A DNA stretch of 64,000 nt, from IMG/VR virus record IMGVR_UViG_3300027851_000017, positions 9,303 through 73,302 of that record. One strand, written 5' to 3'. The notes beneath the pieces are model-generated. The model worked only from the letters and a program-made list of their open reading frames with translations, was not told where the DNA came from and did no database searches. Shown here one piece after another: positions 1-64,000 of the stretch. Position numbers and translations under genes: made by a program. How positions within the stretch are numbered: the stretch's first letter is position 1; each line of letters begins with the position of its first letter. Source of the stretch: a virus.

Positions 1-510
1 ACCTCTGCTGAAGCTGAAGCAAAGACCGCGCTAACAGTGGCCGAACAGCAGCTAGCTGCACTTGAAATATCTAATAACTACTTAGGTAGTATTTCTTCGG
101 GTATTTCGCAGATTGTAGCTTCTATCGGGCTATCGGGAGCACTTGGTACTATCCTACCTACGCAGGCAGCTGCTAACGGCGGGTACATGCAAGGTCTTAC
201 ACTAGTCGGTGAAAAGGGTGCGGAAGTCGTAGACTTTAAGAGTCCTGGCAGAGTTTACTCAGCTAACCAGACCTCTGAGCTGTTTAGAAATATTCCGCAA
301 GGTAATAACAACGCAGCGTTGGTACGTGAAGTTTCAGCACTTCGACAAGAAGTTGCAGGACTGCGTAATGACCAGCACAAGCAGACTGGCGATCTCATCA
401 TGAGTAACTATGACGCTAACAGACAGAATTCCGCAGAAATAACTACAGCAATTACAGACGCAAACGACGATGCAACTTGGTCAGAGAAAAACCTAGTTGC
501 TATGAAATGA
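1..510 (+). CDS. 3' end of a large tail gene (tape-measure-like) entering from upstream of the window; last 157+ codons
   Basis: Frame is open from nt 1 with no stop. Position just upstream of tail tip genes. Ala/Gln-rich coiled-coil-like segment. Followed by a strong rho-independent terminator. Confidence 0.4.
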   Translation, partial: TSAEAEAKTALTVAEQQLAALEISNNYLGSISSGISQIVASIGLSGALGTILPTQAAANGGYMQGLTLVGEKGAEVVDFKSPGRVYSANQTSELFRNIPQGNNNAALVREVSALRQEVAGLRNDQHKQTGDLIMSNYDANRQNSAEITTAITDANDDATWSEKNLVAMK

Positions 511-538
511 GATAGAGCCCTTCGGGGCTCTATTTTCA
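511..538 (+). terminator. rho-independent terminator
   Basis: 9-bp perfect stem atagagccc/gggctctat with ttcg loop, then T-run. Confidence 0.7.
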
Positions 539-576
539 ATAGTTAGTGTACTTACTATTGAAAATAGACTTAAGGA

Positions 577-2121
577 GTGGTAATGAATAATTATAACGAG
601 TGGCTAAAGCGCCAAGATGTGGTGCGAGTACTTATCGCTCAAGTACAGGTAAGTATTGCTGGCGTACTGCAAACTAAGTACCTATCAACCGGCCCTGTTA
701 CGGTAGATAGCGTAGAATACCTACCGATCATAAGGGGCGGAATCGACATTTCATCTAGTATATCCCTAGAGTACACTAGTAGTATTTCGTTCGGAGATCT
801 AGATATTATCAACTCGCATAGAGGGTATGACGAATGGTTTAACTATAACTGGACTAATAAGTCGTGTAAGCTATACTATGGCGAAGTCCCGGCTAGTCCT
901 ACTAACCAAAGTCTTACTGCCGACTACGAGTTGGTATTCGATGGAATAGTCGAGGACATTGACGCCAAATCAGCCAATGTGTTAAGCCTTAAGCTTCGTG
1001 ATAAGCTAGAGAAGCTAAACTACCCGGTTACTGAAGCTTTATTAGGTAACTACTTTCATGGTGCAGTACTTAGCGATAGCGACCCTTCGTATACTAACCA
1101 ATCTCGTGCGGTAGTTAAGCCCTTAGTATTTGGTGAAGTTAATAACATCACGCCGCTATTGACCGACCCTACACAGTTAGAGTACATGGTTTCGGCAGTA
1201 GCGGTGGAGAACATTATTGAAGTGCTCGATAACGGCGTACCTGTAGCGTTTCACACAGTAAAGAAAGCTACAGAAATCGGTGACATCCCTCCAGGCAGCT
1301 TCAGACTAGATTTTCAGCCAGTTGGTACTATAACTGCGTCCGTACAGGGTGTAGCTAAAACAATAGACTTTACTAATGCTACCCATTCCGATAGTTACAC
1401 TAATACTATTGCAAATGCTATTGGCACTATACTAAAGTTCTACGGAAAACCTTTAGGGTATACTGAGATAGATGTACCTAGTTTCACTACTTTAGGTGCT
1501 GAGCCTATTGGTGTGTACCTCACTGACCGTACTAACTCGTTCGTACTGTGCTCCGAACTAGCAAAGAGTGCAAACTGCGTGCTAGCAGTTACTAGACAAG
1601 GCAAGGTAAAGTTAGTAGAGCTAGATGTACCTGTTACCGCTACTTACGCAGTACACGATGGCAACACTATCCTCAATAGTGTAAAGTTGGTAAGAAAGTC
1701 AGATGTACTTGCAGGCATTAAGTTAGGATACGCACGCAATTGGACTGTAATGGCTAATGTAGTGACAGGTATTCCTGAAGAACATAAAGATCTGCTTAGT
1801 ACAGAATACCTGGAAATTTCGGTAAAAGATGATGTCGCTAAAGAGGCCTACAGTGTTACGACCGAGCCAGCACTGGTTCCTACGTACCTAATAAGCACTG
1901 CAGATGCTACATCCAACGCAAATTCCCGCTTGACTTTACGTAGCACATCGCGTAAAATAGTCGGTATGCAATGCACTTCCGAACTTCTGCACTTAGAGGT
2001 AGGGTCACCTATCCTAGTTAATATCAACAGATTCGGAATACCTACAAATACTGTTGGATTGGTACTGGCTACGAGGCTAGACTGGTTGAACGGCAAGATT
2101 GACCTAGAAATATTGGTATAA
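577..2121 (+). CDS. tail structural protein (514 aa), distal-tail/baseplate-like by position
   Basis: Long ORF with SD-like GGAG upstream, directly preceding the giant fibre gene. No recognisable catalytic motifs. Confidence 0.4.
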   Translation: MVMNNYNEWLKRQDVVRVLIAQVQVSIAGVLQTKYLSTGPVTVDSVEYLPIIRGGIDISSSISLEYTSSISFGDLDIINSHRGYDEWFNYNWTNKSCKLYYGEVPASPTNQSLTADYELVFDGIVEDIDAKSANVLSLKLRDKLEKLNYPVTEALLGNYFHGAVLSDSDPSYTNQSRAVVKPLVFGEVNNITPLLTDPTQLEYMVSAVAVENIIEVLDNGVPVAFHTVKKATEIGDIPPGSFRLDFQPVGTITASVQGVAKTIDFTNATHSDSYTNTIANAIGTILKFYGKPLGYTEIDVPSFTTLGAEPIGVYLTDRTNSFVLCSELAKSANCVLAVTRQGKVKLVELDVPVTATYAVHDGNTILNSVKLVRKSDVLAGIKLGYARNWTVMANVVTGIPEEHKDLLSTEYLEISVKDDVAKEAYSVTTEPALVPTYLISTADATSNANSRLTLRSTSRKIVGMQCTSELLHLEVGSPILVNINRFGIPTNTVGLVLATRLDWLNGKIDLEILV

Positions 2122-2122
2122 T

Positions 2123-5100
2123 ATGGCCCAATTACTAAATTACAGAAATGCACTATTACAGGCCGCAACGCAGCGTGTAATCGGCTCCGCCGTAGTTGTA
2201 ACTAGCGGCGCGGCCACCTCGCTAAACGTACCTAAGGGGTCTAACACTACGATCCCTGGTACTATCACTCTTACGGCTTCTGTAACTAAGTTCGTATCGC
2301 CAGCCTACGCGTGGTACTACAAGAAATATGAAGACGCAGCGTTCACGTCAATTGCCGGACAGACACTACATACATTAGACGTTGTAGGTGATTCGGCATT
2401 TCTAACAGCTAACCTTACCACTAGTGCTGTACAGTACAAAGTGATTGTAACTGAAACTGGCGCCGCATATCCGAGCACTGCTGAGTACACAGTTACTATC
2501 CCTATTTTGCGTGACGGTACAGATAGTACGTTAGGGTTCTTAACTAATGACTCTGTAGCCGTACCGGCAAACGAGGTAGGTGTAGTGCCTGCCGATGCGT
2601 ACAGCGCATTAACCTCTACACTAGTAATTTACCGTGGTACTGTTGACGACTCCGCAAACTGGAGTGCCGCTATTAGTGCGTACACACCAGGCATTACAGC
2701 TGCGCTAGTAAACGGTAAGACAATATCCATAACCAATATCACCTCCGAGTTTAACTCTGGTTATGTGGAAATAGAAGCTACAAGACAGAATTACGCTAAT
2801 ATCGTAAAGCGCTTAAGTATAGCTAAAGTTGCTACTGGTATTTCACCTACTATCTACTCTATTGAGCCGAACGTATACGCGATCGCAAAGAATCCAGACG
2901 GTACGTACAACCCTGCAGCGGTAACATTCTCTAGCTATAGCGTTACTGGTAATACGAAGACTGCCTACCTGGGCCTTATAAACATCTACCACAATGACTC
3001 GGCAACTCCAGCGTATGTCTCGCAAGCCCCAGAGGCAGTAAAGACGTATACTATACCAATCGGGATTAGTACGCTGCGTGTAGAGCTCCTATCGAATGGT
3101 TCTCCTTCCGCAGTACTAGACTCGCAGACTATACCTATTGCAGAAGCCGGATCTAGCTCAGTAGACATTATAGTTACTAACTCTACATTCGTAATCCCTG
3201 CCAACGCTAATAATGATGTATTAAGCTACATCAACTCCGGCACTAATATTACAGTACGTGAAGGTACCAACCCTTTAGTATACAGAAATAGCCTATTAGG
3301 GCAAGTGTCTAGCTTTACGGTAGGAACAGCTACTCTTAGCACCGGGTCTGGTATTACAGTTGGCTCCGTTAGCGCCGGCAGCGATGGTAGTACGGTAGCA
3401 ACTATTTTGCAGCATTCTAACATGCTGCAAGCAATAGACAGTATTATCATTACATACCCTGTTACATACGTACGCGCAAACGGTTCACAGGCTACAGAAT
3501 ACGTAACTCAAAGTATTACTAAGGCCGTTCCCGGGTACCGCGGGTCTAGAAACGTGTACGGATCCGACCCTAGCTACACGGCTACATATGATTATGACGG
3601 AGTAGGTGTTACTGCTCCAGGTGCTGAAAGTTACGCTAAGAAGGCCGATGATCTAATATACGCAGCTACGCTTAATAGCTCGCCTAGAACTCCTATTGAA
3701 GGTGATACAGTAACCTTCAGTAATAACTCTAACTACGTATACACTATTACGTATAAGGCAAACACTAGTGCTTGGGAGCCCCCTGGTACAGTAATTGACG
3801 GCAGCTTGTTAGTTACTGGTAGTATTACTGCTGATAAGTTAGATACCCGTGAACTTACAATACGCGATGCATCTGGTAATATAGTGGTGCAAGCTGGTGC
3901 ACCTATAGACTGGACTAAACTAGGTACTCCTAGCGCGAACCTTACGGGTCTAGGGTACACTGGTGCGTTAGACGCAACACGTAATGTATTCAGAGGAGCA
4001 TGGTCTACTTCTACCGCATACGTTGCTGGCGACAGTATAACATATAATGGCTCTACATGGGCGGCAGTACTTGCACATACTTCTGTAAACGGTACTAATA
4101 ACCCGCCAACACTGCCTACAATAAGTAATACTTGGTGGACGCTTGTCGCTGCCAAGGGCGATAGCGGGGTAAATGGCACGCGCACGGCCATTCTGGAGAT
4201 GTACCAATGGGCGGCGAGCGCGCCAACCACGTTCCCCTCTGGCAGTTCGACCTACACATGGGCAACTGGCCAGTTCACTGCCCCGGCAACCGTCAACGGC
4301 TGGAGCCTAACGCCGCCCGCGCCCGTGGCTGGGCAAACATTGTGGGTGTGCCGAACCATCTTCGCTGACTCCTTGACATCTGCAACCAGTGCTATCGCAT
4401 GGAGCGCAGCCACGGCAGTTGCCGCTGGCGGAAGCGGGGCTAGCGGTGTCAACGGCACGCGCACGGCCGTGCTTGAGCTATACCGCTGGTCGGCCTCCAC
4501 GCCGACTACGTTTCCTTCTGGAAGCTCGACCTACACATGGACAACGGGCGCCTTTACGCCCCCCGCAACACTTAACAGTTGGGGCCTGACGCCAGGTGCG
4601 GCAGTTGCGGGCCAGACCCTTTGGGGATGTTCCGTCACCTATGCGGACACCGAAACATCAGCCACCAGCGCAGTGACATGGTCAGCAAGTACCGCTTATG
4701 CAGTTGGAGCAGCTGGGTCTAACGGTGTTGATGGATCGGCCGGTGCGAACGCTATTTCTGCGATCTTGTCCAACGAAGCTCACGTCTTCCCAGCTGCTAG
4801 CGACGGCACAGTTGCGACCTACGCGGGATCTGGCACTGAGGTGCGGGTGTTTGAGGGCGCGACCGCGCTGACCTATGACGGGGTTGGCACGTCAAACGGC
4901 ACATGGACGGTGTCCTCGGCGGTCACGAACATCGTGCGTGGCACCCTGACCGACTCAGGGACGTTTTTGACTGTAGGTGCCCACTCAGGTGTGGCGGCAG
5001 GCACTGACACATCAGTGATTGTCTACACGATCACCGGAAAGACGGCGGTCGGCACACCCTTCACGATCACAAAGAACCAGACCTTCAGCAAATCGAAGGC

Positions 5101-8100
5101 CGGGGCGGCTGGGGCAACTGGCGCGGCAGGCTCAAACGCGACAGCCTATTGGCTTGTCACCAGCGCACCCGCTGTGCAGAAGTCGGTGGGCGGTGTCTAC
5201 ACGCCGTCCGTTGTCACGTACTCGTCCATGTCTGCCACGGGGACCGCCGCCCCCGCTGCATATGCTGGCCGGTTCATCATCGCAACCTCGACGGACGGCA
5301 CTACCTACACAGACCAGTACACCTCCGCAGCAAACGAGTCATCCAAGGCATTCACGATCCCTGCGAACATCAAGACGGTGCGAGTGCGCGCCTACCTGGC
5401 AGGCGGCACGACCACTCTGCTTGATGAGCTGATCACCGCTGTGGTTTCTGATGGAGCCACGGGTGCGACTGGTGCGACGGGACGCTACGGTTTGAATTTT
5501 GCAGAAGCGAAGTCCATGTTCACTGACCCGACGTTTCAGGTCGGGAGCAACTCAGTAGGCTTGTACAACAACGCGGGCGGCGGGACGGTGACGCATACGC
5601 GGGAAGCTAGGCAAACAGACTCTCCATTTACTGACTCTGGTTTCAACATGAAGATTAGCAATACTGGGGCTGCCAGCCCTGGTATTGGCGGTTTCATCCA
5701 CTCGTTTAACGGCAGAGCGAGCGCAGTATTTGTTCAGCGAATTGTCGCAAAGATTCCTGTCGGCTACACGATTGAGCAAGCCACCAACGCAATCGGAGAT
5801 GGGGCCACTAACGAGTGGATCACTCCGCAGGCTGGTACTGGCAAGTTTGAGGAATACATCCTAGTTCGTCGTTGCGGCGCAACCGGCACGTTCAGCGGCT
5901 CAGGGCATATCTACTTGAACGGTGCTGCAGGCTCTGCTGGCGCTCCAGTCAACTGGTACGTTGCGTATGCTGCGACTTACGACTTCACAGCCGTGGGCTT
6001 TGGAGCCGTCACGGCTGTGTTGTCGAATGAGACACACACCATTCCAACTGACAGTGCAGGCAACAACGGCAACTTCACAGGTAGTGCCACAACGGTGACG
6101 ATCTACAACGGCACGACAGACGACTCGGCCAATTGGACTGTCGCGGCAACCCCGATTGCTGGAGTGACTGGCTCTCTGGTCGGTAAGACCTACACGGTCA
6201 CTGCGATGACTGTGGACACAGGTTATGTGGACCTGGTTGCATCTCGTTCCGGATACGCAAGCGTGACCAAGCGGTTCACGCTTGCTAAGTCAAAGGCAGG
6301 TGCAACAGGTGCTTCCGGCGCTACAGGTGCTGCTGGTGCTCAAGGGCCCTCAGTCGTTGTGACACCAGATCGCGTGACCACCTTCACAGCTACAGACGGT
6401 ACTCTTGACGCATCGCAGGCAAACATCGTCTTCACAGCCGCTGTCTCTGGCGTTGCAAGCCCTACCTATGTGTGGTCCTTCTCAGGCTTCCAGACAGCAC
6501 CCACCAACTCAGGTACGTCAACTCAGACGATTACTGCCGCCCAGTTCGGAACAGCGAAGTCGGCCATCGTGACCTGCACAGTCAGCGGCACGTATACAGA
6601 CAAGGTGACCATTGTTCGCCTTGAGAAAAGTACGGCTGCCGCTGGGGCTACTGTAGGGGCTACATGGGGCACGAATATCTCAGGGCAGCCTGCTAACAGT
6701 ATCATCTATAACAGTTCCGTAACACTGGCTGCAGACGGCACTCTTAACGGCGCTGGTGGCGGGCAGGTCACACTCCCTGGCATGGGACTGTCCAGTTATA
6801 GAGTTGTTGCGGCTGGCTACACCGCCACAAACAAACCCACCGGCGCAGGCCTCTACGACGCCAAGACTGGTGGGCTTCTCGTCGGTCTTGCGTCCATGTA
6901 TCGGGTGGTGAAGATTCACAGGACTACCGGTGTGCTGACCAACGTTGGTGGTTGGAATGTGTTGGCTGGCGGTACAAACTCTGCGGATATGGCGGCTGCA
7001 CTGAATGCCATCGGCAATGACCATATCGTCGTTGTATTCACGAACGATGAGCCAGCAGGCAATCGCCTTACTGGCGGGTTGCCCGCTGCAATGTACCGCT
7101 GTGGAGCAAGTCGTGGAGTGTTCGGCTCGTCGTCATTCCAGGGGAGAAGTGCCTACGCCCTGATCGGCATTGCCGGGTGCGGGGAAGGCAACGGGGCTGA
7201 GTTCTACCAGGGCGAAATCTACGGGGACGCGAACGCATGGATTGACGCTTCGTTTTCCATCATTGGCGGAAACCTTGTCGGTGTCTCGGGAAGCTATACA
7301 CCGAGAACATTGACTGACTACGGCTACACAGGGGCATTAGACGCCAATAATACCTACGTCGATGCAAACGGTGCAATTCAGGGCGTAAGCAGCGGAAGCG
7401 GTACCGCAGTGAATAACGCATTCTTAGATACGTTGACATTCACTACGACAAACGTCACTGTTTCAGGTAACACTTTCAAGAAGACGGGCGGCGTGCAGGG
7501 TCAGTGGGACGCACAAGCCTACACAAAGGAGAGTTACACGCTTGGAGCCTACGCATCGTTTAGTCCGGATCAGTCTACTGGAAATAGTATGGCAGGGTTG
7601 AACACTGACCCAGCTACGGATGCGAGCTACTCGTCCATTGACTATGCGGTGTACTTTGCCAACGGCACAGTCACGATCTATGAGTCGAATGTATCCCGTG
7701 GGAACTTTGGAACTTACGTTGCCGGGGACATTTTTGGCGTGACCTACGATGGTGTGAACGTCCGATACTATAAGAATGGTGGACTGCTACGAACAGTCGC
7801 AGCAACCATTTCTGCACCACTGTACTTTGACTCGTCCATTTACACTCTGAATAACTCCATCTCCAAGGTGAAGTTTGGGCCTATGTCGTCGAGCTCGTGG
7901 AGCAGTATCGGAGGGACTGGAAAACCTGCTGATAATGCCACCGTAGGTGCTCCAACAGGGACTTATGTAGGCGGTGTGCTCGCAGAAACAGTTGCAGGGA
8001 AAGCCGATGGTGCCTTACAAAAAGCAGGAGACGCCATTATCGGGCCAGTTACCTTCGCCACCAATGGGGGGATCCTCGCTGCTACGGATGCAGATAACGG

Positions 8101-8290
8101 CGTCTTTATGGGGCCGAATGGTTTAGTAGGTAAAAAGGCAGGAGTGAATACATTCGTTCTTGATGCTCAAGGACAACTTGGGATAGCCTCAGCCACTTCA
8201 GGTGCGCGTATGGAGATTAAGAATAACGTGATTAAGGTTTTCGATGCAAGTGGTGTGCTTCGCGTGCAGATTGGGGACTTGACAGTATGA
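2123..8290 (+). CDS. giant tail fibre / tail tip protein (2055 aa) with collagen-like G-X-X runs and internal tandem repeat
   Basis: 2055-aa ORF. Runs such as KAGAAGATGAAGS, DGATGATGATGRYG, KAGATGASGATGAAGAQG. 93-aa tandem duplication. Strong GC shift inside the gene. Confidence 0.55.
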   Translation: MAQLLNYRNALLQAATQRVIGSAVVVTSGAATSLNVPKGSNTTIPGTITLTASVTKFVSPAYAWYYKKYEDAAFTSIAGQTLHTLDVVGDSAFLTANLTTSAVQYKVIVTETGAAYPSTAEYTVTIPILRDGTDSTLGFLTNDSVAVPANEVGVVPADAYSALTSTLVIYRGTVDDSANWSAAISAYTPGITAALVNGKTISITNITSEFNSGYVEIEATRQNYANIVKRLSIAKVATGISPTIYSIEPNVYAIAKNPDGTYNPAAVTFSSYSVTGNTKTAYLGLINIYHNDSATPAYVSQAPEAVKTYTIPIGISTLRVELLSNGSPSAVLDSQTIPIAEAGSSSVDIIVTNSTFVIPANANNDVLSYINSGTNITVREGTNPLVYRNSLLGQVSSFTVGTATLSTGSGITVGSVSAGSDGSTVATILQHSNMLQAIDSIIITYPVTYVRANGSQATEYVTQSITKAVPGYRGSRNVYGSDPSYTATYDYDGVGVTAPGAESYAKKADDLIYAATLNSSPRTPIEGDTVTFSNNSNYVYTITYKANTSAWEPPGTVIDGSLLVTGSITADKLDTRELTIRDASGNIVVQAGAPIDWTKLGTPSANLTGLGYTGALDATRNVFRGAWSTSTAYVAGDSITYNGSTWAAVLAHTSVNGTNNPPTLPTISNTWWTLVAAKGDSGVNGTRTAILEMYQWAASAPTTFPSGSSTYTWATGQFTAPATVNGWSLTPPAPVAGQTLWVCRTIFADSLTSATSAIAWSAATAVAAGGSGASGVNGTRTAVLELYRWSASTPTTFPSGSSTYTWTTGAFTPPATLNSWGLTPGAAVAGQTLWGCSVTYADTETSATSAVTWSASTAYAVGAAGSNGVDGSAGANAISAILSNEAHVFPAASDGTVATYAGSGTEVRVFEGATALTYDGVGTSNGTWTVSSAVTNIVRGTLTDSGTFLTVGAHSGVAAGTDTSVIVYTITGKTAVGTPFTITKNQTFSKSKAGAAGATGAAGSNATAYWLVTSAPAVQKSVGGVYTPSVVTYSSMSATGTAAPAAYAGRFIIATSTDGTTYTDQYTSAANESSKAFTIPANIKTVRVRAYLAGGTTTLLDELITAVVSDGATGATGATGRYGLNFAEAKSMFTDPTFQVGSNSVGLYNNAGGGTVTHTREARQTDSPFTDSGFNMKISNTGAASPGIGGFIHSFNGRASAVFVQRIVAKIPVGYTIEQATNAIGDGATNEWITPQAGTGKFEEYILVRRCGATGTFSGSGHIYLNGAAGSAGAPVNWYVAYAATYDFTAVGFGAVTAVLSNETHTIPTDSAGNNGNFTGSATTVTIYNGTTDDSANWTVAATPIAGVTGSLVGKTYTVTAMTVDTGYVDLVASRSGYASVTKRFTLAKSKAGATGASGATGAAGAQGPSVVVTPDRVTTFTATDGTLDASQANIVFTAAVSGVASPTYVWSFSGFQTAPTNSGTSTQTITAAQFGTAKSAIVTCTVSGTYTDKVTIVRLEKSTAAAGATVGATWGTNISGQPANSIIYNSSVTLAADGTLNGAGGGQVTLPGMGLSSYRVVAAGYTATNKPTGAGLYDAKTGGLLVGLASMYRVVKIHRTTGVLTNVGGWNVLAGGTNSADMAAALNAIGNDHIVVVFTNDEPAGNRLTGGLPAAMYRCGASRGVFGSSSFQGRSAYALIGIAGCGEGNGAEFYQGEIYGDANAWIDASFSIIGGNLVGVSGSYTPRTLTDYGYTGALDANNTYVDANGAIQGVSSGSGTAVNNAFLDTLTFTTTNVTVSGNTFKKTGGVQGQWDAQAYTKESYTLGAYASFSPDQSTGNSMAGLNTDPATDASYSSIDYAVYFANGTVTIYESNVSRGNFGTYVAGDIFGVTYDGVNVRYYKNGGLLRTVAATISAPLYFDSSIYTLNNSISKVKFGPMSSSSWSSIGGTGKPADNATVGAPTGTYVGGVLAETVAGKADGALQKAGDAIIGPVTFATNGGILAATDADNGVFMGPNGLVGKKAGVNTFVLDAQGQLGIASATSGARMEIKNNVIKVFDASGVLRVQIGDLTV
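4167..4725 (+). repeat. in-frame tandem duplication (2 x about 279 nt = 93 aa) inside the giant fibre gene
   Basis: Copy 1 starts GVNGTRTAILEMYQWAASAPTTFPSGSSTYTWATGQFTAPATVNGWSLTP. Copy 2 starts GVNGTRTAVLELYRWSASTPTTFPSGSSTYTWTTGAFTPPATLNSWGLTP. Confidence 0.7.
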
Positions 8291-8559
8291 GTTTTGGTAT
8301 ACAGACACGGAATAACTTAGGTACTCTATTGATTAGTCCAGATAGTAGAATAACTAGGGCAGTGTCCAGATTTAATATAGCCTTGACTATACGGGGGACT
8401 GTCTCAATAGTCGTCCCAGGTTATACTGATGACGGCACCTGGGCGTTTTTTACGGATGACTATGGTGCGGTGAGAAAATCAGTAAGTGGCAATACATTTA
8501 CATTTACAGAACTTTTAGGTAAAGACACCGCACTTGTTTTAATAGTTTTTAGGTATTAA
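8287..8559 (+). CDS. hypothetical protein (90 aa)
   Basis: ORF start overlaps the stop of the fibre gene (translational coupling pattern). Confidence 0.35.
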   Translation: MSFGIQTRNNLGTLLISPDSRITRAVSRFNIALTIRGTVSIVVPGYTDDGTWAFFTDDYGAVRKSVSGNTFTFTELLGKDTALVLIVFRY

Positions 8560-8561
8560 TT

Positions 8562-9269
8562 ATGCAAGGATTGACAGTATTAAATAGCTCAGGATTTAAA
8601 CAAATTGATCAAGAGTTTACTAATCATGTTTTAATAGCACGAGGCACAGCTGTACTTCCAGCCGCCTATCTGCAGAATGGTAATCATGTAGTGTCTGCAA
8701 CAGTAATACCGTTTCCTGCCGTATCTGAAATGCCTATGGTATTTGTAAGAACGCCAGATGGGGGCAGAGTAGTATTCGGTACATCTGGCCCCATCGCGTA
8801 TAGCGAGCCAGCTATAAACAACGTAAAATGTTTTTGTCCGGATACTGCTTCAGCAGTTACTATAGAGTACTTGGTGTATTCCGCAGATACTAGTATTATT
8901 ACCCCTGAGGGTACCCACGGTATTATAGTAAATAAGTCGGATGGGTCGAAATGTTTTGACAGTAGAATGACGTACCCAAACATAGTAATGTCCAGTACAT
9001 ACGTAATGAGTACGACTAATCCGGCGTTTGGCACTAATCTAATTTTTAATGTACCTGGTAACGGTAACCTATATTTTTTGCTCAATGCTACGGGGTACTT
9101 GGTTAATAGTTTTGGTGGCGGGTCTAACAGCAGATACTATAACTCTCAGCAAACGGTAAATAATAGCACGTATGAAATCAGTTGGACAAGATTAGTCGGG
9201 TCCTTCCCTGGAAGTATAGATAGAACTGGTAATTTATGCAGAGTCATGGCTATTAGAGTTGATTATTAA
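8562..9269 (+). CDS. hypothetical tail/virion protein (235 aa)
   Basis: Co-oriented and tightly packed with the structural genes. Confidence 0.4.
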   Translation: MQGLTVLNSSGFKQIDQEFTNHVLIARGTAVLPAAYLQNGNHVVSATVIPFPAVSEMPMVFVRTPDGGRVVFGTSGPIAYSEPAINNVKCFCPDTASAVTIEYLVYSADTSIITPEGTHGIIVNKSDGSKCFDSRMTYPNIVMSSTYVMSTTNPAFGTNLIFNVPGNGNLYFLLNATGYLVNSFGGGSNSRYYNSQQTVNNSTYEISWTRLVGSFPGSIDRTGNLCRVMAIRVDY

Positions 9270-9284
9270 GATGGTAAAGAATTT

Positions 9285-9899
9285 ATGAGTAACATTAGTA
9301 AGCTAGCGCAAGTAACTGAGTTAGGTAAGCCGCTTTGTGTGTTTGAGCCTTTTGAGGGATTGCCTTTTGGTAGCGGCGATATAGACTCAACTACAGGAAT
9401 TAGATATATAACCGCTCCGCCAGATATTAGCGAGTATGTCTTACTTACAGAGTACTACTACTTACAGAATAGCTGGGTACATGTAGGCCTGCCTCCGTCT
9501 ATGTGGCATACAGTGTCACCTCAGTCACTACAATGGGAGTTACCTAATCTAGCAGAGGCTAGGCTCTTTTACTTAGAATCCTTAAAAGCCAGCAGAGACA
9601 CCAAAGAATTCAGCCCATTTACATACAACGGCATGACCTTTGACGGCGATCTTGACGCCAAGCGCCGCCTTAGCGTCCTGGTTTCTGCTGCTAAGTCTGC
9701 TATTGCTGCTGGCTACAGCTTCACCAAGGACTTCACGCTTGCTGACAACACCGTTGTCCAGCTCACTGCTGAAGACTTCATTGGCATTGAAATGGCAAAG
9801 CTCTGGCAGGTTGACGTTGCTTTCCAGGAGTATCGTCTGAAGAAGGCCGCGATCGAAGCAGCCGCAACTTTGGAAGAGCTTGAGGCCATCACTATTTAA
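9285..9899 (+). CDS. hypothetical virion protein (204 aa); C-terminal part GC-rich
   Basis: ORF with upstream AAGA..ATG spacing. GC-rich 3' half. Confidence 0.4.
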   Translation: MSNISKLAQVTELGKPLCVFEPFEGLPFGSGDIDSTTGIRYITAPPDISEYVLLTEYYYLQNSWVHVGLPPSMWHTVSPQSLQWELPNLAEARLFYLESLKASRDTKEFSPFTYNGMTFDGDLDAKRRLSVLVSAAKSAIAAGYSFTKDFTLADNTVVQLTAEDFIGIEMAKLWQVDVAFQEYRLKKAAIEAAATLEELEAITI

Positions 9900-9907
9900 G
9901 GAGTCAA

Positions 9908-10630
9908 ATGGCAGCAAATAAATTGCGTATTCTATACGCCAACAAACTAAGCGCAGCAGTCGGAGGGGCAAGCCCCTCCAACCTGCTGAATGACTATAAA
10001 TCCCAAACTAGCTCGGCTGACTCATTCACGTTAACCACTACAGCAGTCTCCGGACCGGTGGCAGTTATTGCTATGCTTGCAGAAGATACTACATCGGTAA
10101 CGATGACAGTATCTGGAACGTCTAATGTGGAGTCTACTGTCTCACAGGTAACATCTACAGCTCCTGTAGGTTACGGTGGAGGTAAGTATATTGCTGTATA
10201 CTTTAATCAGGCAGTGTCCGCAACTAGTTTCACAGTATCATTTAGTAAAGTTGTCAAAGTAGCTAGATTTATAGTAGGTAACTACTGGGAGCCTACGTAT
10301 AGCGCACCTTTTGGTATGCAAGTAACATACGAAGATACTACCACTAATGACAGACTGCAAAGTGGTGACTTATACTCTAATTTAGGTCCGCGACATAAGG
10401 TACTAAGCTTTGAGCTTGAATACCTGAATGACGCAGATAAATTTAAGTTATTCGATATCATGAAGCTGATAGGCAAGTCTAAGCCTATTTTTGTATCTCT
10501 ATTCCCGGAGTCTACCGACGAAGATAGGGAGCAGATGTACTCTATATACGGAAAGTTTCAGTCGATACCTACTATTAGCTACGCGATGTACACTAAGTAT
10601 ACATCTAGTGTACAGCTAGAGGAAATATAA
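9908..10630 (+). CDS. hypothetical virion protein (240 aa)
   Basis: GGAG SD upstream; tight packing. Confidence 0.4.
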   Translation: MAANKLRILYANKLSAAVGGASPSNLLNDYKSQTSSADSFTLTTTAVSGPVAVIAMLAEDTTSVTMTVSGTSNVESTVSQVTSTAPVGYGGGKYIAVYFNQAVSATSFTVSFSKVVKVARFIVGNYWEPTYSAPFGMQVTYEDTTTNDRLQSGDLYSNLGPRHKVLSFELEYLNDADKFKLFDIMKLIGKSKPIFVSLFPESTDEDREQMYSIYGKFQSIPTISYAMYTKYTSSVQLEEI

Positions 10631-10884
10631 TGAAGTTCTTCGTACTTCAGCTAGCTATCTCAATAGACCAGCTGTTTAATGTATTATTAGGCGGATACGC
10701 TGATGAAACGCTAAGCTCCAGGGCTTGGCGAGCATACTACGATAAGAAGCCTTTTGGGCTGTTCTTTAAGCCGCTAATAGATGGGCTATTCTTTTTCGAC
10801 AAAGACCACTGCTTCAATTCTTTCCTAAGCGAAAGGTTAGATAGACAGCAGCCGCCTGAAAACAGGAGTAAATACCAGCCTTAG
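10630..10884 (+). CDS. hypothetical protein (84 aa)
   Basis: ATG overlaps the previous stop (ATAATG). Followed by a terminator. Confidence 0.3.
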   Translation: MKFFVLQLAISIDQLFNVLLGGYADETLSSRAWRAYYDKKPFGLFFKPLIDGLFFFDKDHCFNSFLSERLDRQQPPENRSKYQP

Positions 10885-10901
10885 GGCTGGTATTTTTTTA
10901 T
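10872..10901 (+). terminator. rho-independent terminator
   Basis: Stem taccagcc/ggctggta followed by T9. Confidence 0.75.
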
Positions 10902-11019
10902 GTTGACACTACTTCCCTATAATGGTATAATATACAAAATTGGTGGTTACGTGTGTAATTACGCATCTTCTAATAAACTATGTCCAAACAGCTTGGGCAA
11001 TAACCTTCGGATTTAAAGC

Positions 11020-11415
11020 ATGTTGAACTCGATAAAGGCTAGTATAGCTCGCAGCCTGTTTAGATACAGTAGCGATATTACTATGTTATTAGGTATAACG
11101 GCAGCAGTTTTAGCCGGCGGATTTCTCTTCTATAATAACACGATAAATATTGGGTTAATTCAGCTTATGCCTCCTTGGGCGTGGGCTCTATTTTTTAGTA
11201 TATATGGGCTACTGAAGCTCGTAGAGTCTTATAGGTGTCTACCACACTGTCTAGCTATATTTGTCAGTATATCTGGTATATGGTTGTGGTCATATTTGTT
11301 GGTATTATTTACTATAGTAGGTACGGCTCCCGTAAACTCTTTAATATTAATACCCCTAATTTGCGAGATATGGGCACTGACCAGCAGACTTTTTAATAAC
11401 GGATGTAAGGTGTAA
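11020..11415 (+). CDS. small membrane protein (131 aa, several hydrophobic helices)
   Basis: Hydrophobic segments LLGITAAVLAGGFLFY and WAWALFFSIYGLL. Confidence 0.4.
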   Translation: MLNSIKASIARSLFRYSSDITMLLGITAAVLAGGFLFYNNTINIGLIQLMPPWAWALFFSIYGLLKLVESYRCLPHCLAIFVSISGIWLWSYLLVLFTIVGTAPVNSLILIPLICEIWALTSRLFNNGCKV

Positions 11416-11418
11416 GTT

Positions 11419-11769
11419 ATGGATTTCTCATCCGTACAGATAGCCGAAACAAGCGGCTTAGTAGCTGGCGCTTTAGTAGCAATCGCCTTTGGTATGCAAA
11501 AAATGCTAAAGAATTGGAAAGAGACCAGCACAGAAAGTTCCATTCTAGATATGATGCATACAGAATTAGGCAGAATGTCGCAGCAAAATATAGTATTAAG
11601 TTCAGAACTTAATAAGTTGCAGGTGGAGTTAATAACTTTAAATAAAGAGCTTATAAAGCTTACTACTGAAAACCAACGACTGCATAGTGAAGTAGGAGCA
11701 TTAACGGCTGAAATTAATAAGCTTAAAGCTTTTCTACCTATAAGAAAGCAGCACAATGGAACCAATTAA
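11419..11769 (+). CDS. coiled-coil protein (116 aa)
   Basis: Heptad-like LNKLQVELITLNKELIKLTTENQRLHSEVGALTAEINKLK. Confidence 0.4.
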   Translation: MDFSSVQIAETSGLVAGALVAIAFGMQKMLKNWKETSTESSILDMMHTELGRMSQQNIVLSSELNKLQVELITLNKELIKLTTENQRLHSEVGALTAEINKLKAFLPIRKQHNGTN

Positions 11770-12379
11770 GTATAATATAAAGGTCCGACAAGGTACTACC
11801 TTCTCTGAGTCCTTTAGGTGGGAATCTTCGCGAAAAACTTATGCGAAGATTACTAATATAGATAAGACTGCCCCCGTAGTGATTACTACTGAAACTGCGC
11901 ACGGCATGCCTCCTGGCTGGAGATTTAGAGTCTCTGGTGTGCAAGGTATGAAGGAAATTAACTCTGCTAGCGACACGTGGTACACGTCAGATGCCCTACA
12001 GAGTACACTAACTACCTCAGTAATTAATGATGTAAACGCTATAGGCTATAGTACCTATACGGCAAATACTGGTGTAGTAGAGTTTTTTGCTCCTGCCGTA
12101 AGTGGTGCGTACGAAGCTTTGATGCAGATACGTACTAAAGTAGATGCTGACGTAGTACTGCTAGAGCTATCTACAGCTAACGGCATGATAGCTGTGGACC
12201 AGGTTACATCTACCATTAAACTGAACATACCAGATTCAGTCACTAGAGAGCTTGAATTCACTTCAGCAGTGTACAGCCTTGAACTTAAGGAAGTAACTAC
12301 CGGTAGAGTACTTCCCTTTCTTACTGGCTCCGTGTCTCTGATTAAGGACGCAACAGCATGGCCGATAGTTCAACCTTAA
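11756..12379 (+). CDS. hypothetical virion protein (207 aa)
   Basis: Overlapping start; co-oriented. Confidence 0.4.
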   Translation: MEPIKYNIKVRQGTTFSESFRWESSRKTYAKITNIDKTAPVVITTETAHGMPPGWRFRVSGVQGMKEINSASDTWYTSDALQSTLTTSVINDVNAIGYSTYTANTGVVEFFAPAVSGAYEALMQIRTKVDADVVLLELSTANGMIAVDQVTSTIKLNIPDSVTRELEFTSAVYSLELKEVTTGRVLPFLTGSVSLIKDATAWPIVQP

Positions 12380-12762
12380 TAGTTATCAACGATAGTAGTA
12401 CTTTAGTCAATATGCCTACCTCGGTATCAGTAATCCCTGATACTGAGGTGCTAGGTGTGGTTACCTCTATAGATAGTACCAATATAGTAGTATCTACAGT
12501 AGAAAAAGAAACCGTGGTATTAGTCGGAGCCCCAGGACCGGCAGGCCCTTCGGGTAAGTCGCCTGAGATAAGCCCTTCATTTGTGTACGCAGGCGGTAAG
12601 TTAGTGGGGGTTACATACCCTAGCGGTAACTATAAAGTGTTTGAGTATGTAGGTGAAGTACTAACTAAGATTACGTACTACGAGTCTGGTATATCAACCC
12701 AGAAAGTATTTTACTATAACGTAGACGGTAGTCTACAAAAAATAGAGGAGACTACATTATGA
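12358..12762 (+). CDS. hypothetical protein (134 aa)
   Basis: ORF with overlapping start. Confidence 0.35.
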   Translation: MADSSTLIVINDSSTLVNMPTSVSVIPDTEVLGVVTSIDSTNIVVSTVEKETVVLVGAPGPAGPSGKSPEISPSFVYAGGKLVGVTYPSGNYKVFEYVGEVLTKITYYESGISTQKVFYYNVDGSLQKIEETTL

Positions 12763-13139
12763 TTTTTGTAGTTACTGAAATCAGTACTGGTAAGGAAGTG
12801 TACCGATATACCTCCGACGTGGCTATTGAGTGGAAAGACATGGAGTTTGCTACTCATACTCATTTACCAGTTGTAGAGCCCGTAGATGCCGTACAGCCTG
12901 TTATTACTGAGAGAAAGATTAGTAAGTTAGAGTATATGGAGCTATTTACAGATAATGAGATGGTATCCATTTTCTCCGCAGCTAAGGCTAGTCCATTAGT
13001 AGAGATTTGGTTGGAGAAGTTTAGACTGTCGGAGTTCATAGACCTAGCTGACCCTAGAAACGCTGATGGCTTACAAGCCTTAGAATCTGCCGGTATTTTA
13101 GGTCAAGGCAGAGCTGCGGAGATATTAAATGGCAACTAA
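12759..13139 (+). CDS. hypothetical protein (126 aa)
   Basis: ATG overlaps the previous stop. Confidence 0.35.
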   Translation: MIFVVTEISTGKEVYRYTSDVAIEWKDMEFATHTHLPVVEPVDAVQPVITERKISKLEYMELFTDNEMVSIFSAAKASPLVEIWLEKFRLSEFIDLADPRNADGLQALESAGILGQGRAAEILNGN

Positions 13140-15357
13140 ATACTGCGAACCCAACTTGTACGCAGAGACGTGCGAGTTCGTCGGGAGCGTCAACGCAAAC
13201 GGCAACACCCTAACAGTCACATCAGTCACCGCTGGACGACTTGGCATTGGTGCACGCATTTTAGGGCTGGAAGACACCTACGCCAACGGCGCATTCATCA
13301 CTGCGCTTGGCACTGGCACAGGCGGTGTCGGCACCTACGCACTGCAAGTCAACTCCATCATCGCAGCAACAGGCAACCGCAACCTGACTGCCTCTCAGGT
13401 GCCTCCAATGGATGTACCCATCTGGGGTGTAGCCCAGGACGGTGATGGTCTTGCAAAAGGCGCAGCTACTCCTGCAATGGCGAGCGTTGTTTTCGGGGCG
13501 GGCGCAGCATCTGGCTCCTTCTCCGTCCTCGGCGTCAGCCTATCCCCGACGCTGACCAGCGACGTCGATGCCAACGCCAACAACCTCGCCGCTCTGATCA
13601 ACGCCTCGACTTCGGTAATTTCCTTCCCGTCTAGCTTCACAGTGAAGGGGGCGCTGCGCAACCATGTGTACGCGAGAGGTCCAGCCAACGGCGCTCCCAC
13701 CGGCACGTGCGAGATCATGACGCGACAGGGGTCTGCGCTGCACAACGGGCAGGTGGCGGCCACCCACACAGTGAACACTGTCTCGTCCGACCCTATCACG
13801 TTCTCGGGGGGTACTTCCGGCGCATGGGGCTGGATTTACCTGTGGTCAAAAATGTGGCCTACAAAGATCGCCGAGATGACATACGGCATCTGGGGCACGA
13901 TTGGTACGTACTGCGGCTCCGCGCAGGCTGGGGACGTGGTCAAGATCCGCGCAGACCGTCAGGTCTGGGGATGGACCTACACAGGCGACGGCTTCGCTCA
14001 AGGCACCTACATGTCCGGTGCTGGGACAGACCTGGACCCCGTCATCTACGAGGTTGACGATGGTACTGAGTGGGCATCACCGGCAGAGCCCGTCCTGGAG
14101 CTTGTCATGGTGGGCTCAGGGAATACGCGGTGGACTCCGCTACAGCCCGGGGCTGGTCGAACGTATCTGAAAGCCAACCGCTACAGCGACGATAAGTATG
14201 GGTGCGTGTTCCGCACAGCCGTGAACTACCCAACATCTGCACCGCACGCTAGCGCACCCCCAGTGAGTCCTCCCGTCTTGTTCCCGCTGGTCATGGAGGG
14301 GGTGCACATCAAGGTGGCTACTGGGGTTCTGAGTATTCCGGGTACCGGCTCGGCGGCGCACTACGGCGTAACCGCCGTCGCTCCGGCCACCTATCTGCGA
14401 TCTCGGCTTGAAACACACCGGAACACCAGTCTGGTGGGCGGTGGGGCCTCCGACGGTAACGGCGCGTCATTCATCGCAAGGTTCGAGGACACAATTATTG
14501 ATGCTGGTACAGACTCTTCTTCGCCCGATGCGAGCGGAGTGTTCTCTTGGACAGGTTTCGGTAGCACAGGTGTGGTCGATATCGACTTCGAGAACTGCCG
14601 TTTCCTCAACTTCGTGATCGGTAGTCGGTTCTACGCCGCGCAGTCCATGACTGACAAGCGGGTCCGCGTTCACCTGCGGGACTGCGACATGGGCGGCATC
14701 ACCGTACTGGCCCCCGTTTGGGGTGCGTCTACGCGAGGCATCCGGTTTAACGGGGTTCGCGGGGTATCTGCCGGGATCTTATCGACCAAGTCCTACGACG
14801 CGCAGGATTGGTTTGTGGACACCCACTACGGTTACGCTGCCTGGACCTCCACACGCAGCTTCCCGACCCTGAACGCAAAGCTGGCTGATGGCGTTACCCC
14901 GTGGTCAATCCAGGTGATTCCTCCGCAGGTGGCAGCAAACACGACCAAGCTGCGAGGGTTTGAGCTTCCCCGCTTCTCGAAGCGCAACACGCTCGGCGAC
15001 GGTGTCCGCACGCTGCGCGTCGAGCTAGGTGTTGAGCAGAGCCTGACGGTGGACAAGGGCGACATTGTTGTGCAGGTCGAGTACACCGACACCACTGGGC
15101 GCAAGCGTGTCGATAGCTCCTACAGCTATACACACGAGCCACTGCTGGACAGCGACGCGGCCTGGACGAACGCGGTGGGCAACCAGTTCAGCTACTCGGA
15201 CTCCGGCAACATTTACTTCAACAAGAAGTACTTGACGCTGACAACGAGCCAGCCCGTGGCTAACAACAGCAGCATCGGAGTCATCGTCTCTGTGCGCTTT
15301 AGCGTAGCGGACACCACGAAGATGCTGTTCATTGACCCCGAAGTGCAGGTGGTGTGA
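13129..15357 (+). CDS. GC-rich tail fibre / receptor-binding-like protein (742 aa)
   Basis: The whole ORF is about 60% GC against about 43% flanks. Gly/Thr/Ser-rich beta-rich composition typical of fibres and tailspikes. Confidence 0.45.
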   Translation: MATKYCEPNLYAETCEFVGSVNANGNTLTVTSVTAGRLGIGARILGLEDTYANGAFITALGTGTGGVGTYALQVNSIIAATGNRNLTASQVPPMDVPIWGVAQDGDGLAKGAATPAMASVVFGAGAASGSFSVLGVSLSPTLTSDVDANANNLAALINASTSVISFPSSFTVKGALRNHVYARGPANGAPTGTCEIMTRQGSALHNGQVAATHTVNTVSSDPITFSGGTSGAWGWIYLWSKMWPTKIAEMTYGIWGTIGTYCGSAQAGDVVKIRADRQVWGWTYTGDGFAQGTYMSGAGTDLDPVIYEVDDGTEWASPAEPVLELVMVGSGNTRWTPLQPGAGRTYLKANRYSDDKYGCVFRTAVNYPTSAPHASAPPVSPPVLFPLVMEGVHIKVATGVLSIPGTGSAAHYGVTAVAPATYLRSRLETHRNTSLVGGGASDGNGASFIARFEDTIIDAGTDSSSPDASGVFSWTGFGSTGVVDIDFENCRFLNFVIGSRFYAAQSMTDKRVRVHLRDCDMGGITVLAPVWGASTRGIRFNGVRGVSAGILSTKSYDAQDWFVDTHYGYAAWTSTRSFPTLNAKLADGVTPWSIQVIPPQVAANTTKLRGFELPRFSKRNTLGDGVRTLRVELGVEQSLTVDKGDIVVQVEYTDTTGRKRVDSSYSYTHEPLLDSDAAWTNAVGNQFSYSDSGNIYFNKKYLTLTTSQPVANNSSIGVIVSVRFSVADTTKMLFIDPEVQVV

Positions 15358-15360
15358 TCT

Positions 15361-15762
15361 ATGGGCCTCTATTCATCCACACATAACAGCACCCTGGGTG
15401 TGCCTGACTACTCTTACGTCACGGAGCGCGGCAGGTTCTACCCTGTCGTGAACGAGATGTACGAATTGCAGTCGCTGCCCACCGACCCTATTGGTGTTTT
15501 CGAGATAACATTGACCAACCTTGTTGTCGGCTCAGCTGTACATATCGAGGCGGTTGACGGCACCGTGTTGGTCAATATGGTGGCTGACGCACCAACCGAA
15601 GTGATCACGCTGCAGAGCTACGCCGCAGGGTCTGCGCTCAACAACCTGCACGTCAAGGTGCGCAAGGGCAGCGGGTCTCCGTTCTACCAGCCTTTTGAAA
15701 CATACACCACATCTGTAGTAGGCTCCCAGTCTATCTATGTGTCCCAGATTCCAGAGGAATAA
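15361..15762 (+). CDS. hypothetical protein (133 aa), N-terminal part GC-rich
   Basis: ORF directly after the 742-aa gene. Confidence 0.35.
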   Translation: MGLYSSTHNSTLGVPDYSYVTERGRFYPVVNEMYELQSLPTDPIGVFEITLTNLVVGSAVHIEAVDGTVLVNMVADAPTEVITLQSYAAGSALNNLHVKVRKGSGSPFYQPFETYTTSVVGSQSIYVSQIPEE

Positions 15763-15765
15763 TTT

Positions 15766-17208
15766 ATGGCTATTAATCCATCACAATTCACTATCGACAC
15801 TAATGGCAATATACGCCAAGTGTCGGCTTTCGTACCTGGAACTAACACTAGGTACTCTACACTAGAGCTACACGCTTGGCTACAAGATTTAGCAGATAAC
15901 CCATCACAATCAGGTGATGATAGCATTAGCATTCTGTCAGGCAACCCATCGGAGCTAGCCGGTAAACGTAATGCTAGCCGTCCTATGGCGGTAACTCTAC
16001 TTCCTAACGTTAATATTGATGACTCAACAAGTCAATGGTTTAAGTTTGGGTCTATTGAGCAAGGTGCTGGGCAGGTATTATATACAGGCCTTAAAGTACT
16101 AGGTACATTAGTAGATAGCTCGCCAATTTATATCACGCAAAGTGGTACTAAGCTAGCAAAGTATTGGTCTGATACTGATACTGCTAACTTTCAGGTATTG
16201 GTGAAAGCTAAAACTGCTGGAGCTTTAATTGACTCCGGCAACATTACTGTCTACTCTAGAAAATACGGTCAAACATATTCACATTTTGATGTTAACCTAG
16301 CTTCCGGTGGCGAGCAAGCAGCAGCTCTTGGTACTAGCTTAGATAACAATATTGCACTTACACCTGCACAAGCCGAGGCTGTGTGGAACACCCTTACTAT
16401 AGCTATAGGCGATACCTCTCAGGACTTGGGCGGAGGTCAAGGCTCTAAGCTGCATAAAGGCACTATTACATTAAATGGTACTACATCGTTAGCTCAAGCG
16501 TATCAGGCCCTAATGTGGGCTACATCTGAAGATAGCACAGCGACCATCAACGGCATGCCAGGTTGGCGCTACCGCGCTCTTACAGGCACCTACCCAGAGA
16601 ACGTAGCAGCTCCGTTTGGTTCATTTGCCGGCGGTAAGTGGTTCGTAGCTCAAGGTTGGTGGCTTGCCGGTGTAATGCCAGGAGACTCGAAGAACTATCA
16701 GCTTACTAGCCACGATGGTACAGTGCAGACTCCACCTACAACAGTTTCTGTAACGGTTACTGGAGTAGAGGCCGGAGACTACGTATTAGCAGTACGTGAT
16801 AATGGTGGTAGTGGTATGAACTTTACAGAGTATGTAGTTACTGCGACTGCAGGAGCTTCTACTGTAACTGTTGCAGGGCTGAAGGTAGATACTCCCTCTG
16901 TTGGCGTAATTAGAATTAACTCCGATAGGTACACATATACCGGTCGTAGCGGTGAGACACTAACCGGACTATCTCCTGTAATTAAAGCTGGTGGCTACGC
17001 TGCTGTACCTGCCTTTGTACCGCTAATTGACGATGTGGCTACTTCTAGCTCTATAGCTAGTGGGGTATTCCAGTACACTACATCGTTTGCTTGCAGATAC
17101 AAGATTCGTAGAGGTACTAGCGGATCGTCTATTGTACCTTTTGAGTCTATTATGCAGGTTACGGAAACCGGTGGTTCAGGTACTGCTGTACGTAACGCAG
17201 ACGAGTAA
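15766..17208 (+). CDS. structural protein (480 aa)
   Basis: Long ORF with AGGAAT SD-like upstream. Confidence 0.4.
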   Translation: MAINPSQFTIDTNGNIRQVSAFVPGTNTRYSTLELHAWLQDLADNPSQSGDDSISILSGNPSELAGKRNASRPMAVTLLPNVNIDDSTSQWFKFGSIEQGAGQVLYTGLKVLGTLVDSSPIYITQSGTKLAKYWSDTDTANFQVLVKAKTAGALIDSGNITVYSRKYGQTYSHFDVNLASGGEQAAALGTSLDNNIALTPAQAEAVWNTLTIAIGDTSQDLGGGQGSKLHKGTITLNGTTSLAQAYQALMWATSEDSTATINGMPGWRYRALTGTYPENVAAPFGSFAGGKWFVAQGWWLAGVMPGDSKNYQLTSHDGTVQTPPTTVSVTVTGVEAGDYVLAVRDNGGSGMNFTEYVVTATAGASTVTVAGLKVDTPSVGVIRINSDRYTYTGRSGETLTGLSPVIKAGGYAAVPAFVPLIDDVATSSSIASGVFQYTTSFACRYKIRRGTSGSSIVPFESIMQVTETGGSGTAVRNADE

Positions 17209-17217
17209 GGATAATAC

Positions 17218-17676
17218 ATGCCAGCAACCTTTGATACGGCAAATAAGATAATAGAGCTAACTAGCTCTATTATCGATCTTCCTGTGTTTCATCAGGAGTT
17301 ACGCGAATGGGAAAGTAGTCCTGCTGGTATAGTAAATCCTACAACTCACAAATGGAAAGCTCTAGACTTAGGTGGTGGGGCCTTCTTCTACCAATGTGAC
17401 CTTACAAATGGCTGGAGAATAAAGTTTCCTCAGCCAGGCAGTTATGTTATAGAAGGAAACCTAAATGGTGAGGTAATACCTGTAGCAGGCGTATTTATAA
17501 ATAGAAAGACGTCATCGGCGTATTCTACTACAAGTGTAGGTACTAGCGGACCTACTGCGGCATCAATTGCCGCTGAACTGCTATCAGCTCTAGAATTATC
17601 ACCGGTGCTTGCAAAAGAGAGCACTTCCGCTAAAGTACTTGCGGCAGCGAACTTAGCGGCTGCACTATCAGCTTAA
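17218..17676 (+). CDS. hypothetical protein (152 aa)
   Basis: ORF with AAGGA upstream. Confidence 0.35.
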   Translation: MPATFDTANKIIELTSSIIDLPVFHQELREWESSPAGIVNPTTHKWKALDLGGGAFFYQCDLTNGWRIKFPQPGSYVIEGNLNGEVIPVAGVFINRKTSSAYSTTSVGTSGPTAASIAAELLSALELSPVLAKESTSAKVLAAANLAAALSA

Positions 17677-17685
17677 GGAATTAAT

Positions 17686-18204
17686 ATGTTACCAATTATA
17701 GCCGGGATCGTATCTCAGCTTGTGGCAAATAACTTACCAAAGTTAGCACAGGCTGTGACCGATAAAGGTGTGAAATATGTGGAAGAGAAGCTAGGTCTAC
17801 CGTTAAAGCCTGACATGAGTGAGGAAGAACTAGCCCGCATCAGACAAGAATCGCAAAAGTTTGAAGAGTTTCAGATTACTACAGACTTAGCTAATCTGAA
17901 AGACGCGCGTGCTATGCAGGTAGCAGCGTTAAGTCAGGACGACTTATTTAGTAAGCGTTTCGTATACTATTTTATCTCATTCTGGAGCTTTGTATCGGCT
18001 ACCTATATAGGCTTCGTTACATTTGCTATTATACCTGAAAGTAACACGCGCACAGCCGATACAGTACTAGGTATTATACTTGGTACTATTATTACTGGTA
18101 TGTTCAATTACCTAATCGGTAGCACCATTACTAGCAGACAGAAAAACGATATGCTGGCGAAGAGAGCGCAAGATGAATCTACTGGACACTCTAACAACAA
18201 ATGA
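17686..18204 (+). CDS. membrane protein, holin-like by position (172 aa)
   Basis: Hydrophobic helices FVYYFISFWSFVSATYIGFVTFAII and VLGIILGTIITGMFNYLIG. Immediately upstream of the endolysin. Confidence 0.35.
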   Translation: MLPIIAGIVSQLVANNLPKLAQAVTDKGVKYVEEKLGLPLKPDMSEEELARIRQESQKFEEFQITTDLANLKDARAMQVAALSQDDLFSKRFVYYFISFWSFVSATYIGFVTFAIIPESNTRTADTVLGIILGTIITGMFNYLIGSTITSRQKNDMLAKRAQDESTGHSNNK

Positions 18205-18868
18205 CCTAGTATCGGGCATTGGCTGCAAAACAGTCGATGCCGAGAACTGGTTACCGTACATTAGAGCAGTACTACCTAGTTTCGGTATTGTGACTAAGGA
18301 GCGCATTGCTGCATTCCTTAGCCAGTGTGCTGTTGAGAGTGCTGCCTTTAGTACGCTATCCGAGAACCTTAACTACTCAGCCAAAGGCTTGGCCACTACG
18401 TGGCCAGTCAGGTATGCTTCCAAAAATCTAGCAGGTAAGTACAAACGTGATTCAGAAGGTAAGTACGTGCCAAATGCTAAAGCACTAGCAATTGCTCGTA
18501 AGCCTATTGCTATAGCCAATCACTGCTACGCTAATAGAATGGGCAATGGTGATGAGGCTTCCGGTGACGGATGGAAGTTTAGAGGTCGTGGTCTGAAGCA
18601 GCTAACTGGGCGAAGTAACTATACAATGATGTCACGTAAGACTGGCGTAGACTTTGTTAATGAGCCTGATAAGCTGTTAGAGCCTGTATACGCGCTACTT
18701 AGTGCATGTGTATTTTGGCAAGAGAATAAACTAGGGCCTATTGCTGATACAGGCAATATTACACAACTAACTAAAGTAGTTAATGGTGGGGCTAATGGGC
18801 TGCCGCAGCGTAAAGCTCTATACATAAAAATGATCGGAATTCTAGATGCACGTGAACGAGCTATCTGA
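18173..18868 (+). CDS. endolysin, glycoside hydrolase family 19 (chitinase-like)
   Basis: Signature FRGRGLKQLTGRSNY and the surrounding GH19-like core. Confidence 0.7.
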   Translation: MNLLDTLTTNDLVSGIGCKTVDAENWLPYIRAVLPSFGIVTKERIAAFLSQCAVESAAFSTLSENLNYSAKGLATTWPVRYASKNLAGKYKRDSEGKYVPNAKALAIARKPIAIANHCYANRMGNGDEASGDGWKFRGRGLKQLTGRSNYTMMSRKTGVDFVNEPDKLLEPVYALLSACVFWQENKLGPIADTGNITQLTKVVNGGANGLPQRKALYIKMIGILDARERAI

Positions 18869-19133
18869 CGAGGACTTAGCTTGTGTAGTAATGCAAGTAG
18901 AAAAATCACTTACGTACGACCCTCTCTCTATTTTTAATAGAGAGATACACATACTTCAAAGATTTGGGCCATACTTTACGGCCCACGTTAAGTCAGTTAC
19001 AAAAATACCTGGACTTAACAGCTGGGTCAAGGGTATGGGTAACTCGCCTATACAGGCACTACTGAGGGCTCATGTGATTAATCACTTAGGCTCCGATGTA
19101 ACTCCAGATCAGTCATGGTATACCACTAAGTAA
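18846..19133 (+). CDS. hypothetical protein (95 aa)
   Basis: ORF overlapping the end of the endolysin gene. Confidence 0.3.
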   Translation: MHVNELSDEDLACVVMQVEKSLTYDPLSIFNREIHILQRFGPYFTAHVKSVTKIPGLNSWVKGMGNSPIQALLRAHVINHLGSDVTPDQSWYTTK

Positions 19134-19135
19134 AT

Positions 19136-19180
19136 TTTGACTTGCTAGTGTTTAGCTACACTGCTATAATATATTTACAG
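19136..19180 (+). promoter_or_regulatory. putative sigma70-like promoter (TTGACT ... TGcTATAAT)
   Basis: TTGACT plus an extended -10 TGCTATAAT. The spacer is long (about 22 nt), hence low confidence. Confidence 0.3.
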
Positions 19181-19190
19181 CGTACATAAG

Positions 19191-19916
19191 TTGTACGATT
19201 TTATCAACCTAACCATAATCTCTATGGCAGTTAATTCAGGTAAAAAAGCTCGTCGGGCCACAGGCGGCCAAACAGAGCGCACTATTGAGCACGGGTTCAA
19301 GTCTATTAAGCCTTTAACCGAAGCTCAAGCCGAGTACCAAGATGCTATCCATACGTCGGACGTAATCTTCGGAATCGGTGATGCTGGAACCGGTAAAACT
19401 TTTGTGGCAGCGTCCTATGCAGCCGAACAACTATTTTACCGCAAGGTGGATAAAGTTATCCTTACTAGACCTAACGAGGAGACAGGACCTAAGCTAGGTT
19501 TCCTACCAGGTGAGCTAGACGAAAAGTTCGCACCATATCTAGATCCTTTCGATAAGGTATTCTCTCTAGCCTTGGGACGTAGTAATTACGAGCTAATGCT
19601 TAAGAGTAAGCGTATTGAACCTAAGCCATTAGGATTTATGCGCGGAGCTAGTTTTGACAATGCAATTATCCTAGTAGATGAGGCCCAGAATATTACTAAA
19701 GGCGCCTTGAAGATGCTTCTTAGTCGTATCGGTCGCAACTGTAAGGTAATCCTAAGTGGTGATCCAGACCAGGTCGATATCAATAATAGTGGACTTAAAG
19801 ACGCTGTACGTAGACTAGGTCATTTGCCAGGTATTTCAGTAGTTGAGTTTACCACTGATGATATTGTGCGTAGCGCAATGTGTAAGCAGGTTATTCTCGC
19901 ATACAAAAACAAGTAA
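19191..19916 (+). CDS. phoH: PhoH-family ATPase
   Basis: Walker A GIGDAGTGKTF and a PhoH-like core (ILVDEAQN, GDPDQVD). Confidence 0.8.
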   Translation: MYDFINLTIISMAVNSGKKARRATGGQTERTIEHGFKSIKPLTEAQAEYQDAIHTSDVIFGIGDAGTGKTFVAASYAAEQLFYRKVDKVILTRPNEETGPKLGFLPGELDEKFAPYLDPFDKVFSLALGRSNYELMLKSKRIEPKPLGFMRGASFDNAIILVDEAQNITKGALKMLLSRIGRNCKVILSGDPDQVDINNSGLKDAVRRLGHLPGISVVEFTTDDIVRSAMCKQVILAYKNK

Positions 19917-19920
19917 CAAA

Positions 19921-19997
19921 CAAAAAAGCCCTATAATCATATAGATTATAGGGCTTTTCTTTTGGCCGTATAGTCACTTCGACTATACGGCTTTTTG
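19921..19997. terminator. bidirectional terminator region (two hairpins) separating the + late block from the - early block
   Basis: Hairpin 1 is aagccctataatc-atataga-gattatagggctt flanked by an A-run and a T-run. Hairpin 2 is ggccgtatagtc-acttcg-actatacggc followed by T5. Confidence 0.7.
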
Positions 19998-20001
19998 CGT
20001 T

Positions 20002-20262
20002 TTAACCTTCTAAGTACTTACGAAGGTTTTGTAAAGTGCCAACTACCTCAGTAGTGCCATTCGAGTCAGTGACTTCAATGTACGGCATCATACGTACGTC
20101 TGGATACTTACTAGTAAAATCACTTGCAAGCATACCATTGAGTCCACGTATTGAAGTTGCTGTGACGTATATTTCTTGATAATTCTTTTTCAATGCGTTA
20201 AGCAACGCCTTAGCTTGATCACATTGAGGGCAACCATTTTTTGTATAAACTGTAAATTTCAT
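20002..20262 (-). CDS. nrdH: glutaredoxin-like protein (NrdH-type) with CPQC active site
   Basis: MKFTVYTKNGCPQCDQAKALL; 86 aa; adjacent to the RNR. Confidence 0.7.
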   Translation of the reverse strand: MKFTVYTKNGCPQCDQAKALLNALKKNYQEIYVTATSIRGLNGMLASDFTSKYPDVRMMPYIEVTDSNGTTEVVGTLQNLRKYLEG

Positions 20263-20265
20263 ATT

Positions 20266-20481
20266 TTAGTTCCAGCGAGCTGGAGTCACTACTAATAGGT
20301 TAATAGGCGGTAAGTCTAGGTCAGGCCAGTATTTATCTACTGTTAGTCTAAGCATTATGCGGTCACGCTGGGCGTCAGTAAACGACGCCCAGTTGACTAT
20401 TTCTGCTTTTGTCCTGCCACACCCTTCACACACTTCTTTGTGCACATCTAACTTGCACTGGCGTATGCAAGGCGATTTCAT
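20266..20481 (-). CDS. small Cys-rich protein (DUF1289-like, CxxC x2)
   Basis: CIRQCKLDVHKEVCEGCGRTKAEI. Confidence 0.45.
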   Translation of the reverse strand: MKSPCIRQCKLDVHKEVCEGCGRTKAEIVNWASFTDAQRDRIMLRLTVDKYWPDLDLPPINLLVVTPARWN

Positions 20482-20484
20482 ACA

Positions 20485-22701
20485 TTAGAAATTAGCGTCG
20501 CAAGCGCCGCCAGCACAGGCCTGACCCGCAAGTGAATCAACCTCTACAAATGCCTTCTTCTGTAGGGTTGTAGCGAAGTCAATGAACTCCATACTACGTT
20601 CGATGTTTTTCCACTTGTGCAGATTGAAGCAATCCTTCAAGCAGTTAGTCATTTCAAGCACATCACCGTTGAAGTAGTTCTTAGCGAACTTAGTTGCACG
20701 ACGAACCCAATCACGACGCAGTAGGTCTTCCTTAGACTCCGCATCTAGCTTAAGGCCCCAGCCGTTCGCAGTATCGCAAGCCTTCCATAGATTCTGATTA
20801 AATGCTACTAGGCCATCTACAATAAGTCCGGAAGCAAACATAGATGCTTCGCCGTACTTATCCATGATCTCCTGTGCGGTGAACACTTCAGTAAATGGAG
20901 CTTGCGGATACGCTTTATCGCCATACGCAGATAGTAGCGAAATTCCGGCAAACCAGTCACGATTGTCGAAAATGTACTGCTCTACTTCGTCCCAATCATC
21001 TACAGTAATAGTATTAGATACATTATGTCGTAGATTCTTGTCTACACATAACTCTACATTAGTACCGTACTCTACCCAGAACTGTTGAGCCTTCTTAACG
21101 TACTCTAGCTGCTTCACACCTAGAAGATCGTGTTTGAAGATGCTGCCCTCTTTACTAATAACAGGGAAGCTAACTACTTTATCAGTACCTGTGTTAGACC
21201 AGACGCTATCCTCAACCATTTCAGGATTAACGCGACTAATCAATGACAGCACGTCATCTTGATCGTTCATCTGCACATTACGGTAATACCTCTTAGAATG
21301 CTCCCCGTGAATACCTGATCCAGTGCCAAGTAGTACTGATGCGTTACCAGAAGGCTTCACGCACGTAGTGCGTGCAGCTTGGTTAACTCCAATAAGTGCA
21401 GCCGTAGCGGCATTCCACTCCTTAACAAGCGTAGCGCCATCAATCATATTCTGCTCATCAAACAGAACTGCTGGGTTGTTCATCCACCCTGTAACAGACA
21501 CGCCAATCAACGCCTCACGAGCCGTAATCCGGCGCGTTGCATCAGATACGTATGTGAAGTTAGTGTAACCAGCCTGTAGAGTTCCTAGGATACTGGCAGC
21601 CTTACAGGCACGCATAAACTTCTCTGGCGTATCGCACTTACCGCCGTTGATCTCAGTCAGATTACAGAACTGGAAACCACTTTCTCCAGTTTCAGAGCAC
21701 GTAGGTAGCATACCAATTTCAACACAAGGGTTGAACATGAACTCTTTGTTGTCTGCAAAGATAAAGCCAGGCTCACCGAAGTCCTTAACTGACTTCATGA
21801 TATTAGCCCACTCAGTGCGCTCTAGCTCACTACGAATTAGTAGTGCTGAGTTGTTGCTACGGCCACGCTGAGGGTTCTTAACAAACCAATCGCCGGTCTT
21901 AGCAGCCAGCATAGCCTGGTCGTCCTTATCGAACACGCAGATAGTAGCTGAACGACGTACACCGCCAGAGAGGACAGCGTCGCTCATAAACATAACAAAG
22001 TCATAAGCAGTAATACTGTTCATGCTAGTTACTGGCTCAGCATCTAGAAGGTTCTCTAGCAATTCTTCGCACTTAATCAGAGCAGTACGCAGACCGTCAG
22101 GTCCCGGAGCCTTGAAGCCTCCAGAGATCATCGAACCCTTAGGACGAATCTCCGAGAAGTCAAAGTGAACCTGTGCGCCACGGTACTCTGGATGTGTACC
22201 ATTTTCAACAAAGTAGCTGCTAAGCAGGACGCCGAAGGCGTCAGCCCAGCCTTCAATAGTGTCCGGTACTGTGAATAGCTTTACAGTCTTAGTTGACCGA
22301 CGTGCTAGCTTAGGTAGCTTAGCGATATGGTGGGTCTGCACTGAGAATCCCACTCCGCATCCACATAGAAGCAAGTACATACACTCTGTAAAGAATGCCG
22401 GGCGATCCACATGCGAAACGCTACAGTTGTACATTCTTGCCTCATGCTTGAATAGCTGCTCGCCACCAAACTGCAAAGCACGCTGCGCACCTAAAACAAG
22501 TTTTTCTTTGTAAGCATCTTCAGCCACCTGAATCAGTTGATCCAGCTCTGGCGTCATCTTATCTGCATACTTTTCTCGGTGCATGTCCATCACACGATGA
22601 ACGCTTTCCTCCCAAGTCTCGTAGCGATTCTCTTGGTCTAGCCAACGAGAATAACCCATGTAGAACTTAGACTCCGACAGCATTGTTTTACCCAAATCCA
22701 T
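20485..22701 (-). CDS. ribonucleotide reductase, monomeric large protein (738 aa; class II-like)
   Basis: Single 738-aa ORF with RNR-like core (NPCVEIG ... CNL) and C-terminal Cys pair (CAGGACDANF). No separate small subunit in the window. Class assignment is inference. Confidence 0.6.
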   Translation of the reverse strand: MDLGKTMLSESKFYMGYSRWLDQENRYETWEESVHRVMDMHREKYADKMTPELDQLIQVAEDAYKEKLVLGAQRALQFGGEQLFKHEARMYNCSVSHVDRPAFFTECMYLLLCGCGVGFSVQTHHIAKLPKLARRSTKTVKLFTVPDTIEGWADAFGVLLSSYFVENGTHPEYRGAQVHFDFSEIRPKGSMISGGFKAPGPDGLRTALIKCEELLENLLDAEPVTSMNSITAYDFVMFMSDAVLSGGVRRSATICVFDKDDQAMLAAKTGDWFVKNPQRGRSNNSALLIRSELERTEWANIMKSVKDFGEPGFIFADNKEFMFNPCVEIGMLPTCSETGESGFQFCNLTEINGGKCDTPEKFMRACKAASILGTLQAGYTNFTYVSDATRRITAREALIGVSVTGWMNNPAVLFDEQNMIDGATLVKEWNAATAALIGVNQAARTTCVKPSGNASVLLGTGSGIHGEHSKRYYRNVQMNDQDDVLSLISRVNPEMVEDSVWSNTGTDKVVSFPVISKEGSIFKHDLLGVKQLEYVKKAQQFWVEYGTNVELCVDKNLRHNVSNTITVDDWDEVEQYIFDNRDWFAGISLLSAYGDKAYPQAPFTEVFTAQEIMDKYGEASMFASGLIVDGLVAFNQNLWKACDTANGWGLKLDAESKEDLLRRDWVRRATKFAKNYFNGDVLEMTNCLKDCFNLHKWKNIERSMEFIDFATTLQKKAFVEVDSLAGQACAGGACDANF

Positions 22702-22713
22702 AAAGCTCCTTAA

Positions 22714-23169
22714 TTAGTTTTTGTTATCAGTGCTGCCGAAGCCACCGTTGCCACGTGCAGTATCGTTCCAAATGTCCACAAATACTGGCAGGTACACTGG
22801 TACAACAACTAGCTGAGCTACTTTGGTCTTACCTGCCTCAACGGTATAAGACGTATCGCCATTATTAGTTAGCAGAACAATCAGAGGACCGCGGTAGTCC
22901 GAGTCGATCAGCCCTACCGAGTTTGCTAGGCTAACACCAATCTTACCCTGGGAGCTACGGCTAAACACAAACCCTGCTGCGCCCTTCGGGATTTTAACAG
23001 CAACACCAGTATTAACAGCTACTGTCTTACCTGGTTCAATAACTACTGATGTAGTGCTCAGTAGGTCTGCTCCAGCGTCAGTAGGGTGTGCTCGTTGTGG
23101 TAGGAATGCAGGCGAATCAACAATGCATTGAATTTCGTCGCGAATGCGACCGTAATCTGTATTACTCAT
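22714..23169 (-). CDS. dut: dUTPase
   Basis: Motifs GLIDSDYRG and SRSSQG... typical of trimeric dUTPases. Confidence 0.8.
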   Translation of the reverse strand: MSNTDYGRIRDEIQCIVDSPAFLPQRAHPTDAGADLLSTTSVVIEPGKTVAVNTGVAVKIPKGAAGFVFSRSSQGKIGVSLANSVGLIDSDYRGPLIVLLTNNGDTSYTVEAGKTKVAQLVVVPVYLPVFVDIWNDTARGNGGFGSTDNKN

Positions 23170-24023
23170 TTAATATATGAAGTTAGGATGGATGTAATCT
23201 CTGCAACGTTATCGTCACCGATAGCCTCTTGGCAAAACGTCACTAAGTCCATCAGTTGATAATTTGTTAGAATTTGCTCGGAACCGAACTCATTCAGGTT
23301 CTTTATGTACTGTAAGTTGCTAGCAATAGGTAGACTTGCCGCAACATCAAGAGCTCCGCCATATGTACGCACCAGCTCTAGTGCTCTCTTAGGGCCTACT
23401 TTTGGTACCCCTGGAACGTTGTCGCCTGCGTCGCCCATTAGGCACTTAATAGAGATAAATTCTTCTGGAGTACACTCGTAGTGCGTATTCCAGTTATCTA
23501 CAGTAAATTCTTTTCTAGACACGTAGGAGAAGCGACTTACTTGCTCGGAGCACAGTAAATCCCAGTCAGCATCAGAAGATATGTTCCAAACATGCTCTAC
23601 AGCAGGGAGCTTGCCAGTCGTCACTAGGTGAGAGATAAGGGCAGACATATCATCGGCTTCTACACCTTTATACTGTAGAACTACGTACTTATCTTGTATA
23701 CGTAGCTCAGTAAGGCACATAGCGTAGTCTGCTAAGAACTGCTCGAAGGCTGCGGCTTCTTCCGGGGTCTGTGTTGCGTGTTTATCTTTACGGTTTTGTT
23801 TATACTCGCCGTACACGCTACGGCGATATGTAGAGCCACCGTAGTCAGTAAGTACTACTACCCACTTAGCTTTATAACTACGCTTTAGGCTATCAATAGT
23901 ACGAATGTAGTCTTCGGCAAAATCTGTAGCACCTTGGTGTTTCCACCTAAATGCTAAGTTCATACCGTCTACAACTAGTAGGTTGTTACCTACTTCCATC
24001 GAGCGTTTTAGGGATATACTCAT
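23166..24023 (-). CDS. 5'-3' exonuclease / flap endonuclease (T5 D15-like)
   Basis: N-terminal LLVVDGMNLAFR and the acidic clusters of the FEN/53EXO family. Confidence 0.75.
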   Translation of the reverse strand: MSISLKRSMEVGNNLLVVDGMNLAFRWKHQGATDFAEDYIRTIDSLKRSYKAKWVVVLTDYGGSTYRRSVYGEYKQNRKDKHATQTPEEAAAFEQFLADYAMCLTELRIQDKYVVLQYKGVEADDMSALISHLVTTGKLPAVEHVWNISSDADWDLLCSEQVSRFSYVSRKEFTVDNWNTHYECTPEEFISIKCLMGDAGDNVPGVPKVGPKRALELVRTYGGALDVAASLPIASNLQYIKNLNEFGSEQILTNYQLMDLVTFCQEAIGDDNVAEITSILTSYIK

Positions 24024-24303
24024 GACTGTGCAATGCTGGTGTTGGTCGGTGTAGTGTATAAATAGACATTAGGGCGTACATCACAACTGGGTGAAACCCG
24101 GCTCTAGTATGACCTCTAGTATCCATTATAAGGGACTCCAGATACTTAGTTAGAGACTCTTTAGATGTAGCGTTATCAACTATACCTAACAAAATGTGTG
24201 GGTGTAATAAACTAACTGCCTCTAAGTCTACAAAATGATCTTTAAGTAAGTTATTATACCTTACTTTGTCTAAGTATTCAAGCAATAAATTGTGGTTGTT
24301 CAT
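23986..24303 (-). CDS. hypothetical protein (105 aa)
   Basis: ORF only. Confidence 0.3.
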   Translation of the reverse strand: MNNHNLLLEYLDKVRYNNLLKDHFVDLEAVSLLHPHILLGIVDNATSKESLTKYLESLIMDTRGHTRAGFHPVVMYALMSIYTLHRPTPALHSHEYIPKTLDGSR

Positions 24304-24739
24304 GTTTAAGCCAGTCGTCTAGAAGCGCTATGTAGAATATATACTCATCTCTATGGTAGTAGAAATATGGGTAACTTCCGTCTGGCATGTAGTTAAGATC
24401 GTCCCATGCTACAAAGACTTTGCTACGATCGTACTTAAAAATAAGTACCGGACTCTTACCTACTTGCTTACCTTGGCGAATAGCTTGCTTCCAGAACTCT
24501 AGTAGTTGCGGAGTTTTGGAACTTAGCATTGCACTGGTAAGGTGATCCTCCGCATAGCCTTTTACCTCTACGCAAAATTTGTTCTTTTCACCTGGCACAT
24601 ACAGGTCACCCTTTAGTCCGTGCTTTTCGTCTAGGGCTCCACTACCGGGTACACGCTCCCACTGCAACCCTGTTGCTTTACGAAGCGTGTCCCTTACTGT
24701 AGTCTCAGTCCTAGCGCCTTTGGCCCTAGGGTCTACCAT
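24278..24739 (-). CDS. PD-(D/E)xK-type nuclease-like protein (153 aa)
   Basis: GDLYV...CVEVKG resembles a D...E-V-K nuclease motif. Position matches T5 D14. Confidence 0.35.
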   Translation of the reverse strand: MVDPRAKGARTETTVRDTLRKATGLQWERVPGSGALDEKHGLKGDLYVPGEKNKFCVEVKGYAEDHLTSAMLSSKTPQLLEFWKQAIRQGKQVGKSPVLIFKYDRSKVFVAWDDLNYMPDGSYPYFYYHRDEYIFYIALLDDWLKHEQPQFIA

Positions 24740-24969
24740 TACTCTGCTTTAGCCGCTACAGCAGTCTTAGCTGCAACTACTTTAGCGGGGGCAGCGTCAG
24801 TAACAGTTACTAACTCAAGCTCGTCCACAGAATAGACTAGTTCGCCATTTACAACTTTGAGTGATTCTAGGTCGTGACCATGTAGAATTTGACCCTCAAA
24901 CAGAGCAATCTGCTCGTCTCCGCGAGTAACAGTCGCAGACTCACATGCGATACGTTCAATTTTAATCAT
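24739..24969 (-). CDS. hypothetical protein (76 aa)
   Basis: ORF only. Confidence 0.3.
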   Translation of the reverse strand: MIKIERIACESATVTRGDEQIALFEGQILHGHDLESLKVVNGELVYSVDELELVTVTDAAPAKVVAAKTAVAAKAE

Positions 24970-24971
24970 AA

Positions 24972-26768
24972 TTAACTCTCAATCCTTGAAATGTTATTAG
25001 TTTTAGTCACAAATGTCTTCTCTAACAATGGGTGACTAAACCCGTGTGATACTAAAATAGTATTGAGAGCTTTTTCGCTCAGCAATACTTCAATCAGCTT
25101 TTCCTTACCTTCTGCGTCTAGGTTTTCAATAGTCTCATCAAGGATCAGAAGGTTTAATTTATCCTTGCTAAGTGTTTGCATTAGTTTACGTATAGCTAGC
25201 AATGCTGCTACGTTAACTCTGGCACGCTCACCGCCGCTTAGTGCGTTAATGTCAATGTCGTTCCCATTGTCGTTGATTACGACATTTAGTTTGTCGCTAC
25301 CACTTATCTGGAAACTAAGACTAAATCTACCGCTGCTTAGCTCACCTAAGTACTCGTTTGTCAATTCCTCTAAGTCTTTGACAGAGTTCTCAATTTTATA
25401 TGCTACCAGACCCGTAGTACTAAACGCTTTTACAAGGGTTTGTAGTACTGAATGTTTATCTACTAGCACGGAAAGCTTAGCCTGATTTTCAGTCAGCTCT
25501 TTCTCAAAACTTTCAATCTGGGATAGTATTCCGTCGATTTTTGCATTGTGAGTTTCCGCTATTTTATTACTTTGGCGGATACGGCTGATCTCATTCTGAA
25601 CATTGCGTATTTCCGAATTTAATTCGTTAATTTCGTTTTGCAACTCAGCACTATCCAAAAGTGCCGATTCTAGTTCAGGGTTATATTGGGCTGCTAGTTT
25701 GTTATAACTGTCTAATGCAGCTTTTGCAGCTTTATGTGCAGCGGACGCTTTATTAAACTCATTGATACGTGCAGTGTAGTCCGCCACTGCCTCTGTAGCT
25801 TCAGCGATGATAGCGTCCTGTTCAGCTATAAGCTTGTCTGTGCGCTCTGTGTCTACTGGCTGATAACATGTCGGACACAGTGTACCAAGCGCTGCCATTT
25901 TACGTTTAAAAGCTAAGGCATCTGAGAGGCTTTTCTCATTTGTCGCTTTTGCACTTATATATGCAGAATTATCCGCTTCCGGAAGTTTAGGGACTTCAGG
26001 CGGAGTAACCTTAGACAGCTTATCCCGTATTTGCAAGTTGTTTGATATCTTAGAGTTTGTAACTTCGATATCAGCTAGCGTGTGCTTTAGCGAGCTAACC
26101 TTCTCTACAAGGTCGTAAGGCTCGTCTGGCAGATTTTGCGTCGGTTTCGTACTTGTATCTGCGTTACGGTACGTTTTCAACCACTCACTCACAGTAGTAA
26201 CTTTAGCCGTAGCCGCAGCCACCTCCTTAGACAAGTCAGAGGTCAATTGTTTGAATAAGTCTCCAGCCCTACCGTAAACCCCTAGGTTAAGTAATTCTAT
26301 AAGGAATTTCTTGCGAGCTGTGTCTGGCGCAGTGAGGAACTCAAGCGAACCTGCATGGCTCAAATAAACAATCTGTGTAAACGCTTTGTGGTCTTTACCA
26401 ATTAGCTGTTCAATAAGTTTGTATGTTTGAGTCGATGTATGGCAGCTTACGTCCTCACCATTCTTCAGTAGTTTCACAGTCTGCGTCGCTCCGCGACGAG
26501 TCTCTATTGTGTACTCGTCATCGCCAACAGAGAAGTCTAGTCCGATAGTGTACGCTTTGGCATCTGTATACCGGTTTAAGATATCGCCCTTCTTAAGGCC
26601 TTTAGAGTTCTTGTTGTAGAGAACCTCTTCTAAGATAAGAGCAATAGAGCTCTTACCATGCCCGTTCTTACCGACTAGTTGGGTAAGTGGGCTCGCATCA
26701 AGTACTAGCCGATTATCTGGGCCGTACGAGAATGCGTTACTCCATCGTAGTTCTTTGAATACAATCAT
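24972..26768 (-). CDS. sbcC: SbcC/Rad50-like recombination ATPase (T5 D13-like)
   Basis: N-terminal Walker A GKNGHGKSS, long coiled-coil middle with CxxC hook (CPTCYQ), C-terminal signature LSGGE and Walker B LLILDE. Confidence 0.75.
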   Translation of the reverse strand: MIVFKELRWSNAFSYGPDNRLVLDASPLTQLVGKNGHGKSSIALILEEVLYNKNSKGLKKGDILNRYTDAKAYTIGLDFSVGDDEYTIETRRGATQTVKLLKNGEDVSCHTSTQTYKLIEQLIGKDHKAFTQIVYLSHAGSLEFLTAPDTARKKFLIELLNLGVYGRAGDLFKQLTSDLSKEVAAATAKVTTVSEWLKTYRNADTSTKPTQNLPDEPYDLVEKVSSLKHTLADIEVTNSKISNNLQIRDKLSKVTPPEVPKLPEADNSAYISAKATNEKSLSDALAFKRKMAALGTLCPTCYQPVDTERTDKLIAEQDAIIAEATEAVADYTARINEFNKASAAHKAAKAALDSYNKLAAQYNPELESALLDSAELQNEINELNSEIRNVQNEISRIRQSNKIAETHNAKIDGILSQIESFEKELTENQAKLSVLVDKHSVLQTLVKAFSTTGLVAYKIENSVKDLEELTNEYLGELSSGRFSLSFQISGSDKLNVVINDNGNDIDINALSGGERARVNVAALLAIRKLMQTLSKDKLNLLILDETIENLDAEGKEKLIEVLLSEKALNTILVSHGFSHPLLEKTFVTKTNNISRIES

Positions 26769-27727
26769 TCTGCTAACTTACTGTAATTTGCCAAGAATTC
26801 CATAATAGTTTTAGCTACGGTATCCTCTGGTAACTCTAGAATATACGTTAAGTACTCCTGTAGTTCTTCTGTAATGGACGCTTCTGGCGATAGCATAAGT
26901 GCAGTCTCAGTGCTGCGCTTCACTACCTTCTTACCAATCAGGTCACTGTCTTTAAGGTTAGCCAGCTCCTGCATGTCACCTTCCACATCGTAAATGGTGT
27001 GGTGGAACTTAGTCGGCTCAGGAGTTTCGCCCGCGGTAAGCGACTTCTTGATAAGCTGAGGTAGCTCGAATTTGAGCCAAATGTGATCCATAGTATCTGT
27101 ATCAAACAGAATAGCTCCAGTGTCCACTGTATTCCGATGGAAGCTAGTAGTATAAGGACTGCCTGGATAGAGAATATTACGTTGCGAGTTTTCATAACTG
27201 TGCAAATCTCCGGCTAGCACTACCTTCCACGAGTTAAATAGGTCTAAGTCTAGCTCTGGTTTAACGTGCGGAGGAATCTCTGCTCTAAAGTGGCTAGCAC
27301 AGATAGAACCCTGTTTGTACTTATCTGGATGCTTCTTGAAGTCGTCTAGACAGTTATACGGGATAATGTCTAGATCGTATGCTACTAGATATTCGTATGA
27401 ATCTACTATACGTACAAGCGGGTTAAGCCTATGCGTTGCTTTCTTTAGGAACGAAAGGAACGTAGTGTCCTTCTTAATAGCTTCGTGATTACCTGCATAG
27501 ATAATACAGGGCTTAGTAATACTAGCAATTAAGTCGAAGTATAGCTCTACTTCGTCCATTGTAGGAAGTCTATCAAAAATGTCTCCACCTAAGATAACTA
27601 AATCGGCTTGTTCCTGCATTACGCCTAGTTGCTGCAGGAACAGGGTAAACCTACTTAGTGCCCAAGGTATTGGCACGTTCTTTTGACCTAGCTTTATGTG
27701 TACGTCCGCACTAAATAGTAATTTCAT
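26765..27727 (-). CDS. sbcD: SbcD/Mre11-like nuclease (T5 D12-like)
   Basis: Calcineurin-like phosphoesterase motifs DVH, GDIFD, GNHE, GDLH. Confidence 0.8.
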   Translation of the reverse strand: MKLLFSADVHIKLGQKNVPIPWALSRFTLFLQQLGVMQEQADLVILGGDIFDRLPTMDEVELYFDLIASITKPCIIYAGNHEAIKKDTTFLSFLKKATHRLNPLVRIVDSYEYLVAYDLDIIPYNCLDDFKKHPDKYKQGSICASHFRAEIPPHVKPELDLDLFNSWKVVLAGDLHSYENSQRNILYPGSPYTTSFHRNTVDTGAILFDTDTMDHIWLKFELPQLIKKSLTAGETPEPTKFHHTIYDVEGDMQELANLKDSDLIGKKVVKRSTETALMLSPEASITEELQEYLTYILELPEDTVAKTIMEFLANYSKLAE

Positions 27728-27732
27728 TGTGT

Positions 27733-27786
27733 TTAACAGAAAAGAAAGCCCGCTAAGGCTTATGGCTTTAGCGGGCTGTTTTTAGT
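27733..27786 (-). terminator. intrinsic terminator (hairpin with A/T runs on both sides)
   Basis: agcccgctaa...ttagcgggct stem. On the - strand it is followed by a T-rich run. Confidence 0.6.
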
Positions 27787-27788
27787 TA

Positions 27789-28430
27789 TTAGCTAAGGTC
27801 GCGAGCGGCTTCTTGTTCGCCCTGAGAGCCAGCATCCGTCTCATCGCCACCAGTAGTAACCTTCACAAGTAGTGCGTGCACTTCTTCTGGAGTTTGGCGA
27901 GGGTACTTTTCGTCGATAGTCTTGTCTTCGGCAATAGCCTGCAATTCTTCAGCAGTCAAAGCGCGCTTTTTGCAGCGCAGTACCTGAACAGTGTACTCAA
28001 CGTTGAATGGTAGGGGGCCTGTCTTAACACGCTTAAATACCACATCCCAACCTTCTTCCGGGTCAGTAGGATCGCCTAGGTCTTCTGCAGCATTCATAAT
28101 CTGCTCAAACATCTTTTTCTTCAGAGGCAAGACCTTAGACTTACCATCGGTAGGGTCGATACAGTTTACTGCGTAGCTCCAAGAGCACTTTACATCAGGG
28201 AAGAAACTAGGTACATGGTCGACTTCTAGATTGTCGAACTTTTCCTTATCGCGATTAAAAGCCAGGCACTCTACAGGGATATCCTTATCATTAGTACCCT
28301 TTACCCAGTACATATAGCGAGGTAGTACGCCGCCGTGCAGGCGAACTACGTTTTCGTTGTCTTTGTACTTGTAAAGGTCGACCTTACCAGATTGTGCCTT
28401 GCCTTTTGTATTCTTGAAGCTAACTGCCAT
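27789..28430 (-). CDS. hypothetical early protein (213 aa), acidic C-terminal tail
   Basis: ORF. Position matches T5 D11. Confidence 0.4.
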   Translation of the reverse strand: MAVSFKNTKGKAQSGKVDLYKYKDNENVVRLHGGVLPRYMYWVKGTNDKDIPVECLAFNRDKEKFDNLEVDHVPSFFPDVKCSWSYAVNCIDPTDGKSKVLPLKKKMFEQIMNAAEDLGDPTDPEEGWDVVFKRVKTGPLPFNVEYTVQVLRCKKRALTAEELQAIAEDKTIDEKYPRQTPEEVHALLVKVTTGGDETDAGSQGEQEAARDLS

Positions 28431-28431
28431 T

Positions 28432-28815
28432 TTATTGTTCCTCGTACTTAAACGAAATAGTGTGTTGTGTGATTGTAAGAAGCGGATTGCGACTTATATT
28501 TTTGAAGTTTAGATCAGGGTACATTGCTAAGTCTAAAGTTTTAGTACCGTAAGCCTTGTAAAGTGTAAGGTCTCTTCTCGCTGCTAAGCGAATGTACTGT
28601 GCTTTAAATATAACGTCTGTACTTCTGTCGTTGAATAACCCTGCTGGGTTGATTAAGAAACTAGAGCCTGGACGAAGTGCCTTGATTGGTTTATACTTAT
28701 CTCTACTGTTCTTAGGTAGATGCTCTCCCTTAAAGAATTTGTACAGCGAAAAAACCATTCTATCTGGGTCACATAGTGTTTCCTTTTCTAATGTATGAAT
28801 ATCGAAAAGCAACAT
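28432..28815 (-). CDS. hypothetical protein (127 aa)
   Basis: ORF only. Confidence 0.3.
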   Translation of the reverse strand: MLLFDIHTLEKETLCDPDRMVFSLYKFFKGEHLPKNSRDKYKPIKALRPGSSFLINPAGLFNDRSTDVIFKAQYIRLAARRDLTLYKAYGTKTLDLAMYPDLNFKNISRNPLLTITQHTISFKYEEQ

Positions 28816-28876
28816 ATAGTATTGTCTTGTAAGTATATATTATACAACAATTGTAACCCCGGAGCAAGTCAAATTT

Positions 28877-30172
28877 TTAGACGGTTTGTATGTCCCAACC
28901 ACTCTTTAAGTAAAAGCCTAGTCGGGCGTTATTCTGTTTTCTATCTGCAAAGCCGCTAAATTGCATATCTAGAACTAACGGGTGTAACTTATCATCGTGG
29001 AGTCTCTGCACTCGGCCAATGATCTGCTCTAGAAGAGCGTCGTTACTCATCGGAATTGCGAGGATAACGCATGATAAGGAGTTAATAGATATGCCTTCTG
29101 AGAAGATTTGACGACTACCTGCGATTGCGCGCTTTTCTCCTGATAGCAGGAGCTCTTTCGCTCGCGCTCTTTCCTCTGTTCCGGTGTTTCCAGTAACCAG
29201 CAAACAGTCTTCACCGACATATTCTTTTACCTTTTCTAGAAATTCTACTCGATCAGCAATGATAAGTACTTGGTGCCCTATCTCCATCTCTGCCAAAGCT
29301 GCTGCGGCTATAAACTTCTGATAACCAACATCTACAACTAAGTCAGTGATCTTATCTACCCAAGGTACATTTGGTTTTAGTGTACGATTAGTCTTCACTA
29401 GCCGCACTACTGGAGCTAGTGTATCGGATTGTGGAGGCTGTAGCAACTTATGTCCAAAGTAGTCCTTGAACAAAATCTGCTTACCGTCCTTCCGCATCAT
29501 TGTACCACTAAGCGCTATCCTATAACGTGCATAGAACGTATTAATTATCTCCGAAAAAGTACTAGCAGGGCAGTGGTGAGCTTCGTCTAGTATAACTGTA
29601 CCAAACTCTTTTGCAAGGGAGTCTACACACTTAACTAGCGTCTGCACGTTAGCTATGGTTATGAAGTGGTCTTCATGGTCTACTTCACCGCCGCCAATAA
29701 TACCAGGGCGTATACCGAAAAGCGCTTCTACTTCGTCAGCCCACTGATCTCGGAGTGCTACAGTGTGAACGATAACTAGGGTCTTCTGACCTAGTTTATG
29801 TGCCAGATGCAAGGCTGTGAATGTCTTACCCCAGCCAACTTTCGCATTGATAAACACAGAGTCGTCTACTTGGTCGTAGATGGGAACTTGTGCGTCCCGC
29901 AAGGCAAACTTTGGTGTAGGAAACGGTACGGATACTAATACTCGCTTATCTTCAATTTCATAACCTGCGGGTATCAGGTCAGTGCGTCCTTGCGGGATAC
30001 TCAAAATACCCTTCGGGAGTATCTTATAGTTCTTAATAGTCTCTATCTTAGCAAACTTAGGGCTTCCAGAGTCCTTCTTAATCTTATAAGTTAGTGCGGC
30101 ACATATACTCTTAGTAAGCTCAGGGCCTGGGTTACTTAGATAGATTTTATTACTAATTATTGCTTTTGACAT
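28877..30172 (-). CDS. SF2 DEAH-box helicase (T5 D10-like)
   Basis: Walker A AKVGWGKT, DEAH box ILDEAHH, helicase C motifs. Confidence 0.75.
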   Translation of the reverse strand: MSKAIISNKIYLSNPGPELTKSICAALTYKIKKDSGSPKFAKIETIKNYKILPKGILSIPQGRTDLIPAGYEIEDKRVLVSVPFPTPKFALRDAQVPIYDQVDDSVFINAKVGWGKTFTALHLAHKLGQKTLVIVHTVALRDQWADEVEALFGIRPGIIGGGEVDHEDHFITIANVQTLVKCVDSLAKEFGTVILDEAHHCPASTFSEIINTFYARYRIALSGTMMRKDGKQILFKDYFGHKLLQPPQSDTLAPVVRLVKTNRTLKPNVPWVDKITDLVVDVGYQKFIAAAALAEMEIGHQVLIIADRVEFLEKVKEYVGEDCLLVTGNTGTEERARAKELLLSGEKRAIAGSRQIFSEGISINSLSCVILAIPMSNDALLEQIIGRVQRLHDDKLHPLVLDMQFSGFADRKQNNARLGFYLKSGWDIQTV

Positions 30173-30345
30173 CTTCGTAGCCGCTCTATTTCGGTAGCCG
30201 CCTCTTCCAGAAGCTCGGCTAACCTATCTGGCTTGCCCTCCATAACTGATTTTCGATGCTGAATTTGTTTACGAATTTCAGCACGTTTGCGTAGCCTATA
30301 CACTATGTCAGACTCTTCTGCGACTAGGTTTAAAGGGTTCTTCAT
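30157..30345 (-). CDS. hypothetical small protein (62 aa)
   Basis: ORF only. Confidence 0.25.
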   Translation of the reverse strand: MKNPLNLVAEESDIVYRLRKRAEIRKQIQHRKSVMEGKPDRLAELLEEAATEIERLRRCQKQ

Positions 30346-30898
30346 AAAATCCGTATAATATATTAGACATACCCCACTTTAGCACTCCAGCGTACCTAAG
30401 GTGCTCCTGCGGATGAAACATAGTTTTGAATCTAGTAGCGATGCCTTCTAGTTCCACTATGGCCCCCATTCCAGGGCCCGGCAAAACTTTTAGCACCTTA
30501 TGGCAGGTCAGCTTGGCGCTGACTGCTTTTTTGTACTGGAAAACTTTTCCTGCGCTGTCAATGAACCAGGTAGTAGCCTTTGCTATCTTTATAAGATCGG
30601 CTAAAAAGTATATTGCGCTATTTATCGGGTGAAGTCGCAAGCCGAGTCCTTTCAGGACTAGTCTGCGGCGACTTAGGGAGTTATGTGGGATTGATGTATC
30701 ATCCACTATTCGTATGTTACGCTTCTCTACATTACTCTCAAGGTCGGCGTACTCGGTAAAGTAGTATACTAAGCCGGAAACATTATCTGTCTCCGGCTTG
30801 TTCTCACTTAGCCTGAACACGGGCCAGTTTATCTCCGACAAGTTCATATGTCTTAACCCACTTACCGAAGCTGTAGTCTTGTCCAATTTCTTGGTCAA
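30308..30898 (-). CDS. hypothetical protein (196 aa) overlapping the 3' end of the polymerase gene
   Basis: ORF. Overlaps the pol exon 2 stop region by about 95 nt in another frame; the true start may be at an internal Met. Confidence 0.3.
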   Translation of the reverse strand: MTKKLDKTTASVSGLRHMNLSEINWPVFRLSENKPETDNVSGLVYYFTEYADLESNVEKRNIRIVDDTSIPHNSLSRRRLVLKGLGLRLHPINSAIYFLADLIKIAKATTWFIDSAGKVFQYKKAVSAKLTCHKVLKVLPGPGMGAIVELEGIATRFKTMFHPQEHLRYAGVLKWGMSNILYGFYEEPFKPSRRRV

Positions 30899-31392
30899 CT
30901 CCTACAGGGAACCCTTGAATGTTGCAACCACGATCACGCTGTGTATTGCGGCGTAGGATTTCGCAGTACTCTTCTACCTGCTCATCCTTAACAATTGCCA
31001 CAATCGAGTCGTGTACTAGCATGAAGATTTTAGCGTCTAGGCCCTTAGCAGCAATCTCATCTGCCGTGTCGATAGCTCCAAGCAAGTTCATGTCACTAGC
31101 TAGGGACTGGACTTCCGCGTTAATACCGCTACGCACTTCGTGTGAGGCGATGCCCTTATCAGAGCTAAACACGTTAGGCAGGCGACGCTTGCGACCGAAG
31201 AAGCTATAAGTGAAACCATTAGCTTCAATAAACTTCTTACGCGAAATCAACCACTTCTTCAGCTGACTGAACTTAGTGAAGTAGTCTTTAATGTTATCTT
31301 CAGCTTCTTGCAACGAGTAGTACTCGCCTGTAGCCTTAGTAACAGATTCGGCAACCTTAGCTGGCCCTGAACCGTATAAGATACCGAATGTG
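30804..31392 (-). CDS. DNA polymerase I (family A), 3' portion (exon 2): motif B distal half and motif C
   Basis: Frame is open upstream of the listed start through ...CTFGILYGSGPAKVAESV. Motif C is VHDSIV. Confidence 0.7.
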
Positions 31393-32615
31393 CAGTTATG
31401 TTACGTGTTACACGGTTATGTAACACTCTTTATATTTCTATAAAGCTCGGACTATATCTTATATAAGTTCAATAATATTCTTCAAATCTTTTACTGACTG
31501 TACAAATAAAAAGATTTGACCATTAGATTCTACTAAAATTCGTTTATCCTCTATATTAGAGAAGTAGCCTTTATAGTCTGCCTTAAAGTTTGATACTTCT
31601 AGCCATATAGACCCTATTTTAAAATCACATACCCATTTACGGTCTGTAATGAAATAGTCGCTATACTTTACGTGAAGTAGCGGAGCCTTATGCTCGATAA
31701 CTTTATAACAGTCTAGCTCAAACTGTGACCCAAATGTGATGCCGTTATAGGTAACACGCCTATCAGATGGACGACAATTAGGGCAGGTAGCTCTCAGCTT
31801 ACACTGCGGGTGTGTAATTCCAGTTAATACGGTTGTATACTCGGTATTACAAGCAGTATGTTTTAGCGTAATTATACCGGAGTTAGATGTAGGGATATCT
31901 GACACTATTAAAGCATCTAATCTATCTAGAACTAGCTGGGCTAGTTCTACCTTACGTTTTGCCCACGGCAGGTTGCCGCTTTTACATAGCGGGCAACCTA
32001 GTTTACTACCTTGCATAGAGGTTATACTAGTTTTATGCTTATTACCGCATGACCGGCACTCTAGCTCTACTATATCTCTATTACACTTAAGACTATGTAT
32101 ATCAGATAAGATAATATACCCTAGTCGTTCTGCTTCGATTACTACCCGCTCCGGTGCTGATTTTGGCTTCTTGTAGCTTGAATTTAGTAGTTTAATAAGC
32201 TCGCTACACTGTAGTCCATACTTAGATTTAAGAGTCTGCCTGGATAGTCCTGGCGGATAATCTTCTAAATACGCTACTACGTTTACTGGTATTGGCTTAT
32301 TATTATTTACATAGTAGTGCCTTATGGCCTCTACTACGCTATCAATATTATTGTTCATATATTCCCCCATTTCGAGCGACCTTTCGCCCTACGTCTTTCG
32401 ACTAGTCTCTGGACCTTCCTCCACCTTATAAATAATTATATCACATTGGCGGCATGCCAACAAGACTAAATTTAAGGTGGAGTATTGGCTGCTGATTTCC
32501 CAATTCTCAATATTTTCAAGCATTCAAGCTCGCTATTACTAGCCACTTTGTAGCTATTGAGACTCTAAGGGGGTTCCAGCAATTAGAGGGATTTATAGGC
32601 AACCAGTTTTAGTTA
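31393..32615 (-). mobile_element. about 1.2-kb intervening sequence (putative group I intron with homing-endonuclease ORF) splitting the DNA polymerase gene
   Basis: Pol part 1 stops with TAA right after RQAAKAIN. The frame of part 2 reopens about 1.2 kb downstream at FGILYG. The interval contains a 303-aa endonuclease-like ORF. Confidence 0.55.
31459..32370 (-). CDS. intervening-sequence ORF, zinc-finger endonuclease-like (303 aa)
   Basis: Multiple CxxC pairs (CRSCGNKHK, CPLCKSG, CPNCRP), an N-terminal HTH-like region and a C-terminal nuclease-like block (ITFGSQFELDCY ... DFKIG). Family assignment is uncertain. Confidence 0.45.
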   Translation of the reverse strand: MGEYMNNNIDSVVEAIRHYYVNNNKPIPVNVVAYLEDYPPGLSRQTLKSKYGLQCSELIKLLNSSYKKPKSAPERVVIEAERLGYIILSDIHSLKCNRDIVELECRSCGNKHKTSITSMQGSKLGCPLCKSGNLPWAKRKVELAQLVLDRLDALIVSDIPTSNSGIITLKHTACNTEYTTVLTGITHPQCKLRATCPNCRPSDRRVTYNGITFGSQFELDCYKVIEHKAPLLHVKYSDYFITDRKWVCDFKIGSIWLEVSNFKADYKGYFSNIEDKRILVESNGQIFLFVQSVKDLKNIIELI

Positions 32616-34321
32616 ATCGCCTTCGCTGCTTGACGCAGCTTACTAAACAAAGTCTTAACTTCGTCCACTTCACATGGCAAGTTAAACACCATCTTGGCAA
32701 TCGTGCTGTGCAAGTCACCGCCAGTCTTAAACACTGCTTGCAGATTTTTGTCACCAGAAAGAACCGCAGCGTAATAAACTTCCGCCGTTGTCAAGTCTTG
32801 TGAAACGATCTTGTAACCTGGCGGTGCTACAATGCCGCCCTTGATAATAGGATCGTCTCGCGGAATCTGCTGTGCGTTGAACTTACCACTACTAGACAAG
32901 CGCCCAGACGTGGTGAAGATCATATTGAAGTTAGTACGAATACGCCCGTCACGATCTACCTGAGGCAGAATCTTGGAGATATACGTACTTCTAATCTTCT
33001 CAAGCTGCCGAATAGTTAGCAGTGCCTTAGGCATTGGATGCTCTTCAGCTAGCTCTTTAAGAACTTCAGCATCTGTAGAGATAGCGCCAGTAGCAGTCTT
33101 CTTGCCAGTAGGCTGTAGCCCAATATAATCAAACAGCAGCTTACGCAGCTGTAATGTACTATTAGGGTTAAAAATCTTACCTTCCGCAGCCTCAAAGTCG
33201 TGTACTTCCTTAAACGTGTACAAGTACTCCTTAGCTGCAGTAATCTCGTCCTCTAGATACAGGCTAGAAGCTGCTAGTCGCTCCACACTAATAGGGATAC
33301 CTACTTCCTCCATATCCATAAGGAACAGAGTTCCACGGATCAGTAGGTCACGATACACCTTATTGAACTTAAGGTTATCACGCACAAGTGGCCAGAACTT
33401 CTGGAACAGTGCATACGTTACCGCCGTGTCGATAGACGCGTATTCCGAAATAATATCAAACGGAATAAGGTCGTAGGTGAAATCGTCTTGAAGAACGCCG
33501 TACTTAGCACAGTACTCTTTCTTAAATTCCTCAAGAGGCGAGTCATAATCACCGTAGTCCGTGTACTTAAGGGCTAGGTGCTTTAGACTATGGCTGTCGT
33601 TCTCGTCCAGAACATAATGCAACAGCATTGTATCGTGAACTTTATCACGAGGAAAGTCAATATTAAGATGATACTTAATCATCTTAAAGTCGAACTTCAT
33701 ATTGTGGAATACAGGAGTAAACTCGTTAGAGATTCGCTGTAGTAAGCTAATGCATACATCATCCAAGCAATCTGTTAGGATATACCGACCCTGGCGTTCC
33801 TTATAGGTGAGTGATAGCCCTAGGACATACCCGTCTCGCGGATACAGGGCTGTAGTTTCAGTGTCCCACGCAACAAATTCTTCCGCATTCTCTAGCACTT
33901 CACGAAGGTAACGCTTTGCCTCCTTAAGGTCGTCAATACCAGCAAAATCACCGTGCGTTCCTACAAGTGAAGTACCTTCGTAGATACGCATTAACTTGTC
34001 TGTCGCACGCTTGAAGTCTGGCTTACCTTCAGGCTTAAAGGAAAGCATGGCAGGATTAGGCATACAGACAAACTTGTCATTAACAAGCTGCCCTGCCATA
34101 TTAGTCACAGAAGTTACCCCTGCGAAGTGCTTCGAGGCTTCGGCACCGATAAGAATAACTAAGTCGTACGGTTCAGGATCGAACTCTAGTGTAACATCCT
34201 TCTTTAGCAGCTTAGTAATAGGTACATCACTAAGATGGAAGTGCTCAAACTCAAAAGGGAAGTGATCAGAGTACCGTGTGCGATTCGGGGCTTTATCAAT
34301 TAGTGCTACGCGTTTACTCAT
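32609..34321 (-). CDS. DNA polymerase I (family A), 5' portion (exon 1): 3'-5' exonuclease and polymerase N-terminal domains up to motif B
   Basis: Exo I motif WDTETT, Exo II/III regions and polymerase palm motifs. Ends ...RQAAKAIN*. Confidence 0.8.
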   Translation of the reverse strand: MSKRVALIDKAPNRTRYSDHFPFEFEHFHLSDVPITKLLKKDVTLEFDPEPYDLVILIGAEASKHFAGVTSVTNMAGQLVNDKFVCMPNPAMLSFKPEGKPDFKRATDKLMRIYEGTSLVGTHGDFAGIDDLKEAKRYLREVLENAEEFVAWDTETTALYPRDGYVLGLSLTYKERQGRYILTDCLDDVCISLLQRISNEFTPVFHNMKFDFKMIKYHLNIDFPRDKVHDTMLLHYVLDENDSHSLKHLALKYTDYGDYDSPLEEFKKEYCAKYGVLQDDFTYDLIPFDIISEYASIDTAVTYALFQKFWPLVRDNLKFNKVYRDLLIRGTLFLMDMEEVGIPISVERLAASSLYLEDEITAAKEYLYTFKEVHDFEAAEGKIFNPNSTLQLRKLLFDYIGLQPTGKKTATGAISTDAEVLKELAEEHPMPKALLTIRQLEKIRSTYISKILPQVDRDGRIRTNFNMIFTTSGRLSSSGKFNAQQIPRDDPIIKGGIVAPPGYKIVSQDLTTAEVYYAAVLSGDKNLQAVFKTGGDLHSTIAKMVFNLPCEVDEVKTLFSKLRQAAKAIN

Positions 34322-34565
34322 TTAATGGTATCCTTGGTCTAAATTTTGTATCAGTTGGTTCAGGCTCGGGATCGGTAAAGTCTAACGCCATCACAAACCG
34401 CGGCTCATCTAGTTTAACTAGCGCCTGATATGCGAACTGAAAAGACTCGATACCCAGTAGTATGCGGCCCTTTCGTGCGTGAGGGCACCCGCAGTCACAG
34501 TGCTCCATTGAGGCAATGCTGTGTAGCGCCTCGACAGCTATTCTATACTTTTCTTGTAGTGTCAT
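34314..34565 (-). CDS. hypothetical small Cys-rich protein (83 aa)
   Basis: HCDCGCPH motif. Confidence 0.3.
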   Translation of the reverse strand: MTLQEKYRIAVEALHSIASMEHCDCGCPHARKGRILLGIESFQFAYQALVKLDEPRFVMALDFTDPEPEPTDTKFRPRIPLNE

Positions 34566-35416
34566 TTTGCTGTGTACTCAATCAATCCACGAACTTCTTC
34601 GCTATCTAAGCTGCCTGGGTCGGAGCCTTCTGGCAAGTGAATTATCTCTACTACGAACTCTAGTTCCTCAATTACAGGCTTTAGAGTCTCGGCGGCCTTA
34701 GCTCCGGCCGCATCCCCGTCAAACATAAGGAATACGTGCGTTACCCCTTGCGCTTTAAACGGTAGTAGTTTCTGTTTTGTATCTTTATGTAGTGTATTAG
34801 TGCCGAATGTGCATACTGCATTATACAGTCCCTTATCGTATAGGTTTAGAAAGTCGAAAATACCTTCTACTAGCACGATACTACCAGACTGTACCTCCAG
34901 CCTTGGAGGGAATACAGGCATCTCAGCATTGACAGGAAAGTTCATGTACTTAGGTACAGCGTTACTAAGTACATGTCGCGCTACATATACTCTAGTCTTT
35001 CCAGTAATGTCTTTTATAGGGAAGATAATACGGTCACTTAGCTTTTCTACTTTATGCGTATAAAACGCCTCGAACCGCTTTAGTGTCTTTACGCTAATGC
35101 CGCGGAATGCTCGTAGGTAAGGAGTAGCGCCATCAGGCAGCGGTACCCCTTGCATAGACATAGTAACCTGTGCTAGCTTATCTTTTAGTTTCGCAATCTT
35201 AATAGGTACATGGTTAGTAAACACGCCATAGTACTTAAAGATATTAGTTTTGTAGCCGCATGAGAAGCAGTGAGCTGCCCCAGATAGTCTGTCAATACGA
35301 AAGCTAGGGTTACTATCAATATGCTCTGGATTTAGACACTTAATAAGGTAATCGCGCCCAGATACTTTGTAGGCATGTCCGTGTTTCTGAATTAGCTCTA
35401 GTACCGGGTCGCTCAT
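34562..35416 (-). CDS. DNA primase (DnaG-like zinc-binding + TOPRIM)
   Basis: Zinc finger HCFSCGYK and a TOPRIM-like acidic region (VLVEGIFD, MFDGDAAG). Confidence 0.7.
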   Translation of the reverse strand: MSDPVLELIQKHGHAYKVSGRDYLIKCLNPEHIDSNPSFRIDRLSGAAHCFSCGYKTNIFKYYGVFTNHVPIKIAKLKDKLAQVTMSMQGVPLPDGATPYLRAFRGISVKTLKRFEAFYTHKVEKLSDRIIFPIKDITGKTRVYVARHVLSNAVPKYMNFPVNAEMPVFPPRLEVQSGSIVLVEGIFDFLNLYDKGLYNAVCTFGTNTLHKDTKQKLLPFKAQGVTHVFLMFDGDAAGAKAAETLKPVIEELEFVVEIIHLPEGSDPGSLDSEEVRGLIEYTAK

Positions 35417-35695
35417 ACTTAGTTACCTGTATAGCCGAATAGTTGATGCACTGCGAAGAAAGGAGGCTTCTGCTCAGTAGCGTCCCAATAGCTATTGTAG
35501 CTAAATACTGGAAGCCACTTACCTCTAGTCCACTGCAAGTGCCACGATTTGAATGAAATGTTTAGGAATAGGTTGCTCATACTTTTGTAAATCTAAATCC
35601 TATAAACCATAGGTCTATACGAATAAATGGCGTACCTTCGTGTAAGCCAAAGCCTACACGAAGCATTCTATTAGCGCTATCTAGCTTAATTTTTG

Positions 35696-37090
35696 TTACC
35701 ATGGTGCATCTGTTACTGGTTCTTGAGGGCCGCCTTGCTCAGCCTTAGGGTCGGCTTTCTGCTTACCAGCCTTCTTTACTTTCTCTTTAGGCTCCGGGCG
35801 GTCAATGCTAATAGGACTAATTCTTAAAGAATCCCAGTCCATAGGGCTAGTGAAGCTAAGTTCTTTACCACCACGAATCTTGGTAGTATCGAAACTAATT
35901 GCCTGAGCTTCCTTTTCGTGTGGCTTCATCAGTAATGCAATATCGGCAGCGTCTAGCAAGCCTTTTGCAAAACGTGCTTCGCCGCTAGCATCAATCTGAT
36001 AGGGAGAAACAATTACCACACCGTGCTTACGCGCCAGGTTTTTGAGCTTCTTAGACACCTCGATCTGAGGCTTCCAGTCGTACATATCTGCACCCTCAAT
36101 AACAATCTGGTTAACGTAGTCGACTACTACTAGCCCCAGCTTATCGCCTACCCTTGACTTAATCTTACCAATGTGCAAGTCAATACTGCTAATGCTAAGA
36201 TCACGGTCATCGACGATGATCATTTGATTATCTGGCTTTAGCTTGCATTCTCTAATCAGGGTTTGTTCAAACTTAAAGCGATCTCTGTGCGCCATATAGT
36301 CATCCACTAACCCCTCGCTATCAGCGAACATACCTGCACGGGTCTTAACTAGCTTAAGCACTTCTTCTTCTGTAAGTGCGTTTTTCTTTAAGTTCTGATA
36401 GTTAACCCCTGACAGAATAGCCATATTACGTTGGTTAACTTCTCTAGCAACCATTTCGATAGTAAAGTATATCGAACTAAAACCGGATTCGTACTGGTTA
36501 ACGAATAAGTTGGATGCTGTGATAGATTTGCCGGAACCGCGCTCTCCGCCTACTAAGATCAGCTCTTCACGAGCTACGCCGCCAAGCACTTGATCAAACG
36601 TATTATTAAGCCCTAAGTAGATTCGCTCTTTTTCGATTTCATCTTGATGCTGGAATGTGAACATATCAGCCATCGAGAATACTTTTTCACTAGTATGAGT
36701 CTTTTCTTCGATCTCCATAGCTATACTAGCTAGGTTATCTTTGATCTCATCAGTGTCATACATAGGCAACTTATCGACGAACTTGTCAAGCAGCCTTACC
36801 GTCTCGTTTTGTGTGTACTGGTCAATCAGTGCGTCTAAAGCTACTTCGATGGACACATCAGGTACATCGGTCAACTTTAGAGTAGCTAAGGTTTTGGACG
36901 CCTGGCCCTCTCTTAGCGTTACTTCTAAGTCATCAAAGCTAGGAATACTACCATAAGTTTCGTAGTGCTTATTGATGACAGAATAAATTGATGAGTAGGC
37001 GGCATCCAAATAGACGAGCTTAAGCTTAGCCCATACATCAAGGCTACGCTCAGTCATCAATTTATTTAGGACAATCGCGCTAACATCCAT
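35696..37090 (-). CDS. DnaB-like replicative helicase
   Basis: Walker A GERGSGKS, Walker B IIVDD and a RecA-like core. Confidence 0.75.
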   Translation of the reverse strand: MDVSAIVLNKLMTERSLDVWAKLKLVYLDAAYSSIYSVINKHYETYGSIPSFDDLEVTLREGQASKTLATLKLTDVPDVSIEVALDALIDQYTQNETVRLLDKFVDKLPMYDTDEIKDNLASIAMEIEEKTHTSEKVFSMADMFTFQHQDEIEKERIYLGLNNTFDQVLGGVAREELILVGGERGSGKSITASNLFVNQYESGFSSIYFTIEMVAREVNQRNMAILSGVNYQNLKKNALTEEEVLKLVKTRAGMFADSEGLVDDYMAHRDRFKFEQTLIRECKLKPDNQMIIVDDRDLSISSIDLHIGKIKSRVGDKLGLVVVDYVNQIVIEGADMYDWKPQIEVSKKLKNLARKHGVVIVSPYQIDASGEARFAKGLLDAADIALLMKPHEKEAQAISFDTTKIRGGKELSFTSPMDWDSLRISPISIDRPEPKEKVKKAGKQKADPKAEQGGPQEPVTDAPW

Positions 37091-37091
37091 C

Positions 37092-37391
37092 TTAGCTCAC
37101 TTTAGCTTCGTTTTCGATTATTACTTGGTCTAGAATCTCTAGCAGAGAGGTTTTTACCTTTTCTCGCAACTTACCTACGCTAGCCTGGTAGTTGGCGCCG
37201 CGTTCAAAAAGTAACGAAAATTGCTCATGTGAAATGAGCTGCTGAATGCCGAACGTAATGTAGTCATACGGCAGTGTAGAATCTGGAGCGATCTCTACCT
37301 TTACCATTCGACCATAATTTTGCACAGCGTTCTTAACAACTTCCTCTATCGTTAGAGACTCTGTGTCGGTATATTTTATTGTGACTTCCAC
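37092..37391 (-). CDS. hypothetical protein (99 aa)
   Basis: ORF only. Confidence 0.3.
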   Translation of the reverse strand: MEVTIKYTDTESLTIEEVVKNAVQNYGRMVKVEIAPDSTLPYDYITFGIQQLISHEQFSLLFERGANYQASVGKLREKVKTSLLEILDQVIIENEAKVS

Positions 37392-37400
37392 AGTCGTACC

Positions 37401-37440
37401 CCAAAAGAAAAAGGCCGGGAGCTAGTAGTAACTCCCGGCC
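37401..37440 (-). terminator. rho-independent terminator for the - strand
   Basis: ggccgggag-ctagtagtaa-ctcccggcc hairpin followed, in - sense, by TTTTTCTTTTGG. Confidence 0.65.
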
Positions 37441-37457
37441 TGTGTTAGACGCTTATA

Positions 37458-38210
37458 TTAGGCGTCAACGGCAGCCTTGCCGTCAGCCTTTTGACGCTTC
37501 TGAAGGCCGTCATAATCTGCAACCTTGATGCCACGACGGGTCAACAGGGTACGAATACCGCGCTCAGTCTTGCCAGCAGATGTTGCAATTTCGGCAACAG
37601 TCATAGTGGCAATCTTGTCGCCAAGAGCATCCACAGCATCAATATGCTCCTTAGCAGTAGATGCCTTCTGAGCAGGAATCTTGCTGATCTGCTCACCACG
37701 AGTCAGGCTAAGAGCCTTACCACGTGCGCTAGCCACGGTCTTGCCGAGCACTTCAGCAATTTCTTCGATGAAGGCACCAGCGTTAGCCATCGAAATAAAC
37801 GTAGCTTCCTGTTCGGGAGTATAAGTACGGGCAGCTTCAACCTTCTCGGTAGGGCGAACCAGGCTTGTCAGTTCTAGAGCCAGCAGCTTACCTTGGATTT
37901 GCTTCGAGTTGAACTTACCTTCAGCAAAGTTCTCAGCGATTTCCTTGTACGTAAACGCGTTAGCATTTTCATTCACAAAGTCAGCCAGGTCGTTACCTTC
38001 AGCTTCTGTAAAAGCAGGAACCTTTTCCTTAGCCAGCGAAGCGACTTCGCGATCCAGTTGACGCAGCTTAGCAGCAACAGAACGAGCGCTAACACCAAGA
38101 GCTTCGGCAGCAGCGTTTACGCTAGCTGCGCTAACAGGTGAGGCATCACCAACAGTAGCCAGTAGGGTAGCAACGCTTTCGTCGGTCCACTTTTTTGCTT
38201 TTTCAGTCAT
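37458..38210 (-). CDS. GC-rich Ala-rich protein (250 aa), possible DNA-binding protein
   Basis: ORF is about 57% GC. HTH-like segments. Confidence 0.35.
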   Translation of the reverse strand: MTEKAKKWTDESVATLLATVGDASPVSAASVNAAAEALGVSARSVAAKLRQLDREVASLAKEKVPAFTEAEGNDLADFVNENANAFTYKEIAENFAEGKFNSKQIQGKLLALELTSLVRPTEKVEAARTYTPEQEATFISMANAGAFIEEIAEVLGKTVASARGKALSLTRGEQISKIPAQKASTAKEHIDAVDALGDKIATMTVAEIATSAGKTERGIRTLLTRRGIKVADYDGLQKRQKADGKAAVDA

Positions 38211-38983
38211 GTATTTTCTTTCAAGAATTGGGGTAAATTTGGGATAATTGTAATGCCGAGGGATTCGGCCTTAACACGTTTAGTACTACCTCGATTCTCT
38301 TCGTCGACGAGGTAGCTAGTAGTTTTGGTAACACTTTCAGTTACCTTGAAGCCGGCGGCTGTCAATGCCGCAGTGGCTTCGGCTTTATTTTTATAAGAAG
38401 TCAACTTGCCTGAAATACAGACTGTTTGCGCCGTATCGCTAGTCGTTGATCTTGTAGTATTTGTTTTGAACGAGAATGGCAACCAATCTCGCATTTCTAG
38501 AAACTCTGTATTCAGCCATCCCATCAAATTATCCGTAGCTTTAGCACCTAGACCTGCCTGTTTGCAAGTTTCAGCACTAATCTCGTCAATTGATGTAATG
38601 ACAGTACAGAGCTTTGTAGCTGCCGTATTTCCAATAAGCGGGATACTAAATGCAGCTAGAACTGTGGCCAAATCAGCGTCTCGGGAGAGAGTGATTTGCT
38701 CGTATAACTTTGCAGCAACCGTCTTGCTGCCAAGCCTTAGGGTCAAGGCTTGCTCATCGACCGAGTACAGCTCACACAAATCATCAAGATTGAGCTTTTC
38801 GATAGTTTTAGGGCCTAGACCCTTGATACCTAGTACCTTAGCGAAGTGCTCCAGCTTCTTGCCCAACTGAGCACCGCAGGCAGTGTTCCGGCAGAACAAC
38901 TGGTCGTTGACTCGCTCAAGAGGGTACTGACAGCACGGGCAAGTTGTCGGGATTTTGATTTGCATAGGTGTTTGTCGATTCAA
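38207..38983 (-). CDS. ligB: NAD-dependent DNA ligase, C-terminal subunit (Zn-finger, HhH, BRCT)
   Basis: C4 zinc finger CPCCQYPL...CRNTACGAQ, then HhH and BRCT-like regions. Separate ORF from the adenylation part, as in T5. Confidence 0.75.
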   Translation of the reverse strand: MNRQTPMQIKIPTTCPCCQYPLERVNDQLFCRNTACGAQLGKKLEHFAKVLGIKGLGPKTIEKLNLDDLCELYSVDEQALTLRLGSKTVAAKLYEQITLSRDADLATVLAAFSIPLIGNTAATKLCTVITSIDEISAETCKQAGLGAKATDNLMGWLNTEFLEMRDWLPFSFKTNTTRSTTSDTAQTVCISGKLTSYKNKAEATAALTAAGFKVTESVTKTTSYLVDEENRGSTKRVKAESLGITIIPNLPQFLKENT

Positions 38984-39039
38984 TATGTATATTATACCTT
39001 AACGGAGCATGTGGGACAAGACAAAATTTTCAGAGCTTG

Positions 39040-39993
39040 TCATTCTACTTTATGTAGAATACATGGGATAACACTACCAGCCCGAATAACTGCTACACGA
39101 TCTCCAATCGCCAGCCCGAGGGCTTCGATGAAGGCAGGGTTATTTAGCGTTGCTCGTGTAACTACTGCATCTTCGATCACAACAGGCTCTAGGATAGCTA
39201 CTGGAGTGACCTTGCCGCTCTTACCTACCTGCCATTCAACGTCTAGCAAAGTAGTCTCTACGTGTGCTCCACGAACTTTCAAAGCATACGCACCTTGCGG
39301 GTGCTTTGAAGTGTATCCCATCTCCTCGAATAGCTCGTTATCGTTTACACGATACACCATGCCATCGCTAGGATAGACCTTTTCAAGGTCAAGCTCCTTG
39401 ACAGTAGTGAAGCCTAGCCGTGACAGAGCACGCATATCACCGTCGTACGTAGCTGTCAGGTACGGGTAGCAACCATATGCAACGAAGCTAAGAGCGCGGG
39501 TGTTGAACTCGTCGTCGTTCTTTAGATTTAGAGCGCCTGCTGCATAGTTACGAGCATTTTCGATATGCTTAGGAGCTACGACTTCACCAGTAACTTGCAA
39601 AATGCCTGCTACCGGAACGCTCTTAACTACTAGACTGTTTGAGCTTAGGATTTTGTCAGTAATGTCCTGACCTTCAATGCCGTCGCCACGGGTAAGGGCT
39701 TGTACCAATGTACCCTCAATGTACAACAGGCTAATCGCAGCACCGTCTAGTTTGATACTAGGACTAACATCCTTTACGTCAGCCAGTGGACGCTTCATGC
39801 CTTCGTCTTCGTAGAACTTCTGAAGACTGTACATGGGCTTGTAGTGCATACCTTTAGGGCCGCTAACTCCGGCACCAACTGTCTGGTAGTTCGCAATATC
39901 AGCAAGGGCATCAAACTGCTCATCGCTGATAATTGGGGAGCCTGCGTAGTACGCTCGACTTGCTGTATTAAGAAATTGCTCAACTTTGTTCAT
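39040..39993 (-). CDS. ligA: NAD-dependent DNA ligase, N-terminal subunit (Ia + adenylation domain)
   Basis: Ia-domain ISDEQFDAL and adenylation motif KLDG. Confidence 0.8.
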   Translation of the reverse strand: MNKVEQFLNTASRAYYAGSPIISDEQFDALADIANYQTVGAGVSGPKGMHYKPMYSLQKFYEDEGMKRPLADVKDVSPSIKLDGAAISLLYIEGTLVQALTRGDGIEGQDITDKILSSNSLVVKSVPVAGILQVTGEVVAPKHIENARNYAAGALNLKNDDEFNTRALSFVAYGCYPYLTATYDGDMRALSRLGFTTVKELDLEKVYPSDGMVYRVNDNELFEEMGYTSKHPQGAYALKVRGAHVETTLLDVEWQVGKSGKVTPVAILEPVVIEDAVVTRATLNNPAFIEALGLAIGDRVAVIRAGSVIPCILHKVE

Positions 39994-40171
39994 AGATATT
40001 ATTATAGCAAATTAGGATAACAAAGACAAGACAATAATTACCAAGGTGTCTGCATACGAAATCGAAACGTCTTAACTTGGTACCAGCTACCCCATTTGGA
40101 GTAAAAAATCCAGTCCCGCACAGTAGTCCAGTCAGCCATAATATCTCCAATTGAGCAATAATTATACAGTA

Positions 40172-40654
40172 TTAAGCTGCAAGGATCAACTCCAAAGTTT
40201 TGATGGTGTTAGGCTGGCTGTAATGCACAATACCAACACCTCCAGCCCCACACCAATCAATGATGTTGCGCGCAGAGTCGTCAATCAAGATAGAATCAGT
40301 ACCGTTAGCATAAGCACTCTTCTCGCTCCAGTGACTTACACAAATAACACGTTTTGAAGTATGTAAGACACGCTGTACCCAGTATTTTTTGTCCTCAGCA
40401 GCTGTACGTAGTTCTTCAGTAAGTAGCGGTAAGGCTGTTAGAAACGTAATTTCATGGCCGCTCTTATTAGCCATAAATTTAATGCGGTTAAACATTTCTA
40501 CAGCATACTCAGTAGGCTGTAGAGTAGCAAAGAAGTTTGGAATCTTCTCTGCTACAGCCCACGCAGCCCTAGGGTCAGCATGGTAATCTAGACCTAGACT
40601 TTCCAGCTTACCAAAGAAATCTGCAAAAACACCGTCAAGGTCTAGATAGATCAT
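40172..40654 (-). CDS. dmp: HAD-family 5'-nucleotidase (T5 dmp-like deoxyribonucleotidase)
   Basis: HAD motif I IYLDLDGV and downstream HAD motifs. Confidence 0.65.
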   Translation of the reverse strand: MIYLDLDGVFADFFGKLESLGLDYHADPRAAWAVAEKIPNFFATLQPTEYAVEMFNRIKFMANKSGHEITFLTALPLLTEELRTAAEDKKYWVQRVLHTSKRVICVSHWSEKSAYANGTDSILIDDSARNIIDWCGAGGVGIVHYSQPNTIKTLELILAA

Positions 40655-40660
40655 ATAAGT

Positions 40661-42310
40661 TTATCCTGCAAAATGTTCGTTAATACGTGCGCGAATCTCA
40701 TCCATAGAATCATTCAGTAGCACTTCACCATTACGGTATACAACCTTCAGCTCGCCGCCGTTAAACTCTTCCCAGGTACAGTTCTGAGTAAGTACGTAGT
40801 CACCCATAATGTCAATGTCAACACGTAGCAAGCCTGACGCAGACTTCTTAGTACCGTTATCAGTAATAGGATCCTTCGAGATAGCGATTAGCTCGTTATC
40901 GGCGTTAACTACTGCTGTAGCCTTCATAGCGAACCCGAGAGTATCACGGGTGTTGTACTGGTAGGTAAAGCTACCAACACCGAGAACGATATTGTCACTA
41001 GCCCAACCCTTATCAGCCAGCCGCTGCAACATTTCGTCAGCGGGAGCAGGGGTAATAGAGTCACCGTAGATCAGCCCCACACGAGGGCACAGGTTACGAT
41101 ACCCAGCATCATTAATAGTCCAGCCAAAGATATCAGCCAAGCACTGCACTGCGCCATCAACCTCGTACGCGCTAAGTTCCTCGCCTACTGCAACACGACA
41201 GAAATCGTGATTAACCGCACGGTAAAACTTATCTGCAATACTAACAGCGGAGTACTTGTCGAAGTTAGCACGGTTATCGAACTTAGCGTAGAACTCCTCC
41301 TCTGTAGCAAAGTACCCTACAACATCGTAGCCAGTAATGATACGTACCGGATCACCACTATCAGGGCGGAATACAACCTTGCTATTACCGAAAGCGTCCT
41401 CTCCACGAGCGAGAATCTCATCCTTCAGTTGTGCGGCAATACTGGTAGGCCCGCCTACTACGTTCCAGAAGTTCCAGGTATCGCTAACAATGGAAACGAT
41501 ACCGTTAGGATAGGTCTTGATAATGCGACGGTACGTCTCCAGCTCGTTAGCCTTACCTCCAGCACACATAACAGCGTGCTCAGTAGCAGGTACAGAACCA
41601 TACATGCCGCCACCGTACAGCTTGTTCATAGCGTCGGCCGCAGGAATGTTATCAGTGCCCCAAAAGCTAGTCAAGTGCCCCAATCCGCTACGTGCAGCAT
41701 CGTAGAATCCGCCCATACCACGCGGCGAGAAGTCGTGGGCTTGCCACATAATGAAGTCCTTGCTAGCGCCCGTATTATAAGCGTGCGCTTCCAAAATGTC
41801 GCGGTACACGAATGCGATAGTAGCACTAGTGCTGCTACGCCACAGGTCGAAACTGAGCCAAGTTTCAAGAGAATTAGGGAGCCAGTATTCGTCAGGGCTA
41901 GTATTGGTGATGGTCAGCACCGGCACGTTAACGTCTACAAAACTACCTTCTGGCAGTGCCTTAATTTCGATAGGCAAGTAGCCACGCGCCCACAGCTTAC
42001 GCAGTCGTTCAGTAACGTAGCCGTTAGGGCCACAGAACGCAGGATACAACTTCTGCGCTTCTGCATCAATTTCACCCCAAGCTCGGCTAAAGAACGTAGT
42101 TTCCCATACATGGTTCAGCTCTTGCAGGAATAGCTGTAGTGCTCCGAACCAAATGATTTTGTTCTTTTGCTTAAATTCCCTGGGAACATTCAAGTGCGTG
42201 ATGCTGCGCGGAGTGAAGTTACTTACTACCTGACGAGTGCCTGCTGGGTACTGGTCAGGGTGGCCCAGCTTGTAGCTATCGAGAGAGTTGAGTGCGGTTT
42301 GTGCAAACAT
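40661..42310 (-). CDS. nadV: nicotinamide phosphoribosyltransferase (NAMPT/NadV-like)
   Basis: 549 aa, NAMPT-like phosphoribosyltransferase core (GYRG, FGMKAT regions). Confidence 0.7.
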   Translation of the reverse strand: MFAQTALNSLDSYKLGHPDQYPAGTRQVVSNFTPRSITHLNVPREFKQKNKIIWFGALQLFLQELNHVWETTFFSRAWGEIDAEAQKLYPAFCGPNGYVTERLRKLWARGYLPIEIKALPEGSFVDVNVPVLTITNTSPDEYWLPNSLETWLSFDLWRSSTSATIAFVYRDILEAHAYNTGASKDFIMWQAHDFSPRGMGGFYDAARSGLGHLTSFWGTDNIPAADAMNKLYGGGMYGSVPATEHAVMCAGGKANELETYRRIIKTYPNGIVSIVSDTWNFWNVVGGPTSIAAQLKDEILARGEDAFGNSKVVFRPDSGDPVRIITGYDVVGYFATEEEFYAKFDNRANFDKYSAVSIADKFYRAVNHDFCRVAVGEELSAYEVDGAVQCLADIFGWTINDAGYRNLCPRVGLIYGDSITPAPADEMLQRLADKGWASDNIVLGVGSFTYQYNTRDTLGFAMKATAVVNADNELIAISKDPITDNGTKKSASGLLRVDIDIMGDYVLTQNCTWEEFNGGELKVVYRNGEVLLNDSMDEIRARINEHFAG

Positions 42311-42311
42311 A

Positions 42312-43133
42312 TTATTCAGCTGTAAATGAGTTAATTACGAAGATGTTATCGAAGTGTTCTTGTACTACAGCGACACCCTTACTAAAGATACCGTGAGTCA
42401 CTGCCAGGTCTAGCTGGCCCTTATAACCGAACCTACGAATGACTTCAGCTAGCTCGACAAAAGTCCGGCCACCGTCACAGATATCGTCTACAACGATAAG
42501 TCGTTGGTAGTGAGTCAGGTAGTGTTCGTTAATCCATGTGCCGCTAATTGCGCCAGTCTTTGTATCGCGCAGCTTGTGTGCTTGAATAACGTCAACGCCT
42601 AGCGCGGCGGCCACTTTATGTGTTTTCTTAGCTGCACCAGCATCCGGACTAATCAGTGCTGTTTTAATACTACCCCTACCACTATCAGTGATACACAACA
42701 TATCTTCTGTCCAAATCTCCCACTGTCTAATAGGGATGGCAGTACCGGGAGTTAGCATTCCTTCCAGTACATCGCTATGCGGGTCCCAAAAAGTGACGCC
42801 GGTAAAATTAAGCGAGTTAACTACTGCTACGAATGCTTGCAATGCGTTAGGCTCGCCGGGATTTGATACACGATCTTGTCGTGCAAATGGAAAATATGGA
42901 ATATTCAGGAAAACGGCTTCCACACTACTAAGCTCTTGGCGGATAGCATTAGTGACCATAATCAAGTCTACGATATCGTCACTTCCGCGAAAGTGGCAAC
43001 GTACTTCCGGAGAGCCTACAGCTTTCAGCTTTTCTGTATCAATTGACAGCCCACGTTCTCCGCCTGGGAATGTCCAGAACTTTACTGGAATATCAATACG
43101 GTAGTCGAGCGCGCTTCGCAATGTGATTGGCAT
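42312..43133 (-). CDS. prs: ribose-phosphate pyrophosphokinase (PRPP synthetase)
   Basis: PRPP-binding loop VDDICDGGRTF. Confidence 0.8.
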   Translation of the reverse strand: MPITLRSALDYRIDIPVKFWTFPGGERGLSIDTEKLKAVGSPEVRCHFRGSDDIVDLIMVTNAIRQELSSVEAVFLNIPYFPFARQDRVSNPGEPNALQAFVAVVNSLNFTGVTFWDPHSDVLEGMLTPGTAIPIRQWEIWTEDMLCITDSGRGSIKTALISPDAGAAKKTHKVAAALGVDVIQAHKLRDTKTGAISGTWINEHYLTHYQRLIVVDDICDGGRTFVELAEVIRRFGYKGQLDLAVTHGIFSKGVAVVQEHFDNIFVINSFTAE

Positions 43134-43197
43134 GTTTGTTTCCTAACGATTAGTAATAATTATATATCAAATACGCTTTAGGGTCAAGTCCGTAATT

Positions 43198-43662
43198 TTA
43201 AGACTTCTTAGCTAGGTAAAAATCGCCTTTAACTAGTGCTCTGGATATGTATGTGGCACTGTACTTAGAGTGATAATACACACCGTACGCTGAAGTCCAT
43301 GTTACGTCTACCCACTCAGGACCTACCATTGCGTGGTACACTTGCAGCGGATCGCTGCTATACTTAGAGCAAAACTTAAAATCATTACCTTCAGTTAGCA
43401 GTTCTTCGTAACTCCGACGCTCTAACATAGAGTAGAGTGCTCCATACTCCGGCCAGTCCTTTTCAACTACCAGAGTTTCTAGGCGTTCTTTGCCTTGTAG
43501 TACTCGCGACCCTTGGATAAGGATTTCCGCGAGTAGCAGCCCATTGAGCCCGTCTTTAGTAAGGTATTCACTAGCATCACTCAGCTTAATTACGATGTAG
43601 CGGTCTTCTAACTTAAATTGTTCGGACATTGTATTGCCTTTCAAAAGATTATTATACAACAT
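43198..43662 (-). CDS. hypothetical protein (154 aa)
   Basis: ORF only. Confidence 0.3.
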   Translation of the reverse strand: MLYNNLLKGNTMSEQFKLEDRYIVIKLSDASEYLTKDGLNGLLLAEILIQGSRVLQGKERLETLVVEKDWPEYGALYSMLERRSYEELLTEGNDFKFCSKYSSDPLQVYHAMVGPEWVDVTWTSAYGVYYHSKYSATYISRALVKGDFYLAKKS

Positions 43663-43787
43663 ATACGAGAATATTTCAAACTAATAAATTTACACACTAA
43701 CACGTAACACTTAGCGAGATGTATAAATTTAGTGGTTTGGCGCGAGCAAAAAGAAAAGCCCCGTAACTTTCGCTACGAGGCTTTTGA

Positions 43788-44645
43788 TTACTTAATGTTA
43801 AGCATCGGGATTACGCCACCAGTAGTCTGTGGCAGTGCACCATTCCAGCGCTGAGCTTTAGTGTACTCAATCAACTCTGGGGTAATAGATGCCTGGACCA
43901 GATTATTAGCTTTTGCCTTTGCTTCTGCAGCAATCAGTGCGGCGTCTGCCTCGCCACGAGCTTTTTCGCGTTCAATTTGTGCAGTAGCTGTAGCTGTCTG
44001 CAATTCATTCTCTCGTTGCTGAGCTTTTTGGGTAGCTTCAATCTTAGAGTTAATAGCTGCTGTGATATTATTAGGCAGTCGCATTGCACCAGCCCAGTAG
44101 ATTTTCTCTACGTTAATACCAATACTAGTAACCTGAGCACGAACACGCTTAGTAACATCGTCCATTAGCTTCTCTTTACCGCTACCGTAAATCTCAGTAA
44201 CGTCTAGCTTAGCACTTTCGCTATTGATAGCATCACGTACCATGTTACGCAGATAAATATCAGTGATTTCGTCTACGCCCTTACGGTATTTCTGAAACAC
44301 AAGTCCTGCTTTATCAGCTTGAATGTTGTAGCTAAGGCCTACGTCGGAGTTGATCTGTGTGCCTTCCTTATCCTGGAAAGTCACAGATTCATCTGCCCCT
44401 TCAACCGATTTCCACGTCACGTTCTGTGTGTAAGTTGGGAAGATATACAGTTCTTCGTTCCAGCCTAGCCAGTATCGGCCTGGGGGCAGTACTTCGGCTG
44501 CTACACCCTTGTCATTACCGTATAGGTTAAACAGCACACCTACGTTGCCACCGCTGACGGACACACGAGATGCTGAGCCGATAAGAATAGCTACAAAGAG
44601 CAAAAGTGCGACTAGAGCGGAGATAAGTTTAGTTTTGTTCGTCAT
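43788..44645 (-). CDS. SPFH/band-7 (prohibitin/HflC-like) membrane protein
   Basis: N-terminal TM helix, SPFH core and C-terminal Ala/Glu-rich coiled coil. Confidence 0.7.
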   Translation of the reverse strand: MTNKTKLISALVALLLFVAILIGSASRVSVSGGNVGVLFNLYGNDKGVAAEVLPPGRYWLGWNEELYIFPTYTQNVTWKSVEGADESVTFQDKEGTQINSDVGLSYNIQADKAGLVFQKYRKGVDEITDIYLRNMVRDAINSESAKLDVTEIYGSGKEKLMDDVTKRVRAQVTSIGINVEKIYWAGAMRLPNNITAAINSKIEATQKAQQRENELQTATATAQIEREKARGEADAALIAAEAKAKANNLVQASITPELIEYTKAQRWNGALPQTTGGVIPMLNIK

Positions 44646-44881
44646 TTTTCAGTTTTAGTCGGTTTAGGGTGTGCACCGCTCACCAAGTATACGATGAAGC
44701 TAATGATGCTAATAAAGAATAGTAGCGTGCCTACTAGGCCTGCTACGAATGACCCGGTACTTCCGGAAAGTAGTGCAGGTAACCCTACTTTAACCAGCAA
44801 TACCAGAGTCGCTAGCGATATCAGCGCTAGCGCTATCAGCAGTGCTGACAGTAGCGGCTTGTTTTGCTTTAATTTTGTCAT
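44642..44881 (-). CDS. small membrane protein (79 aa, two TM helices)
   Basis: Hydrophobic LLSALLIALALISLATLVLLV and LLFFISIISFIVYLV. Confidence 0.3.
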   Translation of the reverse strand: MTKLKQNKPLLSALLIALALISLATLVLLVKVGLPALLSGSTGSFVAGLVGTLLFFISIISFIVYLVSGAHPKPTKTEK

Positions 44882-45140
44882 AGTAATAGGTAATTATTTC
44901 CTCTCCCTCGGCCTGGGCACATACGTCCAAAAGGCCATCCATAACTGCTTTAAGGTTTTCGATGGAAGCCGGAATAGACACCCCTTCCCGGCTAGGAATC
45001 CATTCGCCGTCAAAGGACAGGAAGTATTTTCTTAGCTGGAAGTATGTGGTATCTCTGAAGTCGTTGATTACGAATCTAACCTGGAAGCCTTTGTCGTAGT
45101 TTTCCTCGATCAGCTTACTGTAGTGAATGTTTTCGTCCAT
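44790..45140 (-). CDS. hypothetical protein (116 aa)
   Basis: ORF. Overlaps the previous ORF by about 90 nt, so the start is uncertain. Confidence 0.3.
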   Translation of the reverse strand: MDENIHYSKLIEENYDKGFQVRFVINDFRDTTYFQLRKYFLSFDGEWIPSREGVSIPASIENLKAVMDGLLDVCAQAEGEEIITYYYDKIKAKQAATVSTADSASADIASDSGIAG

Positions 45141-45334
45141 TACAGAATACCTAAATAGCCCATAGGCCCTAGAAGGCCCGTTAGCCCACCTGCAAATCCG
45201 CGCTTAGAAAACCATTCATCAACAGCTAGCCGTATCGACTCATGAATAGCAGCATCACGACGCTCAGTACGAGCGTAGTAACCGTTAAAACTACGATACG
45301 CGCGAATTTTGCGAAATTTACGTTGTTTCACCAT
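45140..45334 (-). CDS. hypothetical protein (64 aa)
   Basis: ORF only. Confidence 0.25.
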   Translation of the reverse strand: MVKQRKFRKIRAYRSFNGYYARTERRDAAIHESIRLAVDEWFSKRGFAGGLTGLLGPMGYLGIL

Positions 45335-45657
45335 AAATCCTCTGAAAAAAGTTCTGTACCTTGATACGCTTTAGGGTCAGGATCACGCTTTAGCTGACCA
45401 TAAAGTTGAGCATAGTTGTATGCGTCACAGCGGTCTAAGAACACTCCCCTATCTGTAAGGAAACCCTGAACATCAGGGCCAGCAATACCGCCAGGGATAC
45501 TTCTAATCACATGGTGGTGTCGATTAGGCTTTGGCAAGCTATACACTACATCATTGTATTTAATTGCTACGTGAGTAATCATACACGTACTCCCAATGCT
45601 CGCAAATGCTCTAGAGAAGCCAGCTCCGACGCAGGCTGATAACAGAACTGTTGCCAC
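45328..45657 (-). CDS. hypothetical protein (109 aa)
   Basis: ORF only. Confidence 0.3.
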   Translation of the reverse strand: MATVLLSACVGAGFSRAFASIGSTCMITHVAIKYNDVVYSLPKPNRHHHVIRSIPGGIAGPDVQGFLTDRGVFLDRCDAYNYAQLYGQLKRDPDPKAYQGTELFSEDLW

Positions 45658-46208
45658 TTATCACTAAGCAGCCAGCAACGATATACCCAACCATGCTGAG
45701 GATCGTTCTTCACTTCGCCTTCAATACGTGCGGTTGAGTCGTATCGAGCAGCATACACAACTTCGCCAACTGCGAATCTATCTCGTGTAGCCCCTTCCGG
45801 GATAAGCTCTGGGCGGAAGTAGTCATGCGACGCTGCACGGATAGGAACATGATTGCGTTCGAGAATAGACTTGACAAACTGTGCTGATCGGTAGAGTGAC
45901 TTTGCGATTGCATCAATAGGCTCACCGTTAATGTATGTCTGAATCGCGTAAACGATCTCGTCTTGAGAAGCAGGCTTGCCCCTCTTTTCGGCACGCCGTT
46001 TAGCGTCCCTGGCCTGCTTCTCCTTAAACGTGTTAATAATAGTCCCAAGCCGCGTAGTATTATACGCCATACCAAGGATAGCACATGCATCCTTCTTGGA
46101 AATTGGCTTAGCCTGAGGGTCGGCTGGCTCTAGCAGAGAAATGACTTTGATAATGTTAGCATCAGTCATTAGCGCTTCCTCGGAAGCTGGTCGTTTACGT
46201 GTTGCCAT
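45579..46208 (-). CDS. HTH DNA-binding protein (209 aa)
   Basis: HTH-like ISKKDACAILGMAYNTTRL. Confidence 0.35.
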   Translation of the reverse strand: MATRKRPASEEALMTDANIIKVISLLEPADPQAKPISKKDACAILGMAYNTTRLGTIINTFKEKQARDAKRRAEKRGKPASQDEIVYAIQTYINGEPIDAIAKSLYRSAQFVKSILERNHVPIRAASHDYFRPELIPEGATRDRFAVGEVVYAARYDSTARIEGEVKNDPQHGWVYRCWLLSDKWQQFCYQPASELASLEHLRALGVRV

Positions 46209-46322
46209 ATCAAAAGTCCTTTATCAACTAATCAGACTATATTATATAGTTTTTCACTTACATATTCAAGACAGTAATTTTGCACATAAAAATGACGGCA
46301 CTAAGGCCGTCATTATTTAGCC

Positions 46323-46505
46323 TTACGGATAGCTAAGGTCTTGTTCGTCGTACCATGCTGCAACTAGGTCGCCGTGGCCGTCTACAAACTGTACCCAGTA
46401 CGAGTTAGGTGATCCGTTAACATACTCGGCACGGCCCTTCACAAACCCAACTTTGTTGGGTTGCGTAATTACAACGTCTTGACCAAGGTCAAAGTTGAAA
46501 GTCAT
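46323..46505 (-). CDS. hypothetical protein (60 aa)
   Basis: ORF only. Confidence 0.25.
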   Translation of the reverse strand: MTFNFDLGQDVVITQPNKVGFVKGRAEYVNGSPNSYWVQFVDGHGDLVAAWYDEQDLSYP

Positions 46506-46506
46506 G

Positions 46507-46920
46507 TTAGGCCTTCAGAACGCTAAGCAGGTAGACAGCCGCCTTGCCAGTCAGCTTGGTCAGGATTTCGTCATCAACCGGAGCGCCGCGTTCCTCGATA
46601 GCTGCACGCAGCTCACCGATTGCAGACTCCTTAGACACACGGGTACCTCCGGTACCAGCCTTCTTCTCACCGCCAGCAGTCTTAGCAGCTACAACTGCTT
46701 CCTTCTTAACGTAAGCACCGGCTTGAACCAGCACCATGCGCACGCCGTTGGGAGACAGCTCATGCTCCTCTGCAAGGTCTTTAATAATTTCGCTAGTATT
46801 GTCCGCAGTAGGCTCAGAAGCCAGATACTGGGCAATAATAGTCTTCTTCAGTTCATCAGTCCAAGTAGCCATATTAGTGAATAGTATTGTTAGTAATGTT
46901 AGTAACTTGAATGCCGGCAT
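46507..46920 (-). CDS. hypothetical protein (137 aa)
   Basis: ORF only. Confidence 0.3.
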   Translation of the reverse strand: MPAFKLLTLLTILFTNMATWTDELKKTIIAQYLASEPTADNTSEIIKDLAEEHELSPNGVRMVLVQAGAYVKKEAVVAAKTAGGEKKAGTGGTRVSKESAIGELRAAIEERGAPVDDEILTKLTGKAAVYLLSVLKA

Positions 46921-47122
46921 CGCTAAGCGTCTCTAGGACGCCCATATACGCTAGCACTAAGGAGTACAGGGTATGTGTTGGGATTACCGAGTCAGGAAGG
47001 TCACGAATTGGTGTATCGTCATCAACATTAGCGACGATATTTGTAGAGATTGTACTAGCCACTACAAGGTTATCTTCCAAGAACTGTCGCTGCTCCCTGG
47101 TAAAGTAGACTTTCTTGCTCAC
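46874..47122 (-). CDS. hypothetical protein (82 aa)
   Basis: ORF only. Confidence 0.25.
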   Translation of the reverse strand: MSKKVYFTREQRQFLEDNLVVASTISTNIVANVDDDTPIRDLPDSVIPTHTLYSLVLAYMGVLETLSDAGIQVTNITNNTIH

Positions 47123-47391
47123 ACAAACACCTTTGTAATGTTTGACATACCTTCCGGGGTAAATCGACGGAAGCGGTTTGCCAGGTCATATTTAGCCATA
47201 ACTTCCGCAAGCTCGCGCTGCTTAGCGTCGAACACCTTACGGTATTCTTCGAGAAACTCTGGCATATCGTCAGGGTTCAGTTCGCTAATGTCAATACCGA
47301 ACACTACGCTCGTAGGCTCAGATACGACTAGAATATCACGCTTGGATACGTCACCACTGGCCTTAGTATAGTCGAAACTTGCGATTTGCAT
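47119..47391 (-). CDS. hypothetical protein (90 aa)
   Basis: ORF only. Confidence 0.3.
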   Translation of the reverse strand: MQIASFDYTKASGDVSKRDILVVSEPTSVVFGIDISELNPDDMPEFLEEYRKVFDAKQRELAEVMAKYDLANRFRRFTPEGMSNITKVFV

Positions 47392-47442
47392 ATTAGCCTT
47401 TATGTGTCAATCTAAGCAATAATTATATTATGATTAAGCAGA

Positions 47443-47721
47443 TCAATCAAGTTTATAATTTTCGTCGTCTACTAGAACTACTTTTTGTAGTCCGGTACGT
47501 GCGGCTTCTTCAAAGGCCGGAATTAGTAGAACTGCCAGCCAGAACGGAGCAACTACCAGGTTAATTAGAAATGCTGTAAATGCGGATAGCTTTGGGTAGC
47601 TAGTGAACGCATTCGCAATGTTTTTGTACTTGGCCTCTTGCATCATCGGCCATAGCAAATGCACTAGCGAGTACAGCGATAGTGCAATGGCGGCTGCTGC
47701 GTAAATAAGTAGAAATGTCAT
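47443..47721 (-). CDS. small membrane protein (92 aa)
   Basis: Two hydrophobic helices. Confidence 0.3.
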   Translation of the reverse strand: MTFLLIYAAAAIALSLYSLVHLLWPMMQEAKYKNIANAFTSYPKLSAFTAFLINLVVAPFWLAVLLIPAFEEAARTGLQKVVLVDDENYKLD

Positions 47722-48129
47722 TTAGAAGCGCGCAATATCTTTAATTGCGAAACTAACCTTCTGAGACAGAACCGTGGGCTTCTTCTTCTCAGCCTTGCGT
47801 AGATTTGCAAGGTACTCTGCTGGCAGTGCCAAAGTACGCAGGGCATCACCACTAACGATATGGTTAGAGCTAAACACTTCCTTAGGAACGTGCTTACAGA
47901 ACTTCTTCAGCAACTTAGCTGTACGAATCTGCGACGCCGACCACTGAGGGGTAGTAGGAGTGCCACGACGGTATGACACATTGGCCATAGCGGCCTGGAT
48001 TTGCTCAGCGTTACCAGGGCTGCGCTTCAGTGCGCGTTCCAGCTTCTTAAGGCGGTTAGTCTTCCACTTATTGGTAGCCTTGTAAGCCGATTGGTAGCCT
48101 TGCTTGGACTTGCTTTGTGATTTAGCCAT
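47722..48129 (-). CDS. basic protein (135 aa)
   Basis: Lys/Arg-rich N-terminus. Confidence 0.3.
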   Translation of the reverse strand: MAKSQSKSKQGYQSAYKATNKWKTNRLKKLERALKRSPGNAEQIQAAMANVSYRRGTPTTPQWSASQIRTAKLLKKFCKHVPKEVFSSNHIVSGDALRTLALPAEYLANLRKAEKKKPTVLSQKVSFAIKDIARF

Positions 48130-48159
48130 AGATTTTAGTTATTTACAACTTGTGAGAAT

Positions 48160-48195
48160 ATATAATTATAGCAGAGTTAGAACCGCCGAGCAACT
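48160..48195 (-). promoter_or_regulatory. early promoter (- strand): TTGCTC - 17 - TGcTATAAT
   Basis: Reverse complement reads ...TTGCTCGGCGGTTCTAACTCTGCTATAATTATAT. Extended -10. Confidence 0.4.
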
Positions 48196-48203
48196 TAGAA
48201 TTT

Positions 48204-48608
48204 TTATTCGATAAAATTACCGAACATGGCGATAAGCGTCTTTGTAGGCTCCGGGGTGCAGTAGATCGGCACAAGAATATTCTGGCCTAGCGAGATAAGG
48301 TCTTCCACTCGGGCAGCACCAATCTTACGACTATACTGCTCGTCAGGTCGGCAGTAGGCAACTGCTACACGAGCAAAGATACCGCGCGGATTACCTACAG
48401 CGTCTCTAATGACTGGCATGTAGCCAATAGTAAGGCCGCCTTTGCCAGTGCGCTTATTAAAAAGATGGACAACCCGAATTGGGTTAACCTTGACCATGCC
48501 GATAGGGGTATTAGTGTGTTCTACGTTCATTTTATTTAAGGTATGTACTATAAAACGAAAAAGGCTCGTTGTATTCACAATTATACAGTGAAACAGCGAG
48601 CCTTTCAA
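48204..48608 (-). CDS. hypothetical protein (134 aa)
   Basis: ORF only. Confidence 0.3.
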   Translation of the reverse strand: MKGSLFHCIIVNTTSLFRFIVHTLNKMNVEHTNTPIGMVKVNPIRVVHLFNKRTGKGGLTIGYMPVIRDAVGNPRGIFARVAVAYCRPDEQYSRKIGAARVEDLISLGQNILVPIYCTPEPTKTLIAMFGNFIE

Positions 48609-48618
48609 GACTATAATT

Positions 48619-48921
48619 TTAGAACTTAGTCAGTGTGGCGGTAGGGATGTATGCCCCACCCTTAACTTCAACGAAGAAGAATGTTTTACCTGGATTCAGT
48701 CGGGCCAGACGTTCGCACTCCGAACGTGCGTCAGCCGCAGAGAAATGCTGCGCTGGATCACGGGCAAAGCTAACACCAGTAGATGGTGCGATGCTGCCGA
48801 CAATAAATGAACCAGTGGTAATAGTAGTTTGAGCTTGAGCCATTTTAGTTTCCTTAGTGTTAGCTGCTAGAGCGTTTAATTCGTCGAATAGGTCAAATAT
48901 GTTAAGGTACTGTTTTTCCAT
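48619..48921 (-). CDS. hypothetical protein (100 aa)
   Basis: ORF only. Confidence 0.3.
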   Translation of the reverse strand: MEKQYLNIFDLFDELNALAANTKETKMAQAQTTITTGSFIVGSIAPSTGVSFARDPAQHFSAADARSECERLARLNPGKTFFFVEVKGGAYIPTATLTKF

Positions 48922-48923
48922 TT

Positions 48924-49214
48924 TTACAGAGTGATCCAGCTAGTATCGTTACCAAATCGTAGTCCATCGTGCTTGATAGGGTCGTAGGATTCAAAGTGCC
49001 CGCTAATATTTTCGTCAGTATCTACATTATCTTCCTCAGTACCTTCAGGGTCTGGTGGGTAGATGCCGAACGATTCAGCATTCTGACAAGCCGACTCCCA
49101 GGCGTAGTCATCGAGTTCTTTCTGAGTAATGTTATCAGGAACTAGACAGAACTCTGTTGCGTCGGTACCTATAGTATCAGTACACAAGCGCAGCACCATC
49201 TTTTTGTATTCCAT
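48924..49214 (-). CDS. hypothetical acidic protein (96 aa)
   Basis: ORF only. Confidence 0.3.
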   Translation of the reverse strand: MEYKKMVLRLCTDTIGTDATEFCLVPDNITQKELDDYAWESACQNAESFGIYPPDPEGTEEDNVDTDENISGHFESYDPIKHDGLRFGNDTSWITL

Positions 49215-49291
49215 CTTGCACCCTTTATATCAGCGAATAAGTATTATTATAGACTGTTTTGATACTATAAGCAACTATGAATTTTTATTTG

Positions 49292-49367
49292 TGGTATGAG
49301 GTAGGGGACTCGAACCCCTACTAAGTGGGTGGAAGCCACCTGTGCTACCGTTGAACACTAACCCCAC
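49292..49367 (-). tRNA. tRNA-Gly (UCC)
   Basis: Cloverleaf readable by eye. Anticodon loop cuUCCac, T-arm aggggTTCGAGTcccct, CCA encoded. Acceptor stem has two G-U pairs. Confidence 0.7.
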
Positions 49368-49370
49368 ACA

Positions 49371-49682
49371 TTAGTTACTAAACTTATCGTAAGTATCCAT
49401 AATAGGAAATCCGTCATCCACATATGGAGCGACTTCCTCTTTATAATACTGCTCTCTAGCCGCGTAACCTGCGGCGTCTGCAATTTTATCGTTGACTTCG
49501 GCGCTGAAGGAAAATAGACCGGCTTTACTTGCCCATATCAAATACTCATGGTGATCTTCAAGCACATCCTGTACTCGGCAGCCCTGTAGCTTGCCCTTTG
49601 GGATCAGATCGCTAAGACTTAGGGTAGATGACTTTAGTTTGGTAAATGATTTAGACATAAAAAGGCGTGCCGCTAAGGGCAC
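49371..49682 (-). CDS. hypothetical protein (103 aa)
   Basis: ORF between two tRNA genes. Confidence 0.3.
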   Translation of the reverse strand: MPLAARLFMSKSFTKLKSSTLSLSDLIPKGKLQGCRVQDVLEDHHEYLIWASKAGLFSFSAEVNDKIADAAGYAAREQYYKEEVAPYVDDGFPIMDTYDKFSN

Positions 49683-49698
49683 GCTATTTAGGCTTATA

Positions 49699-49789
49699 TG
49701 GAGGTAGGTAAAGGAATCGAACCCTCACCGAGTACTAGTCAGTGGCGACGGATTTCAAATCCGTTTGCATGCCATATGCGCTACCTACC
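49699..49789 (-). tRNA. tRNA-Ser (UGA), long variable arm
   Basis: Anticodon arm acgga-tttgaaa-tccgt, long variable arm, acceptor ggtaggt/acctacc, CCA encoded. Confidence 0.75.

Positions 49790-64000: not shown

What the first reader, a model, noticed from the sequence alone, without database searches (positions are those of the whole stretch)
4150..8000. High-GC (about 60%) segment grafted into the giant tail-fibre gene; the same composition fills the 742-aa fibre gene (13129..15357) and an early gene (37458..38210)
The 5' 2 kb of the 2055-aa gene is about 45% GC. From about nt 4150 composition switches abruptly to about 60% GC (for example ggcacgcgcacggccattctggagatgtaccaatgggcggcgagcgcgcc), with third-position G/C bias, and returns to AT-rich near the 3' end. 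ORF 13129..15357 and ORF 37458..38210 have the same composition. Their GC richness also yields long spurious ORFs in every frame. This pattern indicates recent acquisition of receptor-binding or host-range modules from a high-GC donor by domain shuffling.
Basis: seen in the sequence. Interest (0 to 1): 0.6.

Follow-up and report, generated by a model that had tools for sequence, protein, structure and literature searches.

The report
Imported GC-rich phage tail-fibre modules
Two stretches of the tail genes of a T5-like phage (about 44% GC) were swapped in from phages with much GC-richer genomes; this is a clean but ordinary example of phages trading host-recognition parts.

Summary
The composition jump is real. 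Third-codon-position GC (GC3) in the 2055-aa tail gene rises from 0.38 to 0.64 at about nt 4133 and falls back at about nt 7916. The background is 0.41±0.06. The third gene cited, 37458..38210, is native (GC3 0.44).

A sibling phage contig (L006) is 86-98% identical in nucleotides on both sides of each region. Inside them, third-position identity falls to the level expected by chance. In the fibre L006 uses native codons (GC3 0.3-0.4); its 732-aa and 132-aa genes are only mildly GC-enriched (GC3 0.49). Its fibre is also about 840 aa shorter.

The 742-aa gene is 85% nt identical to a gene on a 62.5% GC contig (L015), where it matches its neighbours in composition. Fibre segments are about 85% identical to phages of 53-55% GC. 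One segment is 96-99% identical to sibling L005.

Several joints lie at collagen-like Gly-Ala-Thr linkers. The imported parts fold as lectin-like domains (PANDER/ILEI, SPRY/ConA). The 742-aa protein folds as a beta-helix tailspike, not a fibre.

Verdict: horizontal exchange of receptor-binding modules, a known phenomenon with unusually clear breakpoints.

The parts
37..510 (+). C-terminal end of the tape-measure gene (the ORF runs off the window start); this is context that places the fibre gene in the tail module
   Evidence: 36% aa identity to the end of the 2208-aa PhageMin_Tail protein of L009. L006 has the order TMP(2127 aa)-512-1217.
577..2121 (+). 514-aa tail protein of native composition (backbone)
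   Evidence: GC3 0.40; 94% aa identity to L006; phrog_8917.
2123..8290 (+). 2055-aa tail-tip/central-fibre gene, the mosaic as a whole
   Evidence: One uninterrupted ORF. PHROG 'tail protein' hits. It lies two genes after the tape measure.
2123..4132 (+). Native N-terminal part of the fibre (aa 1-670), ending with a CBM_5_12 domain (aa 626-669, nt 3998-4129)
   Evidence: GC3 0.386, z = -0.5. 78-100% aa identity to L005 and L006, with third-position identity 0.54-0.92. CBM_5_12 E 2e-7 and PDB 1ed7 chitinase ChBD.
4133..7916 (+). GC-rich graft in the fibre gene (aa ~671-1931): an allele replacement of aa ~690-1000 plus inserted modules
   Evidence: GC3 change points. Against L006, third-position identity drops to 0.22-0.36 and GC3 is 0.6-0.74 versus 0.22-0.44. 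The L005 and L006 fibres are 1220 and 1217 aa. nt 4739-6660 is 85.6% identical to L007 (53% GC phage) and nt 5471-7346 is 85.5% identical to L008 (55% GC).
4143..4671 (+). Tandem duplicate of a ~93-101-aa domain (aa 679-779 and 772-872) inside the graft
   Evidence: 68% aa identity; 71% nt identity between 4143-4392 and 4419-4671.
4373..4972 (+). Segment shared almost identically with sibling L005
   Evidence: 96-99% nt identity (third positions 0.90-0.98), against 77-93% in the shared backbone of the same gene.
5096..5137 (+). Collagen-like Gly-Ala-Thr linker (KAGAAGATGAAGSN, aa 992-1005) at a mosaic joint
   Evidence: Linker scan. The L005 match ends at aa 996 and the P0060 98% match begins at aa 1001.
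5447..5491 (+). Collagen-like linker (SDGATGATGATGRYG, aa 1109-1123) at a mosaic joint
   Evidence: Linker scan. The P0059, P0065 and P0092 matches begin at aa 1114-1124.
5507..5992 (+). Inserted domain aa 1129-1290 (PHROG 5911 'tail protein'; weak discoidin/F5_F8_type_C signal)
   Evidence: phrog_5911 E 1e-44. F5_F8_type_C E 0.005, below cut-off.
6293..6352 (+). Collagen-like linker (KAGATGASGATGAAGAQGPS, aa 1391-1410) at a mosaic joint
   Evidence: Linker scan. Alignment to the short L005 and L006 fibres resumes at aa 1402 and 1410.
6791..7294 (+). Inserted PANDER/ILEI-like domain (aa ~1557-1724)
7454..7879 (+). Inserted SPRY/concanavalin-A-like jellyroll domain (aa ~1778-1919)
7917..8290 (+). 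Native C-terminal end of the fibre (aa ~1932-2055)
   Evidence: GC3 0.415, z = 0.0 for nt 7937-8290. 80-90% aa identity to L006 and 88.5% nt identity to L005 from nt 7937 and 7994 respectively.
13129..15357 (+). 742-aa beta-helix, tailspike-like protein; first gene of the swapped cassette
15361..15762 (+). 133-aa gene, second gene of the swapped cassette; function unknown
   Evidence: GC3 0.672. 58% aa identity to L006. Nucleotide identity recovers to 0.80 at 15696-15755 and 0.95 from 15756. It always follows the 742-aa homologue.
15766..17208 (+). 480-aa conserved neighbour of native composition; marks the right edge of the cassette
   Evidence: GC3 0.34. Its first 127 aa are 100% identical to L006. 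75% aa identity to L001 and 67% to L016. No Pfam, PHROG or PDB match.

Best explanation
The window is a T5-like (Demerecviridae-like) lytic phage of about 44% GC with 26 tRNA genes.

Two places in its tail region carry DNA that arrived by recombination from phages with GC-richer genomes. This DNA has not yet drifted to the resident composition.

(1) In the 2055-aa tail-tip/central-fibre gene, the virion-proximal part (aa 1-670) and the last ~120 aa are native. Between them, the ancestral distal domains were replaced by a GC-rich allele (aa ~690-1000). Further bead-like modules were also inserted: Ig/FN3-like repeats, a PHROG-5911 domain, a PANDER/ILEI-like domain and an SPRY/ConA-like lectin domain. 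This lengthened the fibre by about 840 aa relative to its siblings.

Joints tend to sit at short collagen-like Gly-Ala-Thr linkers, or directly after a domain such as CBM_5_12. Paralogous domain repeats provide further homology. Exchange is therefore in frame and domain by domain.

(2) A two-gene cassette, a 742-aa beta-helix tailspike-like protein plus a 133-aa partner, was replaced precisely at gene boundaries by an allele from a ~62% GC phage lineage.

Both events change the surface-glycan-binding parts of the virion and so, by inference, host range.

Shown: the composition shift, the breakpoints, the foreign relatives, the predicted folds, and that the homologues' composition follows their own genomes.

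Inferred: the direction of transfer, the recombination mechanism at the linkers, glycan binding, and the effect on host range.
For: Composition: GC3 z-scores of 2.4-5.2 and change points at nt 4133, 7916, 13161 and 15693.

Sibling L006 has the same gene order. Its flanking proteins are 88-100% identical. blastn matches are 1-4632, 7937-13148 and 15472-16147 at 83-87%.

Inside the fibre graft, aa identity falls to 56-80% and third-position identity to 0.22-0.36. There L006 has GC3 0.22-0.44.

At the cassette, 60-nt identity is 0.87-1.00 up to nt 13119 and 0.25-0.73 from nt 13120 to 15695. It recovers to 0.80 at nt 15696-15755 and 0.95 from nt 15756.

L005 shares the same low-to-high GC junction from an independent assembly. 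It is 96-99% identical over nt 4373-4970, more than in the backbone.

Donor-like lineages:
- L015 is 62.5% GC with neighbouring genes at GC3 0.72-0.82. It carries the gene at GC3 0.76, 85% nt identical from exactly nt 13128, while its upstream gene is only 35% aa identical.
- L007 (53% GC, native GC3 0.56-0.69) and L008 (55% GC) match nt 4739-6660 and nt 5471-7346 at about 85.5%.

Family survey: in 49 loci, gene GC3 follows flank GC3 (slope 0.73, r 0.68). The window's excess of +0.33 is 3.2 SD out.

A weak amelioration signal is present: at synonymous sites, 88 are GC in L015 and AT in the window, against 63 the other way.

Linkers coincide with the joints.

The converse case exists. In the 63% GC phage L009, the distal fibre end and the DUF4376 gene are GC-poor (GC3 0.41-0.52 against about 0.8) and resemble the window's native sequences at 78-81% nt.
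Against: No sampled relative is the actual donor. The best foreign matches are about 85% nt identical, with third positions 69% identical for L015. Timing and direction therefore rest on composition.

L015 is only 3.2 kb, so its 'native 62% GC' context is about 1 kb of flank.

L006's own cassette allele is also mildly GC-enriched (GC3 0.49 against 0.35). This locus may be a repeated import site, or recombination itself may raise GC.

A general trend of a 'module pool of intermediate GC' is not significant across the 49 loci (Spearman -0.16, p 0.26). Flank GC3 estimates for high-GC loci in that survey are noisy.

Glycan binding, trimerisation, enzymatic activity and any host-range effect are untested. 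The host is unknown.

Only 3 of about 6 joints coincide with clear collagen-like linkers.
Confidence: 0.85

Rival explanations
1. Intrinsic constraint: these fibre and spike domains are rich in Gly, Ala, Thr and Ser, and the protein sequence (or selection for particular codons in late genes) forces high GC wherever the family occurs.
For: GC2 is raised (0.62-0.77) in nt 4073-4972, reflecting Ala/Gly/Thr-rich sequence. GC2 is similarly high (0.59-0.68) in the native-codon allele of L006.
Against: GC3 is raised as well. L006 encodes homologous domains with GC3 0.24-0.41. The L002 homologue of the 742-aa gene has GC3 0.41 in a 44% GC phage. Across 49 loci, gene GC3 follows the genome. Other late genes, and the 5' third of the same gene, are native.
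Confidence: 0.03
2. In-situ enrichment: these loci are recombination hot spots, and GC-biased gene conversion or repair raised GC locally. The composition would then say nothing about a donor.
For: Every divergent cassette seen in low-GC siblings is GC-richer than its backbone. Examples are L006 732/132 aa at GC3 0.49, L005 genes 4491-6054 at GC3 0.51-0.57, the L005 799-aa gene at 0.52, and L016 at 0.59 against about 0.21.
Against: Near-identical modules sit in phages whose whole sampled context has that composition (L015, L007, L008). In high-GC phages the exchanged parts are GC-poorer than the backbone (L009; L001 by called genes), the opposite of a GC-biased process. The boundaries are step-like and coincide with identity breakpoints.
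Confidence: 0.07
3. Assembly chimera: the metagenomic contig wrongly joins reads from a low-GC and a high-GC phage that share conserved tail-gene stretches.
For: The window comes from a metagenome assembly (protein P0001 is known only from JGI contigs). Mosaic tail genes are classic places for mis-joins.
Against: The 2055-codon frame runs unbroken through both junctions. The cassette edges fall exactly on gene boundaries, with the usual overlapping start and stop. An independent assembly from another sample (L005) contains the same low-to-high GC junction contiguously (blastn 3116-5115). The exact 742-aa protein is recorded on two contigs. L016 shows the same kind of GC-rich gene in another low-GC backbone, in two independent assemblies.
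Confidence: 0.03
4. Targeted hypervariation (a diversity-generating retroelement or similar) acting on the receptor-binding genes created the divergent, oddly composed stretches.
For: These are receptor-binding genes with lectin-like domains, which are typical DGR targets (general knowledge).
Against: Neither GC-rich region has a template-like repeat anywhere in the 64-kb window. The only repeat is the 71% tandem domain duplicate. Divergence spans kilobases and whole domains, not adenine-specific sites. Foreign relatives at 85-99% identity explain the sequence directly.
Confidence: 0.01

Closest known systems
Mosaic tail-fibre and host-recognition modules exchanged between unrelated phages. 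Classic cases are P2/Mu/T-even/lambda fibres (own knowledge: Haggard-Ljungquist et al. 1992; Sandmeier 1994). A recent case is the Alteromonas phages A5/V22/P24 (PMC10579305).
   Same: Receptor-binding genes, sometimes with a small partner gene, are shared between phages whose other genes are unrelated. Exchange is attributed to recombination during co-infection or with prophages. Here L015, L007, L008, L009 and L001 share modules with the window but little else.
   Different: Here the exchange crosses a large compositional gap (44% against 53-68% GC). The grafts are therefore visible from base composition alone, and breakpoints can be placed to within tens of bases. No isolate, host or adsorption data exist.
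Streptococcus thermophilus phage antireceptor. Variable region VR2 and the domains are separated by collagen-like repeats (Duplessis & Moineau 2001, as cited in PMC5601072).
   Same: A long tail protein is built of domains separated by collagen-like Gly-X-Y repeats. Host-range-determining segments are swapped between them. In the window, linkers at aa 992-1005, 1109-1123 and 1391-1410 coincide with similarity joints.
   Different: No sequence relationship was found. The linkers here are short (4-6 triplets). Not all joints have one: the main left joint follows a CBM_5_12 domain and a single KGDSGVNG motif.
Right-handed beta-helix tailspikes and depolymerases (P22, HK620, CBA120 TSPs, Klebsiella and Acinetobacter capsule depolymerases).
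   Different: There is no Pfam, PHROG-function or PDB sequence match. No catalytic residues were identified. The conserved N-terminal ~320 aa and the C-terminal beta-sandwich are family-specific. It sits far from the other tail genes, next to conserved 133-, 480- and 152-aa proteins of unknown role.
T5-like phages (Demerecviridae). Host range is set by exchangeable distal tail proteins: pb5, L-shaped fibres pb1, and LtfA/LtfB of DT57C (own knowledge).
   Same: The genome type matches: D5-like regulator, SbcCD, NAD-dependent ligase, a large tRNA cluster, and a DNA polymerase 50% identical to T5-like Vibrio and Enterobacter phages. Variation among siblings is concentrated in distal tail genes.
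   Different: No sequence similarity to T5 pb1, pb4 or pb5 structures in the PDB. No nucleotide-level relative exists among 50,697 deposited phages. The fibre is far longer and is built from different domains.

Membership tests
Horizontally acquired (recombinant) tail-gene module | Base and codon composition discontinuous with the resident genome | tested here: met
   GC3 0.55-0.71 against 0.414 +/- 0.057; step-like change points at nt 4133, 7916, 13161 and 15693.
Horizontally acquired (recombinant) tail-gene module | Sharp drop of identity to a close sibling genome, coinciding with the composition boundaries | tested here: met
   Window against L006: flanks are 87-100% nt identical and the inside is 25-73%; third-position identity is 0.22-0.36 within the fibre graft.
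Horizontally acquired (recombinant) tail-gene module | Closer relatives of the module in otherwise unrelated genomes | tested here: met
   L015: 85% nt in the gene, but the neighbouring gene is 35% aa. L007 and L008: about 85.5% nt. L005: 96-99% over nt 4373-4970.
Horizontally acquired (recombinant) tail-gene module | Module composition matches that of a candidate donor genome | tested here: met
   L015 gene GC3 0.76 against neighbours 0.72-0.82. L007 backbone GC3 0.56-0.69. Caveat: the L015 context is short.
   In 49 loci, gene GC3 tracks flank GC3 (r 0.68). The window excess is +0.33, or 3.2 SD.
Beta-helix tailspike / depolymerase | Right-handed parallel beta-helix fold | tested here: met
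Beta-helix tailspike / depolymerase | Homotrimeric assembly attached to the virion through an N-terminal adaptor domain | not testable with these tools
   Only a monomer was modelled. The N-terminal ~320 aa are the most conserved part of the family, which is compatible with an anchor but does not prove it.
Beta-helix tailspike / depolymerase | Polysaccharide-degrading active site | not tested
   No sequence match to any characterised enzyme family. Catalytic residues were not examined.
Collagen-like-linker-mediated domain shuffling (S. thermophilus phage antireceptor type) | Gly-X-Y linkers flanking exchangeable domains, with joints at the linkers | tested here: inconclusive
   Five linkers were found. 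Three coincide with similarity joints (aa 996/1001, 1114-1124, 1402-1410). The joints at aa ~1545, ~1743 and ~1940 have no clear linker.
Diversity-generating retroelement target | Template repeat / variable repeat pair | tested here: not met
   No second copy of either GC-rich region in the window; only a 71% tandem domain duplicate.
Demerecviridae-like (T5-like) phage (context) | T5-type replication and early gene set plus a tRNA cluster | tested here: met
   D5-like regulator, SbcC/SbcD, DnaB-like helicase, NAD ligase and Pol I. 26 tRNAs. Polymerase 50% aa identical to T5-like phages.
Demerecviridae-like (T5-like) phage (context) | Homology of the fibre to the T5 tail-tip proteins pb1, pb4 or pb5 | tested here: not met
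   phmmer against all PDB chains finds only the CBM5/12 domain. tblastn hits in phages are limited to shared Ig-like domains.

The most novel reading that the evidence does not exclude
A clade of low-GC, tRNA-rich, T5-like environmental phages repeatedly imports receptor-binding modules from phages of 53-68% GC. Three independent low-GC backbones carry GC-rich alleles of the same tailspike gene: the window, L006 and L016. This would mean that these phages infect GC-rich hosts and use resident prophages or co-infecting host-adapted phages as a library of adsorption modules. Hints of such hosts come from module relatives in Chromobacterium genomes and in contigs binned to Paucibacter, Hydrogenophaga and Methylibium. 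The composition of the graft, rather than of the phage, would then predict the host.
Probability: 0.3. Interest if true: 0.5.

Novelty: new member of a known kind. Interest (0 to 1): 0.3.

Why it matters
It gives an unusually well-resolved natural example of how a large lytic phage rebuilds its adsorption apparatus. One event is an in-frame, domain-wise graft plus an insertion of about 840 aa in the central fibre. The other is a precise two-gene tailspike cassette swap. In both, breakpoints are located to tens of bases and donor-like lineages are identified.

For annotation, it flags which parts of these otherwise unannotated proteins are the exchangeable, probably glycan-binding host-range determinants. 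This is useful for host prediction and for engineering chimeric fibres at natural joints.

The grafts come from GC-richer phages. This gives a testable hint that the host is a GC-rich bacterium despite the phage's 44% GC.

Tried and rejected
- Megablast of nt 1-20000 against 50,697 deposited phages: no match.
- tblastn of the 742-aa protein against the same set: no match.
- Pfam, NCBIfam, PHROGs and PDB sequence searches of the 742-, 133- and 480-aa proteins gave nothing useful. The function of the 133- and 480-aa proteins stays unknown.
- Scan of GTDB species genomes for the 742-aa family found only 5 MAG contigs: Saccharibacteria, Nitrososphaerota, a Gammaproteobacterium, Hydrogenophaga and Methylibium. 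These are probably binned phage contigs, so no reliable host was obtained.
- Viral-contig scan with the fibre N-terminus found one distant locus only.
- Idea that modules form a common pool of intermediate GC, which predicts a negative relation between excess GC3 and backbone GC3: not significant in 49 loci (Spearman -0.16, p 0.26). It is kept only as individual cases (L009, L001).
- DGR, assembly chimera, amino-acid-driven GC and GC-biased conversion were considered and judged unlikely (see rivals).
- The claim that early gene 37458..38210 shares the composition was rejected on GC3.

Full report
**What the window is.** The window carries late and tail genes on the + strand (nt 1-19.9 kb) and replication and nucleotide-metabolism genes on the - strand. 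The latter include RNR, SbcC/SbcD, helicases, Pol I, DnaB-like helicase, a D5-like regulator, NAD-dependent ligase and NAMPT. It also has 26 tRNA genes at 49.3-61.8 kb. The DNA polymerase is 50% identical to those of T5-like Vibrio and Enterobacter phages. No deposited phage matches at the nucleotide level. It is therefore an uncultured, distant T5-like (Demerecviridae-like) phage of about 44% GC.

**Check of the observation.**
- GC in 1-kb windows is 0.43-0.46 up to nt 4000, 0.60/0.58/0.57/0.53 for nt 4001-8000, and 0.58-0.61 for nt 13001-15000.
- The shift is present at third codon positions. In the 2055-aa gene (2123..8290), GC3 is 0.31-0.45 before nt ~4070 and 0.54-0.74 up to nt ~7400. It is about 0.51-0.57 up to nt ~8100 and 0.42 at the end.
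- Likelihood change points are nt 4133 and 7916.
- Against 48 other ORFs (GC3 0.414 +/- 0.057), the fibre sub-segments score z = 4.2, 3.5, 3.0 and 2.4. The 742-aa gene scores 5.2.
- The 'early gene' 37458..38210 has GC 0.51 but GC3 0.44 (z = 0.4). Its GC comes from first positions, and it is a conserved D5-like regulator.
- Off-frame open stretches are indeed enriched in the GC-rich parts but are modest, at most 150 codons.

**Comparison with sibling phages: the fibre gene.** Protein searches found close relatives of the fibre, and their contigs were fetched.
- L006 (45.6% GC) has the same gene order as the window: TMP-512-1217-90-235-204-240-...-126-732-132-480.
- Flanking proteins are 88-100% identical to the window's.
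- Along the fibre, window and L006 are 78-100% identical in aa, with third-position identity 0.54-0.92, up to aa ~690.
- From aa ~700 to ~1940, aa identity is 56-80% and third-position identity 0.22-0.36, which is essentially saturated. GC3 there is 0.6-0.74 in the window and 0.22-0.44 in L006.
- From aa 1942 identity returns to 80-90%.
- The same kinds of domains therefore exist in a native-codon version. The GC-rich version is an alternative allele, not a property of the protein.
- L006 and L005 fibres are 1217 and 1220 aa. The window has in addition roughly aa 1000-1400 and 1509-1938.

**An independent assembly with the same junction.** L005 comes from another sample. It shows the same low-to-high GC step at the same codon and aligns contiguously across it (window 3116-5115). 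Over nt 4373-4970 it is 96-99% identical to the window, more than in the shared backbone (77-93%). This argues against an assembly chimera. It also shows that this segment moved, or was acquired from a common source, after the backbones diverged.

**Relatives of the inserted fibre modules.**
- nt 4739-6660 is 85.6% identical to L007, a phage contig of 53% GC whose other genes have GC3 0.56-0.69.
- nt 5471-7346 is 85.5% identical to L008 (55% GC).
- Hundreds of other tail proteins share single domains at 50-90% aa identity in different orders. Many carry Phage_Tail_Tip or lambda-J-like domains.
- The converse case also occurs. In L009, a 63% GC phage with the same tail-gene order, the distal ~430 aa of the fibre and the following DUF4376 gene are GC-poor (GC3 0.41-0.52 against ~0.8). 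They resemble the window's native sequences at 78-81% nt.

**Anatomy of the joints.**
- The left change point (nt 4133) directly follows a CBM_5_12 domain (aa 626-669).
- Short collagen-like Gly-Ala-Thr linkers lie at aa 764-779, 992-1005, 1109-1123 and 1391-1410.
- Three of these coincide with similarity joints. The L005 match ends at aa 996 and the P0060 98% match begins at aa 1001. P0059, P0065 and P0092 begin at aa 1114-1124. Alignment to the short fibres resumes at aa 1402-1410.
- Paralogous domains occur in both native and foreign parts: aa 146-235 with 1298-1389, aa 243-333 with 1007-1101, and a tandem pair aa 679-779 with 772-872.
- These features provide in-frame homology for domain-wise recombination. 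That step is inferred. It resembles the collagen-like repeats separating domains of the S. thermophilus phage antireceptor (PMC5601072, citing Duplessis & Moineau 2001).

**What the inserted fibre modules are.** An AlphaFold2 model of aa 1509-1945 has mean pLDDT 79.5, with both domains above 90. It shows two domains:

Relatives of this part occur in tail-fibre-like proteins of Chromobacterium genomes and in a Paucibacter MAG. Together with CBM_5_12 this fits glycan-binding, receptor-recognition modules. Binding itself is inferred.

**The second region is a two-gene cassette.**
- Against L006, 60-nt identity is 0.87-1.00 up to nt 13119 and 0.25-0.73 from nt 13120 to 15695.
- It then recovers to 0.80 at nt 15696-15755 and 0.95 from nt 15756.
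- The edges fall at the start of the 742-aa gene, which overlaps the end of the upstream gene, and at the stop of the 133-aa gene.
- The proteins are 39.5% and 58% identical, while neighbours are 92% and 100%.

**Candidate donor lineage for the cassette.** The 742-aa family has about 45 full-length members and always sits in the order ~135 aa - ~740 aa - ~133 aa - ~480 aa.
- The nearest foreign relative is L015: 90% aa and 85% nt identity, with homology starting at window nt 13128. It lies on a 62.5% GC contig whose other genes have GC3 0.72-0.82, and its upstream gene is only 35% aa identical to the window's. There the gene (GC3 0.76) is compositionally at home.
- Synonymous differences lean towards AT in the window (88 against 63), a weak amelioration signal.
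- L016 is a phage with backbone GC3 ~0.21 that carries a 55%-identical allele with GC3 0.59.
- L001 is a 68% GC contig with two integrases. It carries a 57%-identical allele that is GC-poorer than its called neighbours (0.77 against ~0.9).

I collected 49 loci with near-full-length homologues from metagenome and viral collections. I compared gene GC3 with the GC3 of flanking ORFs.
- Gene GC3 follows the genome (slope 0.73, r 0.68).
- The differences have mean -0.01 and SD 0.11.
- The window (+0.33) and L016 (+0.35) are the two extremes.
- Homologues therefore do not share the window's composition across the family, and the test does not refute the foreign-origin reading.
- A general 'pool of intermediate GC' trend is not significant (p 0.26). 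Flank estimates in very GC-rich loci are noisy, so I do not claim it.

**Rivals.**
- Amino-acid-driven GC explains the raised GC2 but not GC3, nor the native-codon alleles in L006 and L002.
- GC-biased conversion at a hot spot would fit the fact that all divergent cassettes in low-GC siblings are GC-richer. It does not fit the GC-poor grafts in GC-rich phages, nor the existence of compositionally native relatives.
- An assembly chimera is contradicted by the unbroken frame, the gene-boundary edges and the independent L005 and L016/L017 assemblies.
- A DGR is contradicted by the lack of any template repeat.

**Comparison with what is known, and verdict.** Exchange of tail-fibre and host-recognition modules between unrelated phages is long established. 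Recent work shows whole modules, including fibre plus partner protein, shared across phage families (PMC10579305). The present case is a new example of that kind in an uncultured T5-like lineage. Three things make it noteworthy:
- The compositional gap between recipient and donors makes the grafts visible by eye.
- The breakpoints are precise.
- Allele replacement, domain insertion and cassette swap coexist in one tail region.

It is not a new mechanism. The most novel reading still allowed is that these low-GC, tRNA-rich phages prey on GC-rich bacteria and harvest adsorption modules from host-adapted phages. This is plausible but unproven, because no host could be assigned.

Noticed in passing
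window 49292-61778 (- strand): Cluster of 26 tRNA genes, most with U at the wobble position of the anticodon. This is typical of T5-like phages. It could compensate for a codon-usage mismatch with a GC-richer host.
   Followed up: no
window 9285-9899 (esp. 9580-9890): The C-terminal DUF4376 domain of the 204-aa tail protein is 79-81% nt identical to genes in L007 (53% GC) and L009 (63% GC). In L009 that gene is GC-poor relative to its genome. This is a further mobile module.
   Followed up: partly
window 15766-17208: The 480-aa protein of unknown function is 75% aa identical to its counterpart on a 68% GC contig with integrases (L001), although GC3 is 0.34 against 0.94. It is 67% identical to that of L016. 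There is no Pfam, PHROG or PDB match, and it always follows the tailspike-like gene and the 133-aa gene.
   Followed up: partly
window 8287-9899 vs L005 4491-6054: Sibling L005 differs from the window in the three genes after the fibre (31%, 33% and 60% aa identity). In L005 these genes are GC-enriched (GC3 0.51-0.57), and L005 has a 799-aa gene where the window has other genes. The siblings therefore have several swap hot spots.
   Followed up: partly
window 40661-42310 and 39040-39993 (- strand): Nicotinamide phosphoribosyltransferase (phrog_448, E 2e-161) lies next to an NAD-dependent DNA ligase. The NAMPT gene has mildly raised GC3 (0.52, z = 1.8).
   Followed up: no
L016 1778-4006 (and L017): A very AT-biased phage backbone (GC3 ~0.21) carries a 742-aa homologue with GC3 0.59. 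The adjacent 132-aa gene is native (0.17), so the tailspike-like gene can also be swapped alone.
   Followed up: partly
window 18173-18868 and 19191-19916: An endolysin (phrog_181, E 2e-72) and a PhoH-like protein close the + strand late region, just before the divergent replication genes.
   Followed up: no
window 11020-11415 and 11756-12379: Two small late genes are noticeably less similar to L006 (65% and 75% aa) than their neighbours (88-94%). The first is 96% identical to L005. This indicates further small-scale mosaicism among siblings.
   Followed up: no

Follow-up and report, generated by a model that had tools for sequence, protein, structure and literature searches.

Group I introns of the IA2 type have been described in the family A DNA polymerase genes of several phages, including SPO1, SP82 and Bastille (whose introns encode I-HmuI and I-HmuII as well as I-BasI), Pf-WMP3 (I-PfoP3I), the T7-like phages PhiI and W31 (I-TslI), phiL7, and Shewanella phage KASIA. 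These introns possess an in-frame stop at or near the intron start together with the helices P7.1 and P7.2, and sites 674, 676, and 881 have been listed as intron positions in family A polymerases (PMC3428280). An IA2-type core with P7.1 and P7.2 is also found in the td, nrdB, and sunY introns of phage T4, which are associated with I-TevI, I-TevII, and I-TevIII. In T4, as Gott et al. reportedly observed in 1988, an intron ORF has a promoter of its own within the intron, and RNA structure in the long pre-mRNA sequesters the signals for its translation. Another intron-encoded enzyme, I-Bth0305I of the EDxHD (Vsr-like) type, is specified by a group I intron located in the recA gene of Bacillus phage 0305phi8-36.

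The DNA analyzed here is a stretch of 64,000 nt (the window) from the IMG/VR virus record IMGVR_UViG_3300027851_000017, in which a family A DNA polymerase gene on the minus strand is interrupted by a 1223-nt insertion (32615..31393). With a probability of roughly 90%, judged from comparative sequence analysis, this gene carries a group I intron of 1.2 kb that is self-splicing and mobile and has its own putative homing endonuclease gene in P8. Like the polymerase introns listed above, the insertion has an in-frame stop near its start and both P7.1 and P7.2; unlike them, it resides in a T5-like phage (Demerecviridae), and its ORF is located in P8 and is not of the HNH type. The insertion site, codon 760 in the O-helix (motif B), differs from the three sites previously listed, and literature searches turned up no intron described for Demerecviridae. 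A homologous intron occupies the identical site in Vibrio phages JSF10 and JSF12 (NC_042074, NC_047882), reading GCGAU|UAAC ... AAAUG|CACAUUCGG, with a homologous ORF of 44% identity to that of the window. In the records of these phages, two 'DNA polymerase' CDS are accompanied by a 'hypothetical protein' (GenBank) or an 'HNH endonuclease' (RefSeq), and no intron is annotated.

Organization of the Interrupted Polymerase Gene

Exon 1 (32616..34321, minus strand) encodes the 3'-5' exonuclease domain and the N-terminal part of the polymerase domain, matching Pfam PF01612 and PF00476 (model positions 24-214 of the latter), and ends in the middle of motif B at ...RQAAKAI, with the first two bases of the Ile codon. 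Exon 2 (30804..31392, minus strand) supplies the remainder of motif B (...TFGILYGSG) as well as motif C (VHDSIV), the C-terminus, and the stop codon. Its translation matches PF00476 at model positions 215-379, and the DNA_pol_A model is accordingly divided 214|215 between the two exons. The sequence-only reading of this locus had described a 570-aa ORF ending ...RQAAKAIN before TAA and a frame that reopens further along; both are present, the former at 34321..32609 (minus strand) in the ORF list and the sequence, and the latter reading (H)NCTFGILYGSGPAKVAESV... on translation and running through VHDSIV to the stop at 30804. The ligation that it proposed, after U 32616 and after G 31393, does yield ...AAG GCG AU|C ACA UUC GGU..., that is, ...RQAAKAITFGILYGSG. 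Joining the exons produces a 764-aa ORF with zero internal stops, excision at the exact boundaries restoring the host frame, and in the alignment that had been suggested as a check, the spliced protein aligns as one piece with uninterrupted T5-like polymerases.

The boundaries are established by alleles without the intron. An uninterrupted 764-aa protein (P0115) on locus L027 is 100% identical to the predicted spliced product, and in locus L028, which sets the boundary of exon 1, positions 11706|11707 adjoin at precisely the point at which the window carries the insertion 32615..31393, the sequence reading GCGAT|CACATTCGG. The intron-less alleles thus equal the predicted ligated exons, and the boundaries proposed from the sequence alone hold to the nucleotide. 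Since the identical split at the identical codon is found in all 25 related loci examined, it is not attributable to chance.

The same gene anatomy has to be weighed against a gene in pieces, for which the split nrdA of phage Aeh1 provides a precedent. Under this explanation, a free-standing endonuclease insertion would have divided the gene without RNA splicing, and polypeptides of 570 aa and approximately 190 aa would assemble into an active enzyme. The in-frame stop of exon 1, two codons into the insertion, is compatible with such an arrangement, as are the annotation of the JSF10 homologue as two polymerase CDS in both GenBank and RefSeq and the sub-threshold Rfam matches described below. 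However, exon 2 begins with neither a start codon nor a ribosome-binding site, its frame opening right after a stop as HNCTFG, and the split falls inside the O-helix, between K758 and F762/Y766. Additionally, the approximately 330 nt of noncoding sequence flanking the ORF retain the full group I core, 54 compensatory pairs, and invariant splice-site nucleotides, a conservation that would have no explanation if splicing were absent. A gene in pieces is accordingly considered very unlikely, and the evidence favors an intron that is removed from the RNA.

Reading frames and RNA structure rule out an intein or another type of mobile element (group II intron or insertion sequence), the probability of which is close to nil. 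A polymerase relative, L012, does contain an intein elsewhere (an in-frame C...HN|C insertion), whereas the insertion in the window is out of frame with host-frame stops throughout; Pfam searches found no intein, reverse-transcriptase, or transposase domains, Rfam gave no group II match, and a group I core is demonstrated.

Structure of the Group I Intron

The intron (31393..32615, minus strand, 1223 nt) starts UAACUAAAA... and finishes ...AACUG, with its terminal G at 31393. Its identification as a group I intron, initially suggested by the letters alone, is supported by partial Rfam matches, by strong covariation throughout the core including the P3/P7 pseudoknot, by an invariant U.G pair and terminal G, and by its presence or absence relative to the intron-less alleles of L027 and L028. 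The group I rule for intron ends holds throughout the homologues, the last base of exon 1 being U in 22/22 and the last intron base G in 22/22. The intron is of the IA type, and it has one IA2 feature, the helices P7.1 and P7.2, which follow P7 and precede the 3' strand of P3.

Comparison with the Rfam group I covariance model RF00028 (Intron_gpI), which had been recommended, gave a divided outcome: two segments are recognized, at 32658..32339 (31.2 bits, E 2.4e-5) and 31460..31430 (23.1 bits, model positions 221-251), but neither partial match reaches the gathering threshold of 50 bits. The low scores are attributed to the 0.9-kb ORF in P8, which splits the core and hence the model; an ORF-less intron located 13 nt away in the relative L005 scores 69.9 bits.

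The secondary structure was evaluated on 21 ORF-deleted homologues using RNAalifold, which unaided identifies P1, P3, P4, P5, P5a-c, P7.1, P7.2, P8, P9, and P9.1, compensatory changes being seen at 52 of 79 pairs. For a second test, P6 (alignment columns 171-172/264-265) and the P7 pseudoknot were added by hand; 94.5% of the cells in the 21 sequences then pair, compared with 38-43% when the partners are slid, and both partners vary in 54 of 79 pairs, values attained in 0 of 500 shuffles. P1, P3-P9.1, and the P3/P7 pseudoknot are all backed by this 21-sequence comparison. The homologue alignment contains no P2 helix between P1 and P3, and P10 in the window copy amounts to approximately 2 bp.

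In P1 (32597..32622, minus strand), the exon end AGGCGAU(U) at 32622..32615 pairs with the internal guide GGUUGCCU at 32604..32597, the splice-site wobble being formed by U 32616 and G 32603. In the alignment (pairs 4-11/37-44), this U.G is retained in 21/21 sequences, and the neighboring A-U changes to G-C in five of them. The 5' part of the catalytic core (32363..32591, minus strand) comprises P3 (strands 32591..32586 and 32368..32363), P4, P5, P5a-c, P6, the 5' strand of P7 (GAGACUA, 32409..32403), P7.1 (GUC GAAA GAC, 32402..32393), and P7.2 (32388..32375), with per-helix pairing of 83-100% and compensatory changes in both P7.1 and P7.2. J8/7 and the 3' strand of P7 (31449..31460, minus strand; AAGAUAUAGUCC) lie in the second Rfam match, and the UAGUCC of this strand pairs with GAGACUA, which creates the P3/P7 pseudoknot. 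Pairing in P7 reaches 100%; a G-C adjoins the bulged nucleotide in 21/21 sequences, an arrangement that marks the guanosine-binding site of group I introns, and the pair past the bulge changes from G-C to A-U in four sequences.

P8 (31460..32361, minus strand) closes the loop that holds the ORF. Its 5' strand, UAUAUGA (32361..32355), includes the AUG of the ORF, and its 3' strand, UUAUAUA (31466..31460), overlaps the UAA stop; compensatory changes occur in 6/6 pairs (alignment columns 422-427/442-447), the register in the window copy having been shifted by one base by eye. The 3' end of the intron contains P9 and P9.1 (31405..31445, minus strand), that is, CUUUAUA GAAA UAUAAAG at 31445..31428 and GUGUUACA...UGUAACAC at 31426..31405, with compensatory changes in 7/7 and 8/8 pairs, respectively. 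An 8-bp hairpin noted earlier near this end (GTGTTACA/TGTAACAC, 31426..31419 and 31412..31405) proves to be P9.1, which occurs in most intron homologues and is missing from L012 and from JSF10, the latter also having an extension of the P1 loop.

On this structure, splicing would proceed by the usual two steps. P1 would arise in the pre-mRNA by pairing of the last bases of exon 1 (GGCGAU) with the internal guide (GUUGCC), an exogenous guanosine bound in P7 would attack after U 32616, and the freed exon 1 would then attack after the terminal G 31393. Ligation at AU|C ACA would restore the motif and yield the 764-aa polymerase.

The Putative Intron-Encoded Endonuclease

A 303-aa Cys-rich ORF had been reported inside the insertion and is found at 32370..31459; its start is most likely the second ATG at 32358 rather than the in-frame upstream ATG at 32370, giving a putative homing endonuclease of 299 aa plus stop (31459..32358, minus strand). 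From its N- to its C-terminus, the protein comprises a helical region, two zinc ribbons (C105/C108/C126/C129; C174/C196/C199), and a PD-(D/E)XK nuclease domain (approximately aa 205-303), so that the earlier assignment as endonuclease-like is upheld and its type specified. In the AlphaFold model (pLDDT 91.7), the core fold alpha-beta-beta-beta-alpha-beta is present, and the canonical alpha-beta-beta-beta core bears the acidic residues E218 in helix 216-228 (alpha1), D249 in strand 247-252 (beta2), and E258 in strand 255-259 (beta3). All three are invariant in 36/36 aligned members at 35-71% identity. The motif reads EVS, so that Ser260 occupies the third position, where (D/E)XK enzymes have their canonical Lys; K276, which is invariant and located on the following helix, might stand in for this Lys.

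The nuclease domain has no significant sequence match in Pfam, NCBIfam, or PDB. An HNH identity was rejected, since no HNH match was found in Pfam or NCBIfam and fold searches return PD-(D/E)XK enzymes and not His-Me finger enzymes. The protein shows a weak match to PHROG 559, which is named 'HNH' and has been reported to carry a VSR-type fold (PMC11878797). By its predicted model, the enzyme is structurally closest to I-Bth0305I, with which it shares no detectable sequence similarity; a profile search gave no sequence match to 3r3p (EDxHD/I-Bth0305I). Membership in EDxHD was likewise rejected: the nuclease domain has no invariant His, and its motif reads E-V-S-N/S-F, with E218, D249, and E258-V-S in place of the EDxHD motif. 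The DNA-binding region also differs, consisting of zinc ribbons and not of NUMOD/HTH motifs.

Allelic Distribution and Probable Mobility of the Intron

Among polymerases at least 97% identical, the number of introns is zero (L027, L028), one (window), or two (L021, a 98%-identical relative that contains the intron of the window and a second one 13 nt downstream). Between the window and L021, the intron differs at 4 of 1223 nt (0.33%) and exon 1 at 44 of 1859 (2.4%; Fisher p 1.6e-6), an approximately 7-fold difference, and 13 of the mismatches in the exon are concentrated in the stretch 30-90 nt upstream of the intron. Sporadic presence among close relatives and an intron history decoupled from that of the exons point to a mobile intron. 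The endonuclease most likely cuts intron-less polymerase alleles, which read CGTCAAGCAGCGAAGGCGATCACATTCGGTATCTTATACGG at the insertion site, near this site during mixed infection, and repair of the cut allele would copy the intron in (homing).

It is also conceivable that the intron splices and is immobile, its ORF being inactive or domesticated (for example, as a maturase or DNA-binding regulator) and its inheritance exclusively vertical. The nuclease domain without the canonical (D/E)XK Lys and without a sequence match to characterized nucleases would fit this explanation, and the fact that all 25 loci with an ORF homologue hold it at this one polymerase site could reflect vertical descent. 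On the other hand, alleles with and without the intron coexist among polymerases 97-100% identical, and the reduced divergence of the intron beside clustered exon differences also argues against vertical transmission alone. The full length of the ORF and the invariance of its acidic residues in 36/36 members over this range of identity indicate that the endonuclease is under selection. An immobile intron is therefore regarded as improbable, and a mobile intron remains the preferred interpretation.

Predicted Expression of the Endonuclease Gene

A sigma-70-type promoter-like element (32435..32463, minus strand), TTGTTG-17 nt-TATAAT with TGa directly 5' of the -10 hexamer, is situated in the P6 loop and directed at the intron ORF. 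A homologous TTGACN-17-TATAAT is present in 20/22 related introns, the 17-nt spacing being kept while the spacer sequence varies. The window copy is weak (9/12 overall, 3/6 in the -35 hexamer) and is not significant when taken alone (31/200 shuffles), and a generic promoter scan showed no enrichment (9 found, 7.0 expected). Because part of the spacer is palindromic (GGCAUGCC), the element could also serve an RNA-structural or operator role.

The ribosome-binding site of the ORF, GGGGGA, is the 3' strand of P3, and the AUG lies in P8. In the full pre-mRNA, both would be base-paired within the ribozyme core, and a transcript from the P6-loop promoter would be free of the P3 5' strand; endonuclease expression thus appears, from this arrangement of signals, to be uncoupled from polymerase expression. 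Relative to T4, the predicted promoter is a sigma-70-type element in the P6 loop and not a T4 late promoter, sequestration is predicted to involve P3 and P8, which belong to the ribozyme core itself, and the endonuclease families differ.

A broader proposal, put forward tentatively at slightly less than even odds, is that the ORF represents an uncharacterized homing endonuclease lineage combining tandem zinc ribbons with a PD-(D/E)XK core bearing an E...D...E-x-S site. Such a lineage would be set apart from I-Ssp6803I and the EDxHD family by both its sequence and its motif, confined to approximately 47 clusters among 1.84 billion representatives, and expressed through a ribozyme-embedded sigma-70 promoter and a P3/P8 translational lock. 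The O-helix of T5-like polymerases would then be a hotspot for two different intron/endonuclease pairs that lie 13 nt from each other and are in competition or cooperation.

Implications

The intron belongs to a well-known kind of selfish element and does not overturn current understanding; the phage group and the insertion position are new, and the enzyme family is uncharacterized. The known intron sites of family A polymerases are extended to Demerecviridae and, with O-helix codon 760, to a fourth position. T5-like genomes, including RefSeq JSF10 and JSF12, are listed with two polymerase genes and an 'HNH endonuclease', whereas the present analysis favors a single polymerase gene containing a group I intron, together with an endonuclease of the PD-(D/E)XK fold. 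The endonuclease, having no sequence-level relative of known function, could provide a new scaffold for site-specific nucleases, and the natural series of zero-, one-, and two-intron alleles in nearly identical phages is suited to homing experiments. The combination of a P6 promoter, a P3 ribosome-binding site, and a P8 AUG would offer a compact, testable case of endonuclease expression being kept from disturbing ribozyme folding.

The interrupted polymerase gene and its intron-less alleles

On the minus strand of the window, a 570-aa ORF (34321..32609) encoding a 3'-5' exonuclease domain together with the N-terminal portion of a family A polymerase domain terminates in RQAAKAIN, followed by TAA. 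Approximately 1.2 kb downstream on the same strand, a second frame begins after a stop as HNCTFGILYGSGPAKVAESV, passes through VHDSIV (motif C), and stops at 30804. Joining U 32616 to the base after G 31393 generates a 2295-nt ORF of 764 aa with zero internal stops, in which the junction translates as ...RQAAKAITFGILYGSG, and the Pfam DNA_pol_A match is divided accordingly, with exon 1 extending to model position 214 and exon 2 continuing from position 215. The sequence-only reading had described a polymerase gene split within motif B, and its details regarding the end of exon 1, the reopened frame, motif C, and the in-frame junction are all borne out by the ORFs, the translation, and the Pfam split. 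The alignment with uninterrupted T5-like polymerases that it had proposed was also performed, and the spliced protein aligns as a single piece with 98% covered. The best identity among those T5-like phages is only about 49%, indicating a phage without a close sequenced isolate, and none of 50,697 phage records was matched in a megablast with the whole gene. Other readings of the interruption, namely an intein, a group II intron, and an insertion sequence, were ruled out on the basis of reading frames and domain content.

The use of the predicted spliced protein as a query revealed natural alleles in which the gene is intact. A polymerase of 764 aa (P0115), 100% identical to the prediction, is encoded without interruption on L027, a contig 98% DNA-identical to the window, and a 97%-identical polymerase (P0117) on the related contig L028 runs on without a break at 11706|11707, precisely the point at which the window has 32615..31393. 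The sequence of the latter contig there, GCGAT|CACATTCGG, equals the junction predicted for the ligated exons; the intron-less site as in L028 is CGTCAAGCAGCGAAGGCGATCACATTCGGTATCTTATACGG, and the variant site in L027 is GCAATTACA. The intron boundaries proposed from the sequence alone match these alleles, which may be regarded as, in effect, a deletion experiment fixing the boundaries of the 1223-nt intron.

A further contig, L021, is 98.4% DNA-identical to the window and carries the same intron, and in addition a second intron breaks its exon 2 after the first 13 nt; thus, polymerases that are at least 97% identical include alleles with zero (L027/L028), one (window), and two (L021) introns. 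The window and L021 differ at 4/1223 positions in the intron and at 44/1859 in exon 1 (Fisher p 1.6e-6), with 13 of the exon mismatches crowded 30-90 nt upstream of the insertion site. This pattern is the one expected had the intron recently spread across diverged genomes and the flanking exon been co-converted, and it suggests, rather than proves, such an event. In L027, the intron-less allele of the closest relative, two synonymous changes lie one on each side of the insertion site (L027 1810-1820 versus window 32620..32616 / 31392..31390; GCA AUU ACA versus GCG AU|C ACA in the window), which could represent a target variant resistant to cleavage or the boundary of a co-conversion tract.

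Comparative structure of the group I core

At gathering thresholds, Rfam detects only tRNAs in the window, and the intron becomes visible only under E-value thresholds, as two partial matches to the group I model. The first (32658..32339, 31.2 bits, E 2.4e-5) covers P1 through the P3 3' strand, while the second (31460..31430, 23.1 bits) covers AAGAUAUAGUCC, corresponding to J8/7 and the P7 3' strand, together with P9. Both are below the curated threshold of 50 bits and are separated by a 0.9-kb ORF. Since these matches are sub-threshold, the structure was tested by comparison across homologues, in which the ORF was removed from 21 distinct introns and the remainder was structurally aligned.

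RNAalifold, unaided, predicted P1, P3, P4, P5, a three-helix P5 extension, P7.1, P7.2, P8, P9, and P9.1, with compensatory changes in 52 of 79 pairs across the 21 introns. Because RNAalifold is unable to predict pseudoknots, P6 and P7 were placed by hand, and the pairs were then counted. Standard pairs occupy 94.5% of cells, compared with 38-43% after shifting the 3' partners by 1-3 columns; 54/79 pairs change on both sides, and none of 500 shuffles reaches any of five pairing measures. In P7, 100% of cells are paired, an invariant G-C adjoins the bulged nucleotide, and the pair past the bulge is A-U instead of G-C in four sequences. The U.G wobble at the splice site is found in 21/21 sequences, five of which show G-C in place of A-U at the adjacent P1 pair, and in all 22 sequences considered for the splice sites, the final base of exon 1 is U and that of the intron is G. 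No P2 helix was seen in the alignment. The location of P7.1 and P7.2 between P7 and the P3 3' strand places the intron, on comparative grounds, in the IA group, closest to IA2. The prediction of a group I intron is therefore supported by the sub-threshold Rfam matches, covariation, conserved splice-site bases, and intron-less alleles, and the hairpin pointed out near the 3' end in the sequence-only reading turns out to be helix P9.1.

The intron-encoded protein

For the intron ORF, the second ATG (32358) is the most likely start, giving a protein of 299 aa (31459..32358, minus strand), as homologues start there and a 99%-identical copy has been called in this way. An AlphaFold model based on a 36-sequence alignment (pLDDT 91.7) predicts an N-terminal helical region, two zinc-ribbon modules (CxxC...CxxC at ~105-129, and C174...CxxC at 196-199), and a C-terminal domain with alpha-beta-beta-beta-alpha-beta topology. 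Sequence comparison links the protein to no solved structure and to no nuclease family in Pfam: a PDB profile search by sequence gave nothing significant, and Pfam, NCBIfam, and PHROGs returned only weak zinc-ribbon matches and weak matches to PHROG 559/681. PHROG 559, named 'HNH', has been reported to have a VSR-type fold (PMC11878797). The EDxHD motif, which defines the I-Bth0305I family (PMC3239194), is absent from the intron protein. Searched alone against 1.84 billion proteins, the nuclease domain matches only 47 cluster representatives, nearly all of them ~290-320 aa long and with the same layout. The protein may belong to a so far uncharacterised lineage of putative endonucleases combining zinc ribbons with a PD-(D/E)XK fold.

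Predicted expression of the intron ORF

The ORF fills the P8 loop, with its AUG in the P8 5' strand and its UAA overlapping the 3' strand, and the P3 3' strand is formed by a run of purines, GGGGGA, located four bases ahead of the AUG, so that both translation signals would be base-paired in a correctly folded pre-mRNA core. The P6 loop contains TTGACN-17 nt-TATAAT in 20 of 22 introns, with the 17-nt spacing retained even where the spacer sequence is unrelated; the element is absent in two introns with a short P6. The window copy (32463..32435) has a weak -35 (TTGTTG) and a TGn-extended -10 and is not significant alone. Because a generic promoter scan of the window region gave no enrichment over shuffles and picked a shifted register, the promoter argument rests on conservation across homologues. 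A transcript initiated at P6 would lack the P3 5' strand, and its ribosome-binding site would be freed; expression is probably organised through a P6-loop promoter combined with P3/P8 sequestration. The intron ORFs of T4 have separate promoters and sequestered start sites, and the same logic would be implemented here with helices of the ribozyme core. Within the promoter spacer (32457..32444, minus strand) lies a palindrome centred on CAUG (GGCAUGCC), the arms of which change compensatingly in many homologues (e.g., CGACAUGUCG); the palindrome may form a short hairpin in the RNA (P6b) or bind a protein at a site that overlaps the promoter.

Homologous loci and additional mobile elements

Homologues of the intron ORF number 114 in metagenomes, and among isolates, one homologue is found, in Vibrio phages JSF10 and JSF12. 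For comparison, 25 homologue-bearing loci were retrieved, to which a metagenome contig scan contributed only 5, with exact-protein look-ups yielding more. In all 25, the ORF interrupts a T5-like polymerase at the identical residue (569/570), and the gene order is shared: primase, polymerase exon 1, ORF, polymerase exon 2, small ORF, and helicase. The homologous intron of JSF10 and JSF12 appears in public records without intron annotation. The JSF10 locus (NC_042074, 46975-50756; JSF12 is alike) is annotated as two separate 'DNA polymerase' CDS, with a 37-aa hypothetical CDS within the intron core and an 'HNH endonuclease', a RefSeq label that was found to be unsupported. The comparison indicates one intron-containing polymerase gene with a PD-(D/E)XK-fold endonuclease.

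The second group I intron, absent from the window phage, lies 13 nt downstream in several related loci (L021, ~3083 onward; L005, 4477-4735; L012, 3898-5005; also L014 and L018) and separates off a 13-nt micro-exon, C(A/U)CAUUCGGNAUU, within motif B. In L005, it has no ORF and scores above the Rfam threshold at 69.9 bits, and in L012, it contains a 271-aa ORF with two LAGLIDADG-like motifs recognised only by eye (GFIAADGC and GMIDGDGT). Exon 1 of L012 (257-2701; also L014) forms an ORF of 814 aa, the Exo III motif of which is interrupted in frame by ~370 aa (PYA|CLSKN...FVHN|CGDTDS). This insertion contains an LLGDG motif and looks like an intein with a LAGLIDADG endonuclease; the polymerase gene of L012/L014 would accordingly contain two introns in addition to one intein. 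Group I core motifs or Rfam partial matches outside the motif-B site (L008-L010, ~5976-6356; L011, 1-220 and 3195-3440) suggest additional introns in neighbouring genes of those T5-like contigs. In L026 (4538-5900), Pfam matches to Intein_splicing and LAGLIDADG_2 in the helicase gene downstream of the polymerase indicate an intein. A search of the window with the core motifs of the intron family revealed no further introns with motifs in the correct order.

Other features of the window

A cluster of 26 tRNA genes (49292-61778, -), typical of T5-like phages, covers most amino acids and includes three tRNA-Met. A few unusually long Rfam tRNA matches (e.g., 54677-54817 and 59747-59852) are uncalled by ARAGORN. 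A sub-threshold match to a CopA-like antisense RNA (19919-19986, minus strand; 37 bits versus a gathering threshold of 60, E 0.006) is probably due to chance.

Comparison with known introns and outlook

Ever since SPO1, phage genes for family A polymerases have been known to harbour endonuclease-encoding group I introns. The present intron interrupts what we take to be the Ile-760 codon of the O-helix, between K758 and F762 in Klenow motif B numbering. This site differs from the reported insertion sites, which in E. coli Pol I numbering are 674 (SPO1, SP82, Bastille, and Pf-WMP3), 676 (phiL7), and 881 (PhiI and W31) (PMC3428280). For the polymerase intron of Shewanella phage KASIA, splicing has been shown by RT-PCR (PMC8541194). 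The literature library, which is incomplete and leaves absence unproven, yielded no description of an intron in the polymerase of a T5-like phage. Overall, the finding of the sequence-only reading is real and its interpretation is supported, and on the sequence evidence, the element is of a well-known kind, the mobile group I introns residing in essential replication genes of phages. What is modestly new is the phage family and the insertion site, the uncharacterised zinc-ribbon and PD-(D/E)XK lineage of putative endonucleases, and the conserved predicted promoter embedded in the ribozyme.
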